The notes: generated from the letters alone by a model not told the origin. A stretch of 64,000 bases of DNA from an uncultured Verrucomicrobiae bacterium (GCA_963707025.1 CAVPOM010000007.1:288001-352000), one strand, 5' to 3'. Shown: positions 1-64,000, counted from the first letter of the stretch. Numbers and translations: made by a program.

Positions 1-54
1 GGCCAAAAAGGGGGCTTAAGCCCGCTGAGCAATTGGCCCCAGGACCGCGCATCC
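1..54. repeat. Degenerate direct repeat, copy A (pairs with 2479-2532)
   Basis: ggccaaaaagggggcttaagcccgctgagcaattggccccaggaccgcgcatcc aligns to 2479-2532 at 48 of 55 columns by hand alignment. Confidence 0.8.
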
Positions 55-189
55 CGGAAACGCTGATTGTTGAAAAGAAGGCTATGCGGGAAAGTCGTGC
101 CAGATGGCTACGGAGGAGGATAACCTGTTGCGTACGACAGGCTTTATAATGCTTCACCCTGAAGGAGCAAAAGGCTACAAAATGGAAGG

Positions 190-1104
190 TTGGACACGCA
201 AAAAGTCATTAAGTCCGCTGGCCGGCACCTTCAGAGTTTGGAAGGGCATGTGTTCGACGTGCTAACCGTGACCAAGCCTGTGTCCGTGGAAGCAGCGGTC
301 CACTTGGCCAGGCTCATTTCCAAATTGTCTCCGTTGGTGGGGAACATAATTGAGATCAATACCGTCGAGGTGCTCAACGCCAAGCCGGAGTTTCGCCGCT
401 TCGGAAAATGGATCCGGCAAGATCCGGATTTCCCGGACACCATCCTCAAGGGCAGCATCTCGCCGGTTCCCGGCTTTGAAATCAAGGCGTAGTTTCCCAT
501 GGCGACGGAGATAACGGCGCGGTTCAAGGACAGCCAAAACCACTTCGTCAAGGACAACACCGGCGTTGTCATGCTGGCTTGGCTCCCGGAGCAAATGATT
601 TATGGGAAGCCCAAAATCATCGGCGTTTGCATTGCCTCTGGAAAGTCAGTGGCGGCGGCCCGTGACCTTCATTACCACAAGCCGCCTGACTACCTTGTGC
701 TCGAACCTGAAAACACGAAGCAGCGGACGCGGAACCTCCAACAGACCAATACGAACGGATACAAATTTCAGGGCACTGAGAAGCAGTTGTCGAAGGCGGC
801 GGCGGTAGTCAGATCATGGGGCCTTGATGGTAGGGAATACAAGCCGACCCCGGATTACCAATCGAAATTAAGGGTGCTGACCTCGCGTTATCCTTATCGC
901 CTGGATACCAATTACGCCAAAATTGACCGCATTGCACACCCTGGAATTGAGGCGTTCAAGAAAGCCATCGGTCTGAAGAAGTTTCTCGGCATGTCGGTCA
1001 ACCAGTGGAGGTGGGTATTGAGCAGCGGCGATGACTCCGCCATTCGCAAAGCCGTCAAATTGCTCGGCATCAAAGACTCAGGAACAAAGGCTCTGGTGCG
1101 GTGA
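190..1104 (+). pseudogene. Putative type II restriction endonuclease (PD-(D/E)xK fold) interrupted by an in-frame TAG at 490-492
   Basis: ORFs 190-492 and 499-1104 are in the same frame (EIKA*FPMATEIT); QDPDFPD...GFEIK motif; convergent with and overlapping a DNA methyltransferase. Confidence 0.65.
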
Positions 1105-2137
1105 AGCGTTCCAAGCCGAGCTGGAAGTAGGTCGAATCAATTTCCGCGGCGTAGGCCTGGCGCTTGCATTTCCAAGCGGCGAAAGACGCGCTGAACAGTC
1201 CCCCGAAGGGTTCCCAAACAACGTCTCCCTCCTCCGAGGATGCTTCTATAATGAGCGTCAACAAATCGAGCGGTTTTTGATTCAAGTGCGCGGCCTTGCC
1301 ATTGGGCGCCTTGACGCGCTCCCCGCAATGCAGCGCGTTGCGTTCCCAAACATTGGTGTATCCGTGGGGGCAGTGGAATTTATAGCGCATTCCATCCCAC
1401 TCGTCGCGGTTGAGCGAACGCTTCCCATCCATCGAGAAGTAGGGGCGGCCACCCGGATCGCCATGCTGGTTGGCGTAACCAACCAACATCTCGAACTTTT
1501 CAGGCGGTGGCGGATACCAGAGGTGGCCCTGATCGAAGTATTTCCGCGTGGCAGCATCAGCCACCCCGCAGGCCTCGTTCGTCTGGCTGACCGGGAGGCC
1601 AGATCGTTTCCACTCGGCAAGCAACCACTCCTTCAACGGCTTGCCGCCAATCCTTGCTTCGAACGAATACTGCACACAAATCTCGGTGACGACTGGGAAG
1701 CGGCGAATCTTGGCGGTGTTGACGTTGCCGGCGATGTGGGCCTTCCCCTTGTTCCAGAAGTTGGCATTAACATACCGGAAGCCGTACCGCTCCAAAAGCG
1801 GGTGTGCCGCGGCCCATCCAATTTCTGAGTTCCAAAACCAGAGCGTGGTCCGTGCCGTTGCCTTGGCCGCCCAGGCCTTGACGTGCGGCTCATACCACGC
1901 CGGCAGGCCCAAGTGGTCGGACGTGTCGCCGTCGAAGCCCAGCACCCCGTAACCGCCATCGGATATGATGACCGTCGGCGCCGGCCACGAATCGTAAACC
2001 GTGAGGCTGTCGCCATAGTGCAGATGGGCAAAACTGTTTTGAAAATGTTTGGCCTTGGGTTCGCCGTGAAGCGTGACAGTTCGTTTGCGTCCGCGTGTGC
2101 TTGGGGCCGGGCTGGCAGCCTTGGTGGGTGCAATCAT
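1070..2137 (-). CDS. Site-specific N6A/N4C DNA methyltransferase, beta class
   Basis: Motif IV variant ISDGGY near the N-terminus; HLNQKP and motif I VWEPFGGLFS near the C-terminus. Confidence 0.88.
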   Translation of the reverse strand: MIAPTKAASPAPSTRGRKRTVTLHGEPKAKHFQNSFAHLHYGDSLTVYDSWPAPTVIISDGGYGVLGFDGDTSDHLGLPAWYEPHVKAWAAKATARTTLWFWNSEIGWAAAHPLLERYGFRYVNANFWNKGKAHIAGNVNTAKIRRFPVVTEICVQYSFEARIGGKPLKEWLLAEWKRSGLPVSQTNEACGVADAATRKYFDQGHLWYPPPPEKFEMLVGYANQHGDPGGRPYFSMDGKRSLNRDEWDGMRYKFHCPHGYTNVWERNALHCGERVKAPNGKAAHLNQKPLDLLTLIIEASSEEGDVVWEPFGGLFSASFAAWKCKRQAYAAEIDSTYFQLGLERFTAPEPLFLSL

Positions 2138-2143
2138 GGCAAC

Positions 2144-2172
2144 ATCCTACAAAACTCTATCGCACACGTCAA
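2144..2172 (-). promoter_or_regulatory. Sigma70-type promoter of the MTase, probably leaderless
   Basis: TTGACG (2172-2167), 17 bp, TAGGAT (2149-2144), 6 nt, ATG at 2137. Confidence 0.55.
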
Positions 2173-2387
2173 TGTTTTTCGCGCTTCCGGGGCCGCCCGC
2201 CTTTTCGGCGGTCTTGCTGGTCGAACCGTTCCACCTCAGCCTGGTCGAGCAAATGGTCCCGCCCGCGCTTCTCCGATTCCAACTGACCGTTCCCTATCAA
2301 CTGTCGAACTCGGCCGGGGGTCACTCTGAGGAGGACGGCCGCTTCGGCTGTCGTAATGAGGCCCACCTTGAGCGAGACTACTGCCAT
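2169..2387 (-). CDS. Excisionase-like (HTH_17/MerR-type) DNA-binding protein, 72 aa
   Basis: LITTAEAAVLLRVTPGRVRQLIGNGQLES..KRGRDHLL pattern with basic GGRPRK tail; ATG at 2387. Confidence 0.8.
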   Translation of the reverse strand: MAVVSLKVGLITTAEAAVLLRVTPGRVRQLIGNGQLESEKRGRDHLLDQAEVERFDQQDRRKGGRPRKREKH

Positions 2388-2478
2388 TTGGCCTCTCGTC
2401 AATACTTGCCGCAGACAAAACTGCTGCGGATTGCGTGGTCGGCGAATTCGAGAAAAACTGGCCCCGCATCGTCGAGCG

Positions 2479-2532
2479 GGCCAAAAAGGGGGCCTAAGCC
2501 CGGTGACTAATTGGCCCCCAGGCCGCGGATCC
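2479..2532. repeat. Degenerate direct repeat, copy B; includes the 3' end and stop of CDS 2507-3769
   Basis: Matches 1-54. Confidence 0.8.
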
Positions 2533-3769
2533 AAGCGGCGCTGCGCGAGTATTCGGCGTAAGCCTGGTCGCCCAGCGTCTCGCGGGTGGCGCGCTCCGCC
2601 TCGGCCTGGATGGCGTTCAGCGCCGCGTTGCGCCGGTCCTCGGGTATGTTCTGATTGGAAAGGAGCTGGCTGCGCGCGTCCTCGGCCAGCCGCCGCATGT
2701 CAAGTATAGTTTTTGAAACCTCCGGCGGCAGGTCAAATCGCGCGGCCAGCAGGGTGAGGCTTTGAAACTCCGGGTTGCCCGCCTGCTCCAATTGCGCGGC
2801 CCGCTCCGGGCCGAGCGCCGCCTCCAGTTCCGCCCGCATTTTCTCCTCGTCGGCCGCTTTGGCCGCGGCCACCGTTTCGTCGTTCGTGTCCTGCCAGGCG
2901 TAAGCGGCGTCCAGCGCCTGCTCGCGGGCAAAAATCTCCTGGAACTCGGCTTCGCTGGGATTGAAGCCGATCAATTCCCGGCGCATCCGGTCGGCCGTCG
3001 GCGATGTTGTCAAGTCGAACTCATACTTCTCCTCCGCCGTCATGGCCCCGGCCAGGGCGGCGTCCTGCTCCCGGTCAATCTGGCGCAGTTGTTCGGTCTG
3101 GCCGGGGGTGGGCCGGCCATTGGGGGCCTGCCAGAGCACCTGGTCGCGGCGGCTCTCAAACGGCTCGCGCAGGGCCAGCACCCGGGCGCGCTTGTCCTCG
3201 GACAAAAAGGCCAGCCGCCGGTCATCCTCCTCCGCGTCCACAAAATACTTGTTGAGCTCGCGCTCGTAATTGATGCCGAGCAGTTCGCGCAGGACGGCGG
3301 GCAATTCCTTGTCAATCCGGGCCAGTTGCGCCTCGCGCTCCTCCAGTTGGCTCTGTTTGAGTTTGCGTTTCTCGTCCGTCTCCCAGTATTTGAAGGCCCG
3401 GCCGTTCTGGTAGAATTTGCCCCGGCGCGCCGCATAGAGGCGCATGACGTCGGTGATAATGATGTCGCGCACGGTCGCTTCCGGGCAGCCGATGGCGCGC
3501 AGGTTGGCGATGTACTGCCGGTAATCGGTGGATTCGAGCTGGGACCATCGGAATTGGTTGGTTTTGTAAATCAGCACCCGCGGGGCGGGCAGCGCGCGCG
3601 CGGCGGCGGCGGCGGCGGCGGCGCGCCTTTGTGCTTCGCCCGGCACGGGGCCGGCCGCCGCGCGCTCCCGTGCCGAACGCGCGTTAAAATAAACCCCGAA
3701 CCAAAAATAACCGACTCCCAACAGAGTCAGGTTGAGCAGGCAGAGGAGCACGATGAGCCTGGGCTTCAT
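2507..3769 (-). CDS. Membrane-anchored helical hypothetical protein
   Basis: N-terminal TM (MKPRLIVLLCLLNLTLLGVGYFWF), WSQLESTDYRQYIANLRAIGCPE segment, host-like codon usage; start moved to ATG 3769. Confidence 0.75.
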   Translation of the reverse strand: MKPRLIVLLCLLNLTLLGVGYFWFGVYFNARSARERAAAGPVPGEAQRRAAAAAAAARALPAPRVLIYKTNQFRWSQLESTDYRQYIANLRAIGCPEATVRDIIITDVMRLYAARRGKFYQNGRAFKYWETDEKRKLKQSQLEEREAQLARIDKELPAVLRELLGINYERELNKYFVDAEEDDRRLAFLSEDKRARVLALREPFESRRDQVLWQAPNGRPTPGQTEQLRQIDREQDAALAGAMTAEEKYEFDLTTSPTADRMRRELIGFNPSEAEFQEIFAREQALDAAYAWQDTNDETVAAAKAADEEKMRAELEAALGPERAAQLEQAGNPEFQSLTLLAARFDLPPEVSKTILDMRRLAEDARSQLLSNQNIPEDRRNAALNAIQAEAERATRETLGDQAYAEYSRSAAWIRGLGAN

Positions 3770-3872
3770 TGGCGATGAGACTAGGAATGAAGGTCCATCC
3801 AAGGCAAGAGCAGAATGCGGGGAACATTTATTCCATGCAACCGGGGGGCGTTTTGCAGTAAGGTTTACCAAG

Positions 3873-6602
3873 ATGAAACTTATCCCGATGGCCGCCTGCG
3901 CTTTGGCCGCGGCGCTTGCCGGCCTGCACTTCTCCCTCCTGGCCGCGCCGGCGGCGGGTCCGGCGGTGGACGTGGCCGGCGTGGACCGCGCGCGCATTCT
4001 CCAGGCAGCCCAGGCCGCGCTGGCGCTGGCCCCCATCACCATTACCGACTTCCCCGCCAAGCTCAGCGCGGGCGGCCCGCACGATTTCTACTCCAACGGC
4101 GATTATTGGTGGCCCGATACCAACAAGCCCGGCGGCCTGCCTTACGTGAACCGCGACGGCCAGTCCAACCCGGGCATGTTCTTCGAGCACCGCCGCTGTG
4201 TCGCCCGGTTGCGCGACGCCGTCGCCGCCCTGGGCGCCGCCTGGAAAATAACCGGGGACGACCGCTATCCGGCCAAGGCGGCCGGGTTGCTGCGCGTGTT
4301 TTTCCTCGATGCCAAAACGCGGATGAACCCCAGCCTCGACTACGCCCAGGCCATTCCCGGCGTTTCGCCCGGCCGGAGCTACGGTATTATTGACACCTTG
4401 CATCTGGCCGAGGTGCCGCTGGCCATTGCCGCCATGAGCAACTCCCCCGCCTTTGCCCCGGAGACCCTGGCCGGCCTGAAAGACTGGTTCCGCGATTACG
4501 CCCAATGGATGACCACCAGCAAAAACGGCCAGGACGAAGCCCGGGCCGCCAACAACCACGCCGTCGCCTTTTATTTGCAACTGGCCGTCTTCGCCCAGTT
4601 CGCCGGCGACGCGCCCAAACTCGCCGAGTGCCGCCGGCAGTTCAAGGAAGTTTTTCTCGCCCAACAAATGGCCGCCGACGGCAGTTTTCCCGCCGAACTC
4701 AAGCGCACCAAGCCCTACGGCTATTCGATTTTTCAACTCGACAACCTGGCCGCGCTGGCCCAGGTCCTCTCCACCCGCGAGGAGAATCTCTGGAGCTTCA
4801 CCCTGCCCGACGGCCGCGGCATGCGCCGGGCCATGGCCTTTCTTTTTCCCTATCTGGCCGATAAATCCAAGTGGCCGCACGCGCCTGACGTGCAGGCCTG
4901 GGACGGCTGGCCCGCGCGCCAGCCTTGCCTGCTCTTTGCCGGCCTGGCCTATGGCGCCAGGGAATATCTCGACCTGTGGGAAAAACTCCCGCCCGATCCC
5001 GCCGATCCCGAAGTCCGGCGCAACATCGCCATCACCCAGCCGCTCCTGTGGTTAAATTTCGCCGCGCCCGCTCCCCCCCGCGCCCAAATCAACTCCCCGC
5101 CGGAAATCCGCACCCCCAAGCCCCCGGCCGCTCCCCGCATCAACGGCCCGGCCGTTTTCGGCGTGCGGCCCGGTTCGCCCTTGCTCTACCGCATTCCCGC
5201 CACGGGCGACCGGCCCATGCAATTCTCCATCCAGCCCTCCACAGCACCGCCGCAGACGCCGCCGGCCGCTGGCGCTGCTTTGCCGTCCGGTCTCCATCTC
5301 GATTCCCAGACGGGCGAACTGACCGGCTCGCTGCCGGCTCCCGGCGAACTGCGGCTGCTTCTCCGCGCCAAAAACGCCCTCGGTTCGGCGGAAAAGGAAT
5401 TTAAAATCGTGGTGGGCGAAACCATCGCCCTGACCCCGCCCCTGGGCTGGAACAGTTGGAACTGCTGGGGCAGCCAGGTGGACGCCGACAAAGTTCTGCG
5501 CAGCGCCCGAGCCATGGCCGCTTCCGGGCTGATCAACCACGGCTGGAGTTACATCAACATTGACGACGCCTGGCAGGGCGCGCGCGGCGGCGAGTTCCAC
5601 GCCATTCAGGGCAACGAGAAATTCCCCGACATGAAGGGCCTGTGCGACGCCGTTCACGGCCTGGGCCTGAAGATCGGAATTTATTCCACCCCGTGGGTGA
5701 CCTCCTACGCCAACCACATCGGCGGCAGTTCCGAAAATCCGGAAGGCCTCTGGGAAAAGCCCGCCATCCCCAAGCGCGGCAACGTCAATAAGAAAATTCT
5801 TCCCTGGGCCATCGGCCGGCATCATTTCGCCACCAACGACGCCCGGCAATGGGCCGCCTGGGGTTTTGATTACCTCAAATATGACTGGAATCCCAATGAG
5901 CCTCCCGAAACCCTGGAGATGGCCGGCGCGCTGCGCCAGAGCGGACGCGACATCCTCTTCAGCCTCTCCAACAACTCCCCCTTCACCAACGCCCCCGTCC
6001 TGTCCCGCCTCGCCAATTGCTGGCGCACCACCGGCGACATCCGCGACAACTGGGATTCCATGAGCAAGAAGGGCTTCGGCCAGGACAAATGGGAGCGTTA
6101 CGCCGGCCCGGGCCATTGGAATGATCCCGACATGCTCGTCGTCGGCTACGTCGGCTGGGGCAAACCCCATCCCACCGGCCTCACCCCCGACGAGCAATAC
6201 ACCCACATCACCCTCTGGTGCCTGCTCTCCTCCCCGCTCCTGCTCGGTTGCGATTTGGAAAAGCTCGACGACTTCACTCTCAACCTTCTGCAAAACGACG
6301 AGGTCCTGGCCGTCAATCAGGATTCCCTCGGCCGCCAGGCCCGCAGCGTCGCCAGGAGCGCCGCCACCCAGGTTTATGCCAAAAAACTGGCCGACGGCTC
6401 AACCGCCGTGGGGCTTTTCAACCTCGGCACCAACGGCCCGGTCACCGTCACGGCCAGTTGGTCCGACCTCAACCTTGCCGGCCAACAGTCCGTGCGCGAT
6501 CTCTGGCGCCAAAGAGACCTCGGCCAGTTTGACGGCCAGTTCCAAATCACCGTCGCCGCGCATGGCGCCGAAATGGTCAAGATGCAAAAGTCCGGCCTCT
6601 GA
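3873..6602 (+). CDS. Secreted fusion: alginate-lyase-family (PF05426-like) domain + Ig-like domain + GH27 alpha-galactosidase
   Basis: Signal peptide; HDFYSNGDYWWP..GLPYVNRDG and NNH lyase motifs; LPSGLHLDSQTGELTG Ig-like segment; TPPLGWNSWN, NIDDAW, DYLKYD, WRTTGDI, WNDPDML GH27 motifs. Confidence 0.85.
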   Translation: MKLIPMAACALAAALAGLHFSLLAAPAAGPAVDVAGVDRARILQAAQAALALAPITITDFPAKLSAGGPHDFYSNGDYWWPDTNKPGGLPYVNRDGQSNPGMFFEHRRCVARLRDAVAALGAAWKITGDDRYPAKAAGLLRVFFLDAKTRMNPSLDYAQAIPGVSPGRSYGIIDTLHLAEVPLAIAAMSNSPAFAPETLAGLKDWFRDYAQWMTTSKNGQDEARAANNHAVAFYLQLAVFAQFAGDAPKLAECRRQFKEVFLAQQMAADGSFPAELKRTKPYGYSIFQLDNLAALAQVLSTREENLWSFTLPDGRGMRRAMAFLFPYLADKSKWPHAPDVQAWDGWPARQPCLLFAGLAYGAREYLDLWEKLPPDPADPEVRRNIAITQPLLWLNFAAPAPPRAQINSPPEIRTPKPPAAPRINGPAVFGVRPGSPLLYRIPATGDRPMQFSIQPSTAPPQTPPAAGAALPSGLHLDSQTGELTGSLPAPGELRLLLRAKNALGSAEKEFKIVVGETIALTPPLGWNSWNCWGSQVDADKVLRSARAMAASGLINHGWSYINIDDAWQGARGGEFHAIQGNEKFPDMKGLCDAVHGLGLKIGIYSTPWVTSYANHIGGSSENPEGLWEKPAIPKRGNVNKKILPWAIGRHHFATNDARQWAAWGFDYLKYDWNPNEPPETLEMAGALRQSGRDILFSLSNNSPFTNAPVLSRLANCWRTTGDIRDNWDSMSKKGFGQDKWERYAGPGHWNDPDMLVVGYVGWGKPHPTGLTPDEQYTHITLWCLLSSPLLLGCDLEKLDDFTLNLLQNDEVLAVNQDSLGRQARSVARSAATQVYAKKLADGSTAVGLFNLGTNGPVTVTASWSDLNLAGQQSVRDLWRQRDLGQFDGQFQITVAAHGAEMVKMQKSGL

Positions 6603-6635
6603 TCCTGTCCAGGCCCAACCCTCCTCCCATTCCTT

Positions 6636-7265
6636 CTATTCCTGCTCCGTCACGCTGGCCACTTCCGCCCGCGCGGATTTGCGCTCCATGACCAGCGCCT
6701 TGAATTTCCATTCCTTGCCGGGGAGAATGGACCCCACCTGGTCCATGGCCGAGCCGACTTTCTCGCCCTGGGCGTCGAGCAGGTTCAACTCCACCTTGAT
6801 GCCGAATCGCTGGCGGTCGGATTCGTTGCGCAAGACACCGACGGCATAAACAAGCTCCCCATTTTCCGCTTTCTCCAGGCTGACGGGGCCGGCTTTTAAT
6901 CCATGCCACGGGTCGGGCGGGGGCGCCGCCACGACGGGCGCCGCTTTGGCCGGGATGGCTTTCTCAGTGGACAGGAGTGGCGCGGGCCGATGGGCGAGGA
7001 AATACCATCCGGCCGTCCCGCCCGCCGCCGCCAAAACCGCCACGGCTATCGCGACCACGAACAACTTCCTTCGGGGCCGGGTTTGGGGATTGGGGGGACT
7101 GGCCGCAGCGTCGTCACCGGTCGGGCCGAGATTTGGCTGGAGGACGGTTTGCCAACCGCAATGCGGACACAGGATGGTTTGGCCCACCCCGCTGGCGGGG
7201 AACTCAATATGGCCGCCGCAGTTCTGGCAGGCGCACTTAAAATGAGGTTTAGGTTCTGGCACCAA
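6636..7265 (-). CDS. Zinc-ribbon + TM + FxLYD-domain protein
   Basis: CQNC..CPHC ribbon, hydrophobic helix, VELNLLDAQGEKVGSA..GKEWKFKA C-terminal domain. Confidence 0.75.
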   Translation of the reverse strand: MVPEPKPHFKCACQNCGGHIEFPASGVGQTILCPHCGWQTVLQPNLGPTGDDAAASPPNPQTRPRRKLFVVAIAVAVLAAAGGTAGWYFLAHRPAPLLSTEKAIPAKAAPVVAAPPPDPWHGLKAGPVSLEKAENGELVYAVGVLRNESDRQRFGIKVELNLLDAQGEKVGSAMDQVGSILPGKEWKFKALVMERKSARAEVASVTEQE

Positions 7266-7817
7266 CTCCAGCCACTCTACAACGCAGCCGGTCTTGTGAA
7301 CACAGCAAATTGCAACATGGAAGCCTGCTGGCTCCCATTTCCGTGCCGTGGAATTATCTGCTGCCCCGGCTTAAACCGACCAGGCGTCCCACACGGGCTT
7401 CCCATGTTAAAACCTTCAATTCCGGGCGCTCGCGGCGGGGGACAACGGTTGGCGTGGACATCTTAGGCCTGGAGCCATTGCTCGCGGCCTTGTCGCCATT
7501 TCGTTGCACGACCTTCAGTTTTGGCTCCGTCTCCCAAGGCTCCACCGGCACTGTTTGTGTGTTCACTCTCATATCTATCGGCAACGCCAGCGCGCTGCCT
7601 CCCAGATACCCAGCATGGCCGATGCCAGAATCCGCCAGGGAAAATTCATTTATGTAAGCCGTTCCAGTTAAAGTGTTTGCAATCAGAGCCGCCATCCATC
7701 CACAATGGGCATATCATGCGTATTCTGCTAAAATTGCTGCAAAATGCGTGAAAATGCCGCATGCAGGCCTGCCACATTCGCCATTGTTTCCCGCTCCCGG
7801 CCGGATTAGATTCTGGC

Positions 7818-8297
7818 ATGGCATTGGTGCGCATACTCGTTGATGGCTACAGCCTCCTGCACAATTGGCCGGAGTTGGCGCCAGGCAAACCCCGCCATTC
7901 CGCCGCCGCCCGCGACGCGCTGATCCGCACTCTCACTCTTTATCGCGATGCGGTCGCCACGCCCCTGACCATTGTCTTCGACGGCGCCAACGCCCCCGCC
8001 GCCGCTCCCCCTCCGGTCTCCACCCCAGAATTGGAAATCATTTATTCCCGCGCCGGCCAGACCGCCGATGACATCATCGAGCGGGTCGCCTTCCGCATGA
8101 GGGACTACGGCGAAGTGCTGGTCGTGACCGATGATTACGCCGAGCGCGACACCGTGCTTTCCCTGGACGGCCTGGCCACGAGCTGCCGGAATTTTATCAG
8201 CGATGTCGAAAAAGTCTCGCGCGAGCAGCAGCGGGACATCACCCGCCACAATCGCCGCGAACGCGTGCATTTCCAAGAAATCAAAACTGCCAAATGA
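7818..8297 (+). CDS. YacP/Rae1-like NYN domain protein
   Basis: ILVDGYSLL, IVFDG, TADDIIER, LVVTDD motifs. Confidence 0.85.
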   Translation: MALVRILVDGYSLLHNWPELAPGKPRHSAAARDALIRTLTLYRDAVATPLTIVFDGANAPAAAPPPVSTPELEIIYSRAGQTADDIIERVAFRMRDYGEVLVVTDDYAERDTVLSLDGLATSCRNFISDVEKVSREQQRDITRHNRRERVHFQEIKTAK

Positions 8298-9586
8298 ACC
8301 AGGACAGGCATAGCATCAGCCCCATGAGTTTAGAACAGAAGATCACAAAGGCAACGAAGACTCAAGAAACCCATCTTCGTTTCCTTCGTTGCCTTCTGTT
8401 AATATCCGTTTTTGCATTTTGCATTTTGCATTTTGCATTTTCTTTGCGCGCCCAGCCGCCGGCCCAGACGGAAAACCGCTTTTTATTCATCATCAACACC
8501 TCCTCCGCCATGCGCCGCATGACCAACGGCATCCAGGAAGCCGTCCTCGGCCTGCTCCAATCCCAAATGCAGGGGCAGATGCGCGACGGCGACACTTTTG
8601 GCATCTGGACCTACGACGACCAGCTTCACGCCAATTCGGGCGTGCAGGTCTGGTCCAAAACAAACCAGGCCGCCATCCTCGGAAATGTGTCCAACTGGCT
8701 GGCGGACCGGCCCTACCAAAAGAAGCCCCGCCTGGAAAAGGTCCTGCCCGTCGCCCTCCAGATCGTCGCCCGGTCGCGCGTCGTCACCCTTATCTTTATA
8801 TTTGACGGGTCGGAAACCATGCAGGGGACCGGCTTCGACCAGGACATCAACGCTCTCCAAAAGGACCTCGGCCCCCGCATGCGGGCCGACCGCATCCCCT
8901 TCGTCACCGTGCTGGCGGCGCGCGACGGGAAATTCTTCGATTACCGCGTGAGAACTCCCGCCTCCATCTCGCTGCCGCAGACCGCCGGTTTCTTCCCGCC
9001 GGCCCAAACCAACACCGTCGCAACTGTGGCCGCCACCAATGTGCCGCCCCCGGTCGTGGCGGCCACCAATGTGCCGCCCCCGGTCGTCGTGCCCAAGCCG
9101 CCGGAGACGCGCCGCCCTGAAATTGTCCTCCGACCCACCTCGCCGCCCAGGACCAACCCGCCGCCGGCCGGCGTCTCCGCCCCGCCGGCACAAAGCGCGC
9201 CGGAGAAAACAGAGGCGGTCCTCCAGCCCGCGCCGATGCCAGTGCAAACTCCGTCCAACGCCGTTGTGGCGCCTAATCCTAATCTTAATCCTAATCCTAA
9301 TCCCACCACCCCTCCCATCGTCGCGCAAGAACCCCTCCCGCCCGTCAAGCCTGTGGCTAAGGCGGACAGTCCCTTGCCCGCCGTTTCCCCCGAATCCCTG
9401 CCGCCGCAACCCGCCCCGCCGCCCGTGGCAACCGCCGTGGTAACGCCCTCTTCGGCGGATCACCTCGCTTTATTGGTCATAGCCTCTTCCCTGTTGATCA
9501 TAGCCGGGGTCCTGCTGGTTTTTCTCATCCGCCGTTCCCGCACCCCGCCCAGCCTCATTTCCCAGTCCATGGATCGGCCGCAGTGA
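8294..9586 (+). CDS. vWA-like domain membrane protein with Pro-rich linker and C-terminal TM
   Basis: FLFIINTSSAM MIDAS-like strand, LIFIFDG, C-terminal TM plus RRSR; true start uncertain. Confidence 0.65.
   Translation: MNQDRHSISPMSLEQKITKATKTQETHLRFLRCLLLISVFAFCILHFAFSLRAQPPAQTENRFLFIINTSSAMRRMTNGIQEAVLGLLQSQMQGQMRDGDTFGIWTYDDQLHANSGVQVWSKTNQAAILGNVSNWLADRPYQKKPRLEKVLPVALQIVARSRVVTLIFIFDGSETMQGTGFDQDINALQKDLGPRMRADRIPFVTVLAARDGKFFDYRVRTPASISLPQTAGFFPPAQTNTVATVAATNVPPPVVAATNVPPPVVVPKPPETRRPEIVLRPTSPPRTNPPPAGVSAPPAQSAPEKTEAVLQPAPMPVQTPSNAVVAPNPNLNPNPNPTTPPIVAQEPLPPVKPVAKADSPLPAVSPESLPPQPAPPPVATAVVTPSSADHLALLVIASSLLIIAGVLLVFLIRRSRTPPSLISQSMDRPQ
8410..8437. repeat. (TTTTGCA)4 heptamer tandem repeat
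   Basis: Read directly; related arrays at 10612-10648 and 21492-21520. Confidence 0.8.
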
Positions 9587-9641
9587 GTGAAGCCAGCCTC
9601 TGCCATCGTGCCGGAGCTGTCAAGTCTAAGTCACGGCCGCC

Positions 9642-9869
9642 TCACGGCTTGCGGACAACCCGAACCACGCCGATGCCGACAAACAGGCCGACCTGACCAA
9701 CAATCATGCCCATCAGGCCCCAGTGGAACACCTGCCAAACTAAAAGCGAAATGGCTGCTGATAATACGGCCCACAATAACGCCGGGCCATTGTCAAACAC
9801 GCCTGCCCGATAAAAGCAAACAGCGAACACCACCAGCAACACGGCATTAAATGAATAAAACGGCATCAT
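9642..9869 (-). CDS. Small multi-TM membrane protein, 75 aa
   Basis: Three hydrophobic segments from MMPFYSFNAVLL. Confidence 0.6.
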   Translation of the reverse strand: MMPFYSFNAVLLVVFAVCFYRAGVFDNGPALLWAVLSAAISLLVWQVFHWGLMGMIVGQVGLFVGIGVVRVVRKP

Positions 9870-10022
9870 GGAAAACGAATCACGCCAAAGGCGCGTAACA
9901 CCCTGAACCGCCGACCGCCGCCGGCAAAGGACGACGGCAGCAAATCCAGCGCCCGAACAAGCCAAATTCCCTAAAACCGAAGCACAGGCGGCGGGTAGTG
10001 TTCAGCGAATTGTGCGGGAACA

Positions 10023-10505
10023 TCATTTCGCTGCTCCTTCGTTCAATCTTGCGGCGAGCTGTGCCGCCCCTTGTTCAGAAAACGGACCCGAGATCATAAT
10101 CTTGCCTCGCGAAATTTCATCCTCCACTTTCGGGCTTGTGCAAACCTTGCCGTCAACCACGAAGGCCAGACGGCGGCCAACGTGATCGCGCGTCACCTCC
10201 GCAAAACGCTTGGCGCCTTGCTCAGTGAAAGTGATTTCCACCGCCGGAGTTCCGGTCACTCGATCTTTCTGCACCGCGGCTGATTTGAGGGCTGAGCGGT
10301 CCAGCAGCGGTTTCTTCTGGACGTTCAGCGGCTCGGAGAATGTCTGCCCGGGTGCGGGGCCTTGGTGAAGCTGAATCAACTGCTCTGAATCGGGCGAGGC
10401 GCTGTCGAGCACCAGGCGCACTTCAAATGGTGCCGGCTGCGATGGCTCGGCGGCGGAGAGAGTGCATGCGAGCAGACAGTTCAAAAGGAGCGTTATCGTT
10501 TTCAT
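10023..10505 (-). CDS. Secreted SecDF P1 head-subdomain-like protein
   Basis: Signal peptide; VEITFTEQGAKRFAEVTRDHVGRRLAFVVDG..P...I..G...ISG signature. Confidence 0.8.
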   Translation of the reverse strand: MKTITLLLNCLLACTLSAAEPSQPAPFEVRLVLDSASPDSEQLIQLHQGPAPGQTFSEPLNVQKKPLLDRSALKSAAVQKDRVTGTPAVEITFTEQGAKRFAEVTRDHVGRRLAFVVDGKVCTSPKVEDEISRGKIMISGPFSEQGAAQLAARLNEGAAK

Positions 10506-10700
10506 TCTGTGTTGGGGTTGCTGTTGGGAGAAAGACTGCATCGGTTTATGGTGGCTCTGGCCAATAACCATGTCGCTCCCGCCGCGCAACATCAAGCCCG
10601 TTCCGCGACTATTTTCATTCTGCATTTTTAATTTTGCATTTTGCATTTCGCTGCTTTCGGTTATTTTAACGGAATGTCTTGATGGCGAAATTCAGCACTC

Positions 10701-13778
<3,078 letters not shown>

Positions 13779-13847
13779 TGGCCTGCCAGTGTGGGAGGCG
13801 ACTTGTTCGACGCCGACTGTTGCAGGCAGGGTGAGATGCGCTACACC

Positions 13848-13924
13848 CGTTACACCGTTACAGTTGTTGATTATCAACGGTTTACGAAAACTGCGCCCGT
13901 TACACCCCGTTACATTCTGTTACA
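13848..13924. repeat. GTTACA direct-repeat array around a GTTGAT-T-ATCAAC palindrome
   Basis: GTTACA at 13849, 13857, 13899, 13909, 13919; palindrome at 13866-13878. Confidence 0.7.
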
Positions 13925-14110
13925 TCCAACCTACTGCCCTTCATCAGATCGGTCAGGTCTTCGATAAGCTGCTCGCTATCGTTGGCCCCTTCGATGCTGT
14001 CTATGATCTGCTCGACGGCCTCTCCCTCGTTTTTCGCTTCGGCCTCCTCTTGGGCCTCCGTTGCCTCGGTCTTCCGCAAGCCTCCAAGAATTGGAGATTC
14101 AAACTTTCAA

Positions 14111-14147
14111 TTGACATTTGACATAATAACGCTTACTTTAAGCGTTA
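14111..14147 (+). promoter_or_regulatory. Sigma70 promoter overlapped by a perfect inverted-repeat operator
   Basis: TTGACA 14111-14116, 17 bp, TACTTT 14134-14139; TAACGCTTA-ctt-TAAGCGTTA at 14127-14147. Confidence 0.7.
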
Positions 14148-14158
14148 CACAGACGTTT

Positions 14159-14758
14159 ATGAATATATCAGCCGAAAATCTTGATGAAATCTTGAGCCGC
14201 CTGAATCGAAAAATGGTTTATGCGGAGGGCAAACCGCTCAATGTGGCGGTATGCGGAGGCTCTGCACTCATCGCCGTTGCTTTAGTGGCTCGTCCAACAA
14301 AGGATGTTGATGTTGTTGCACTCCTTCGCGTGAATCAGGCTAATGTCGAGATTCTGGAGGTCAAGAGTCTGCCTACAGATGTTGAACGGTTGGCTGCGGA
14401 AATCGGGACTGAATTAGGCATTCGGGAAGATTGGTTCAACTTCAATGCGAGTCCGCTGATCGCCTTTGGATTTCCGCCGAACATGACCTCGCGGCTCATC
14501 AAGAAATCCTACGGAATATGCTTGACAGTCTATTTCATCAGTCGCTTTGACCAGGTGCATTTCAAAATATACGCGGCCATGGACCCCAAGGACGGCACCC
14601 GGCACCTCAGCGACCTGCTTGATCTCAAGCCGAAGGAACATGAAGTGAGGGCCGCGGTCTCCTGGCTGCTCGGGCGGAAAGCCAGTGCGGAGTTCAAAGC
14701 CGCCCTCTGCCAAGTGCTGGAGCGAATTGGTTATGAGCGAATCGCTGAACAGATTTAG
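14159..14758 (+). CDS. DUF6036/AbiEii-like nucleotidyltransferase (Pol-beta superfamily), putative toxin
   Basis: VCGGSAL..RPTKDVDV (GGS..DxD) motif, later KIYAA..RHLSDL; 199 aa from ATG 14159. Confidence 0.8.
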   Translation: MNISAENLDEILSRLNRKMVYAEGKPLNVAVCGGSALIAVALVARPTKDVDVVALLRVNQANVEILEVKSLPTDVERLAAEIGTELGIREDWFNFNASPLIAFGFPPNMTSRLIKKSYGICLTVYFISRFDQVHFKIYAAMDPKDGTRHLSDLLDLKPKEHEVRAAVSWLLGRKASAEFKAALCQVLERIGYERIAEQI

Positions 14759-17700
14759 GGAAAAACTGAGCGAACTGGTACTGAACTTCGTTCTTGGGCA
14801 GTGGGCCGCCGTCGGCGTCATGGCCACCCGCACCTCGGACCAAGCGCGCGTCATAGACCCTGAGCCGTTGTTGCTGCTGACTTTGGAGGTTGCCCGGCAC
14901 GATCCACGCACGTTCGACGAAGTTCTCGACTGGCTTATTACGAACGGCCGATGGATCAATGTCACCCGACTTGCTGCGTTGTTTGAAGCGGACAGGATTT
15001 GCGCCCCAGAGGTATTGGGCGCTGTCGCGGCCACCCTGTCGCTGCACGACAAGACACCCAAATGGCGCAACTTGGCTGCCAGGTTAAAGCCACTCCCCGA
15101 CAAATCCCCGGAGGCGCTATTCCGCAAAAACGGCCAACCGCTGTTCCTGCCTGGTTCGGAGCCGGATGCCATTTTCAAATCCTATGGATTGCTCCGCACC
15201 CCTGTGCAAACGCGCGGACTTTCCTCCCCGGTTTTACCGTCGCGGACGTTGGAGTGGAGTGCCGCGAACTTCATGTTCAAAGCACGGGCATTATTTGGAG
15301 TGAGCATTCGCGCGGATGCTTTCACTCTTGTCGTGCTGCATGGGTCCTCCAATCCAACCCGCATCGCCCGCGAACTCGGCTATTCCCAGCGTCGCGTGCA
15401 AGATGCTTTGTTGGACATGACATCCGCCGGTGTTTTCCAAGTTCGGAATGTCGGCAATGCCAAGGAGTATTTTGCGGATTCCGAAAGGGTGTTGCGTTTT
15501 CTTGGCGCTCTCGAGGAAGGGATTTGCTGGTTTGATTGGAGAACTCAAGCCCGGGCCTTGAGCACCGTTTGGCGCCGCGTCTTCGCGATGCGTGAGGAGA
15601 ATTTAACGGCTTATATTTTGGAATCGGAACAGGAGAAAATCCTCCGCGAAGTAGAGAATGACCTGCTGCGGGCCATCCCCAAACGTCCCGCTGCCACACT
15701 TGCCGGCTCTGGCCTTCTGCCAGGGAAGCCCCAGGGTTTGATGGAAACAATACAAAGGACTTTACCGCCGTCTGGTGACTTCAAGTGGCAGCGGTTGTGG
15801 GTGGCCCGCGGAGGCAGAATCAGCCTCGCCGATGGCGGATTTCCATACCTTGCCACATTTCCGTGGGACACATCCCGTCCTGAAGTGGTGCCCTATGAGT
15901 CCATCGCCGCCATCCCATGCCTGGTCTTGTTGGGCGAGCCGGGGATGGGAAAGAGCCATGCCATCAGAGCGGCGAAGGAATCCGCTCAATCTTCAATGGA
16001 TGCCACGAAGGCGAAGTCGCTCTTTCTCGATCTTAAATCGTATGGAAACGAAGAACGGTTGAGGAAAGATTTGTTTGGTTCACCCGAGTTCCGGGGATGG
16101 TCCAACGGCGAATTTCAACTCCATCTTTTCCTCGACAGCTTGGACGAGGCGCTCTTGAATCAGCAAACCATCGCCGGTGTGTTGGCCGATGGGATCGGCC
16201 AACTCCCATCTATGGCAGGTTTGTCGCTCCGCATCGCTTGCCGGACGGCCGATTGGCCCTCGGAATTGGAGCAAGCCCTGAAATTGAAATGGCCAGAACC
16301 TGATTTCGGCGTGTACGAATTGGCCCCGCTGACCAGAAACGATGTCAGCGAAGCAGCCAAAGGCAGTGGGATTGACGCAACTGCTTTCCAGCGCTTGATT
16401 GAGGACCATGACTTGGTTCCTTTGGCCTGCAAACCGATTACCCTCAAATTCCTGCTTCTAACCTTCGCGCGAGGCACCTTGCATGGTTTTAGCCAAAAAC
16501 AACTGTACGCGAAAGGATGCCGCATTCTCTGCGAGGAGCAAAGTCCTGCACGCAGACGGTCAAAAGGGGTCTGTACGCTCACCCCCGACCAACGGTTTCA
16601 AATCGCAATGCGCATCGCCGCGGCGACTATTTTGTGCCAACGGGACGCGATCTGGACGGCGGCAGAAAGCGGCGATCCATTGGAATCAGACGTGACCATG
16701 AACGAGCTGTGTGTGGGACCTTTCTCTGCAACAGGCGTTGCCCTCACCCGTGAAAACGTGATGGAAACGCTTTCAACAGGTTTGTTCTGTTCTCGCGGGG
16801 AGAACCGACTCGGCTGGGCGCATCAGACGTACGCCGAGTTCCTGGCCGCTCAGTTTCTTCATGACAGCAAGATGTCGCTTGAGAAAATGCTCAAGTTGTT
16901 GGTCTATCACGGAGATTCGGAAGGAAAACTGGTTCCGCAACTCCATGAAACCGCAGCCTGGCTGGCGACGATGGATGCCTCTATCCGTGAGGCTATATTC
17001 AAGACCGAGCCGGATATACTGTTGCGCAGCGACATTTCGTCCGCAGGCGATGAAGACAAAGAAGGACTTGTGAGAGTCCTGTTAAGACAACTCAATGATG
17101 GAGTCTTAGACAGCCTCCCCTCGCGTCAAAGGTGGCCAAAACTCAAGCATCCAAAAATGGCAGACCAACTCCGCCCGTACATCCTGGACCGGTCGAAGTC
17201 AATGAACGCCCGGTTGGAAGCAATCAACCTCGCTGAAGCTTGTGAACTGACGGAATTTGCCAACGACTTGGCGGAAATCGCGTTGGACCACAGCGAGGAG
17301 AGTCAGCTTCGCAAAGGCGCCGCTTTATTTGTGGCCCACCTCGGTTTGGCGACCGAAAAAGGGCGATTGAAGCCCCTGGTCCACCTATCCGCCGAAGAAG
17401 ACCCAAAAAACGATTTAAAGGGGTGCGCCCTCGAAGCGTGTTGGCCGGAGCAAATGTCCGGTGCTGAACTTTTTTCAGTGCTGACGCTTCCACCAGAGAA
17501 CGGGTTCTATGGCACGTACAAGCATTTCCTAGCGCGTCGGCTCATCGGCAACATAAAGGCGGAACATTTGCCACAGGCGCTCAGATGGGTGCGACAGCAA
17601 AAGCCACGACGTGGGCTTCGTCCTTCCTTTGGCAAACTACTAGAGGAGATCCTCAAAATTGCTGCTAATAATCTGGAGGGACCTGATGTGCTTGATGAGT

Positions 17701-19937
17701 TTTCAAGAACGATCCTGGATCGGCTGCGAAAGCATGATTTGGACATCCGGTCTGACGAGTGGCTGCAGATGCTCAAGACTGACGACCAACTGAGGTTGCA
17801 TATTGTCGAGACAATTCTGTGTGAACTTTCGCAAGCCAATGAGAGCCAGGGGTCGGTGACCATGTTCATGGGGGAGTGTCCGATACTGACTCGAAATGAT
17901 TTCAACTGGTTGGCGGATCATCTGGAGCGAGAAGACAACCGCGAGCGCCAGGCGGTGCTGGCGCAGTGGTTGCAGTTGGCTTGGATCAAAATGGATTGGT
18001 CGCAAACCGAAAGGATCATGAGTCTTGCGGAGAAAATCCCTGCCGCACACAAGCGATTCTTGCCCGACTTGAGTCCGATTGAACTTGGTTCAGAAAGAGC
18101 GAAAAGGGAGCGTGAAGAGTATGAAGCTCTCGCCAGCATCCACCAAGACGAAGCGGAAGCACAACAACCACTGGATCCGCCTCCCTATAAGAGGGTCCTG
18201 TCAATTCTGGAGCAATTCGAAGGCGGGAATACAGATGTCTTTTGGCTACTGGTCAGGGAACTCTGCTTGACAGCGAAGAGCAACTATTACGATAATGAAG
18301 AAGCTTCCGACGTTACACAATTGCCTGGTTGGAAGGAGGCGGATTCGTCAGTTCGAGGCCGGATCATCAAAGCTGCGGAAACTTATATCCGGGACAAAGA
18401 CGCCAATCCCGATGCCTGGTTTACGGAACCAAACATTGTCCATCTTCCGGCCGCAGCCGGCTTCAAGGCGCTTTATCTCCTTTACAAGGAAGCACCACTC
18501 CTGTTTCCCGCGTTGCCCGTCAGTGTTTGGAGTAAGTGGGTCGCAATCATTCTGGGTTATCCAGTATTTGATGAACTTGAACCCCACACGATTTTGACGC
18601 GAAAAGCCTACGAGGTCGTCCCGGAAGACACACTGTTATGGTTTGCGAAAGTCTTGCAAAAGGAGAAACGGGAATCCGCAGGACCGGCCGTCTTGAGCAA
18701 GTTGGGCGGTTTGTGGGACAGCCGGATTGCCGGCCTCGTTCTCCAAACCGCCAAAGACCCGGAAACCAGCCCGGATACTCTGGCAGACCTCCTCAAAGCC
18801 ATGCTGGGACAAAGGGAGACCGATGCAGTTTCACTTGCTTCATCGCTGCTTGATCTCCGCTCATCCGCCGATGAATTCAGCCGTCAGAAAGCGTTGGCTG
18901 CCGCTGAAATCTTGGTCGAGCATTCCCCAGGAAGTTGGAATGCGTTGTGGCCTTTGATTCTCGAGGATGGCCCTTTTGGGAGAAACTTCGTGGCCAGACT
19001 TGCTTACACTTATTTTCTCACGCCGACCGTGCTCCTTAATCAATTGAGTGAAGACCAAGTTGCAGAACTATATTGCTGGCTTGTCGGGCACTATCCGCAT
19101 GAAAAGGACAAGAGGCGCACCGGTGCCCATTTCGTTGGCCCTGAGGAAAAGATCGAGCGATTGCGCGATGGAGTGCTCCAACATCTTTCCGAGCGTGGAA
19201 CACCGGCGACCCTTTCTGCCATCGAATCCATCCAGAGCAGGTTGCCCAAATTGGATCTCAAGCAAGTGCTGTCACACGCCAAGGCGATCACACGCAAAAA
19301 GGACTGGCGGCCACCCACGCCCGGCGACTTGTTCGCTTTTGCCGATCAAAGGGATGCCCGCCTCGTCCGGGATGCCGATGAATTACTGGAAGCTGTCCTG
19401 GAGAGCCTCGCCAAATTCGGAATAAAACTCCAGGGGGAGACTCCCTTGAGTCAGTATCTCTGGAACATTGCCGACGACATATTTCGACCAAAAGACGAAG
19501 CCGCGTTTGCGGACCAAGTCAAGCTGCACCTCCAGACTGATCTGGCTTCATGCGGCATCATTCCCAAACGCGAAGTTGAGATTCGGCGAGGTCAGGAGAC
19601 GGATATCCATGTGGATGCGGTGGCAAAAGTGGAAGGCGCCTCATATAAAGCGGTTAGCGTCATTATCGAAACCAAATGCTCCTGGAACCCTGGATTGGAG
19701 AAGGACATGGAATCACAACTGGCCGGACGTTACCTTCGAGACAACCAATGTCAGCATGGAATCTACTTGGTGGGCTGGTTCACCAGCGACAAATGGGACG
19801 ATAAAGACTACCGCCGCAGGCGCTTGACGTCCTCCGACAAAAGTGCGTTGCAGGCGAACCTTGACGCCAAAGCAGAAGAGTTGTCCAAAGCGGGGATTAA
19901 GGTTCGGGCAATGATCCTGGATGCCAGCCTGCGATAA
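14733..19937 (+). CDS. 1734-aa fusion: antitoxin-like/wHTH module + NACHT/STAND NTPase + helical repeats + C-terminal PD-(D/E)xK nuclease
   Basis: HTH NPTRIARELGYSQRRVQDAL; Walker A GEPGMGKS at 15933-15956; Walker B LFLDSLDE near 16125-16148; IACR sensor, PITL and WAHQTYAEFLAA winged-helix motifs; ETDIHV..IIETK at 19596-19676. Confidence 0.8.
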   Translation: MSESLNRFREKLSELVLNFVLGQWAAVGVMATRTSDQARVIDPEPLLLLTLEVARHDPRTFDEVLDWLITNGRWINVTRLAALFEADRICAPEVLGAVAATLSLHDKTPKWRNLAARLKPLPDKSPEALFRKNGQPLFLPGSEPDAIFKSYGLLRTPVQTRGLSSPVLPSRTLEWSAANFMFKARALFGVSIRADAFTLVVLHGSSNPTRIARELGYSQRRVQDALLDMTSAGVFQVRNVGNAKEYFADSERVLRFLGALEEGICWFDWRTQARALSTVWRRVFAMREENLTAYILESEQEKILREVENDLLRAIPKRPAATLAGSGLLPGKPQGLMETIQRTLPPSGDFKWQRLWVARGGRISLADGGFPYLATFPWDTSRPEVVPYESIAAIPCLVLLGEPGMGKSHAIRAAKESAQSSMDATKAKSLFLDLKSYGNEERLRKDLFGSPEFRGWSNGEFQLHLFLDSLDEALLNQQTIAGVLADGIGQLPSMAGLSLRIACRTADWPSELEQALKLKWPEPDFGVYELAPLTRNDVSEAAKGSGIDATAFQRLIEDHDLVPLACKPITLKFLLLTFARGTLHGFSQKQLYAKGCRILCEEQSPARRRSKGVCTLTPDQRFQIAMRIAAATILCQRDAIWTAAESGDPLESDVTMNELCVGPFSATGVALTRENVMETLSTGLFCSRGENRLGWAHQTYAEFLAAQFLHDSKMSLEKMLKLLVYHGDSEGKLVPQLHETAAWLATMDASIREAIFKTEPDILLRSDISSAGDEDKEGLVRVLLRQLNDGVLDSLPSRQRWPKLKHPKMADQLRPYILDRSKSMNARLEAINLAEACELTEFANDLAEIALDHSEESQLRKGAALFVAHLGLATEKGRLKPLVHLSAEEDPKNDLKGCALEACWPEQMSGAELFSVLTLPPENGFYGTYKHFLARRLIGNIKAEHLPQALRWVRQQKPRRGLRPSFGKLLEEILKIAANNLEGPDVLDEFSRTILDRLRKHDLDIRSDEWLQMLKTDDQLRLHIVETILCELSQANESQGSVTMFMGECPILTRNDFNWLADHLEREDNRERQAVLAQWLQLAWIKMDWSQTERIMSLAEKIPAAHKRFLPDLSPIELGSERAKREREEYEALASIHQDEAEAQQPLDPPPYKRVLSILEQFEGGNTDVFWLLVRELCLTAKSNYYDNEEASDVTQLPGWKEADSSVRGRIIKAAETYIRDKDANPDAWFTEPNIVHLPAAAGFKALYLLYKEAPLLFPALPVSVWSKWVAIILGYPVFDELEPHTILTRKAYEVVPEDTLLWFAKVLQKEKRESAGPAVLSKLGGLWDSRIAGLVLQTAKDPETSPDTLADLLKAMLGQRETDAVSLASSLLDLRSSADEFSRQKALAAAEILVEHSPGSWNALWPLILEDGPFGRNFVARLAYTYFLTPTVLLNQLSEDQVAELYCWLVGHYPHEKDKRRTGAHFVGPEEKIERLRDGVLQHLSERGTPATLSAIESIQSRLPKLDLKQVLSHAKAITRKKDWRPPTPGDLFAFADQRDARLVRDADELLEAVLESLAKFGIKLQGETPLSQYLWNIADDIFRPKDEAAFADQVKLHLQTDLASCGIIPKREVEIRRGQETDIHVDAVAKVEGASYKAVSVIIETKCSWNPGLEKDMESQLAGRYLRDNQCQHGIYLVGWFTSDKWDDKDYRRRRLTSSDKSALQANLDAKAEELSKAGIKVRAMILDASLR

Positions 19938-20246
19938 GCGGAAGCCAGAAGGCCAGGCGTTCGCCCCGCCCGTTGTCGAAATCCAGGCGAAGTCTTTGCG
20001 TTCATTCGCGTTCGTTGGCGGCAATTCCTCCCTAGCGCCCATCATTTTGCCCCTCAATGATTTTGCCTCTCCCCATGATTCTGTCCTGCCATGATTCCGT
20101 TCTCATCCCGCCCGCCCTTCGTTGTCTCCGCGCCCTCCTGTTCAAATCCCCTTCTTGTTTGAGCATTCCGATTTTCCGCATCTGCGTGAATCTGCGTCCA
20201 TCTGCGGGAAACTCCGGAATCGGTTGCGATTTGTCGCGCCAAGCCC

Positions 20247-20311
20247 TTTGGCGGCAATTCCTGGTCTTGGTTCTGGAATCAAAGCAAAGGCTCCGTTTCG
20301 CCTCCTTCTGT
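20247..20311. repeat. Direct repeat, copy A, flanking the DUF6883/DUF4926-like pair
   Basis: 24-bp exact match tttggcggcaattcctggtcttgg with 21116-21139; similarity continues downstream. Confidence 0.8.
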
Positions 20312-20340
20312 TGATAAACCTGCCCCGCCCGGTATTGGTG

Positions 20341-20589
20341 TCACACGGCGTGGGCGAGTGGGCGCACATGCAGGACGCTTTTCGCCGTGAGCGGCTCGAT
20401 TTGTGACTCCCGCACCGTCACGACGTCAACGGTCTCGCCCACCGCGTTAAACACCTCCAAGGTGTAACCTGGTTCCTGTTCCAGACGGCCTGGATGGTAT
20501 TCGACAATCGTAGCCACATCCCCGCGCTCAAGCCGATGCTTGGGCAGGCTGGCCTTTAGTGATACTCTGCTGAACATCTTATATTTCAT
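20341..20589 (-). CDS. DUF4926-like protein (putative antitoxin/immunity)
   Basis: LERGDVATIVE..GYTLEVFNAVGETVDVVTV pattern; ATGA overlap with the upstream gene. Confidence 0.75.
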   Translation of the reverse strand: MKYKMFSRVSLKASLPKHRLERGDVATIVEYHPGRLEQEPGYTLEVFNAVGETVDVVTVRESQIEPLTAKSVLHVRPLAHAV

Positions 20590-20912
20590 GTCTTTTCCGG
20601 ATAAAGCGTCACAAACTTGGACTTGCCCCCGGCGTGCTCGACCATCCAAATGGACACCACGCGCAAGGTCCGTCCATTCGGCCCTGTCAATTTGCCGCGG
20701 ATCTCATATTTGGTGCCATATTCGCCTCGTTCCAAAAATTTGGCTTCGTGTGGCAGCAATTGCGTTCGCAGGTCTGCCAACAGTCGGTCGGTGGTTTCCG
20801 GAATGTAACCGGCTCCAGCCAGAAAACCTGACTTGTCGTCCTCCGGACGACTCACCAGAAGATAGTCGCTGATCTTTCGGCGCGCAATAAAAGTATCAGG
20901 CCGCAATCTCAT
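20586..20912 (-). CDS. DUF6883-like protein (putative toxin)
   Basis: KISDYLL..DKSGFL..GY..YGTKYEIRGKLTGPNGR..V.SIW pattern. Confidence 0.75.
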   Translation of the reverse strand: MRLRPDTFIARRKISDYLLVSRPEDDKSGFLAGAGYIPETTDRLLADLRTQLLPHEAKFLERGEYGTKYEIRGKLTGPNGRTLRVVSIWMVEHAGGKSKFVTLYPEKT

Positions 20913-21115
20913 TGGCGGAACTCAGTTGCGTAGTGACGCCGGTGCCTGTCGGTCGGCCTGGATGACCCAAGCGCCTCCGGCGTCATCGGCGTTGTCCCGT
21001 CATGGCCGGGGTAAATCATATTAAACTCTGCCGACAACAGGGTAAAGTCCCGTCCAGCCATTCTCAAGAGTCTTTCTTAAACCGGTGCCCCACGGTTTCT
21101 CGACGCGCTGGGCCG

Positions 21116-21186
21116 TTTGGCGGCAATTCCTGGTCTTGGGTTTGGAATCAACGCAAAACCTCCGTTCCCTTCGCGTTCTTCTGTTT
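21116..21186. repeat. Direct repeat, copy B
   Basis: Matches 20247-20311. Confidence 0.8.
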
Positions 21187-21312
21187 AAAGATCTTCCTGT
21201 CTTCGCGAGCGGTGCGTTCTTTGAGGTCAATTCATTCTCGGCTGCGGCTTTGCCGCGCTGCGGTTCCTCCGCTGTCGGAATCAAGCGCAATCATCAGTAT
21301 CCTTTCGATGAA

Positions 21313-21364
21313 CCCTCACCTCACCCTGGCCCTCTCCCCTCCCATCGGATGGGAGCGGAGAGGG
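21313..21364. repeat. REP-like palindrome of the ccctcacc..ccctctccc..ggagaggg type
   Basis: ccctctcccctcccatc/gatgggagcggagaggg hairpin. Confidence 0.65.
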
Positions 21365-21672
21365 AACCGCAGACGGACACGAGTTCTTCCACGAAGGCCT
21401 GTCGAGCAACGGCCGGTTCATGGTTCCCATGCGCGGCAAGAATTTGGCGTGGCGGCTAATCATAATCCTAATGTTAATCGGGCCTTCCCCTTTAGCATTT
21501 AGCATTCAGCATTTGGCATTTCCCCCAGACGGGTCCAGACCCTTGGAAACCCCGGGCGCAGGCATTCACGCCGCCTCATCGCAACACGAAAACAGATGAA
21601 TTTTTGAGTCGCCTCCTGGCCCGCCCTGTCGGATAATCGGGAGCCGTATGTCAGGTTTATCGGAGAATCTCC

Positions 21673-24330
21673 TTGCAAGCTTTGAACTTTAATGTGGCAA
21701 AAAGTCTGACGGCCCTCGTCGTGGGCCTGGTCCTGGCCGGCCCTGCGTCCGCACCGGCGCAAAGCAAGCAGGAAATCCAGGACTACGGGAGAGCGACCAA
21801 TATGTTGGCCCACCAGATGACCGGAGAGGCGGAACTGGCCTTGAGCAAATTTGTCGCCGACTATACCAACTCCATCTTCCGCACCAACGCCATCCTTGAC
21901 TGGGCGCGCGCCCGGATTGGGTTGTCCAACTATGATGGGGCGCTGGATTTGCTCAAGGCGACGCCGGCGGGCAAACTGGAGCCGGATTTCGTTTATTGGA
22001 CGGCCTGGGCTTATTATGGCAAGAGGGCCTACACCAATGCCATAGAGCGTTGCGCCTATTTGTTGCAAAACTACCTGACCGCCCCGCCGCCCTTGCCCCT
22101 GCGCGCCACTCTGCTCCAGGCGCGGGCGCTGGCCCAATTGTCCAATTGGACGAGCTTGCGGGTTCTTTTGTCCAAGCCCGACGGGGTGTTCCAGGCCGCC
22201 GCCCAGTTCGGACAGAATGACCAGGATGTGGTGGACGGTTATTTCCTGCTGGGGCAGGCCTATTTGAATCAAAAGCAGGACCAGGCGGCGGAGGCGGTCC
22301 TGGGCAAGATCAACACCAATGGCTTGAGGCTGGATTTGAGATGGCAGCGCCAGGATTTGTTGTGCCAGGTTTTTCTGGAGGAGGGGCGGCTGGAGGAAGC
22401 GCTGGTGGGCAGCGCCAATTTGCTCGCCTTCCTCCCCCAGGCCAGCCAGGACCAGCGCATCGCCACGGCGTTTTTGCGGGGGGAAATCTTGGAGCGAACC
22501 CGCCAGATATCCGCGGCGCTGCAATCTTATTCCAATAATCTGGAAAGGGGCTTTCCGACGGAAGTCAAGCGGCAGGCGCTGGGCCAAATGATTGACCTGA
22601 TGCTGCAACAAGACCAGCCATCCAATACCATGCAATGGCTGGACGATTTCATCCAGCAGCGCACCAACGAACCGATCCTGGACCTGGCGCGGTTTCATCT
22701 GGGCGATCTGGAGCTCAAAGCGTATTTTGCTCCCCGCGATCCGGGGAGCAACGGCCCGGCTGCCGCCGACACCAATCTTCTGCTCTCCGCCATCACCAAC
22801 CTGGACCTGGCGGCCAATTCGCACGACGGGGAACTCCCTGGCCGGGCGTGTCTGGACCGCGGCTGGTGCGACTGGGCGCAGGGAAATTTCGCCGGCGCCG
22901 CCTCTCATTTTTCCCAGGCGGTGGCCAAGCTGCCCTTATCCACAAACCAGGCCGTGGCGCTGTTGAAACTGGGCGACGCCTGCTTCCGGCAAGGCGATTA
23001 CGCGGCGGCGGTGACTCATTACAACCGGCTCATCCGGGATTACGCCAGCATGGCGGGGGTGAGCAACGAATTGTTCGACCTCACCCTCTATCAACTCGTG
23101 CAGGCCAACATCAAACTGGGCCGTGAGGAGGCCGCCCGCGCGGCGGCGGAACATATTCTGGATTGGTTTCCCATCAGCGGCTACGGCGAGCAAAGTCTGC
23201 TGCTCATCGGGGAAGATTCGTCCAACCGCAAGACCAACTACCCGGCGGCGCGCGCGGTTTTTCAACGGCTGCTGGAGAAATACCCCGACACGCCGCTGTG
23301 GCCAACCATTCAACTGTACATCGCCCGCACTTACGAGCAGGAAGGCGATTGGACCAGCGCCAGCAACGCCTATGCCAGCCTGGAGGACAACCCCAACTTC
23401 GCCAGCAACGCCCTCCGGCCGCAAGTGGAGTTTTCCATCGCCCTGGCCTGCGGCAAAGCGGGCCTGGAAAGCGAGGCGCTGGCGCGCATGTCGAATGTGG
23501 TGAGCCTGACCAACCAATTTCCCGGCGACACCAACGCGGCGCTGGCCCAGAACTGGATCGGCAATTACCACCTGAACCACGGCAATTATCCGGAGGCCGA
23601 CTACGCCTTCCAGGAGCTGGCCAACCGCAAGACCTTTCCCAAGGCGGGCGACCTGGCCTGGGAAGCCCGGCTGAATGCCGGCCGGGCGGCGCTCCATCAT
23701 CAGGATTTGCTGGGCGCCAGCAACGATTTTTATCTGGTGGCCTTTGACACCAACGCCCCGGGCGGGTATCAAGCCGAGGGCCAGTTCCAGTTGGGCTACA
23801 CCGATTATCAACTATGGCAAAAGGACACGACCAATGAGATCCTGCTCCAGGACGCCATCAAAGCTTTGAAAAGAGTGACCGATGCAGGCCCCTCCAACTT
23901 CATGGCGACAGCGGCATTCGGCGAATTGGGAAATTGTTATCTGGCTTGGGCCGATCTTAATAAATCCAACCTCAACAATTACACCAACGCCATCCACTTC
24001 TATCAAACCTTGTTGCTGGATACCAATGACGCGCCCGCCGATGTCACCGTGCGCAGCCAGGCGGAGTATGGCCTGGGCCTGATCGCCGAGCGCCAGCACC
24101 AGCCCCTGGAAGCATTGCGGCGCTATTGCAATGTGCTCTACGACACCGACACCGCCCATGCCGACCCGTCCTGGGTCCGGGAGGCCGGCGTCAAAGCGGC
24201 GGCGCTCTACGAAGAACTAAAGGACTGGCCCGGCGCCGAAGAAGTCTATCAGCGCGTCCAGGAGGTCGTGCCTTCCCTCCACGACCAGATGCAGAAGAAC
24301 ATTGACCGGATCAAGGCCGCCGGCAATTAG
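21673..24330 (+). CDS. Secreted multi-TPR protein
   Basis: Signal peptide followed by many TPR-like helices (ALLKLGDACFRQGDYAAA etc.); start could be 21673 or 21694. Confidence 0.85.
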   Translation: MQALNFNVAKSLTALVVGLVLAGPASAPAQSKQEIQDYGRATNMLAHQMTGEAELALSKFVADYTNSIFRTNAILDWARARIGLSNYDGALDLLKATPAGKLEPDFVYWTAWAYYGKRAYTNAIERCAYLLQNYLTAPPPLPLRATLLQARALAQLSNWTSLRVLLSKPDGVFQAAAQFGQNDQDVVDGYFLLGQAYLNQKQDQAAEAVLGKINTNGLRLDLRWQRQDLLCQVFLEEGRLEEALVGSANLLAFLPQASQDQRIATAFLRGEILERTRQISAALQSYSNNLERGFPTEVKRQALGQMIDLMLQQDQPSNTMQWLDDFIQQRTNEPILDLARFHLGDLELKAYFAPRDPGSNGPAAADTNLLLSAITNLDLAANSHDGELPGRACLDRGWCDWAQGNFAGAASHFSQAVAKLPLSTNQAVALLKLGDACFRQGDYAAAVTHYNRLIRDYASMAGVSNELFDLTLYQLVQANIKLGREEAARAAAEHILDWFPISGYGEQSLLLIGEDSSNRKTNYPAARAVFQRLLEKYPDTPLWPTIQLYIARTYEQEGDWTSASNAYASLEDNPNFASNALRPQVEFSIALACGKAGLESEALARMSNVVSLTNQFPGDTNAALAQNWIGNYHLNHGNYPEADYAFQELANRKTFPKAGDLAWEARLNAGRAALHHQDLLGASNDFYLVAFDTNAPGGYQAEGQFQLGYTDYQLWQKDTTNEILLQDAIKALKRVTDAGPSNFMATAAFGELGNCYLAWADLNKSNLNNYTNAIHFYQTLLLDTNDAPADVTVRSQAEYGLGLIAERQHQPLEALRRYCNVLYDTDTAHADPSWVREAGVKAAALYEELKDWPGAEEVYQRVQEVVPSLHDQMQKNIDRIKAAGN

Positions 24331-24386
24331 CCGGGGCGCGCCGGCGCGACTTGCGCCCGGCGCAAAAATGAGGCAACATTATTAAG

Positions 24387-24764
24387 ATGATTAACAAGAC
24401 CGATACCGCCGGGGCGGTGGTGAATCTCACGGAAAATGCCGCCGACCAAATCAAGGCCCAACTGGCCGCCGATCCGGCCGGCGGGAGCAAGAGCCTGCGC
24501 ATTTACGTCGAACAAGGCGGCTGCTCCGGCCTGCAGTACGGCATGACTTTTGACGAGAAACGCGACGGCGATCTGACCGCGACTTGCTTCGGCCTGTCCG
24601 TCCTGGTGGATGCCTTCAGCGCCGATTACGTCCGCGGCGCCGTGGTTGATTTTTCCGAGGCGCTGACCGGCGGCGGTTTCAAAATCTCCAACCCCAACGC
24701 CGCGCAAAGTTGCGGCTGCGGCAAATCCTTCGCCACCGAAGCGCCCCCGGCCGCTCACTCCTGA
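24387..24764 (+). CDS. HesB/IscA/ErpA family A-type Fe-S carrier
   Basis: GGCSGLQY and NPNA..SCGCGKSF motifs. Confidence 0.93.
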   Translation: MINKTDTAGAVVNLTENAADQIKAQLAADPAGGSKSLRIYVEQGGCSGLQYGMTFDEKRDGDLTATCFGLSVLVDAFSADYVRGAVVDFSEALTGGGFKISNPNAAQSCGCGKSFATEAPPAAHS

Positions 24765-24876
24765 CTGCCGGTGGCGGCGGTCCAGGACCGCGGCAAATCA
24801 AAAAGAAACACGGAAGACCGGCGGTCACAGAGGGCCGCTGCAATCTTCGCGCGAGCCGGGCGCAAGAGGCCGGCCG

Positions 24877-25320
24877 TCATGGCCCGGCGCCCGCCCGGCG
24901 AAGCTCGGCGCACCATGCTTCAATCTTGGCCCGGATCTGGTCGCGCACGGCGCGGGTTTTTTCCAAGGCTCCTTGGCGCGTCCCGGCAAACGCCGATGGG
25001 TCTGGAAAACTCCAATGCAGCCGCTGGGTCACGCCAGGGAAGACAGGACACCGTTCGGCGCTGGCCTCGTCGCAAACCGTGATGACGAAGGCGAACATCC
25101 GGCCGGATTTGAACATGTCGAAGACCGACTTGGTTTGGCTGCGGGAAATATCCAGGCCCGCCTCGCGCATCACCTCGACGGCCAGCGGATTGAGTTTGCC
25201 CGGCTCGAACCCGGCGCTGTGCCCTTCAAATTCCTCCGGGCAAATTTGATTGAGAAAGGCCTCGGCCATCTGGCTGCGGGCGCTGTTATGGATGCAAACA
25301 AACAGGACTTTCTTTTTCAT
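24877..25320 (-). CDS. arsC: Arsenate reductase, LMW-PTP/thioredoxin type
   Basis: CIHNSARSQMAE, VITVC..CP and HWSFPDP motifs; adjacent to acr3. Confidence 0.9.
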   Translation of the reverse strand: MKKKVLFVCIHNSARSQMAEAFLNQICPEEFEGHSAGFEPGKLNPLAVEVMREAGLDISRSQTKSVFDMFKSGRMFAFVITVCDEASAERCPVFPGVTQRLHWSFPDPSAFAGTRQGALEKTRAVRDQIRAKIEAWCAELRRAGAGP

Positions 25321-25336
25321 GGGTTGGTTCTTTCAT

Positions 25337-26430
25337 TTAATTGGGCGCCACCCTGATCTCCGGGCGCTGGTCCGCGGCGGCAAACCAATGCCGCGTGCGG
25401 TTGCAGAACGCGCAAACCGAAAGCATCACCGGCACTTCCACCAGCACACCGACGACGGTGGCCAGCGCCGCGCCGGAGGCAGGCCCGAACAGCGTGATGG
25501 CCACTGCCACGGCGAGTTCAAAAAAGTTGCTGGCGCCGATGAGCGCTCCGGGCGAGGCGATATTGTGGGGCACGCGCAGGCGGCGCATGAGCAGGTAGGC
25601 CAGGGCGGCGTTGCCATAAACCTGGAGGATGATCGGCACGGCAATCAAGAGCACGGCCAGCCAGCGTTGCAGGAGATTGGCCGACTGGAAGGCGAAGATC
25701 AGAACCAGCGTCAGGAGCAACGCCCCGATCATCACCGGATGAAATCCGGGAGAAAACTCCTCTCCAGCCACTCCTTGCCGCGCGACTTGAGCAAGGCCGC
25801 GCGGGTCAGCCAGCCCGCCGTCAGCGGCGTCACGATGAACACCAGCACCGAAGTAATCAGCACCTTGGGCGGAACCACCACGTGGGCCACGCCGCAGAGG
25901 AACATGACGATGGGCGCGAACGCCACCAGCATGATCAAATCATTCACCGCCACCTGAACCAGCGTATAGACGGGGTCGCCATCCGTCAGATAGGACCAGA
26001 CAAACACCATGGCCGTGCAGGGTGCCGCGGCGAGAATGATGAGGCCGGCGGTGTATTCTTTGGCCAGCTCCGGGGGGATCCACGCGGCGAACAGATGCCG
26101 CAGGAACAGCCAGGCCAGCAGCGCCATGCTGAACGGCTTGACCACCCAGTTGACCAACAACGTCACCATCAGACCCTTGGGCTTGCCGGCCATGGCGCCG
26201 ATGGCGCTGAAGTCCACCTTCAGCATCATCGGATAAATCATGAGCCACAATAGGACGCCGATGGGCACGTTGACCCGGGAGTCTTGCCCGAACTCCATCC
26301 GGCTCAGGCGGGAGGTGAGGCCCGGCAACAGTTTGCCCACGGCCACCCCCGCGACCATGCAGGCCAAGACCCACACCGTGAGGTATCGCTCGAAGAAACC
26401 CGGCCGTTTGGCTGGAATGGCTTGGCTCAT
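25337..26430 (-). pseudogene. acr3: Acr3 arsenite efflux transporter, frameshifted near 25748 (possible sequencing error)
   Basis: FFERYLTVWV, MIYPMM and AAPCTAMVFVW in the 5' ORF; ASNFFELAVAVA and GVLVEVPVML in the 3' ORF. Confidence 0.85.
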
Positions 26431-26557
26431 GCTCTAATTCTGACCGGGCGTCTTTGGCAAACACACCCCTGGCCCCGGGGCCAGGCCGGCAGCATGCGCG
26501 CGCGGCCCGGATCGGACAAGGCCCTGCCCGCGGCCCGGAGCGCCCGCATATCTACAT

Positions 26558-26573
26558 TTCGCCAAATAGCGAA
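26558..26573. promoter_or_regulatory. Candidate ArsR-type operator
   Basis: TTCGC-caaata-GCGAA inverted repeat in an AT-rich patch upstream of acr3. Confidence 0.4.
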
Positions 26574-26666
26574 CTAACAATCGCCTATTCCCTGCGATTG
26601 CGCAACCCCTGTTTTGCAATTCGGGTTGCGCGGCGCGTGCCGGCGGGGTATGCCGTCATCATCCTG

Positions 26667-26996
26667 ATGAAAATCGGGGTGTTCAGCGCCGGGGGCATGA
26701 GCACCAATTTCCCCGCCAACTACCCGGCCCCGGGCGAAAAAGCCAACCAGCAACCGCGCCTCCTCTGGCTCAGTTGCGGCAGCGAAGACCGGTTGGTCAG
26801 GATCAATCGGAATCTGAGCGACTGGCTCACCGCCCGGGGCGTGCGGCACACCTGGGAGGAAACTCCGGGCGCGCATACCTACCAGGTCTGGCGGCGCGAT
26901 TTGGCCGGGTTTGCGCCCCTGCTGTTCCAGGCCAAAAAGCAGCGTGTTCCTTGTGCCGCGCTTTCCAGGCTGGCAACTTGGCTGTCTTGGGTCTAG
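26667..26996 (+). pseudogene. 5'-truncated CE1-like esterase remnant
   Basis: IGVFSAG..LLWLSCGSED..GAHTYQVWRRDL..FAPLLF C-terminal half only; no GxSxG nucleophile. Confidence 0.7.
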
Positions 26997-27011
26997 TGTG
27001 CTCGCGGTGAT

Positions 27012-27785
27012 ATGACGACTCTGGCAAAACAACTGGCGCGGGATTGGTTCGGGGGCTTGGGGCGGGGGACGCTGCTGTGCCGGGACATCGCGGCCTCGCT
27101 GTTCAAGGTCAAGCCGGTCGGGCGCGATGTTGTTTACCAGATGTACTCCATCGGCGTCAAATCCCAGTCCGTCGTGATCATCACCGGCATGTTCACCGGC
27201 ATGGTGTTGTGCGCCCAGACTTATTTCCAGTTTCACCGGGTGAAAATGGACAGCCTGACGCTGGCGGTGGTGAGCGTCTCCATGGGCAGCGAACTGGGCC
27301 CGGTGCTCACCGGCTTGATGGTCGCCGGACGGGTCGGCGCCGCCATCGCGGCGGAAATCGGCACCATGCGCGTGACCGAACAAATAGACGCCCTGCGCAC
27401 CCTGGCGGCCCATCCGGTGGATTACCTGGTCGTCCCCCGTTTTCTGGGCATGTTCCTCACCATGCCCTTGCTCACGGTCGAATCCATCGCCCTGGGCATT
27501 GGGGCGGCCTATCTGGTGGCGTCCTTTCTTCTCGGCATCAATCAAGCCGCCGCCTGGCACCAGATGGTCCACCATACCGACGTGATTGACATGCTGACTG
27601 GCATCATCAAGACCTTTGTCTTTGGCGGCGTCATCGCGGTGATCGCCTGTTACAAGGGGTTGACCTGTCCCCAGGGCGCCGAAGGGGTGGGCCATGCCAC
27701 CACCGGGGCGGTGGTGTATTCCTCGATCGTCATCCTCATCTCGAATTTTTTCCTGACCATGCTCCTCAACACCCTGCTGCGATGA
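27012..27785 (+). CDS. mlaE: MlaE family ABC permease
   Basis: ELGPVLTGLMVAGRVGAAIAAEIGTMRVTEQIDAL signature. Confidence 0.92.
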   Translation: MTTLAKQLARDWFGGLGRGTLLCRDIAASLFKVKPVGRDVVYQMYSIGVKSQSVVIITGMFTGMVLCAQTYFQFHRVKMDSLTLAVVSVSMGSELGPVLTGLMVAGRVGAAIAAEIGTMRVTEQIDALRTLAAHPVDYLVVPRFLGMFLTMPLLTVESIALGIGAAYLVASFLLGINQAAAWHQMVHHTDVIDMLTGIIKTFVFGGVIAVIACYKGLTCPQGAEGVGHATTGAVVYSSIVILISNFFLTMLLNTLLR

Positions 27786-28537
27786 TGATTGAAGTCCGCC
27801 ATCTGCAAAAAAGCTTCGGGGCGCTGCGCGTCCTGGAGGGAGTGGATTTCTCCATCGCCAAAGGGCAGGCGGTGACCATCATCGGGGTGAGCGGCGGGGG
27901 CAAGAGTATTCTGCTCAAGCTGCTCATCGGCCTCATCACCCCCGACGCCGGGGAAATCCACATCGAGGGCCAGAACATCGCCGGGATGGACGAGCGCCAG
28001 TTGCTCCAAGTCCGCCGCAAATTCGGCATGCTCTTCCAGGGCGCGGCCCTGTTCGACTCCCTCAGCGTGGAGGACAATGTCAACTTCCTCCTCCGCCGTG
28101 AGGGCCGGACGCCGCCGGAGGAGATTTCCCGGCGCGTGGCCGAAGTGCTGGAATTGGTCGGGCTGGAGGGCACGCAAAAGAAGATGCCCGCCGAACTGTC
28201 CGGCGGCATGCGCAAGCGCGTCGGCCTGGCCCGCGCGGTGGTTTACCGACCCGAAATCGTCCTCTACGACGAGCCGACCACCGGGCTGGACCCGATCGCG
28301 GCCGACAGCATTGACCAGTTGATCAGCCGGGTGGTCGAGACCTTTCACATCACTTCCATCGCCGTCACCCACGACATGCGGAGCGCGCGCCGCATCAGCC
28401 GGCGCATTTTGATGCTGCACGAGGGCCGCATTTACGCCGACCAAACCCCGGATGAAATTTTTAAATCCGATGATCCGGTCATCCGCCGGTTCGTCAATGG
28501 CATCGCCGAACCCATTGGAAAACAAACCCTAGTATGA
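27782..28537 (+). CDS. mlaF: MlaF family ABC ATPase
   Basis: GVSGGGKS, LSGGMRKR, LYDEPTTGLDP. Confidence 0.92.
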   Translation: MMIEVRHLQKSFGALRVLEGVDFSIAKGQAVTIIGVSGGGKSILLKLLIGLITPDAGEIHIEGQNIAGMDERQLLQVRRKFGMLFQGAALFDSLSVEDNVNFLLRREGRTPPEEISRRVAEVLELVGLEGTQKKMPAELSGGMRKRVGLARAVVYRPEIVLYDEPTTGLDPIAADSIDQLISRVVETFHITSIAVTHDMRSARRISRRILMLHEGRIYADQTPDEIFKSDDPVIRRFVNGIAEPIGKQTLV

Positions 28538-29562
28538 ACGACACACGCTTTGCATGGAAGGTTGGGCTTTTTGTCGCTGTTGGCCTGCTGCTGGGGGCCC
28601 TGCTCATCCTCAACTTCAGCAAGGGCCCCATGGTCTTCCACCACACTTACAAACTCCACGTCGTCCTGCCGACGGTGGCGGGCTTGAAGACGTCGGCCGA
28701 TGTGATGATGGCCGGTGTGCCGATCGGCAAGGTTATCGCCACCGACCTGAGCCTGGACGGCCGGTCGGTGGACATCACGGTGGAGGTCCTGGCCAAGTAT
28801 CAAATTCGCCAGAGCGCGAGTTTTCATATTGACCAGCTCGGCTTTCTCGGCGATCCCTATATAGAAGTGACCCCGGCGGCGGAGGCGGCCGGCCAGGCCG
28901 GGCCGTATTTGACCAACGGGGCGAGCGTCATGGGCGAGGCCCCGTTCAACATGCAGGAGGCGGTGCGTTCCATTTCCGGTCTGGTGGATCAAGGACAGAA
29001 GACCATGAAGGACCTCGACAAGGCGATCAACAGCGTCAATAATTCCATATTGGATGCCGTAACCTTGACCAATTTCGTGGCCACCATGACCAATTTTGAG
29101 TCGGTGACCGCCGACGCCGCCAGCATGGCCAAGCAGATCCGTGGCATGCTCGATGCCAATCTTCCCGCCGTCCACGCCGCCGTGACCAACTTCGCCACTC
29201 TGGCCCGGAAGCTGGATGACATGGCCGACAAACTGGACCGCACCATCTCGACCAACACCGGCGACGTGACCGAAGCGGTGAAAAACATCAAAGCCGCCTC
29301 CGCCTCCCTGCAACACCTGGCCGACGGCCTCCAAGCCGGGCAGGGCCTGGCCGGGAGTCTGTTGAAAGACGAAAAGATGAGGGGGGATTTCGCGACCTTG
29401 ATCACCAACCTCAGCGGCATGGCGGAGCAATTCGGCCGGTTTGGCCGCGGCCTCAACGAACACGGGCTGTGGTGGCATTTATGGAACCCCAAACCAACGC
29501 CCACCAACGCGCCGGCGCGCCACTCGCCCGGACCATCGCCCGGCAACGCGCCCGCGCGCTGA
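28534..29562 (+). CDS. mlaD: MlaD/MCE family protein with long helical extension
   Basis: N-terminal TM, GL..S.DV.MAGV.IGKV, GFLGDPYIE; operon context. Confidence 0.85.
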   Translation: MNDTRFAWKVGLFVAVGLLLGALLILNFSKGPMVFHHTYKLHVVLPTVAGLKTSADVMMAGVPIGKVIATDLSLDGRSVDITVEVLAKYQIRQSASFHIDQLGFLGDPYIEVTPAAEAAGQAGPYLTNGASVMGEAPFNMQEAVRSISGLVDQGQKTMKDLDKAINSVNNSILDAVTLTNFVATMTNFESVTADAASMAKQIRGMLDANLPAVHAAVTNFATLARKLDDMADKLDRTISTNTGDVTEAVKNIKAASASLQHLADGLQAGQGLAGSLLKDEKMRGDFATLITNLSGMAEQFGRFGRGLNEHGLWWHLWNPKPTPTNAPARHSPGPSPGNAPAR

Positions 29563-29593
29563 TGCCCCCAACCACCTCCCCACCACCGTTATT

Positions 29594-30642
29594 ATGCGAC
29601 CAATTCGGGTCATTCGGAGTTTGTTTTTGGTCCTCTGCATCCTGGGCGGCTACGCCATCAGCCAGTTGCGGACGGACCTGATCAGCACCGTGCAGTTGGG
29701 CTCGCACACGATCAGCGGGGCCTGGCTGGGCGCGGTCATCGGCTTCGGGTTTGGCGGACTGCTCATTGCCATTGACGAAATGCTCAAGGGCTTCTCCCTG
29801 CGCGCGTTCTCCGCCGCCACCTTCGGGCTGATTCTGGGCACGGTCATTGCCGTGATGGTGGACCGATCCGGCCTGTTCGAATTCTCCGACCCAAAAACGG
29901 CCCAGCGCCAGATCATCCGGATTTGTTTGTTTGTCGGCTTCAGTTACATCGGCATGGTCCTGGCCATGCGCAGCAACAAGGAGGATTTCTCCCTTATCAT
30001 CCCCTATGTCCGCTTCGCCTCCCAGAGCAAGCCGGAAAACCTGCTTATTCTGGACACCAGCGTTATCATTGACGGACGCATCGCCGACCTGATAGACGCC
30101 AATTTTCTGGAAGGGACGATCGTGGTGCCCCGTTTCGTCCTGCACGAACTGCAAAAGATAGCCGATTCCAACGACCCGATCATCCGCGCGCGCGGGCGGC
30201 GCGGCCTGGAAATGCTCACCCGCCTGCAGCAAAACAAGCGCAACGAAGTCAAAATCCACGACGCCGATTTCCCCGAGGAAACGGAGGTGGACGCCAAATT
30301 GGTCCGCCTGGCCCGGCCCTCGGGGCCAAGCTCTTCACCAATGACTACAACCTGGGCAAAGTGGCCGAACTCCAAAACGTCCCCCATTTCAATCTCAACG
30401 CGCTGGCCACCGCCCTCAAGCCCGTCATTCTGCCGGGGGAGAATTTCACCCTGCGGGTGGTGCGCGAGGGCAAGGACAAGGGCCAGGGCATCGGCTACCT
30501 CAACGACGGCACCATGGTCGTGATCAACCAAGCCCAGCCCCTCATTGGCCAGCAAGTCAGCGTCAAAGTCCTGAGCCTGCTCCAAACCGGCGCCGGCGTC
30601 ATCATCTTCGCCGATCTCCAGCCCCCCGCCCAGGCCAAGTAA
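29594..30642 (+). pseudogene. PIN/TRAM domain membrane protein (YacL-like), frameshifted near 30316
   Basis: LDTSVIIDGRI, RGRRGL, EVDAKL in one frame, then TNDYNL..GIGYLNDGTMVV in another. Confidence 0.85.
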
Positions 30643-30714
30643 GGCGGTGGAATTAAGCATTCAGCAATTTCACTATTCCTTGAGTTTTCCGCCGCCCGAT
30701 GGCAAGTTGCTGCC

Positions 30715-30921
30715 ATGGAATTTGTCACCGTTTACACTGCTTTGAACCTCGCCGACGCGGAACTCATCCGCGGCCGCCTGGAATCCGCCGACTTTACTGT
30801 CAATGTGAAGAATGAAGATGCCGTGCTGGGGACTGAAGGCGGCGTTTTGCTGCAGGTCCCCGAGGAGGAGGCGGCCGAGGCGCGGACCTTGCTGAACTAC
30901 CAGAATCCGGCCAATCCGTGA
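30715..30921 (+). CDS. DUF2007-like small protein
   Basis: AELIRGRLESA..VLLQVPEEEAAEARTLL pattern. Confidence 0.7.
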   Translation: MEFVTVYTALNLADAELIRGRLESADFTVNVKNEDAVLGTEGGVLLQVPEEEAAEARTLLNYQNPANP

Positions 30922-32297
30922 ATTCACCCTGGCAAGGCCCCCTGCGGCAGTTGCAAAAGCTCCTGCCGCCGGGCGATCTCCGTTGCGACGCCGCGTCGCG
31001 CCAGGCCCATGCCGGCGACAAATGGTTTGCCTCCCGCCTGCCCGACGCGGTGGCCTTGCCGCGCCGCGCCGATTCGGTCGCGCTCCTCCTGCGCTTCGCC
31101 AGCCGCCACCGCATCCCCGTCACCGCCCGCGGGTCGGGCTTCGGCTACGTGGGCGGCTGCGTGCCGGCGCGCGGCGGCATTGTCCTGTCCCTGGCCCGCA
31201 TGAACCGCATCCGGGAGATTCACACCGGCGATTTTGTCGCGGTGGTCCAGCCCGGGGTCATCCTGCAAACCTTGCAGGAAGCGGTGGAGAGAAAGGGTCT
31301 CTACTATCCGCCCGATCCGGCCAGCCGCGCCGATTGCACCCTGGGCGGCAACATCGCCACCAACGCCGGCGGCCCCCGCTGCCTCAAATACGGCGTCACC
31401 CGCGATTTTGTCCTCGGTTTGGAAGTCGTCCTGGCCGGCGGCGCCATCGTCCGGGTGGGCGGACGCACCCATAAAAACAAATCCGGGTTCGATCTCACCG
31501 GCTTGTTTGTCGGTTCGGAAGGCCTGCTCGGGGTGGTGACGGAAGCGACCTTGAAACTGCTGCCGCTGCCACCGTTCCAGGCGCTGCTGGTCGCGGGGTA
31601 TGATGACATGGCCGCGGCCGCCCGCGCCATCCGCGCCGTTTTTGCGGCCGGCTTTTTGCCTTCCGCCCTGGAAGTCGCCGATCAATTCACTTTGGCCGCG
31701 GCCCGCCGGCGGACCGGCAGCCAACGGCTGGACGGCTTGCGCGCCATGATCATGGTGGAATTGGATGGCCAGGAGAAGTCGGTCCGCGGCGAAATCCCCG
31801 CCCTGGAAAAACTGCTCCGCGCCCGCCGGCCCAGGCTCCTCCGGCGCGCTTATGGGCGCGCGCGATGCGAGGACCTTTGGCAGTTGCGCCGCGAATTCTC
31901 CTTCTCCCTGCGCGACACCGGGCTGATCAAGCTCAACCAGGACATCGTGGTCCCGCGGGGCCGGCTGGAAGACCTCTTTGCCTTCACCGCCCGCCTCCAA
32001 AAGAAATCCGGCCTGCCCCTCGCCTGCTTCGGCCACGCGGGCGACGGCAACATCCATGTCAACCTCATGTATGACCCAAGCTGGCCGCGCGCCCAGTCCC
32101 GCAGCCGGGCTGTGCAGGACGAATTGTTCCGGCAGGTGGTGGCGTGGGGTGGGGCCATCACCGGCGAGCACGGCATTGGCCTGGCCAAAAAGCCGTGGTG
32201 GACCCTGGCCGCGTCCCCGGCGCTGCGCTTGCTGCACCGGCGGATCAAGAAAAGCCTGGATCCAAAGCGTGTTTTGAATCCAGGCAAGTTCGTTTGA
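30918..32297 (+). CDS. FAD-linked oxidase, GlcD/D-lactate dehydrogenase family
   Basis: YPPDPAS, GGNIATNAGG, GSEGLLG, GHAGDGNIH, GEHGIG, LNPGK. Confidence 0.9.
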   Translation: MNSPWQGPLRQLQKLLPPGDLRCDAASRQAHAGDKWFASRLPDAVALPRRADSVALLLRFASRHRIPVTARGSGFGYVGGCVPARGGIVLSLARMNRIREIHTGDFVAVVQPGVILQTLQEAVERKGLYYPPDPASRADCTLGGNIATNAGGPRCLKYGVTRDFVLGLEVVLAGGAIVRVGGRTHKNKSGFDLTGLFVGSEGLLGVVTEATLKLLPLPPFQALLVAGYDDMAAAARAIRAVFAAGFLPSALEVADQFTLAAARRRTGSQRLDGLRAMIMVELDGQEKSVRGEIPALEKLLRARRPRLLRRAYGRARCEDLWQLRREFSFSLRDTGLIKLNQDIVVPRGRLEDLFAFTARLQKKSGLPLACFGHAGDGNIHVNLMYDPSWPRAQSRSRAVQDELFRQVVAWGGAITGEHGIGLAKKPWWTLAASPALRLLHRRIKKSLDPKRVLNPGKFV

Positions 32298-32350
32298 GCA
32301 GACGGGCGCGTGCCTCCGCCGGCGCGGAGGTTCAGAGATTTGACGAAAAA

Positions 32351-32719
32351 TCAGCGATACCCGCCGCCGCCGCCGCCGCCGCCCCGCCGGTCTCCCCCCC
32401 CGCCGCGATACCCGCCGCCGCCCCCGCCACGATAGCCGCCGCCGCCGCCGCCGCCGCCGGGAGGACGTTCTTCACGAGGCCGGGCTTCATTGACGGTCAA
32501 GGGGCGACCCTGAAAGTCTTTGGAGTGGAACATTTGGATCGCCTTTTCCGCGTCTTCCTTGGAAGACATTTCGATGAAGGCAAAACCGCGGGAACGCCCC
32601 GTCATCCGGTCTTGCATGATGTTAACCGACACCACAACGCCCGCTTGCGCGAAATGATCTTGCAAGTCGTTTTCTGTGGCCGTGAAGGTTAGATTACCGA
32701 CGAATAGTTTTGCTGACAT
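32351..32719 (-). CDS. RRM RNA-binding protein with Gly-rich tail
   Basis: LFVGNL (RNP2), RGFAFIEM (RNP1), GGGGYRGG tail. Confidence 0.95.
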   Translation of the reverse strand: MSAKLFVGNLTFTATENDLQDHFAQAGVVVSVNIMQDRMTGRSRGFAFIEMSSKEDAEKAIQMFHSKDFQGRPLTVNEARPREERPPGGGGGGGGYRGGGGGGYRGGGGDRRGGGGGGGGYR

Positions 32720-32914
32720 ATGACTTTACTGTTTACCCATTTCAGTGTGTGTCGCGCGGTTCCCCGTGCAGGGCATTATTAAACCGAACGTTCGGCTTCG
32801 GGCTATAAGCTGAATGGCGCGACCTTAAGAACAATCCCGCTGTTTAGCAACCAAAAAATGGCCGCAAAACAAACCATTAGAGCCTGTTGAATCATTAGCC
32901 ATCAATTTGGGGCC

Positions 32915-34348
32915 TTATCCTTCCGCGCCGCCCGCTTCGCTCTCCTTGCCCTTGACGCCGTATTCGTTGAGCTTGTTGCGCAGGGTGCGGATGCTGATGC
33001 CCAGGACCTTGGCGGCATGGGTGCGGTTTTGGCGGGTCTTTTCCAGCGCGGCCAGGATGTGGTGCTTCTCCACTTCGGCCAGGGAAACCAATTCGCCGCC
33101 TTCGGCCGGCGGGGAGGACGGGGCGGCCGGGGCGAACGGGTTGGACGGAGGCAAGGGCGCGGCCGGCGCGGCAGCGCCGGAGCCGGTGAATCCGAGGTGT
33201 TCAGGTTCCAACAAGCCGGCATCGCCACAGAGGATGACGGCGCGCTCGATGACGTTCTGCAGTTCGCGCACGTTGCCGGGCCAGTGGTGGGCTTCCAGGG
33301 CGGCCAGGGTCGGGTCGGCCAGGCCATGCACGCGCACGCCGTGTTTGCGGGCATAGCGGGGCATGAATTGATGGGCCAGGAAAGCGATGTCCTCCTTGTG
33401 CTCGCGCAGCGGGGCCACATGAATGGGGACGACATTGAGGCGGAAGAAAAGGTCCTGGCGGAATTCCTTGCGCTCGACGCTTTCTTCCAGACGGCGGTTG
33501 GTGGTGGCGATGACGCGCACGTCCACCTTGATGGTGCGGTTGCCGCCGACCCGTTCCAGTTCGCGTTCCTGGAGGACGCGCAGGAGCTTGGCCTGGAGCT
33601 GGGGTGGAATTTCGCTGATTTCGTCGAGCAGGATGGTGCCGTTGTGGGCCAGCTCGAAGCGGCCTTCGCGCTTGGAAACCGCGCCGGTGAACGCGCCCTT
33701 CTCGTGGCCGAAAAACTCGCTTTCAATCAAATTCTCCGGCACGGCGGCGCAATTGACCCTGATGAACGGGGCGCTGGCCCGCGGGCTTTGCCGGTAAAGC
33801 GCCCGCGCCACCAGTTCCTTGCCGGTCCCGCTTTCCCCGGCAATCAAGACGGTGGCCTGGGTGCGGGCGACCTTGCGGATCAACTGGCGCAATTGTTCCA
33901 GGGCCTGGCTCTTGCCGAGCAACTCAAAGCCGGTTTCATCCACCTCGGCGTGGTTGAAATACTGGTTGACCTTGAGGAGCTGGTTGAAGTTCTCCGCCTT
34001 TTTCAGGACCACTTGCAATTGGTCGGAGGAAAAGGGCTTGAGCATGTAGTCGAAGGCGCCGTTGCGCATGCACTCCACGGCCGATTCGACCGAGCCGAAA
34101 CCGGTGACGATGACGACCAGGGGCTTTTGCGGCTGGGACTGGAGTTCGCGCAACAGGTCGGTGCCTTCGCCGTCGGGCAGGCGGACATCGAGGAAAACCA
34201 GGTCGAAGGTGTCGCGCTCCATCAACTCGCGCACGCCGGCCAGGGTGCCGCTGACGGCGACTTCGTAACGCTGCTGGCGCAGTTGTTGTTCCAGGTTGCG
34301 GCGGACGATCAGATCGTCCTCCACCACAATAATCTTATCAATCGGCAT
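32915..34348 (-). CDS. Sigma-54-dependent response regulator (REC-AAA+-Fis HTH)
   Basis: FLDVRLP, GESGTGKE, GAFTGA, WPGNVREL, C-terminal HTH. Confidence 0.95.
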   Translation of the reverse strand: MPIDKIIVVEDDLIVRRNLEQQLRQQRYEVAVSGTLAGVRELMERDTFDLVFLDVRLPDGEGTDLLRELQSQPQKPLVVIVTGFGSVESAVECMRNGAFDYMLKPFSSDQLQVVLKKAENFNQLLKVNQYFNHAEVDETGFELLGKSQALEQLRQLIRKVARTQATVLIAGESGTGKELVARALYRQSPRASAPFIRVNCAAVPENLIESEFFGHEKGAFTGAVSKREGRFELAHNGTILLDEISEIPPQLQAKLLRVLQERELERVGGNRTIKVDVRVIATTNRRLEESVERKEFRQDLFFRLNVVPIHVAPLREHKEDIAFLAHQFMPRYARKHGVRVHGLADPTLAALEAHHWPGNVRELQNVIERAVILCGDAGLLEPEHLGFTGSGAAAPAAPLPPSNPFAPAAPSSPPAEGGELVSLAEVEKHHILAALEKTRQNRTHAAKVLGISIRTLRNKLNEYGVKGKESEAGGAEG

Positions 34349-34360
34349 GTCGGAGAAAGC

Positions 34361-34780
34361 TCACGACGTGCATTGGCGGCGGTAAAGTTCGGCGACGAAG
34401 TGCGGGCGCTGCCGGTTAACGGAGGGCAGTTGGCGGGGCGGGACCAGCCCGCGGCGGAGCAAACCCTGCTCGTTTTCGCGGTCAAGAAGAATGAACTTCA
34501 TGGCCAGATCCTGGTTTCTGCGCAGGAGCGGGCCGACCTCCGGCTGGCGCGCGCGTTCGTCGGAACTTAAGCTTTGCCATTTCACACGGTGCTTTCGCAG
34601 GCTATCTAGCGTCTGATTGAGGCGGGGAAGCAAGTTCTTTTTTAGCTGGCAGAATTCAAAGAGGGAGGGCTGGTCGGAGCGGCGCAGGGCCTGCGCCTCC
34701 CCTTCGGCGATGGCGAGCAGCTCCCGGCACACGGCCAGATGGGTGTTGAGTTCTTCGACGAGGTCCGGGTTGGTTGGCAT
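34361..34780 (-). CDS. FlgN-like helical chaperone (putative)
   Basis: 139 aa, all helical, E.QAL..K..LL..L and RENEQ.LL pattern. Confidence 0.5.
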   Translation of the reverse strand: MPTNPDLVEELNTHLAVCRELLAIAEGEAQALRRSDQPSLFEFCQLKKNLLPRLNQTLDSLRKHRVKWQSLSSDERARQPEVGPLLRRNQDLAMKFILLDRENEQGLLRRGLVPPRQLPSVNRQRPHFVAELYRRQCTS

Positions 34781-34816
34781 GGTGAAAGGAGTCGAGGGTG
34801 AATGATCCAGGGTGTT

Positions 34817-36269
34817 TCAAGGCAGCGCCACGAGGGGCGCGTTGGTCGGTTCCGGCGGTCGCAGGGCCAGGTTGCTCAATCTGGCTTTCTGCATCCAGGC
34901 GACGTAATCCTTGCGCCACTGGGCCATCTCCAGCAGCAAGGCGAGGGTGGGTGTGTTGTTGCCTGGGCTGAGTTCCTTTTGGCGGTCCAGGATGCGCGTG
35001 TAAGTGTCGGTGGCCTTCTGCCACTGCTGCAACTGCTCATAAACCATGCCCACCTGGTACCAAACCGGCACCTGCCAGGCCGCGGATTGATCCAGTTCCG
35101 CCAGGCTGAGATAGATTTCCAAGGCGTTGAGGTAGTCCCCTTCCTTGTAGAGCTGGTTGGCGATTTCGTTGCCGGCGCGCCGCTGCCAGTAAGCCCAGGT
35201 TTCGGGGTCCTTGTTCACATTCTCCTGCGCGGACTGGAGGAGGAGGAGAACCTGCTGCAGAGCCTCGGCATTGCGCCCCGTGCTCTTGAGGGCGCTGGCC
35301 AGGAGGAAGCGGACTTCGGGCAGGTTGGACGATTTGGGAAACCGGGTCAGGAAGGACTGGGCTTTGCCGATGGTCTCGACGTGGTTGGTGAGATTGGACA
35401 GGGAGCGGATCAACTTCCATTCCAACTGCTCCCGGTTGGCCTCCCCGTCCCCGCTCTTGAGAATGCGGTTGAAAAAGTCCGCCGCCTCCTCGAACTTGGC
35501 GTCCAGATAATAAGTGTCGGCGATTTCGGTCTGCGCCTGCACGACCAGGTTTTTATAGTACGCCAGGTTGTCCAGTTTCAATTTCAAGGCGCTGGACATG
35601 ACCGCGTAAAACTTGGAGATGGCGAACGCATCCACGCCCATCTTGCGGTAAAGCAGCCCCTGCCGCAGCAGCACGTCCGGCACGGTCGGGTCCTCGGAAT
35701 AAACGTGAAGATACTGCGACCAAATCTGCTGGGCCGGGCGGCTGCTCGTCGTCCTGCATGACCAGCGCCAGCTCGAACAAGGCCTGGCGCTGCAGGGCGG
35801 GCGGGGCGTTGGTATTGAGGATGCCTTCCAGAATTTGCGCCGCGCCCCTGAAGACTTTATTGTGCCGTTGCTGCCGGGCCAGTTCCAGGTTGATTTCAAG
35901 TTCCGCGTCGGGCGCCGGCTCATTGGTCACGGCCGCCTGGGGGGAGTTGGGGTCCGCCGGCGCCGGCTGGCCGGGCGCGGCGGCCGGGGCCGCGTTGGTG
36001 GCCGCAGGCGCGGCCTGGCTGGTCGCGGCCTGGCTGGCCACGGCTTGGTTGGTCGCGGCTTGGTTGGTTGCGGCTTGGTTGGTTGTGGCTTGGCTGGCCA
36101 CGGCCTGGTTGGTCGCGGCCTGGTTGGTCGCGGCCTGGCTGGCCACGGCTTGGGGCGCGGCCGCCTTGTCCGCACCGCTTGAATTTGTATCTGACACACC
36201 GGCCAGACCCGCCGGCGCCAGACCGGCGATTGCGCAGCAGAAAAGGAAATGACAGGTCCGGCGTTTCAT
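34817..36269 (-). pseudogene. Secreted TPR protein, frameshifted near 35735 (possible sequencing error)
   Basis: Signal peptide and QAATN repeats in ORF 35553-36269; TPRs continue in ORF 34817-35923. Confidence 0.75.
36010..36150. repeat. 15-bp coding tandem repeat encoding QAATN/QAVAS units
   Basis: About nine imperfect units visible in the translation. Confidence 0.85.
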
Positions 36270-36281
36270 GCGGTGGCGGCT

Positions 36282-36767
36282 CTATTTGGGTTGGGTGGAA
36301 TAAGTCGCCGTGCTGGAGGCGGGTTTTGACCCCGCCGGGGGCGCGAAGTCCACCGGGGCGATGACCCCGCCGACCGTGCCGTTGGTTGACCGGTTGAAAT
36401 ACTTGAGGAGCATTTGCGGGGAAATCATCGGCTCGGACCCGGAGGGACTTGCGTCCGGCCCGGTCGGGCTGTTCGTGGCCGCCGGGAGCACGGGGGCGGA
36501 GGATGGGGCGGCGGCGGGCGGGGCCGTTTTGGATGCAGTGACCACGGCGGCGGGCGGCGTGGATGGGGCGGACCGCGGCGTGGACGGAGGCGGATCGGGC
36601 GGCGGGAGGGGCATTCGCACCAAGTCGGCGACGGACGGGGCGGCGGGGCGGAAGCGCAAGGCGGCAGGGCCAATGACCGGCAAATAACCGGGATTGGCCG
36701 AAACGCCGAAGGCGAGGCCCAGCAATGCGGCCCCCACTTCGGCCCAATGGCGCAAACGTCCAAACAT
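36282..36767 (-). CDS. Pro/Ala-rich secreted hypothetical protein
   Basis: Signal-like N-terminus, GYLPVIGP.ALRF, ISPQMLLKYF; lies just upstream of the TPR gene. Confidence 0.6.
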   Translation of the reverse strand: MFGRLRHWAEVGAALLGLAFGVSANPGYLPVIGPAALRFRPAAPSVADLVRMPLPPPDPPPSTPRSAPSTPPAAVVTASKTAPPAAAPSSAPVLPAATNSPTGPDASPSGSEPMISPQMLLKYFNRSTNGTVGGVIAPVDFAPPAGSKPASSTATYSTQPK

Positions 36768-37121
36768 CAAGAATTGCTCCTGTTCAGTCACACACCTTAT
36801 CGGCGGTCCCGGCAAAAACTTGAGGCGGGGACCGGATCGTTGCCGGCATCAAGGCCGGCCACCGCGAAGTTCCGGAGCTTGTTGAAATGCCGTGAAGGTT
36901 TTGAGGCTCGAGTCATCGAATAATCTTTGATGCAACCTGCCCCCTGCGGATGTTGACATTCCATTTTGTCCCGCCGCCGTGTCGCGCCGAAGCCAGGCGA
37001 AGGCACCAGCCTGGCGGCGGCGGAAGCGGCGCGACGGCGGGCGCGGCAACCCCGCCAGCCCAATCGCCCCGCGCCAGGCAGAAACTCGGCTAAACCTTTG
37101 GGCCGTCCTTCCGATAAGGAA

Positions 37122-38042
37122 ATGATGATTTCGCTGTCAAATTGGCCGAGGTTGGCGTGCCGTCCTTTGGATCACAAACAAATCGAGTCCCGCCTCAACG
37201 GCGCGGCCTGTCTGCCCTCGCTGGGCAGCATAGAAAACGCATTAAAGGAACTTTTAAGCGCCGACCAGCGTTACACGACGCAGATCGCCGAAATCATCCG
37301 CCGCGACCCCAGCCTCACCTCCCGCCTCTTGCACCTTGTCAATTCCGTCTATTACGGGCTGGCCAATCCGATCAAAAACATCGAGGAGGCCGTTTTTTTC
37401 CTGGGGGTTCGCCAAATCCGCCAACTGGCCATGGTCACTCCCATCATCGAAGATTTCCAGAAACTGACCCAGGACCGGCGCTTTCCCTGGCGGCAATTCT
37501 GGCGCCATTGCATCGGCACGGCCCTGATGACGAGGGAACTGGTGGACCTGGTCAAATCGCCCGAAGGGGAGAGCGATTACGTTTCCGGCCTGATCCATGA
37601 CGTGGGCAAAATCGTCATGTCCTCGGTTTTCCCCGAGCACTTCCATGCCATTTATTATGCCGAGCCGGACCAAGGCGGCGACCTGGTGGAGATGGAAAAG
37701 GAAATCCTTGGGATGGACCACGCCCAACTGGGCGCCCTTTACCTGCAAAAGCAACGTCTGCCGGACATCTTTATCCAAGTCACCCGATTTCATCATGATC
37801 CCGCTCAGACGCCCAGCCACGGCAAAACGGTGGCGGCGGTGCAAGTGGCCGACCTGATGATCCGCCACACCAAAATTGGGGACAGCGGCAACCACGCCGA
37901 AGTGGCGCAGGACAGTTGGATGGCGTCGGCCGGATGGGAAATCCTGTTTGCCGGGCAAAGCGACGGCGAACAAACCATTGCCGTGGCCAGCCTGAGCCGG
38001 AGCCTGGCCCGGATTCCCGCCATCCTGGAAAGCATTCTGTAA
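37122..38042 (+). CDS. HDOD domain protein
   Basis: DPSLTSRLLHLVNS, FWRHC, GLIHDVGK, DHAQLG. Confidence 0.9.
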   Translation: MMISLSNWPRLACRPLDHKQIESRLNGAACLPSLGSIENALKELLSADQRYTTQIAEIIRRDPSLTSRLLHLVNSVYYGLANPIKNIEEAVFFLGVRQIRQLAMVTPIIEDFQKLTQDRRFPWRQFWRHCIGTALMTRELVDLVKSPEGESDYVSGLIHDVGKIVMSSVFPEHFHAIYYAEPDQGGDLVEMEKEILGMDHAQLGALYLQKQRLPDIFIQVTRFHHDPAQTPSHGKTVAAVQVADLMIRHTKIGDSGNHAEVAQDSWMASAGWEILFAGQSDGEQTIAVASLSRSLARIPAILESIL

Positions 38043-38056
38043 GGACCCACCGCGAG

Positions 38057-39927
38057 GTGCCAATTGTGAGCGCCACCCATCCTTATCGAACGCTGATCAT
38101 TGACGACGACCCGTGCGTGCATCAAGTCTTCGCCAACATGCTGTCGCGGGAATTCATCCACTCCGCCCACTCCCAGCCCGCCGGCCTGGCCCTGCCGGGC
38201 GAAGCCTTTCCCAACGCCCAATTCCCCGTCTTTGAAGTGGATTCGGCCTTTGGCGGGGAGCAGGGGCTGGCCTGCGTGCAAAAGGCCCTGGCGGAAAAAA
38301 GGCCCTACACCATGGCCTTCGTGGACATGCGTATGCAATCGGGCTGGAACGGCATCGAAACCATCGGCCACATTTGGCGCGAATGCGCCGATTTGCAGAT
38401 CATCATCTGCACGGCCCACACCGATTTCACCTGGCATGACATCATCAAGCGCTTCGGCCACACCGACCGGCTGCTCACGCTGAAGAAGCCCTTTAATGTC
38501 ATGGACTTGCGCCAGATGGCCTACGCCCTGGCCGAAAAATGGAACCTTTTCAACCAGGCCAAAAGCCACCTGGAGCGCCTGCAAAAGCTCGTGGCCGAGC
38601 GCACCGCCAAGTTGCAGGAGAGCAACGAGTCGCTCCAGCACAAAATCGCCCAATATAAAAAGGCCCAGGAGGATCTGCGCCGGCAACGGGACTATAACGA
38701 CGAGATCATCAAGGGAACTCCCGCCATGGTGGCCGGCATAGCCCCCTCCGGCCTGGCCACCTTCGTCAACCCCTCGGTCTGCAAACACACCGGCTGTCTC
38801 CCCGGTGAAATCATCGGCCGGGACTGGTGGCGCCTCTTTTATCCCGGCCCGGAATACCGCCAGGTCGAACACCTCTTCTCCCTCCTCCAACACGGCCCGG
38901 TGCGCGACTATGAAATGGTCCTGACCACCAAGGGGGGGACAAACGCACTGTCAACTGGAATTTCTTCAACAAATGCGACGAGACCGGCCAGCCGGCCGAA
39001 CTGATCGGCTTTGGCAACAACGTCACCGAACAAAAGCAGGCCGAGCAGGGGCGGCGCATGATGGAAATCCAGCTCCGCCACGCCCAGAAACTGGAATCCG
39101 TCGGGCAACTGGCCGCCGGCATCGCCCATGAGATCAACACCCCCACGCAGTACATCGGCGACAACATCCGCTTTTTGCAACAATCCTTCGCCCGGATGGC
39201 GCCGCTGCTCCGCCAGCACGAGCGCCTCCTCGCCGCCATCCAGGCCAACGCCGCCACGCCGGAACTGGTCGCCGGGCTGGAAGAAGCCCTGCGCGAATGC
39301 GATCTGAATTTTCTCATCGCGGAAACGCCCCGGGCCATCGAACAATCCCTGGAAGGAGTCCACAGCGTCACCCGCATTGTCCACTCCATGAAGGATTTTT
39401 CCCATCCTGGCAGCGGCGAAAAAATCCCGATTGACCTCAACCAGACGGTGGAAAGCACCCTGGTGGTGGCGGCCAACGAATGGAAGTACGTCGCCAACCT
39501 GGTCAAGGACTTCCAGCCCGACCTGCCGCGCGTCCTCTGCCTGCCCGGTGAACTCAACCAGGTGATTCTCAACCTGGTCGTCAATGCCGCGCACGCCATC
39601 GCCGGCGTCATTGGCGGAGAGCCCCGCCAAAAAGGCACCATCACCATTGCCACGCGGCGCGACGGCGACTGGGCTGAAATTCAAGTGGCCGACACCGGCA
39701 CCGGCATACCGGAGGCCATCCGGGACAAAGTGTTTGATCCCTTTTTCACCACCCGGCCCGTGGGCGAGGGCTCCGGCCAGGGCCTGGCCATCGCCCGCAA
39801 CGTCATCGTAGGTCGCCACAATGGCACGCTGACCTTTCAAACCCAGGACGGCATCGGGACGGTCTTCACCATCCGGCTGCCGATCCATCCCGTCCCGTCC
39901 GCCCAGCCAGAGGAGAAAGCGGCATGA
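38057..39927 (+). pseudogene. Hybrid sensor kinase (REC-PAS-HisKA-HATPase), frameshifted at the G7 run 38932-38938
   Basis: FVDMRM REC and PAS in one frame; AHEINTP, DTGTGI, FFTT, GQGL in the next. Confidence 0.85.
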
Positions 39928-41120
39928 AAAAAATTCTATTCGTGGACGACGAACCGAACGTCCTTTCCGCCATCCAGCGCCAACTGCACCAGCGCTTTGA
40001 AGTGCAAACCGCCGTCGGCCCCTTGGCCGGCCTGGAGGCCCTGCAACATGGGCGCGACTACTCCGTCGTGGTGGCCGACATGGGCATGCCCAAAATGAGC
40101 GGCGTGGAATTCCTGGCCAAAGCCTGCGAAATGGCCCCCAACGTCGTGCGCGTCATGCTCACCGGCTACCTCAACCAATCCACCGCCGTCGAAGCCATCA
40201 ATCAAGGGAGCATTTTCCGTTTCCTCAACAAACCCTGTTCCACGGAAAAACTGGTCCAAACCCTCGAAGCCGCCGTCGCCCAGCACAACCTGATCACCGC
40301 CGAGCACGATCTGCTGGAAAACACCCTGGGGGGCAGCCTGAAAATCCTCTCCGAAATCCTGGCCCTGGCCGAGCCAAAGGCCTTCGGCCAGGCCGAGGCC
40401 CTGCGCGACGCCATCCGCCTGTTCGCCGGCGCGTTGAACCTGACCCCGACCTGGTACTTTGAAGCCGCCGCCCTGCTCTGCCAAATCGGCTCGGTCACCA
40501 TTCCGCCCGAACTGGTTCTCAAATCCCGCCTGGGCCACGCCTTGAGCGCCGGGGAAAAAGAAATTTTCAACCAAATCCCGGCGGTGGGCAGCAGCCTGCT
40601 CGCCCAGATTCCGCGCCTGGAAGGCGTGGCCCGCGCCATCCTCTACCAGAACAAAAACTTCGACGGCAGCGGTTTTCCCGAGGACAGCGTGGCCGGCGAA
40701 GCCATCCCCGTGGGCGCGCGCATGTTAAGAATTCTAGTTGACCTTGCGCGGCTTGAGTCGGGCGGCCTGGCCCGCCGGGCTGCCCTCCAGCAACTGCGCA
40801 CCCGCACCGGCTGGTACGATCCGCGCCTCCTCGAGGCCTTGGAGCACAGCCCGGGCGCCGCCGCGGCGCCGTCGGGGGATCCGGCCATCGCCGCCGCCAC
40901 GGTGGCCTTTACCGATCTGCGGGTGGGCCACGTCCTGCGCAGCAATTTGGAAACCAAAGGCAACATGCTGCTGGTGACGGCGGGAAACAAGATCACCCCC
41001 ATGCTGATGCATCGTCTGCGCAATTTCTCCTCCCTCTACGGCATCCAGGAACCCATTTACATCGAGGAAACCGGCACCACCTTCTTCACCCGCTCCGAGC
41101 CAAAGCCCGCCAAGGCATAG
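39924..41120 (+). CDS. Response regulator with degenerate HD-GYP-like output domain
   Basis: REC domain (FVDDE, VADMGMP); CQIG in place of HDIG; DGSGFP. Confidence 0.85.
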   Translation: MKKILFVDDEPNVLSAIQRQLHQRFEVQTAVGPLAGLEALQHGRDYSVVVADMGMPKMSGVEFLAKACEMAPNVVRVMLTGYLNQSTAVEAINQGSIFRFLNKPCSTEKLVQTLEAAVAQHNLITAEHDLLENTLGGSLKILSEILALAEPKAFGQAEALRDAIRLFAGALNLTPTWYFEAAALLCQIGSVTIPPELVLKSRLGHALSAGEKEIFNQIPAVGSSLLAQIPRLEGVARAILYQNKNFDGSGFPEDSVAGEAIPVGARMLRILVDLARLESGGLARRAALQQLRTRTGWYDPRLLEALEHSPGAAAAPSGDPAIAAATVAFTDLRVGHVLRSNLETKGNMLLVTAGNKITPMLMHRLRNFSSLYGIQEPIYIEETGTTFFTRSEPKPAKA

Positions 41121-41269
41121 ACGCCATGACCGCTTAAGGTCCTGCCCGCCCCACCTCTCCCGGTCCAGCCAAAACAGACCTATGGCGGGCCGGCTTGCCT
41201 TTGCAGAATTGAACCATCGTCCATGGCGCAGGCGCGCCAGGCCGCGGAAGCAAGCTCAGCTCTGCGGCG

Positions 41270-41857
41270 CTACCGGCTCGTCCCGTCCTTGAGATTTTTG
41301 TTTTCCACGAAAACCAGCGAGGCCGAATTCAGGCAGAAACGAAGGCCGGTCGGACGCGGGCCATCCTCGAAAACATGGCCCAAGTGCGCGTCACAGCGCG
41401 CGCAAAGAATTTCCGTGCGCTGGCCATCCCGGTCCGGCTGGGTCACGACATTTTCCCTGGCGACAGGCTGGAAAAAACTCGGCCAGCCGGTGCCCGAATC
41501 AAACTTCGCCGCGGAGGTGAACAGCGGCAGCCCGCAACAAACGCACTCATAAACCCCCGGCTTGTGCAGGTCGAAAAACGCGCCGCAAAAGGCCGGTTCG
41601 GTGCCTTTGCGGCGCGCGATGGCGTACTGCTCGGCGGTCAATTGTTTCTTCCATTCGGCGTCTGTCTTCACGACCTTGGCCGTGGAGGTCAGCGGGCCGG
41701 GCACCCCTTTTTCATCCAAAAAGCGCACTTGAATCATGGTGATTGGGTTGGCAGTTGAAGTTCGGGCCTCCACGGCGGGATCCCCATCGGTGCAGCCCGT
41801 TTGAGCCGTCACCAGGAGAGCCGCCGCGACAACGGTTCTCAGGCTGAACGTGTCCAT
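41270..41857 (-). CDS. msrB: Peptide-methionine (R)-S-oxide reductase with export signal
   Basis: GTEPAF, KFDSGTGWPSF, HLGHVFEDGP, RFCLNS. Confidence 0.93.
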   Translation of the reverse strand: MDTFSLRTVVAAALLVTAQTGCTDGDPAVEARTSTANPITMIQVRFLDEKGVPGPLTSTAKVVKTDAEWKKQLTAEQYAIARRKGTEPAFCGAFFDLHKPGVYECVCCGLPLFTSAAKFDSGTGWPSFFQPVARENVVTQPDRDGQRTEILCARCDAHLGHVFEDGPRPTGLRFCLNSASLVFVENKNLKDGTSR

Positions 41858-42040
41858 TACGCTTGATTATACACCGTCTCCGGGAATGTTCAAGCCGGGC
41901 GAACTCAATTTTCCGCCGCCTTTGGTCCCCGGCGGCCGGACATTGAAGTTCGCGCCTGGTTAATTTCCTGTTTGCATGGGGCGGCATTCTGCTTTAGATT
42001 GCCTGGCAAGCGCAGTTAATTTAGAACAGTTGCAAAGTTA

Positions 42041-42445
42041 ATGAAAAGGCATCCACGCATTTCGCCCGCGGAATGGCAGGTGATGAAAATTATTTGGGCC
42101 GGATCCCCGATTTTGGCCCGCCAAGTCATCGCCCGGCTGGCCGTCCGTCGAAATTGGCATGCCAAAACCATCCGCACGCTCCTGGCGCGGCTGGTCAAGA
42201 AGCGCGTCATCAGTTTCCAGAAGCAAGGCCGCGCCTACCTCTACCGGCCCCTGCTCCAGGAGGCCGATTGTGTCCGGGCGGAGAGCCAGTCGTTTCTGGA
42301 CAGGATCTTTGACGGCGCCCTGGTGCCGATGCTCGCCCATTTCCTCGAAGGCCGGGAGATTTCCGATTCGCAAAGGCGCGAACTCAGGCTTTTGCTCGAG
42401 GCGAAAAAGGAAGCGGCCGGACGCAGGTTTGAACTTTCCTTCTGA
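42041..42445 (+). CDS. BlaI/MecI/CopY family repressor
   Basis: ISPAEWQVMKIIW, W..KTIRTLLARLVKK, YLYRP, FLDRIFDG. Confidence 0.9.
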   Translation: MKRHPRISPAEWQVMKIIWAGSPILARQVIARLAVRRNWHAKTIRTLLARLVKKRVISFQKQGRAYLYRPLLQEADCVRAESQSFLDRIFDGALVPMLAHFLEGREISDSQRRELRLLLEAKKEAAGRRFELSF

Positions 42446-42482
42446 AAGTCCAACTGTTACACCTGAAGCTCCTGGAACCTTT

Positions 42483-43472
42483 ATGAGCAAAAGTCCAATT
42501 CATGTCGCGGTCACCGGCGCGGCCGGGGCCATCGGGTATGCCATTCTTTTCCGGCTCGCTTCGGGCGAAGTCTTCGGCCCCGACCAACCGCTGGTGCTGC
42601 GCCTGGTTGATATCGAGCCGGCCGTGCCGGTGTTGGGCGGAGTCATCCTCGAACTGGAGGATTGCGCCCCGCCCGTGCTGGAGAAGGTCATCGCCACGGC
42701 CGATCCGGCGGAAGGTTTCCGCGGCGTCAACTGGGCGCTGATGATCGGCAGCGTGCCGCGCAAGCCGGGCATGGAACGGAAGGATTTGCTGGCCACTAAC
42801 GGAAAGATCTTTACCGGCCAGGGCCGGGCCTTGCAGGACAACGCGGCCCGGGATGTCCGCATTCTGGTGGTCGGCAATCCTTGCAACACCAATTGCCTCA
42901 TCGCCATGAACAGCGCGCCGGAAATCCCGCCCGAGCGCTGGTTCGCCATGACCCGCCTGGACGAGAATCGCGCCAAGGCCCAGCTCGCCCGCAAGGCCGG
43001 CGCCAGCGTCGGCGCGGTGGCCAATCTGGGCGTCTGGGGCAATCACAGCCCCACCATGTTCCCCGATTTTTATCACGCCAAAATCAACGGCCAGCCGGCC
43101 ACCGCCGTCATCCCGGATGAAAACTGGCTCAAGACCCAATTCGTCGCCACCGTGGCCCAGCGCGGCACCGCCGTGTTGAACGCGCGCAAACTGAGCAGCG
43201 CCGCCAGCGCCGCCAACGCCGCCATTGACACCGTCAAATCCATCCTCCATCCCACCCCCGCCGGGGACTGGCACAGTGTCTGTGTTTGTTCGGACGGCAG
43301 CTACGGCGTGGAAAAGGGCCTGATCTGTTCCTTCCCGGTGCGCAGCGATGGCAAATCTTTGCAAATTGTGCCGGGACTGACGCATAACGATTTCAGCCGC
43401 GCCAAGATCGCCGCCAGCGTGGAGGAATTGAAAGGGGAGAAAGCCATCGCCAAGGAACTCGGCCTGCTGTAG
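42483..43472 (+). CDS. mdh: Malate dehydrogenase
   Basis: VTGAAGAIGY, PRKPGMER, VVGNPCNTN, MTRLDENR, WGNHS. Confidence 0.95.
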   Translation: MSKSPIHVAVTGAAGAIGYAILFRLASGEVFGPDQPLVLRLVDIEPAVPVLGGVILELEDCAPPVLEKVIATADPAEGFRGVNWALMIGSVPRKPGMERKDLLATNGKIFTGQGRALQDNAARDVRILVVGNPCNTNCLIAMNSAPEIPPERWFAMTRLDENRAKAQLARKAGASVGAVANLGVWGNHSPTMFPDFYHAKINGQPATAVIPDENWLKTQFVATVAQRGTAVLNARKLSSAASAANAAIDTVKSILHPTPAGDWHSVCVCSDGSYGVEKGLICSFPVRSDGKSLQIVPGLTHNDFSRAKIAASVEELKGEKAIAKELGLL

Positions 43473-43540
43473 CGGCGGTCTGTGACCGCCGCAAATTACC
43501 GAATATCGCCTGGCGGCGGCGGTCATAGACCGCCGCCACA
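43468..43540. repeat. GTAG-type REP doublet between convergent mdh and purE
   Basis: tgtagcggcggtctgtgaccgccg ... cggcggtcatagaccgccgccaca inverted pair, each with an internal hairpin. Confidence 0.8.
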
Positions 43541-43541
43541 A

Positions 43542-44048
43542 TCAAGCCGGCTTGGGGGAGCGGTTGGCCAGGCCGCGCGCGGTTTGTTTGCGGCGGAATT
43601 CCTCGTAAGCGGCGCGATGCTGCGGATGTTTGTTGCCCAGGATGGCAGCAGCCAGCAGGGCGGCGTTGACCGCGCCGGGTTTGCCGATGGCCAGGGTGCC
43701 GACCGGAACACCGCCGGGCATCTGCACCATGGAGAGCAGCGAATCCATTCCGTGCAGCGCCTTTGAGTCCATCGGCACGCCCAGAACCGGCAGACAGGTT
43801 TTCGCGGCCGTCACCCCGGCCAGATGGGCCGCGCCGCCCGCCGCGGCGATAATCACTTCCAAACCGCGCGCCGCCGCGCCGGCAGCGTACTCAAAAAGGA
43901 GGTCCGGGGTGCGATGGGCCGAAATGACCAGGCTTTCATGGGGCACGCCCAATTCATCCAGTTGCAGGGCGGCGTGCTGCATCGTTTCCCAATCCGACTG
44001 GCTTCCCATGATGATGCCCACGAGGGGCGGACTGTTTTTGTCTGACAT
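43542..44048 (-). CDS. purE: N5-CAIR mutase
   Basis: [29 protein letters not shown]. Confidence 0.97.
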
Positions 44049-44112
44049 CGGACGGAAGGCTAGAGATATTGGCTCAGAATTTAAAGCGTAAAGTCACGTC
44101 TCAGTCCCGGGT

Positions 44113-44167
44113 GGTAGGGCGCGCACTCCGTGCGCGCCGCGGCGGGCAGCGGAGTGCCCGCCCTACC
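44113..44167. repeat. GTAG-type REP doublet
   Basis: ggtagggcgcgcactccgtgcgcgcc ... gggcagcggagtgcccgccctacc. Confidence 0.8.
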
Positions 44168-44208
44168 TTTCGCGGCCTGTCCAAAACTGGCCCGTTATCC
44201 CGTAAAAT

Positions 44209-46280
44209 CTACTTCGCCGCCTGATCCAGGGCGTGGAGGACGATGGCGGGGGTCAGGATGGTCGGAAGCACCTGCGGTGGCCGGTTCAGGTCTTTGGAAT
44301 AGACCAGCACCAGCGGCACGCCGGCCGAGCCTCGCCATCGCACCAATTCCTGCGCAATCACCGGGTCTTCATCGGTGAAATCGGCCTCAAATGACACCGC
44401 GCCGATTTCCCGCAGCTTGGCCCGCGTCTGCTCAATTTCCAGACTGGAAGCTTTATTGGCAATGCAAGTCAGGCAGGTTTTCGCCGTGAAATCCACCAGC
44501 GCCGGATGCCCCTCCTTGCGCGCCTGCTCGACGGCCTGTGGGTTCCAGGTTTTCCAGGCGATGCCGGTTCTCGAAGGGTTGGGCAAAAGCGCGAAGCCAT
44601 CCGCCGCCACCAGCAAAAGGCATGCGGCCGCGGCCAAACCTTTGCGGCGCGTTCCCCGTTGCACGAACTGCCCCCAGACCCACGCCGCCAACGCCAGCAC
44701 CACCAAAAAAACTCCAGCAACAGCATGTCCGCCTGGTTTCGGGTGGACCCATACACCAGCCACAGCGCCGTCGCCAGCATGGGAAAGCCCATGGCGATTT
44801 TGAATTTTTCCATCCAGGCGCCGGGCTTGGGCAGCGCCTGGAGCAGGCGCGGTTGCCAGCAAATCAACACAAAGGGAAAGGCCAACCCCGCGCCAATCGC
44901 CAGAAACACCAGCAGCGTGACGACGGGCGGCTGGGTGAAGGCGAATGCCAGCGCCCCGGCCAGATATGGGGCGGTGCAGGGCGTGGCCAAAACGGTGGCG
45001 AGAACACCGTTGCAAAACGCCCCGCCGTAGCCATGCCGCGACGCCAGGCCGGAGGCCGATCCCATCATCCCCGCGCCCAGGTTGATTTCAAACAGGCCGA
45101 ACAGGTTGAGGGCGATCAAAGTCATCAACACTGTCAGGATCACCCGGAACTGCGGGTGGCGAATGGCATCACCCCAACCGGCCGCGCCGCCGGCCTGTTG
45201 CGTCCCAATGGCCAGTCCGGCCAGGACGAGAAATGAAATCATGACTCCGGCCCCATAGACCAATCCGAGACGCCTCACCCGCCCGGGCGTTTCCTTGGAT
45301 TGATTGACAAATCCGAGCGCCTTGAGCGCAATGACCGGCAGCACGCACGGCATCACGTTCAAAATCAGCCCGGCCAGGAACGCAATCAGCAACTCCAGAA
45401 CCAGCCCCGCCGACGAAGCGGCGGCGGCCGCCGGCTCCTGCAGCGGCAGATTTACCTCCACGGCCAGCAGCCTTTGCGAATTATTCGTGGCCACCAGGAT
45501 TCCGGCCAGCCGCTCCGGCCAGGGGCCTTCGCCCTTCTTGACCATTTTGCGGAGGCGAACATGGCCCGGTTCTCCCGGCAAAATATCCGTCGCCCCCTGC
45601 ACGTCGGCCGCCGGTTGTTCGTAGGGGTAGAAATCGGCCGGTTTGTTCCCCGATTCCCAGTCAATAATAACGGCGCGCGGGCTGGCCGGCGCGGCGCTTT
45701 CCCATCGCGCCGCCGCCGCCAGGGGCGCGCCGGTCTGCGGCAGCCGGGCGCGCCATTCTTCCAGCAAGCCCGCGTTGGCGGAAGGCTTGTCCTCGGCCCC
45801 CACGGTCAAGCTGGCGCTCACCGCCGCCTTGCAAGGAACGCAGGAATCCTTGCATTCCAACCACCCCAGCTCCGCGCTCAACTGCACCGGGCCGGGGCGC
45901 AAATCCGCGGCCAGCCTGATGGGAACCAGCAACACCACCCGGCCCTCGTAGCCGTAAGTGTAGAGCGAGACGTCCCCGGCGGTGGTGACCGATTTTTCCG
46001 GGATGGGCCACTGGATTTCGCCCGCGCTGATGCCCCGGGGAAGAGTCCATTTCGCCGTGGTCGCCAAGCCGGCATCGCCGCCGTTGCGCCAATAAGTATG
46101 CCAGCCGGGGGCCATTTTCAGTTCCAGCCCGGCCCAAATGGTCTCCCCCGGCCTGGCTGATTGGGCGGACAGGAGCATTCGCGTTTGCGTGGTGGCCCCG
46201 CCAAAAACCGCGCCATCGCCCTGGGCCAGGACCGGGAGCGCCAGGCCAACCGCCAAAATCGTGAGAGACAAACGCTTCAT
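44209..46280 (-). pseudogene. dsbD: Protein-disulfide reductase DsbD family, frameshifted at the A7 run 44705-44711
   Basis: GWHTYW, LNVMPCVLPV, ATPCTAP, then DFTAKTCLTC thioredoxin domain in another frame. Confidence 0.85.
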
Positions 46281-46384
46281 CCGCGCACACAATAACCATC
46301 GAAAGGTTGATCCCGCAAGGCGGGAGCAAAACACAAATCGTGAACGTCAGTAACGGAGCGGCCGAGTGGTGCCAGACTCTCTCC

Positions 46385-46443
46385 CCATCACTCCATCACT
46401 CCATCACTCCATTACAGCACCGCTCCACCACTCCATCACTCCA
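46385..46443. repeat. (CCATCACT)n octamer tandem repeat
   Basis: Three perfect plus several degenerate units directly before the cls-like start. Confidence 0.8.
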
Positions 46444-46448
46444 CTGCC

Positions 46449-47585
46449 ATGAGTCACCACAGCGCCATTGACGCCGCTGACCAGATGGATTTTCAGTGGC
46501 TGCAAACTGGCGCGGAGGCGCTGGCCGAGATGCTCGCCGCCATCGCGGCCGCGCAGCGCTCGGTCCGGTTGGAGATGTACCATTTCGATCCCAGCCCGGT
46601 GGCGGACCAGTTTCGCGACGCCCTCATCGCCGCCGCCCGCCGCGGAGCGCGCGTGCAAGTCCTGGTGGATGCCTTCGGTTCCATGTCGCTGCCCGACGGC
46701 TATTGGGAAAGCTTGCGGGCGGCGGGGGGACAAGCGCGTTGGTTCAATCCCGAAAGCCTCAACCGTTTCGGGATTCGCGATCATCGCAAAATCCTGGTGT
46801 GCGACGACGCGCTGGCCTTCATTGGCGGCTTCAACATTGCCGCCGAATATCAGGGAGACGGCATCATCTCCGGCTGGCGCGATTTGGGGCTGAAAATCCG
46901 GGGACGGCTGGCCGGAGAATTGGCGGCGGCGGCGGATGAAATGTTTGCCGGGGCCAATTTCCGGCACAAACCGTTTTTCCGCCTGCGCAAATCGTCCCGG
47001 CAAAAGACCGTTTCCTTCACCGGCGGCAAGCTGGTCCTGACCGGACCGGGGCGCAACAACGCGATCAAACTCGCCTTGGCGCGCGACCTGAAACACGCGC
47101 GGCGGGTGGCCATTATCTGCGCCTATTTTTTGCCGCCGCACCGCCTGCGGCGCGCGCTGGCCCGCCTGGCCCGGCGCGGCGCCAAAGTGCGGTTGATTCT
47201 GCCCGGCAAGTCCGACGTGCTGCTCTCGCTGCTGGCCGCGCGCAGCCTCTACCGCCAGCTCCTGGGCGCGGGGGTGGAGATCTACGAATACCAGCCGCAG
47301 ATTCTCCATGCCAAATTGTTTCTTATTGACGATGTGGCCTATGTGGGGTCGTCCAACCTCGATGCCCGCAGCCTCAACATCAATTATGAGCTGATGCTGC
47401 GGTTGCCCGATCCCGGGCACGCCTCGGCGGGACGCGAGATCTTTGCCAGTGTTCTGGCGCAAAGCCGGCGCATTGAACTGGAGCCCTGGCGGCGTTCGCG
47501 CACCTTGCTGGACCGGATCAAGGGACGGCTGGCGCGCTGGCTTCTGTCGCGGGTGGACCCGTACCTTGCCGGAAAGTTTTCCTGA
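46449..47585 (+). CDS. Phospholipase D / cardiolipin synthase (ClsB-like)
   Basis: Two HKD motifs, HRKILVCD and HAKLFLID..GSSN. Confidence 0.9.
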   Translation: MSHHSAIDAADQMDFQWLQTGAEALAEMLAAIAAAQRSVRLEMYHFDPSPVADQFRDALIAAARRGARVQVLVDAFGSMSLPDGYWESLRAAGGQARWFNPESLNRFGIRDHRKILVCDDALAFIGGFNIAAEYQGDGIISGWRDLGLKIRGRLAGELAAAADEMFAGANFRHKPFFRLRKSSRQKTVSFTGGKLVLTGPGRNNAIKLALARDLKHARRVAIICAYFLPPHRLRRALARLARRGAKVRLILPGKSDVLLSLLAARSLYRQLLGAGVEIYEYQPQILHAKLFLIDDVAYVGSSNLDARSLNINYELMLRLPDPGHASAGREIFASVLAQSRRIELEPWRRSRTLLDRIKGRLARWLLSRVDPYLAGKFS

Positions 47586-47670
47586 GAGCCTGGCGAAGGG
47601 CCGTCATTTTTCACTGGAACCACCCGCCGGCGCGGGCGCCGGTTTGTGCGACATAACCTCTGAATCCGGG

Positions 47671-48541
47671 CTACTTGGCCAGAGCAACCAGGTAGCGCTG
47701 CAAACGTTCGCTTTGGGCCGGGGATTTCAGATGGGTGTAAATCTGGTGGAGATTGACGCAGATTTTCAGCAAAAGGCGGCGCGCGCTCACCGGGGCCAGA
47801 CAGCTTTCGTCGAAGGGATGGCGCAGTGTCGCCACGTACTTGACGCAATCGGCCTTGGCCAGCAGACGGCCCTTGCGGAACGGGTCAATATAAATCTCAT
47901 GCCCGGCTGGATTGGTAGCGGCAGACAAAATGACCGGGCAACCCGATGCCCACCACCGGCAGCTTCAGCCGGCGCGCCACCAACAAATACACCACGCTCA
48001 GGCTGATGTGGCTTCCCTTCCGCCGGTCCAGCACCCGGTTGAGATAACTGTTCTCAGGATCGTGAAAATTGATTTCATCCCCCGTAAATTTCTGTTCCGC
48101 GAACAAATAGTCGCCCATGACGCTCAGGATCTGCACCGCATCCCCGCTCAAATCCAGGCGGTCGCGCAATTCTCCCGCCAGATGGTCCAGCAGCGCGCTG
48201 TAGGCCTCCATATTGATGCCGGGATACTGCGTCCGCGCCAGGAGCAAGGCCCCCTGCTCAAGATCGAAGTCCTCCCCTTGGTTCAAACAAAAGGCCAGCA
48301 ACTGCGTGTCCGCGTCCTGCCGCGAAAAATAATGGATGATCTCCTGGGCGTGGCGGCGCAGCACCGGATCGTTGCTCAGGCAATGTTCCCGCACCCACTG
48401 GGTGGCGATGGGGCCATAGGAGAGGATCTTTTGCCGCACCGTCCGATACACCGCCGGATCCTCGTCCGCCAGCAGGCTGACCAGCGCTTTCCGCTGTTTT
48501 TCATCCAGCTTGCCTGATGTTTTGGCGGTCATCGAACTCAT
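47671..48541 (-). pseudogene. SirB1/transglutaminase-like protein, frameshifted near 47903
   Basis: PENSYLNRVLDRRKG and GLPGHF, then YIDPF in another frame. Confidence 0.8.
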
Positions 48542-48781
48542 AGGATACTCCTGAGCTTGCCATAAACCCCCAGGAACTTCAACCATAATTTCTGCATTTA
48601 TCGAAAAAAGGCGCCTTTCACCTTTCTGGCGGCCGCTCCCTGGCCCCGTCCTCATCTCATTCCCAAGGGCCGGAGACGGGTGCCGGGAAGTGTTTTTTGA
48701 ACGGGAATCCTCATTTGGGGTCTTTTACTTTGTGATACAAAGTTAACCTCCATTTCGCCCGCGCCGCCCCGCGCCCACACC

Positions 48782-50362
48782 ATGAATCCGCTCTCTGCCC
48801 TTCTGGGAAACGTCCCCGCCAATCCTTTCTACCAGCCGCGGCCCGCACTCTGGCTGCCGCGCGAAATGGCGGAGGCGCCGCCGCTGCCGCCGCTCCACCC
48901 CGGCGCCCGCCGCCAGCCCCGGCTGGCCCTGCTCATCAATCCGTTTTACGCCAAATCGCCGCATTCCAGCTTCGGCAAACATGTTCTCACCCCGACCCTG
49001 GCGCTGACTTCCGTTGCCGCCGCGACGCCGGAGGATTGGCAGGTCCGCTGCTGGGATGAAAATCTTCTGCAAGGCCCGCCGCCGGCCGACCCGCTGCCGG
49101 AAGTTGTTGGCATCTCCGTGCATTTGACGTTCTCCAAACGCGCCTTTGCGCTGGCCGGGTGGTATCGCGCCCACGGGTGCAAGGTCATCCTCGGCGGCTT
49201 GCACACGCTCGCCTGTCCGGAGGAATGCGCGCCGCACGCCGACGCGCTGGCCATCGGCGACGGGGTTGTCTTGTGGCCGGAAATTTTGCGCGATGCCGCG
49301 CTGGAGCGGCTTCGGCCGCAGTACGCCGCGGCTTACCAGCGGGCCGGCGACCTTGATCCGGCGCCGCGCCGCGACCTGGCGCCCCGGCGGAGTTTTCTCA
49401 CGACCACCAGCCTGATGGCCACCTGGGGCTGCCACAACCGGTGCGGCTTCTGTTACCTGGCGACCGATGGGTTGCGAATGCCCTACCGCATGCGGCCGCC
49501 GGAGGACATCCGCCGGCAGTTTGAGGCGGACGGGCAGCCCTATGGAGTTTTTATTGACAACAATCTCGGCTCCCGGCCGGAATATCTGCGCGCCTTGTGC
49601 CAGGCGCTGCGGCCGCTGGAAAAGATCTGGAGCGCCGCCGTCACCCTCGACGTGTCGGACGACGCGGCCCTGGTCCGGGAAATGGCGCTGGCGGGTTGCA
49701 CGGGAGTGTTCATCGGCTTTGAATCGCTTTCGGACCGGAACCTGGCCGGGGCGCGCAAGCGGACGCCCCTGGTTGAAGACTACGCGCGACGGGTGCGGCT
49801 TTTTCACGACCACGGCATTCAGGTCAACGGGAGTTTTGTTTTCGGGTTTGATGGCGACGGCCGCGACGTTTTTGCGGCCACCTCGCAATGGATTGAATCC
49901 GTCCGCATGGAATGCGCCACCTTTCACATCTTGACTCCTTATCCGGGCACGCCGCTGTTCCGGCAACTGGAGAGGGAGGGACGCTTGCTGCATCGGGATT
50001 GGGAGAAATACGACACCGCTCATGTGGTTTTCCGGCCAAAGCAAATGACGGAGGAGGAATTGCTGCTGGGCTACGATTGGACCTACCGGCGGCTTTTTTC
50101 GCACGCCTCGATCTGGCGGCGGCGGCCGGCCGCGCTGGCGGCCTGGTCGGCCTACCTGGGGTCGGCTTACCTCTACAAGCGGTCCAACCGCCTGTGGCAT
50201 TTCTTGATTAAGCACCAGTTGGTTCATGCCGTTTGGCGGCCCATGGTGGAACTGACGCGCATTCGCCATGTGCGATTTCGCAACCGCCTGGCCCGGGCCA
50301 CGGCCAGCCCGGCGGACTCCCGCCCCAGCCAGCGGCGAAACTTTGTGCCCGCCGGAGTTTGA
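48782..50362 (+). CDS. B12-binding-domain radical SAM protein
   Basis: VILGGLH, CHNRCGFC, FIGFES, ILTPYPGT. Confidence 0.9.
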   Translation: MNPLSALLGNVPANPFYQPRPALWLPREMAEAPPLPPLHPGARRQPRLALLINPFYAKSPHSSFGKHVLTPTLALTSVAAATPEDWQVRCWDENLLQGPPPADPLPEVVGISVHLTFSKRAFALAGWYRAHGCKVILGGLHTLACPEECAPHADALAIGDGVVLWPEILRDAALERLRPQYAAAYQRAGDLDPAPRRDLAPRRSFLTTTSLMATWGCHNRCGFCYLATDGLRMPYRMRPPEDIRRQFEADGQPYGVFIDNNLGSRPEYLRALCQALRPLEKIWSAAVTLDVSDDAALVREMALAGCTGVFIGFESLSDRNLAGARKRTPLVEDYARRVRLFHDHGIQVNGSFVFGFDGDGRDVFAATSQWIESVRMECATFHILTPYPGTPLFRQLEREGRLLHRDWEKYDTAHVVFRPKQMTEEELLLGYDWTYRRLFSHASIWRRRPAALAAWSAYLGSAYLYKRSNRLWHFLIKHQLVHAVWRPMVELTRIRHVRFRNRLARATASPADSRPSQRRNFVPAGV

Positions 50363-50389
50363 ACGGTTGGAATTGCCCAAAGGCGATGA

Positions 50390-51469
50390 TTGCAGGATGA
50401 TGACGCTGTGATCGGCCAACCTTCATCGCCGCGCGGCCGGGGCGCCGCCAGCAACCCGCCCAATCGCTTTGCGCCCATCCGGCTGGAACGGGACCCGGAC
50501 TGGAATCCGGAGGAGGACCCGGCGCCCAGGACCCAGTTCTTGCGCGATCTGTCCCAGACCATCATCAGCTACAACGACAGCCCCGACATCCCGTTCAAAG
50601 CCAGCCTCAATCCTTATCGCGGCTGCGAGCATGGCTGCAGTTATTGTTACGCCCGCAACACCCATGAGTATCTGGGTTTCTCCGCCGGCTTGGACTTCGA
50701 GACGAAAATCATGGTGAAGGAAGACGCGCCCGAACTGCTGCGGCGCGAGCTTTCCTCGCCAAAATGGAAACCCCAAACATTGGCCATGAGCGGCGTGACC
50801 GACTGCTATCAACCCATTGAGCGCCGGCTGCAATTGACCCGGCGATGCCTGGCCGTTTTGGCCGAATTCAGAAATCCGGTGAGCATCATCACCAAAAATT
50901 ACCTCGTGACGCGGGACATTGATCTGCTGCGGGAACTGGCGGCCCACCAGGCGGTGACGGTTCATCTTTCCATCAACTCACTCGACAGCGATCTGGCCAG
51001 AAAACTCGAACCGCGCGCAGCGTCCCCCAAAATGCGGCTGGCGGCAGTCGAGGCCCTGGCAAATGCCGGCGTGCCTGTGGGTGTGCTGGTTGCCCCGGTC
51101 ATCCCCGCCCTGAACGACCACGAGATTCCGGCGGTCCTGGCCGCAGCCAAAGCCGCCGGCGCGGTCTCGGCCGGCACCGAAATCCTGCGCTTGCCGTTGA
51201 CGGTCGCGCCGGTTTTTGAACAGTGGCTGGAACAGAACGTTCCCGGAAAAAAAGACAAAGTATTGAACCGCATCCGCGCCATGCGGGGCGGCCCACTCAA
51301 CGATCCCCGTTTCGGTTCCCGCATGAGCGGCCAGGGGATATTCGCCGACCAGATATCGCAGATGTTCCACGTCGCGCGCCGCAAGGCGGGCCTGCCTGAG
51401 GATGGCCCTGAGCTTTCCGCCGCCGCCTTTCGCAGGCCGGATGGAGCGCAGTTGCGGTTGGGCTTTTGA
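50390..51469 (+). CDS. PA0069/SplB-like radical SAM protein
   Basis: NPYRGCEHGCSYCYAR, SGVTDCYQP, terminal QLRL. Confidence 0.92.
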   Translation: MQDDDAVIGQPSSPRGRGAASNPPNRFAPIRLERDPDWNPEEDPAPRTQFLRDLSQTIISYNDSPDIPFKASLNPYRGCEHGCSYCYARNTHEYLGFSAGLDFETKIMVKEDAPELLRRELSSPKWKPQTLAMSGVTDCYQPIERRLQLTRRCLAVLAEFRNPVSIITKNYLVTRDIDLLRELAAHQAVTVHLSINSLDSDLARKLEPRAASPKMRLAAVEALANAGVPVGVLVAPVIPALNDHEIPAVLAAAKAAGAVSAGTEILRLPLTVAPVFEQWLEQNVPGKKDKVLNRIRAMRGGPLNDPRFGSRMSGQGIFADQISQMFHVARRKAGLPEDGPELSAAAFRRPDGAQLRLGF

Positions 51470-51654
51470 ACTTTCCAGAGGTGCGGTTTCCACCGGCCGG
51501 ACGGACCGCCCCAGACATCGGCGTCAGGCCTCAACCCGGACCTGGAAGACCTCTCCAAAATCGCGCCAAAACTTTTGTTGGAACAAATTTTCAACTTGGC
51601 ACTCGAACAGAGGAGAACAGGAACTACTGAACCGCGCATCATACGAAAATCAAT

Positions 51655-53967
51655 ATGAACACGACACGATTCGGCCGTGAGAGCCGCTGCTCTCCACCCT
51701 CCGTGACTCAACCAAGTCGAACCATTGCCTGCGCCGCCTTGGCCCTCCTTGTGGCCATGGCCGCGTTAAATCCGAAACCTGCCTGGGCGCAGAATGCCTT
51801 TGTCCAGAGCAATCTTGTCTCCGACGTAACGGGACTTGCGGCATTCACGGACATGAACCTCGTCAATCCCTGGGGGATCGCCGTTTCCGGGACCAGCCCG
51901 TTCTGGATTGCGGACAACGGGACGGGCCTCTCCACCGTGTACAACAGCGCCGGAGCCATCCAGTCGCTGCTGGTCACCATCCCGCCGCCCGCCGGACAAA
52001 CCAACACGGCGGCTCCGACCGGCATCATCGCCAATGCGGCGACGGGCTTTCTGGCGACCAGCACCAACACGGCCCATTTCATCTTCTGCACGGAGGATGG
52101 GACCATTTCCGCCTGGAACACCGGCAGCGCCGCTGTCCTCAAAGTGGATTACTCCGCTTCCAATGCCGTTTTCAAAGGACTGGCCGCCGGGGTTAGTGGC
52201 GGAAGCAATTTCATTTACGCGACCGATTTTCATAACGGCCAGGTTGATGTTTTCGATACCAATTACGCGCAGGCCGCCCTGGCTGGCTCCTTTCTCGACG
52301 GCGCCCTTCCGGCGGGATACGCCCCCTTTGGCATTCAAAACATCAATGGAGACCTTTTTGTGACCTACGCCTTGCAGGATGGCGCCAAACACGACGATGT
52401 GGCCGGCCCCGGCTACGGCTATGTGGTCAAGTTTGATACCAGCGGCAATCTGCTGCAGCGCTTCTCTTCTCAAGGAGCGCTCAACGCTCCCTGGGGCTTG
52501 GCCGTGGCTCCTGCGGGCTTCGGGCCTTTTACCGGCGATGTTCTGGTCGGCAATTTCGGAGACGGACGCATCAACGCTTTCGATCCGCAAACCGGTGAAT
52601 GGCTGGGGGCTTTGAACAACGCCAGCGGCGCGCCTTTCGCCGTTTCCGGTCTCTGGGCCATCCTCTTCGGCAATGGGCATAGCGGAGGCAGCACGGGCAA
52701 GCTCTATTTCACCGCGGGCATCACTGGCGAAAGCCAGGGCCTGTTTGGAAGTCTTGCTCCGCTTTATCCGGGCGCCACCAACGGCAGCACTTACCTGCAA
52801 AACAATCTGGTCTCAGACATCGCCGGACTGGCGGCGGTCACGGACACGAACCTGGTCAATCCTTGGGCAATCGCCATTTCCGGCACCAGCCCGTTCTGGA
52901 TTGCGGACAACGGGCCGGGCCTGTCCACAGTGTACAACAGCGCCGGAGCCATCCAGTCGCTGGTGGTCACCATCCCGCCGCCCGCCGGACAAACCAACAC
53001 GGCGGCTCCCAGCGGAGCCATCGCCAATGCGGCGGCGGGCTTTCTGGCGACGGGCACCGCCACGGCCCATTTCATCTTCTCCACCGAGGACGGCACCATT
53101 TCCGCCTGGAACACCGGCAGCGCCGCTGTGCTCAAAGTGGATTATTCCACTTCCAACGCGGTCTTCAAAGGACTGGCCGCCGGGGTCAGCGGCGGGACCA
53201 ATTTCATTTACGCGACCGATTTTCATAACGGGCAGGTGGATGTCTTTGCCTCCGACTACACTCAGGTCACCCTGGCGGGTTCCTTTTCCGACCCTGCCAT
53301 TCCCGCCGGATTCGCCCCGTTCGGCGTGCAGAATATCAACGGAGAACTCTTCGTCACCTACGCCTTGCAGGATGGCGCCAAACACGATGATGTGAGCGGC
53401 CCCGGCAACGGCTACGTGGACATATTTAGCACCAGCGGCGTTCTCCTCCAACAATTCGTCGTCCAGTCCGTGCTCAATTCGCCGTGGGGCGTGGCGCTGG
53501 CCCCGGTTGGTTTCGGCGCGTATGGTGGGAATATTTTGATCGGTAATTTTGGCGATGGCCGCATCAACGTCTTCAATCCCACGACCGGCGCGTGGTTGGG
53601 CGCGCTGATGAACAACACCAACGGAGGCCCGATCGAAGTGAGGGGCCTTTGGGGCCTGGCCTTCGGCAACGGCAAAAGTGGCGGCGACGTTCACACCCTT
53701 TACTTCACGGCGGGAATCAACGGCGAAGACGATGGCTTGTTCGGGAGCATTGCCGCCGTTGCGCCGATGTTCACGGGCGTGGCCAACAATGGGACCAACC
53801 TCTCGCTCAGTTGGGGGGGTGGCGGCCCCGGCCCCTTTGTCGTGCAGGAAAGCACCAACCTTTCCAGCGCCAATTGGTCCACCGTCACCAACACGACGAA
53901 TTCGAGCGTGATCATCAGCAGCACCAATCAGAATGCTTTCTTCCGCTTGTTGAATCAGGGGGACTAA
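51655..53967 (+). CDS. Secreted protein with two tandem TIGR03118-like domains and a short C-terminal domain
   Basis: NLVNPW, WIADNG, GYAPFGIQ, GNFGDGRIN and LYFTAG each occur twice, 993 bp apart. Confidence 0.85.
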   Translation: MNTTRFGRESRCSPPSVTQPSRTIACAALALLVAMAALNPKPAWAQNAFVQSNLVSDVTGLAAFTDMNLVNPWGIAVSGTSPFWIADNGTGLSTVYNSAGAIQSLLVTIPPPAGQTNTAAPTGIIANAATGFLATSTNTAHFIFCTEDGTISAWNTGSAAVLKVDYSASNAVFKGLAAGVSGGSNFIYATDFHNGQVDVFDTNYAQAALAGSFLDGALPAGYAPFGIQNINGDLFVTYALQDGAKHDDVAGPGYGYVVKFDTSGNLLQRFSSQGALNAPWGLAVAPAGFGPFTGDVLVGNFGDGRINAFDPQTGEWLGALNNASGAPFAVSGLWAILFGNGHSGGSTGKLYFTAGITGESQGLFGSLAPLYPGATNGSTYLQNNLVSDIAGLAAVTDTNLVNPWAIAISGTSPFWIADNGPGLSTVYNSAGAIQSLVVTIPPPAGQTNTAAPSGAIANAAAGFLATGTATAHFIFSTEDGTISAWNTGSAAVLKVDYSTSNAVFKGLAAGVSGGTNFIYATDFHNGQVDVFASDYTQVTLAGSFSDPAIPAGFAPFGVQNINGELFVTYALQDGAKHDDVSGPGNGYVDIFSTSGVLLQQFVVQSVLNSPWGVALAPVGFGAYGGNILIGNFGDGRINVFNPTTGAWLGALMNNTNGGPIEVRGLWGLAFGNGKSGGDVHTLYFTAGINGEDDGLFGSIAAVAPMFTGVANNGTNLSLSWGGGGPGPFVVQESTNLSSANWSTVTNTTNSSVIISSTNQNAFFRLLNQGD

Positions 53968-54172
53968 CATCGCGATACGCATGGCCGGGCGCAACCTTCG
54001 GGTCATCCTGGCCGCCACGGAGGACACCTGGACTGGCTGGAGCAATTTCATGAAAACTGCAGCCGCACGGAAGCCGGCCAAACGGCCTCCTCTCCCCGGA
54101 ACTCTCCAGCACCGCCTTGCGCAGGCCGGATGGGTCCCGGTTGGGGCCGGGCTTGTAGTGATTAACTCCCAA

Positions 54173-55850
54173 CTACCTGGTTGTGTCCAGGATCAAAACG
54201 AGTTTTCCCGCACCGTCAGGAATGAGCCGAATGGCGCCATTATCCAATTGCCGGCAGGAACCGGCGTCGGGAGCCAGCCTGAGTTGATAGTTCATTCCAG
54301 TGTAATGATACGCGATGCTGTTGGGCGTGACGGTCTGTACGGCAGATTTTTGCCTGGCGCCGCCGATCATGTCCCAGGCCCAGCGCAAGGGTTGCCCTTG
54401 TCCGTCCACGCCGCTGAAAGTTACATTGCTTTCACTGCAAACGATGGCAAAGGTCCCGCCACCGCCCAGGGGCTGCCTGATACTCAAATCAGTTGGGTTC
54501 AAGTTCCTGACCACCGGTGGGCCGTCCGGCGCCATGGGTGATTTTTCGCCGTCGGATGAGAGCACCACCGGCCAGATGCCTGCCTTTTCTGTCCCCGACC
54601 ACAGCGATCCCTCCATCACGGGCAGGGTGCCATAGGCCAAAGACCTCGACGTGAGAGCAGTGTCATGGGTTGGAGAAACCATGTTTTCGTCGAAGCAGTG
54701 GAGATCGCGGATGAAAAAAGCGCCGTTCTCCCAAAGAAAATTGATGCGATAAAAGCGGCTGTCATACCAGACGGTCTTTCGGTTTTGATGTTTCCAATCG
54801 TCCAGGGCAACCACCGCCGTGGGCGGCGTGAGGGAATAGTGGCGATGGAACCATGCGCCCGCTTGCGCCAGCGTCTCGACTTGGATCTCTCCGGCCGCGG
54901 CCTGTTTGGCCAGGAGCGCCACTTGCAGCGTCAAGCCCGTTTTCATCGCCTCCCAGCCAAATGAGTTTTCTTGTCCGGCCTGGGTATAGGCAAAGGCCAG
55001 GGAGGGTTGATGGATCAGATTATTCATGAACCACGCCACCCAGTCTGCCGAGCCTCCCGCTTTTGGATAGACCGGTTCGAGAGTGAACATCCCCGGGGAG
55101 TTGGCATATTGATAAATGGGATCGCTCCCCAGCATCCGAAAGATCGGCACCTCAATCTGTCCCGCCCTGGTCTGTGCCGGCATATAGGCGTTGAGGCGGC
55201 TGGGATAGTAGGCTTGATTCCAATAGCCGCCCCACAGGGTGTAGCCATCCGTGCCAACCTGGTCTTTGCAATTGCAGGAGGCCACAAGGCCGTAATGCTC
55301 CGCCAAGTAAGCCAGGGTGACTTCATCCATATACCAGGAGCCGGCCGTGCGGGGATAATAACCAAAAATCCCCTTGAAATCGGCCATATAGACGTCCACC
55401 AGCTTGCGCCGTTCTTCCGGCGTGTAGCCCGGTGAAAAACCGACATTGGCCGTCGGATCCCACTCATGCCGGCCCCGCCATTTCAAGCCGGCCTTTCTCG
55501 GCCAATGGTCGCGGAATCTCCCACCAGGCCGCAATCTCCTCATTTGTTCCCAACTGCTCCTTCAAGAGCTTCTGATAGCGGGGGTTGATCAGGGCATCAT
55601 ACTGCAGAGCCCAGGTCGCGGGCAAGTTGGCCTGTTTGATCAACTGTATTTCCTGCCGGGTGGCTTCATAAAGGACCTCTTCGGAATTGGTCAGGCGATA
55701 ATCGGAGTTGCGCACGAAATTATAAATATTCACAATGCGCGGTTCGCTGGCGTCCGCCGCTGGCAGCGTGTCCGCCAAGGAGACACCGCCCAGCAGGAGA
55801 AAGGAGAGGCTGCCTCCCAGAAACGCGTCAATCATTGCCTTGGGCTTCAT
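54173..55850 (-). pseudogene. Secreted hypothetical protein, possibly carbohydrate-active, frameshifted near 55495
   Basis: Signal peptide, PRIVNIYNFVR..ATWALQYDAL; WWEIPRPLAEK joins AGLKWRGR across frames. Confidence 0.7.
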
Positions 55851-55956
55851 CGGAAGAGGCCAGTTTTATGAGCGGTTGGCTGGGAGAGAGAAACCATGGC
55901 CATGCCGGAGAGGCGTGACTGGATGCAGCGAGTGATTCTTAAGCATCATTTTCAAA

Positions 55957-56110
55957 GCCATCCCATGGAAAATCGAAACACGTGAGGGCTTGACCTTTTG
56001 AACCTGCCACACGGCAGGCCTGAAAAGCAAAAAATCAAACTCACACGATCCCGGTTTAACATTTTGCGCCAGATTGGCAATCTCATTCCTGAGCGCCAAT
56101 TCTCCGAGGG
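55957..56110 (+). mobile_element. Possible 5' remnant of an IS4-family (DUF4372-type) element
   Basis: KIKLTRSRFNILRQIGNLIP resembles, from memory, N-termini of such transposases; AT-richer patch; no DDE domain. Confidence 0.4.
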
Positions 56111-56129
56111 CGCAACTCGACACCCGCGC

Positions 56130-56181
56130 CGCAGGGCAGGCTTCCAGCCTGCCGGTGCTGGGGGCATCCTTGCCCCCAGTC
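56130..56181. repeat. REP-like double hairpin
   Basis: gcaggcttccagcctgc and ctgggggcatccttgcccccag hairpins. Confidence 0.6.
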
Positions 56182-56287
56182 TGAATTCTGGCGCGGGTGT
56201 CAAGCTGCGCCCCCATCGGGTGTCATGGGAATTGGCTGGACAGCCGGAAGTTTCCCGCCACAATGACTCGCCGGCAAAGCCCATCCT

Positions 56288-57736
56288 ATGAATGCTTTTG
56301 TGACGAGCGCAACAGTTGCCGCGACGCGCATGAGGAAACCCCCAGTCGGGCGATGGGTCGCGATTGCGGCGATTTTTCTGGCGGCGCTGGGTAGTCTTGA
56401 CGGAAGGTTGTCCAGGCTCTACGCCCAGAACCAGGATGTTTCAGCGCAGTTTCCCGAGCCTGCCCTGGTGACGGCGGATTACCCGGATGACGCCCAACGG
56501 TGGGGCGCCTTTAACATTCTGCGCCAGGCGCTCAACAGCACGGCGCCCAAGCCCATGTCCAAGGCCGCTTACGCAAAGTTTTTTGCTTACGAGGCAGCTT
56601 ACAACGGGATCGCTAACGCCATCATGGCAAAGGGGGGAGTGCAAAACCAGGCTTACAAGGATTTCAACACTCGCTGTGACAAACTGCTCTCCGACCCGGA
56701 CTTTGGGCGCTCGGTTCTGGAAAAGTATCATCTCACGGCCTTGGTGAAGCGCCAGCGCGAGGCCGCCGCCGCTCCTTCCGCTCCAGGTTCGCCCAACCCT
56801 GCTCCGGTTGCAGTCCCGCCGCCGGCCGCGCCCCGCCTTTTCGCGCCCCCGACACCGCAAAGGAATTTTCTCGACGATCCCTGGCCCTATCCACAGTCCT
56901 TTCCCCTGCTGCTGATTTTTTTGTTGCCGGTGGCATTTTTCACCTGGCTGGCATTGCGCGGGGCGGGGCCGGGGCGGAGGATTCTTCGGACGCCCCCACC
57001 TGAGCCGGGCGGCCTGCCGGCCTTGCCCGAATCTTTGCGCGTGGTGACCGTGCCGGGCGTGCGCTACGCCGTTTATGTATTGTCCGGGATGGTGCTGCAG
57101 AAGGAGTCCAATACCTACCAGCAGAGTTACACCCAGACGACGGGCGGCCAGGCGACCCACATGGGCGGAGGCCAGTTTCAATACACTGCACCGACAACGA
57201 CGACCCACACCGAGACCACGCGGGAGGAAATCATCTGGGTGCGCACGCCGGACAACCACGAAAAGCCGTGGACACTTTACAACAGCCAGTTTCAGTCGCG
57301 CCCCGGGCAAATCGTCAGTGTGCTGGTGCGCCCGCTGACCGCCGATACGGGGGACATTATCCTGGCCTACAACCACACCACCGCAAACATGGAGATGTGT
57401 CCGGCCATGCAAAAGGCGCACGGCACGGGCGGGTTCCTCCGCCGCGAATTTGTGCAATGGACGGCGAACCTGACGGCAGCGGCCGGCTCAGCCATCGTGG
57501 CAAGACGGTATCTGCCCATGTATTATCACGGCTCCCTCTACGCGGGCTTTCTGGTTTGGTGGATCTTTGGGACGGTGGTGCTGGTGACGATTTCGTTTTT
57601 AATTGTGACTCCGATCCTTACGAAGATGCTGCAAAAACGGCGCGATGCGTCCTTCAAAAGAAAATACATGCCCGGACTTCGCCAATTCTTCGAGCAGGGC
57701 ACGGCGATTTTGCAAAGAACGTTCGGCCGGGTTTAA
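56288..57736 (+). CDS. Hypothetical membrane protein
   Basis: Signal/TM, helical domain, Pro linker, TM, Thr-rich beta domain, two C-terminal TMs. Confidence 0.7.
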   Translation: MNAFVTSATVAATRMRKPPVGRWVAIAAIFLAALGSLDGRLSRLYAQNQDVSAQFPEPALVTADYPDDAQRWGAFNILRQALNSTAPKPMSKAAYAKFFAYEAAYNGIANAIMAKGGVQNQAYKDFNTRCDKLLSDPDFGRSVLEKYHLTALVKRQREAAAAPSAPGSPNPAPVAVPPPAAPRLFAPPTPQRNFLDDPWPYPQSFPLLLIFLLPVAFFTWLALRGAGPGRRILRTPPPEPGGLPALPESLRVVTVPGVRYAVYVLSGMVLQKESNTYQQSYTQTTGGQATHMGGGQFQYTAPTTTTHTETTREEIIWVRTPDNHEKPWTLYNSQFQSRPGQIVSVLVRPLTADTGDIILAYNHTTANMEMCPAMQKAHGTGGFLRREFVQWTANLTAAAGSAIVARRYLPMYYHGSLYAGFLVWWIFGTVVLVTISFLIVTPILTKMLQKRRDASFKRKYMPGLRQFFEQGTAILQRTFGRV

Positions 57737-57787
57737 AAAGCAGGTTCTCCCCGCGCGCATCCGGCCCTTGGGTCGGATCAACCATTG

Positions 57788-58927
57788 TCAGCGCCAATAA
57801 CCCTCGAGGCGTTTGACCAGAAGTTTGTCGCAGCCTTCCCGCGAAGCCGGCTGGATGGCCTGGTAATCCGGGTGATGGGAGTTTTGCATGTCCGCGATGA
57901 CCCACTCGCCCTGGCGGTCGCACACCACGAAATGCACGAATCCCTGCTCCCAGTTCTGCGGATTGAACGCGTAATCCGGGTAGAGAACATAATCGGCGTC
58001 CGGCGGATTTTTCCTGGCGTAATCCCGGAATTCGCGCGCCAGGTCCCACAGCGACTTGAGTTCGTTGGGATCGGCCTGCGACGCCTTGAGCAACAGGGAT
58101 TGATTCGCCGCCGACGCCTTGCACAGTCCCGCCTCGTTGATCATCTTGGCCAGGCTGGCGGCGCTGGCGGCATCCGCCTCACGGCCATGAACGCGCGCCG
58201 GGAAGATGAGGAGCGTCGCCTTGCCTTTGGATTCCTTCAGCAACTGCTGGCGTTGCGGCAGGGCCGCCCTTTCCTCCCCGGGAGGCAGGCCGCTCCGCTC
58301 ATCCAGGAGGGCCGCCAGCTTGCCCGGTTTGGCCGCCTTGGCCGTGGCTTCGTTGAGGCCCAATTGCGGACTCAGCCGCTCGACGAGCAGAACGGACATC
58401 GTCATCGGCTCCCGGGCGTCGTTCTTCTGGAACGCTTTGTCCTGCGGCGTCTGCCGGTCCGTCCACACGACCGCGCCGGCCTGATCCACCACGACCGCGC
58501 GCAGTTCATTCAAGCCGGTTTGACGGCCGCCATTGTATTCGGCGTAAAGCGCATGGCCGGTCGTGATCGGATTCGTCTTGACAAACGCCCCGACGGCGGC
58601 GGCCAAACTTTCCAAATTCGCGGCCGCCGGCGCGCACGGCGTTTTGCCAAGCTCGATGTTTCTCAATCCCTGCTTTTCGAGCAGAACGCCCACCACCTCG
58701 GTCACGCGATCGAAGGGTTGGCCGGCCAGGCGCACGGGGAGAATGGTCAGCGAGCCGTCCGGCCCTTTGGATTTCATCAACTCCAGCCGCTGCTGCTGCT
58801 CCGGCGCAACGCCGCCTTGTGGTCCGGCGGCCGCCGGGCAACGGCCCGCCCACATCGCGGCCAGGACCAGGGACATCGCCAGGGCCTTCGCGCGGAACCA
58901 ACTCATCGTCGTGCTTGGATTTATCAT
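57788..58927 (-). CDS. Secreted hypothetical protein
   Basis: Signal peptide, host-like codon usage, two similar alpha/beta units. Confidence 0.7.
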   Translation of the reverse strand: MINPSTTMSWFRAKALAMSLVLAAMWAGRCPAAAGPQGGVAPEQQQRLELMKSKGPDGSLTILPVRLAGQPFDRVTEVVGVLLEKQGLRNIELGKTPCAPAAANLESLAAAVGAFVKTNPITTGHALYAEYNGGRQTGLNELRAVVVDQAGAVVWTDRQTPQDKAFQKNDAREPMTMSVLLVERLSPQLGLNEATAKAAKPGKLAALLDERSGLPPGEERAALPQRQQLLKESKGKATLLIFPARVHGREADAASAASLAKMINEAGLCKASAANQSLLLKASQADPNELKSLWDLAREFRDYARKNPPDADYVLYPDYAFNPQNWEQGFVHFVVCDRQGEWVIADMQNSHHPDYQAIQPASREGCDKLLVKRLEGYWR

Positions 58928-59048
58928 GGTATTGCTCCTGTAGTTTGCGGTTTGATTTGTTTCATGGCCAGGCTGTTTTCTCGTCAGCACATTACCACCG
59001 CCGGCGGGAGAGCGTTAATTGATAAAACAAGCACCAACATTGACTGTC

Positions 59049-62000
59049 TCAATGAACGTCCCTCACGTCGCCTAACGAAGCGCGATAGAGATGCCGGTCA
59101 AACTGCGCCCACAAGCAACCGCCGCCGATCTGGATACGCTTCACTGAGGTTGCCGGGATGTAACAAAAGTTTCGGACCTTTTGTTGCGTCAAATCAACCC
59201 TTGCGATATATCCCTCGCCGCCAACCCACAATTCGTCCTGGTCCAAAGCCATCGTGTTCGGCGGATTCGGCAAGCCTTCCGCATCCTTGAGCGTCTGCCA
59301 GCGGGCGTCGCGAAGGTTCCATATTTCCAGACCACCTATGTCGGTAAGCTCGCCAGATCTCGTGCGAACCCACAGGTTGCTATTGGCCCGTGCGTTCGCG
59401 GTTGCCTGGGCAAGTTGATCCTCTGACACGACGAATTCAGTATTTTCGCGCTGGATATTGGCCGTGCCATTCCCACGGCGGCTTACAATTCCGACCCCTA
59501 TTTGGCGGATGCTGACGCCTTCAACCCAATATTGTTGACCTACGGCAATGGAATCAATTTTGAAGCCGTTTCGATTCGGCAACATCTCCCAGATATTGCT
59601 CGCGGCAGCGAACTGTTGCAGCCCCTTCCCGGAAACCAGCGCCAAAACACCGCCATTGGCTGGGCTGGCAAGGTCAACCACCGGATGCCGGGGCGGACCG
59701 TCAGGCGGATCAACCGCGATCACGGGATAATAGCCATGGTTGTTCAACGACGGCAGATACGACGTGAACTGCCGCGACGACAAGTCGAGTTTGCCCAAAC
59801 CACCATCCTTCCCATGGCCATAGCCAATCCACAACATGCCGCCGGCGAGATGGAGTTTAGAAACGGAATTCATCAGCAAACCATCGTTGACCGTAAATAG
59901 GCGGTGTCGGCCGCCGGCTTTGTCGGTTTCGATCAAACCAGCCCCGTCGGATCCTGCCCAAACATTTGATTCGCCGATGCAAATGCAGGTAAACGGCGCA
60001 TTCCCATCCATGTCCAGGGGGATCCTCAAGTTGCTTTTCAATTTGAAATCCAAATGTGTTATTTCTCCGCGTCGCGCAATCCAAAGCCCGGTTAAATCGG
60101 CGGAAAAACAAGACGCATCGTCAAGGTCAAGGCAGGCGCTACCCATCTCAAATTCTCGCGCATCACGAACGTGTGGCAGTCCCAGTCGCTCCTCGCATTT
60201 TGCCGTGTATCTTCCCGTGAGCACCGGCCCGCGCCGCTCAATCCAGCGACCGCCGATCCACCCCTCGGACAGGGCGAGGGGAACGGGGCGGTTTGAGTAG
60301 CACTTGAATATTTCCAGAGCGCTCGCCCATTGCTGATGCTCGAAACACTCAAGCGCAAGGGCGAGCCTTTTATCTCCGAGACTCCCGAACCAATTGCCGC
60401 TTGGATCACCAGCCTTCTGCCCGCGGTCAACAATCATTGAGGCCAATTGAAAACACCCGTGCTCATAGCACCAAGGCAATAACTCGCCATCCATATCTGT
60501 CCAAAAGAGCATTGACCTGTCGAAACGCAGCGAATTGGTGCCGGGATTGTCGGCATGCTCAGGATGCTGAATGTACTGGTCGAGCGTCTTCTGAAATTCA
60601 GCAATGATCGGCGCATTCGTGTCCACCTGCAATTTTACAACGGCAGCCTGCAAGTAAGGTGTCAACTCGGGGAATTTTGCCTGCAATTCAGGCAGGAGAT
60701 CCTGCGCCGCGCCGACGGCGGCCGATTGGTTTGTGCCAAAAGCTTCTGCAAACGCCGCCATCGCGCCCAGGGGTGAATTATAGCCGCCACCTCCAGTGAA
60801 GTCCTTGAATGACTGAATGGCGTTTAGCAGTTGGATTTTTGCCTGATCCAAACTAACGGGTTTGGCAGGTTCCCTCTCGCCCTGCAAAAACTTGAGATAC
60901 TTGGCCGCAGCATCGGCTTGTTGTTGAAAGTAGGTTCGCGCTTTCGGGTTGGCGCTGTGGGCTGCGGCTTTTGCGTACCAAGGCTGCTCCCCCCAAGGCC
61001 CTTCGCCTTCAAAGGACCATAATAAACGGAACTGGGCTTCACTCACCCATTTGTCATCCAGGGGTTCGTCCAGCACCTGGCGATACTGCTCGCGGGCCTC
61101 CTCGCGACGGTTCAAGACGGGGTCCTGCAGACAATCGCCAAGGCCAAGCCTGGCTTGTCGGTTGGTGGGATCAAGTGCGATTACGGTTTGGAACGCACGG
61201 ATGGCTTCTTCGAGATTCCTCCGGCGGCGGATCGCCTGCTCACCGGTGAGAGATTTATCTCTGTTTTCCAAATAGATGGATGTTCCGTGCTCAGTTAACA
61301 ACTCCTTGCCGATGTCCATCTGGTTGATAACCTCCGTGCGGCGGCTCAGCACCACGGTGGACGCACCTTGTTTGATTTGGGTTGCTATGGTTTGCTGGAT
61401 CTCCCGAAACAATCCTTCTCCCGGCAGACCACGCAACGCCGTTTCCTTCGGAAGACGACCAAAAATACGGGCGACATTCAGCAAGACCTCCACTTCAGTT
61501 CCATTGTTCCCGTAGGACTGATAACGGCCGGTCACCAACCACCAGGCCGACTGCAAGGGTTGCGCGCCGGCGCTGCTTGATTCGGTCAGTCCGGCGAGGT
61601 CTAATTGCACTTCCTGCAACAATGCATCCACATATTCCCGCTCGAGCATGGTGACGTTGTCCGCACGAAAGGCGGACATCAAATACCCCCGCAGTTGTGC
61701 TGGAAAACCGGCCTGGCGATTGTTGAGGCTCAAATCTTCAAATGCGCTGATAGCAAGATAAACATGCGGTTTTGGCCGGCTGGCGCCTTGTCGGGACTCG
61801 CGGACAAAGCCTGCTAATTCCCTGGCTAACTGTGGCGCTCCTTTGTCTTGCGGACAAACCCCTACATCTCGCAGAATTCCCGTACGCACGTCCACCAAGC
61901 GCACCACAGTGGAGTTTGTGCCGCCGGCCGTGGCCGTGGTTCCAAGCAGAAACCAGTCGGCTTTCAATAATTTGCCAACCCGCACTGCATCTTTGGCGCG

Positions 62001-62393
62001 AATGAGGCTCGACAAACTCATTTCCTGCTCGCTCAGAACGCGATCAATGGACTGCCTTTCGACCAGTTCCAAACCCTGAGCTCGCGTCAATTCAGCCGTG
62101 ACCAGGTCCGCCATCTGACGGTTTTCAGCGTCATTCGTCATGCCCAGGCAGCCCACGGCCAGTCGCACCTGCTGTTTCGGATCCAGCAGAACCGGGACAG
62201 CGGCGGCGGGTGTTGCCGGCGCAAGATTCAACTTTAAGAAGGCGTCGCGGATTTCTTTGTCAGAAAACGGACGCTGATACGCGGGCCGTTTGCCATCGGA
62301 ATCATCCGATTGGCCAATCTGGAAAACGAGGAGAGCCGTCAAACCAGCCAGAGCCAAAAGTCCACCAGCAATATAAATGGATTTTTTCTTCAT
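59049..62393 (-). CDS. Large membrane-anchored protein: two CsgG/HfaB-like domains + TPR + beta-propeller
   Basis: LELVERQSIDRVLSEQ..VGKLLKADW and MLEREYVDALLQE; TPR segment; repeated LWIG/VWAG/LWVG blades. Confidence 0.7.
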   Translation of the reverse strand: MKKKSIYIAGGLLALAGLTALLVFQIGQSDDSDGKRPAYQRPFSDKEIRDAFLKLNLAPATPAAAVPVLLDPKQQVRLAVGCLGMTNDAENRQMADLVTAELTRAQGLELVERQSIDRVLSEQEMSLSSLIRAKDAVRVGKLLKADWFLLGTTATAGGTNSTVVRLVDVRTGILRDVGVCPQDKGAPQLARELAGFVRESRQGASRPKPHVYLAISAFEDLSLNNRQAGFPAQLRGYLMSAFRADNVTMLEREYVDALLQEVQLDLAGLTESSSAGAQPLQSAWWLVTGRYQSYGNNGTEVEVLLNVARIFGRLPKETALRGLPGEGLFREIQQTIATQIKQGASTVVLSRRTEVINQMDIGKELLTEHGTSIYLENRDKSLTGEQAIRRRRNLEEAIRAFQTVIALDPTNRQARLGLGDCLQDPVLNRREEAREQYRQVLDEPLDDKWVSEAQFRLLWSFEGEGPWGEQPWYAKAAAHSANPKARTYFQQQADAAAKYLKFLQGEREPAKPVSLDQAKIQLLNAIQSFKDFTGGGGYNSPLGAMAAFAEAFGTNQSAAVGAAQDLLPELQAKFPELTPYLQAAVVKLQVDTNAPIIAEFQKTLDQYIQHPEHADNPGTNSLRFDRSMLFWTDMDGELLPWCYEHGCFQLASMIVDRGQKAGDPSGNWFGSLGDKRLALALECFEHQQWASALEIFKCYSNRPVPLALSEGWIGGRWIERRGPVLTGRYTAKCEERLGLPHVRDAREFEMGSACLDLDDASCFSADLTGLWIARRGEITHLDFKLKSNLRIPLDMDGNAPFTCICIGESNVWAGSDGAGLIETDKAGGRHRLFTVNDGLLMNSVSKLHLAGGMLWIGYGHGKDGGLGKLDLSSRQFTSYLPSLNNHGYYPVIAVDPPDGPPRHPVVDLASPANGGVLALVSGKGLQQFAAASNIWEMLPNRNGFKIDSIAVGQQYWVEGVSIRQIGVGIVSRRGNGTANIQRENTEFVVSEDQLAQATANARANSNLWVRTRSGELTDIGGLEIWNLRDARWQTLKDAEGLPNPPNTMALDQDELWVGGEGYIARVDLTQQKVRNFCYIPATSVKRIQIGGGCLWAQFDRHLYRASLGDVRDVH

Positions 62394-62725
62394 TGCCGGC
62401 TAGGGCTGTTGCCGGTGACCGGAACGATTTCGATCCGCTGCCTGGCTGTGAGCTTCATCAAGGCCTCCGGACCGCCCTTTTGACGCTCACCAATCCGAAG
62501 CTTGAGATCAAAAGGGGCCATGTGCGCTTATCTTTAAGTTATATGACAGTCCCGCAAGAGGAATCCTTTGATAAATCATCCGAAAAATCGCCCGATGAGC
62601 TTGCGGATTCCAGACCCCTGCCAGAAAATTTGCCGGCATCAACGTTTTCGTCCTGCCGGGGCTTGCGTGCTGGCGAGTCTGGAAACTCCTCCCCCCAATG
62701 GAGGCCTTTCTGATGCCCGGCCTTG

Positions 62726-64000
62726 TCACGGGCGCGGACCGGAGCCGGTCCGGTTGAGTTTCATGCCGAGCCACGAATCCATTTTGGAAAAAAACAAGTC
62801 CTTTTGCTCCGGCGAAAAGGCGCTGACCCGCGCCCCATGATGGCTGTCGGCCACCACGATTTTAACGGCGTCCGTGCGCCCGAGCAGTTGCATTTGCGTG
62901 GCCGACCAGGCGTCCAGTTCGCCATAAACGTAGATGACATGATTGGCCTTGTACTGGAGGAAATTATAGACAAACGCCATCGTCGCCGGATTATACACAA
63001 TTTTCGCGCCGTCGGGACAAATGGCCAGGTTGGAGGGGTTTTTCAAAGTCTTCATGTACTTCTTGAAATCGGTGATGTCATAATTGTAATATCCGATTTC
63101 GGTGAAGGCCTGGTATTGGAAGGCCTGAAACTGCCTTTTGCCCGCGTCGGCGTAATAACGCATGGTTCCCACCCGGTTATAGTATTTGGCCAGGCTTTCC
63201 GCAGAGGCGTCGGACGGCGGAATGTTGGTCGCGCTCTGCCCGTACTGCCAGAAATAATAGGGGTATTCCAGGACGCCGTACTCGTAAGCCTCCGCCAGGC
63301 CCATGGAAATGGTCCACCCCTGGCCATCGGCGTATTTCTTGACGTAGGGCAGGATCTCGTCCTCCCGTTTGAACAGCGCGATTTGGAGCTCCTTTATTTT
63401 CTGGCGGGTGGCGGCGTCGCCCACCGTTTCGATGAAATGATTGATGCGCGGGTCTTCCTGGGTGACGTTGACCGGCGCGACGTAGGCCACCGTCGCATCC
63501 ACATCCTCCGGATAATAGCATTTGTAAAACAGCGCCGTCTGTCCGCCTTTGCTGCTGCCGGAGCTGACCCACTTTCCCTTGTAGAGCGTTTTGAGCGCGG
63601 AGACGATGGCGTGCATATCGTCCGCCGCATTTTTGACCGTCAGATATTCCCACTGCACCGGAGCAGGCATCGAATCCCCAAAAAAACGGTGTTCGACCGT
63701 GACCAGGTTGCCGCCGAGCATGGATTGCAGTTCGCCGCCGGAATTGCCGCGGGCCGCATAACCTTCCGTTTCCAGCAGCACCGCTTTGTCGTAACCGGCA
63801 TGGGAGAGGAAGCATTTCTGGTGGAACTTCGGGCCGGCTGGATTCTGGTGGTCCAGAAGCTGCTCAAAGGTGATGGTGAAAGATTCCTGGAACGCCCCCC
63901 GCGCCGGGGTGGCGCGCACCGCCACCACCCCGGGCAATGCCTTGAGCTTTTGATACAGCTCCGATTCGGTGTTGGTGGTTTGCGCGCCGCTGCCAAGGGA
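62726..64000 (-). CDS. S28/S37-type serine aminopeptidase (5' end outside the window)
   Basis: QLLDH, VEHRFFGDS, GSSKGG nucleophile, YGELDAW; frame open to the window edge. Confidence 0.85.
   Translation of the reverse strand, partial: SLGSGAQTTNTESELYQKLKALPGVVAVRATPARGAFQESFTITFEQLLDHQNPAGPKFHQKCFLSHAGYDKAVLLETEGYAARGNSGGELQSMLGGNLVTVEHRFFGDSMPAPVQWEYLTVKNAADDMHAIVSALKTLYKGKWVSSGSSKGGQTALFYKCYYPEDVDATVAYVAPVNVTQEDPRINHFIETVGDAATRQKIKELQIALFKREDEILPYVKKYADGQGWTISMGLAEAYEYGVLEYPYYFWQYGQSATNIPPSDASAESLAKYYNRVGTMRYYADAGKRQFQAFQYQAFTEIGYYNYDITDFKKYMKTLKNPSNLAICPDGAKIVYNPATMAFVYNFLQYKANHVIYVYGELDAWSATQMQLLGRTDAVKIVVADSHHGARVSAFSPEQKDLFFSKMDSWLGMKLNRTGSGPRP

What the first reader, a model, noticed from the sequence alone, without database searches (positions are those of the whole stretch)
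14111..19937. Candidate new defence system: nucleotidyltransferase toxin plus an antitoxin-like module fused to an NLR-like STAND nuclease
Seen: a two-gene operon with a 26-nt overlap and non-host codon usage, downstream of uvrA. Gene 1 carries a Pol-beta GGS..DxD motif. Gene 2 is one 1734-aa frame: about 340 aa ending in a wHTH, a NACHT/STAND NTPase (GEPGMGKS, LDSLDE, HQTYAEFLAA), roughly 900 aa of helical repeats, and a C-terminal D..ExK nuclease. Established: AbiE/MenAT type IV systems pair a nucleotidyltransferase toxin with a wHTH autoregulator; Avs and bacterial NACHT proteins sense phage and usually carry the effector at the N-terminus. Inference: here the N-terminal slot holds the toxin's partner and the nuclease sits at the C-terminus, so sensor activation could both unleash the nucleotidyltransferase and switch on a nuclease (a guard-type, dual-output system). 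I know of no description of this combination but cannot search for one.
Basis: partly seen in the sequence, partly recalled or inferred. Interest (0 to 1): 0.92.

Follow-up and report, generated by a model that had tools for sequence, protein, structure and literature searches.

The report
Toxin-antitoxin pair fused to NLR
A bacterial immune-receptor-like protein (NACHT ATPase, helical sensor, DNA-cutting tail) carries at its front end the usual partner protein of a small nucleotidyltransferase encoded just upstream, so a toxin-antitoxin-like pair appears to have been wired onto a phage sensor.

Summary
Gene 1 (14159-14758, 199 aa) is a DUF6036 Pol-beta nucleotidyltransferase. It overlaps by 26 nt a 1734-aa gene (14733-19937) made of a 345-aa wHTH module, a NACHT NTPase, a long sensor region and a PD-(D/E)xK nuclease-like tail.

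The 345-aa module is a widespread free-standing protein. It follows a gene 1 homologue in 34 of 36 genome loci, and in 73 of 80 metagenome loci found through gene 1. A complex model supports binding (0.68; best control 0.00).

Two claims need correction:
- The NACHT-to-nuclease part is not new. It is a co-linear but distant relative of Erebus/Hypnos (EruA/HyoA, 'Avs10'), far below NCBIfam cut-offs, and belongs to a large family of about 1400-aa proteins without the module. The C-terminal nuclease is a family trait.
- Capture of toxin-antitoxin units by NTPase sensors has been proposed before, for ParA.

The fusion is real and conserved: in-frame in 5 of the 36 genome loci (three complete, 36-43% identity in the NACHT part; two cut at a contig end) and in a second copy in this genome. 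It lies in a variable, low-GC3 spot. The dual-output 'guard' mechanism is untested.

Verdict: a new variant of a known kind.

The parts
14098..14147 (+). Promoter-like site with a perfect 9-nt inverted repeat (TAACGCTTA-N3-TAAGCGTTA, 14127-14147), 12 nt before the start codon: candidate operator for the wHTH module
   Evidence: The promoter scan gives TTCAAA-18-CATAAT at 14098-14127. Such sites are no more frequent in the region than in shuffles. The inverted repeat is 100% complementary. TTGACAT-TTGAC and the palindrome are conserved in the paralogue, L004 and L003, while the sequence further upstream does not align. Binding by the module is inferred.
14159..14758 (+). Gene 1: DUF6036 Pol-beta-fold nucleotidyltransferase, 199 aa (candidate toxin or effector)
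   Evidence: Pfam DUF6036 E 8.9e-6, above the cut-off; AbiEii only E 0.16. PADLOC AbiEii models E 0.0012 and 0.012. G33 G34 D49 D51 D131 Q132 K136 D142 H149 D152 are invariant in 25 sequences. The best solved relative by profile is 8an4_A (AbiEii/AbiGii-family toxin), at E 0.19 only.
14733..15767 (+). Gene 2, residues 1-345: NTase-partner module (helical N-domain, irregular stretch 120-175, wHTH 176-250, C-terminal helices)
   Evidence: Stand-alone homologues of 330-350 aa reach 85% identity over 100% of the module. There are 1967 clusters at E<=1e-3. Model pLDDT 83.8, pTM 0.86. Only the wHTH matches solved folds (RPC62 2xub_A Z 10.5, rmsd 2.1, 74 aligned; ArsR/MarR/TrmB types). Pfam gives a weak TrmB hit at 194-246. 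The predicted interface with gene 1 uses residues 57-59, 62, 130-143 and 155-159.
15768..16900 (+). Gene 2, residues about 346-720: NACHT-type STAND NTPase (Walker A GEPGMGKS 401-408, Walker B LDSLDE 467-472, HQTYAEFLAA 697)
   Evidence: Motif positions. NCBIfam EruA 2.4e-70 and HyoA 2.7e-53, both 'NACHT domain-containing antiphage protein'. Weak Pfam AAA_22 and AAA_16 hits at 395-449. DSLDE fits the D[GAS]hDE signature quoted in the Kibby et al. preprint (passage seen).
16901..19310 (+). Gene 2, residues about 720-1526: sensor region, presumed helical repeats
   Evidence: Co-linear with the EruA and HyoA profiles to about residue 1143. Homologue P0008 aligns with EruA over profile positions 22-1273 in one stretch. 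Weak HEAT_2 hit in P0008. Not folded here.
19311..19937 (+). Gene 2, residues about 1527-1734: PD-(D/E)xK (restriction-endonuclease-like) domain; E1589, D1624, E1646, K1648
   Evidence: These four residues are invariant in 29 sequences (positions 150, 185, 207 and 209 of the 1440-1734 piece). Model pLDDT 84.2. VIA-wide top rows: BamHI 1bam_A Z 7.6, rmsd 4.5, 145 aligned; EcoT38I 7.4; BstYI 7.0; OkrAI 7.0. All are below Z 8. Foldseek found nothing at E<=0.001. The piece alone matches EruA profile 1077-1312 of 1318 (2.6e-18) and HyoA 1146-1426 of 1430 (1.1e-16).

Best explanation
This is a composite anti-phage locus made from two older units.

Unit A is a widespread two-gene, toxin-antitoxin-like cassette: a DUF6036 Pol-beta nucleotidyltransferase followed, with a short overlap, by a 340-aa wHTH protein that binds it.

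Unit B is a single-gene NLR-like defence protein of the wider Erebus/Hypnos ('Avs10') kind: NACHT NTPase, helical sensor and a C-terminal PD-(D/E)xK nuclease.

In one verrucomicrobial lineage the wHTH partner was fused in frame to the N-terminus of unit B.

Shown: the anatomy, the pairing, the conserved fusion, the accessory and island-like location.

Inferred working model:
1. The wHTH module represses the operon at the palindrome over the promoter and holds the NTase in a neutral complex at the N-terminus of the resting receptor.
2. A phage protein bound by the sensor drives NTP-dependent oligomerisation of the NACHT domain.
3. Oligomerisation brings the nuclease tails together so that they cut DNA.
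4. It also rearranges the clustered N-terminal modules so that the NTase is released or activated as a second effector. By analogy with MenT and AbiEii this would act on tRNA and translation.

My odds: composite anatomy with true pairing 0.9; defence role 0.75; NTase as a second output of receptor activation about 0.3.
For: Pairing:
- A gene 1 homologue lies immediately upstream of the module in 34 of 36 genome loci. The two exceptions are L006, cut at its 5' end, and L036, a weak partial hit.
- The module lies immediately downstream of gene 1 in 73 of 80 metagenome loci found through gene 1. Six of the 7 misses have no more than 139 nt left; L117 has 875 nt and no hit.

Binding model: ipSAE 0.68 (runs 0.72, 0.66, 0.68) against a best control of 0.00. 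That mark was reached by 116 of 157 solved complexes and 2 of 215 mismatched pairs. The runs share at least 86% of their contacts and the partner's pLDDT is at least 82. The tool says its calibration counts hold only roughly here, because my own alignments were used. The interface uses residues that are invariant in both families.

Fusion is real:
- In-frame fused genes in L004, L005, L006, L007 and L024. L005, L007 and L024 are complete (1738, 1703 and 1747 aa). L004 and L006 are cut at a contig end, so only partial fused frames of 1182 and 939 aa are seen.
- Further fused genes in L048 (cut), L049 and L064.
- A second copy in the same genome, with 84%, 90% and 92% identity for NTase, module and NACHT part.
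- A DNA contig of a relative spans 14101-16400.

Unit B exists alone: more than 100 proteins of about 1400 aa cover residues about 345-1734 at 37-41% identity, from Moorella, Syntrophothermus, Brocadiaceae and a Euryarchaeote among others. It is homologous to EruA/HyoA from the NACHT domain to the C-terminal domain.

Defence context:
- The free pair sits between hsdM and hsdS of type I R-M operons in L029, L031 and L035, which is 3 of 36 loci.
- A SIR2+TIR gene lies beside the fused gene in L007.
- JetA lies beside the paralogue.
- The module is also fused to Schlafen AlbA_2 (P0270) and DUF5677 (P0258).

Accessory nature: the NACHT part is found in 3 of 31 genomes of the family, this genome included. 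The uvrA-TPR gap is 7.9 kb here, 4.2 kb in G017, which has a different 893-aa AAA_13 ATPase there, and 1.9 kb in G020.

Operator: a perfect palindrome at the promoter is conserved in fused and free loci.

Literature: Avs10 (Erebus/Hypnos/bNACHT64) is activated by phage major capsid protein (PMC12803255; abstract and section 10 read).
Against: No experiment bears on toxicity, binding, DNA cutting or phage protection.

The similarity to EruA/HyoA is far below their curated cut-offs: 238 bits against 1000 and 181 against 1200. The trigger, capsid or otherwise, cannot be carried over. PADLOC models (2023) find nothing for gene 2 or its relatives.

The NTase matches AbiEii and MenT-type toxins only weakly (E 0.16 in Pfam, 0.19 against PDB). 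Its toxicity is assumed. The gene order, NTase first, is the reverse of AbiE.

The predicted interface lies on the NTase's C-terminal helices (140-154, 182-189), not clearly on its active site. How binding would silence it is open.

Most free pairs have ordinary housekeeping neighbours: 8 of the 12 free loci scanned.

The nuclease-fold matches are all below Z 8, and Foldseek gave nothing at E<=0.001.

The unfused family shows that unit B needs no NTase, so the pair may add nothing to signalling.
Confidence: 0.5

Rival explanations
1. Passenger or addiction cassette. The NTase-wHTH pair is a selfish toxin-antitoxin unit that stabilises the locus, and at most supplies the promoter and autoregulation. 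The fused NLR works exactly like its unfused 1400-aa relatives through its nuclease, and the NTase is not an output of sensing.
For: The unfused family is large and complete without the pair. The pair is far commonest as a free cassette: 31 of 36 genome loci are unfused, and 136 of the best 150 family representatives carry no long C-terminal extension. Many free pairs have housekeeping neighbours. Some free modules near the window's clade derive from fused genes by deletion, so the two parts separate easily: L047 keeps an out-of-frame NACHT remnant. The same operator is present in free (L003) and fused loci.
Against: The fusion has been kept in frame while the NACHT part diverged to 36-43% identity (L005, L007, L024) and in two copies in one genome. 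The module is fused to several other C-terminal partners, including Schlafen AlbA_2. That looks like a reusable adaptor rather than an accident.
Confidence: 0.25
2. The NTase is a regulator, not a toxin. As MNT nucleotidylylates and silences HEPN toxins, the DUF6036 enzyme would modify the wHTH module or the receptor and keep it off, and the first-gene position would be that of an antitoxin.
For: The gene order, NTase first with an overlapping downstream partner, is that of MNT-HEPN pairs (order recalled, not tested). The NTase matches toxin families only weakly. The binding model does not place the partner over the active site.
Against: The free 340-aa partner shows no recognisable toxic or enzymatic domain, only a wHTH. 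Weak hints come from decay patterns. Gene 1 looks broken or partial in 8 of 34 loci found through the module (L001, L002, L007, L008, L009, L012, L023, L028) while the module stays open, as expected if the NTase is the harmful part. But MAG errors and the way the loci were found bias this, and L021 shows the reverse.
Confidence: 0.12
3. Signal-transducing transcription factor. An N-terminal DNA-binding domain, a STAND NTPase and helical repeats make up the layout of AfsR/MalT-type regulators, so the protein would control genes in response to a ligand and not defend against phage.
For: A wHTH lies at the N-terminal side. A conserved palindrome lies at its own promoter. The Lee et al. preprint notes that non-immune STAND regulators are intermingled with defence clades (section 4 read).
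Against: The PD-(D/E)xK catalytic residues in the tail are invariant. There is homology to experimentally antiphage EruA/HyoA. The distribution is patchy and the locus lies in a variable spot. Defence genes are neighbours.
Confidence: 0.05
4. The long frame is an assembly or frameshift artefact that joins two separate genes.
For: Very close stand-alone modules exist (85% identity; L001, L003, P0123).
Against: Fused frames are seen independently in 5 genome loci, 3 metagenome loci, protein clusters P0003-P0010 and a second copy in this genome. A DNA contig from another run spans the junction.
Confidence: 0.01

Closest known systems
Erebus / Hypnos (EruA, HyoA; 'Avs10', bNACHT64) NACHT antiphage proteins
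   Same: Co-linear homology over the whole 346-1734 part. The NACHT domain starts within about 60 residues of the homologous start, followed by a long sensor and the same kind of C-terminal domain. The best stretch runs from EruA profile position 72 to 742, and the tail matches positions 1077-1312. These are single-gene systems. Activation by phage major capsid protein is reported for Avs10 (PMC12803255, abstract and section 10).
   Different: Scores are a quarter or less of the equivalog cut-offs, so this is another, distant family. Judged from the profile coordinates, EruA and HyoA have no 345-aa N-terminal module. No associated NTase gene is known to me. The original Erebus/Hypnos paper (van den Berg 2024) was not readable here and is known only from a reference list.
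AbiE (AbiEi/AbiEii) and MenAT nucleotidyltransferase toxin-antitoxin systems
   Same: A small Pol-beta NTase is paired with a wHTH-containing partner that is modelled to bind it. The candidate operator suggests autoregulation. Some copies sit in R-M and defence contexts. The AbiE preprint (abstract read) reports a stable AbiEi-AbiEii complex and neutralisation by antitoxin-induced auto-phosphorylation.
   Different: The NTase is DUF6036, not DUF1814/AbiEii (12.3 bits against a cut-off of 22.5). The partner has no AbiEi Pfam hit and its wHTH is central rather than N-terminal. The gene order is reversed. Toxicity is untested.
ParA-based 'apoptosis' systems that captured a toxin-antitoxin unit (bioRxiv 10.64898/2026.10.19.760177, section 24 read)
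   Same: The concept is the same. A TA pair, including Pol-beta NTase toxins with HTH antitoxins, is joined to an NTPase carrying a sensor, sometimes with a NACHT module, and is predicted to form one complex that releases the toxin on sensing.
   Different: There the third component is a separate ParA-fusion gene. Here there is no ParA. The antitoxin-like protein itself is fused to a NACHT receptor that also has its own nuclease.
Adaptor-type N-terminal domains of bacterial NACHT/STAND proteins (EADs, Death-like and wHTH adaptors; Kibby et al. preprint, Supplementary Discussion passages)
   Same: A non-catalytic N-terminal domain is proposed to recruit an effector encoded elsewhere. C-terminal effectors after the repeats are described there as infrequent but known.
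   Different: EADs pair like with like. Here the adaptor is one half of a heterotypic TA-like pair that also exists on its own in very many genomes.

Membership tests
Pfam DUF6036 (nucleotidyltransferase) | Score above the Pfam gathering cut-off | tested here: met
   26 bits against 23.6, E 8.9e-6, residues 20-146
Pol-beta-fold nucleotidyltransferases | hG[GS] ... DhD catalytic motif and a third acidic residue | tested here: met
   G33 G34 S35, D49 and D51 are present. G33, G34, D49, D51 and D131 are invariant in 25 sequences. The motif definition is recalled, not taken from a call.
AbiEii / DUF1814 toxin | Score above the Pfam cut-off for PF08843 | tested here: not met
   12.3 bits against 22.5, E 0.16. 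PADLOC AbiEii models E 0.0012 and 0.012.
AbiEii / MenT toxins | Growth inhibition neutralised by the cognate partner | not testable with these tools
   Needs expression assays
AbiEi antitoxin | Match to an AbiEi Pfam family; N-terminal wHTH | tested here: not met
   No AbiEi family appears among the Pfam hits at E<=1 for gene 2. The wHTH is at 176-250, not at the N-terminus.
Toxin-antitoxin-like pair (generic) | Conserved adjacent two-gene unit whose products bind each other | tested here: met
   Adjacency in 34 of 36 and 73 of 80 loci. For binding there is only a model: 0.68 against a best control of 0.00.
NACHT clade of STAND NTPases | Walker A, and Walker B with the D[GAS]hDE signature | tested here: met
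   GEPGMGKS at 401 and LDSLDE at 467. The signature is as quoted in the Kibby preprint. Pfam NACHT itself gives no hit for the window protein and only E 0.00095 in relative P0275.
Erebus EruA (NF058535) / Hypnos HyoA (NF058534) equivalogs | Score above the NCBIfam cut-offs (1000 and 1200 bits) | tested here: not met
   238 and 181 bits. The unfused relatives score 265-310 and 158-210 bits.
Erebus/Hypnos ('Avs10') kind | Same architecture from NACHT to C-terminal domain | tested here: met
   Co-linear matches to both profiles, including the last 230-280 positions
Erebus/Hypnos ('Avs10') kind | Activation by phage major capsid protein; phage protection | not testable with these tools
   Known only from PMC12803255
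PD-(D/E)xK nucleases | Restriction-endonuclease fold with D...(D/E)xK residues | tested here: met
   E1589, D1624, E1646 and K1648 are invariant. The best fold rows are restriction enzymes at Z 7.6-6.7, modest values. Catalysis is not tested.
PADLOC-DB v2.0.0 defence systems | Any model match for gene 2 | tested here: not met
   0 families for gene 2, for its parts and for 6 relatives at E<=0.01 or 1. The library dates from 2023.

The most novel reading that the evidence does not exclude
A pattern-recognition receptor signals through a built-in antitoxin. Phage-protein binding and NACHT oligomerisation pull the fused wHTH module off the DUF6036 nucleotidyltransferase and off its operator. One sensing event then fires a DNA nuclease, frees a translation-targeting NTase and derepresses the operon. 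The module would be a portable 'toxin dock' that different sensors and effectors (NACHT, Schlafen AlbA_2, DUF5677 and unknown domains) have picked up repeatedly. The free DUF6036-wHTH pair, with about 2000 clusters at 50% identity, would be a large uncharacterised abortive-infection family.
Probability: 0.3. Interest if true: 0.8.

Novelty: new variant of a known kind. Interest (0 to 1): 0.6.

Why it matters
How toxin-antitoxin modules are triggered by phage, and how bacterial NLR-like receptors pass a signal to effectors encoded in other genes, are both open questions. This locus joins the two physically. The partner of a small nucleotidyltransferase is part of the receptor polypeptide, so the coupling can be tested with three point mutants and one truncation.

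The work also defines a large two-gene family that no paper in the searched library mentions: 'DUF6036' is held by 0 papers. The family is a DUF6036 NTase plus a 340-aa wHTH partner, found free, inside type I R-M operons, and fused to several different C-terminal domains.

If the NTase proves to be a passenger, the result is still useful. It places a widespread 1400-aa NACHT-nuclease family next to Erebus/Hypnos.

Tried and rejected
- Foldseek against the PDB gave no match at E<=0.001 for either model. For the module, only the wHTH part (residues about 173-262) was really tested by the fold lists. The N-terminal helical domain (1-117) and the stretch 120-175 remain without a fold assignment.
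- The ESM Atlas returned only unnamed clusters of the same family.
- PADLOC found nothing for gene 2 or its pieces.
- The supplementary tables of PMC12803255 could not be read because the files are too large. Whether the 1400-aa family has a clade or sensor-cluster number there is unknown. The original Erebus/Hypnos paper is not in the library.
- Promoter and terminator scans of the region were no richer than shuffles. Only the site at 14098-14127 is used, because of its conserved palindrome.
- Sequencing runs hold only small shares of the stretch's words (0.06-0.11). When laid, they carry relatives at about 90% identity. RNA-library contigs lie on parts of gene 2 (14781-15554 and 15800-16346), but in one run only, and DNA carry-over cannot be excluded, so this is not evidence of expression.
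- Comparing gene decay, NTase against module, to tell which is the toxin is inconclusive. Each set of loci was found through one of the two genes, and MAGs carry frameshift errors.
- Tree: one origin of the fusion is neither shown nor excluded. All 7 fused rows fall in one 11-row clade with weak support (80/55), and the starred branches force at least 2 changes. L021 (frameshifted) and L036 (weak hit) were left out.


Full report
**1. What is there**

The window carries two overlapping genes on the + strand, downstream of uvrA (10701-13778).

- Gene 1 runs from the ATG at 14159 to 14758 (199 aa).
- Gene 2 runs from the ATG at 14733 to 19937 (1734 aa).
- The overlap is 26 nt.
- The start of gene 2 is fixed by 17 stand-alone homologues that begin at the same methionine.

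The operon's GC3 is 0.58-0.64. The conserved genes on either side have 0.74-0.79. The only corrections are that the wHTH lies in the middle of the N-terminal module, and that the sensor's helical nature was not folded here.

**2. Gene 1**

Gene 1 passes Pfam's cut-off for DUF6036 (E 8.9e-6). It touches AbiEii only weakly: E 0.16 in Pfam, and 0.0012 and 0.012 for two PADLOC models. In 25 homologues G33, G34, D49, D51, D131, Q132, K136, D142, H149 and D152 are invariant. The nearest solved chain by profile is an AbiEii/AbiGii-family toxin, 8an4_A, at E 0.19. Gene 1 is therefore a catalytically intact Pol-beta NTase and at best a distant cousin of the AbiEii/MenT toxins.

**3. The N-terminal 345 residues of gene 2**

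This was the crux of the finding.

Family size and stand-alone forms:
- A search restricted to shorter proteins found 234 hits. Most are 330-350 aa and cover the whole module, at up to 85% identity.
- A profile search of 1.84 billion representatives found 1967 clusters at E<=1e-3, and 422 at E<=1e-30.

Pairing with gene 1:
- Scanning one genome per species with the module's alignment gave 36 loci, mostly Verrucomicrobiota and other PVC bacteria, with some Thermodesulfobacteriota and Myxococcota.
- In 34 of the 36 a gene 1 homologue lies directly upstream, usually with a 23-nt overlap. The exceptions are a locus cut at its 5' end and a weak partial hit.
- The reciprocal scan started from gene 1's alignment in metagenome contigs and kept 80 loci. 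The module lies directly downstream in 73. Six of the 7 misses have no more than 139 nt of sequence left. One (L117) has 875 nt and no hit.

Structure and binding:
- The module's model (pLDDT 83.8, pTM 0.86) has a helical N-domain, an irregular stretch, a wHTH at 176-250 and C-terminal helices.
- Only the wHTH matches solved folds: Z up to 10.5 over 74 residues, and nothing at Foldseek E<=0.001.
- A complex model of module plus NTase scored 0.68 (runs 0.72, 0.66, 0.68) against a best control of 0.00. That mark was reached by 116 of 157 solved complexes and 2 of 215 mismatched pairs. The runs agree in at least 86% of contacts and the partner's pLDDT is at least 82. The tool warns that these counts hold only roughly with my own alignments.
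- The interface (module 57-59, 62, 130-143, 155-159; NTase 140-154, 182-189) includes residues invariant in both families.

The model supports binding but does not show it.

**4. The rest of gene 2**

NCBIfam gives partial hits to the antiphage NACHT proteins EruA (2.4e-70, 238 bits, cut-off 1000) and HyoA (2.7e-53, 181 bits, cut-off 1200). The last 295 residues alone match the last 230-280 positions of both profiles (2.6e-18 and 1.1e-16). The relative P0008 aligns with EruA over profile positions 22-1273 in one stretch. So residues 346-1734 are co-linear with Erebus/Hypnos from the NACHT domain to the C-terminal domain, but far too distant to be filed as either.

More than 100 proteins of about 1400 aa from many phyla cover exactly residues about 345-1734 at 37-41% identity and lack the module.

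The C-terminal model (pLDDT 84.2) has restriction endonucleases as its best fold rows: BamHI Z 7.6, rmsd 4.5, 145 aligned; EcoT38I 7.4; BstYI and OkrAI 7.0. All are below Z 8. E1589, D1624, E1646 and K1648 are invariant in 29 sequences.

The C-terminal nuclease is therefore a trait of the whole family, not something created by this fusion. Passages of the Kibby et al. preprint say that effectors at the extreme C-terminus are infrequent but known, and they list wHTH domains among N-terminal 'adaptors'. PMC12803255 (abstract and section 10) groups Erebus/Hypnos/bNACHT64 as Avs10, activated by phage major capsid protein. Whether that trigger applies at this distance cannot be said.

**5. Is the fusion real, and how old is it?**

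In-frame fused genes occur in:
- L004 and L006 (both cut at a contig end; 74-78% identity in the NACHT part), L005 (43%), L007 (43%) and L024 (36%);
- L048 (cut), L049 and L064;
- protein clusters P0003-P0010;
- a second copy in this very genome on contig C8, with 84%, 90% and 92% identity for NTase, module and NACHT part.

In a tree of 36 module sequences all 7 fused rows fall in one clade of 11 with 4 free rows. The support is weak (80/55), and at least two changes are forced. L047 shows one route back to a free module: a deletion has removed about 1027 residues and left the module followed by an out-of-frame NACHT remnant. One old fusion followed by losses is the simplest reading, but it is not proven.

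Among the best 150 representatives of the module family, 6 are fused to NACHT proteins. Eight carry other C-terminal extensions, unrelated to the NACHT part and, apart from one short match, to one another. These include DUF5677 (P0258) and Schlafen AlbA_2 (P0270). The module thus behaves as a reusable N-terminal piece.

**6. Context**

- The free pair sits between hsdM and hsdS of type I R-M operons in L029, L031 and L035, which is 3 of 36 loci.
- It lies next to an Eco57I-like methylase, a PIN gene and a transposase in L003.
- The fused gene in L007 is followed by a SIR2+TIR gene.
- The paralogue lies beside jetA.
- Eight of the 12 free loci scanned have ordinary housekeeping neighbours (137 of 139 neighbour ORFs were scanned).
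- In the window, a DUF6883/DUF4926 pair lies downstream on the other strand.
- The NACHT part is found in 3 of 31 genomes of the family, this one included, and in none of the other 9 genera.
- Between uvrA and the TPR gene the window has 7.9 kb. A same-genus genome (G017) has 4.2 kb with a different 893-aa AAA_13/SMC-type ATPase, and another (G020) has 1.9 kb.

This is a variable spot with changing cargo.

**7. Regulation**

A perfect palindrome, TAACGCTTA-N3-TAAGCGTTA (14127-14147), lies at the promoter-like site, 12 nt before the start codon. It is conserved, together with TTGACA, in the paralogue, in the fused L004 and in the free L003, while the sequence further upstream does not align. 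In the paralogue and L004 the three spacer bases help to form a TAATAT hexamer 17 nt after TTGACA, as read from the alignment. Autorepression by the wHTH module is a reasonable inference but is untested.

**8. How it probably works**

Shown: two units, a TA-like NTase/wHTH pair and an Erebus/Hypnos-like NACHT-sensor-nuclease, are joined through the wHTH protein in an accessory locus.

Inferred: the module docks and silences the NTase and represses the operon. Phage-protein binding oligomerises the NACHT domain and activates the nuclease tails by proximity. The same rearrangement frees or activates the NTase.

The AbiE preprint (abstract read) reports that AbiEi binds AbiEii stably and neutralises it through induced auto-phosphorylation. 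This gives a precedent for control by a bound partner.

Rivals are a passenger or addiction cassette, an NTase that acts as a negative regulator, and a non-defence transcription factor. An assembly artefact is excluded for practical purposes.

**9. Novelty**

- 'DUF6036' occurs in 0 papers of the library.
- A search for 'STAND NTPase', 'antitoxin' and 'nucleotidyltransferase' together found 7 papers. In the passages of the two I opened, none describes this fusion.
- The closest precedent is a 2026 preprint on ParA NTPases that captured TA units, including Pol-beta NTase toxins with HTH antitoxins and sometimes a NACHT module (section 24 read).
- Kaur et al. 2020 describe the recruitment of a TA-derived toxin as a co-effector in other NTP-dependent systems (passage seen).

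The theme is therefore known. The direct fusion of the antitoxin-like partner to a nuclease-bearing NLR, and the underlying DUF6036-wHTH family, appear undescribed within what I could search. The supplements of PMC12803255 were unreadable and may list the NACHT family.

Verdict: a new variant of a known kind, with interest 0.6.

Noticed in passing
G000 contig C8, locus L039:5376-11157 (minus strand): A second, full-length copy of the whole operon in the same genome, with 84%, 90% and 92% identity for NTase, module and NACHT part. A JetA (Wadjet) gene lies beside it at L039:13761-15245.
   Followed up: partly
window 17133-18632 (gene 2 residues about 801-1300) against L039: The two paralogues are 100% identical over about 500 residues of the sensor, while the rest is 78-96% identical. 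This could be recent gene conversion between the copies, or collapse in assembly.
   Followed up: no
window 13848-13914 and 14143-14149: Five of the window's seven CGTTACA copies lie within 300 nt upstream of gene 1 (chance expectation for the whole window 2.3). One of them lies inside the palindrome. They may be further binding sites or the end of a mobile element.
   Followed up: no
window 20005-20127, 20243-20321, 21109-21260: Short repeated non-coding elements (core GGCGGCAATTCCTGGTCTTGG) flank the DUF4926/DUF6883 pair. They recur at the same uvrA-TPR locus of the same-genus genome G017 (76-85% identity).
   Followed up: partly
window 20341-20912 (minus strand): A DUF6883 gene (20586-20912) and a DUF4926 gene (20341-20649) overlap, so they look like a small two-gene toxin-antitoxin-like pair in the same low-GC3 island.
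   Followed up: no
L029, L031, L035 (about 4800-13500 in each): The free DUF6036-wHTH pair is inserted between hsdM and hsdS of type I restriction-modification operons. L029 has an extra DUF4917 gene, and in L035 hsdR is cut short next to an IS200-like transposase.
   Followed up: partly
L047:6001-8690: A deletion derivative: intact NTase and module (88% identity), then an out-of-frame remnant matching only residues 1028-1389 of the NACHT part. The NTPase and half of the sensor are gone.
   Followed up: partly
proteins P0170, P0258, P0264, P0270, P0281, P0326, P0360, P0368: The module is fused to other C-terminal parts that are unrelated to the NACHT part and, apart from one short P0264/P0281 match, to one another: DUF5677 in P0258, Schlafen AlbA_2 in P0270, and nothing recognisable in the rest, including the 1509-aa P0281.
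   Followed up: partly
L045:1225-3903 (G017, same genus, same uvrA-TPR locus): In place of the NLR operon this genome carries an 893-aa AAA_13/SMC_N/AAA_21-type ATPase on the opposite strand, so the site looks like a hotspot for changing cargo.
   Followed up: partly
window 13900-14079 (minus strand): A 59-aa, very acidic open frame lies between uvrA and gene 1, divergent from the operon. It was not tested for homologues.
   Followed up: no
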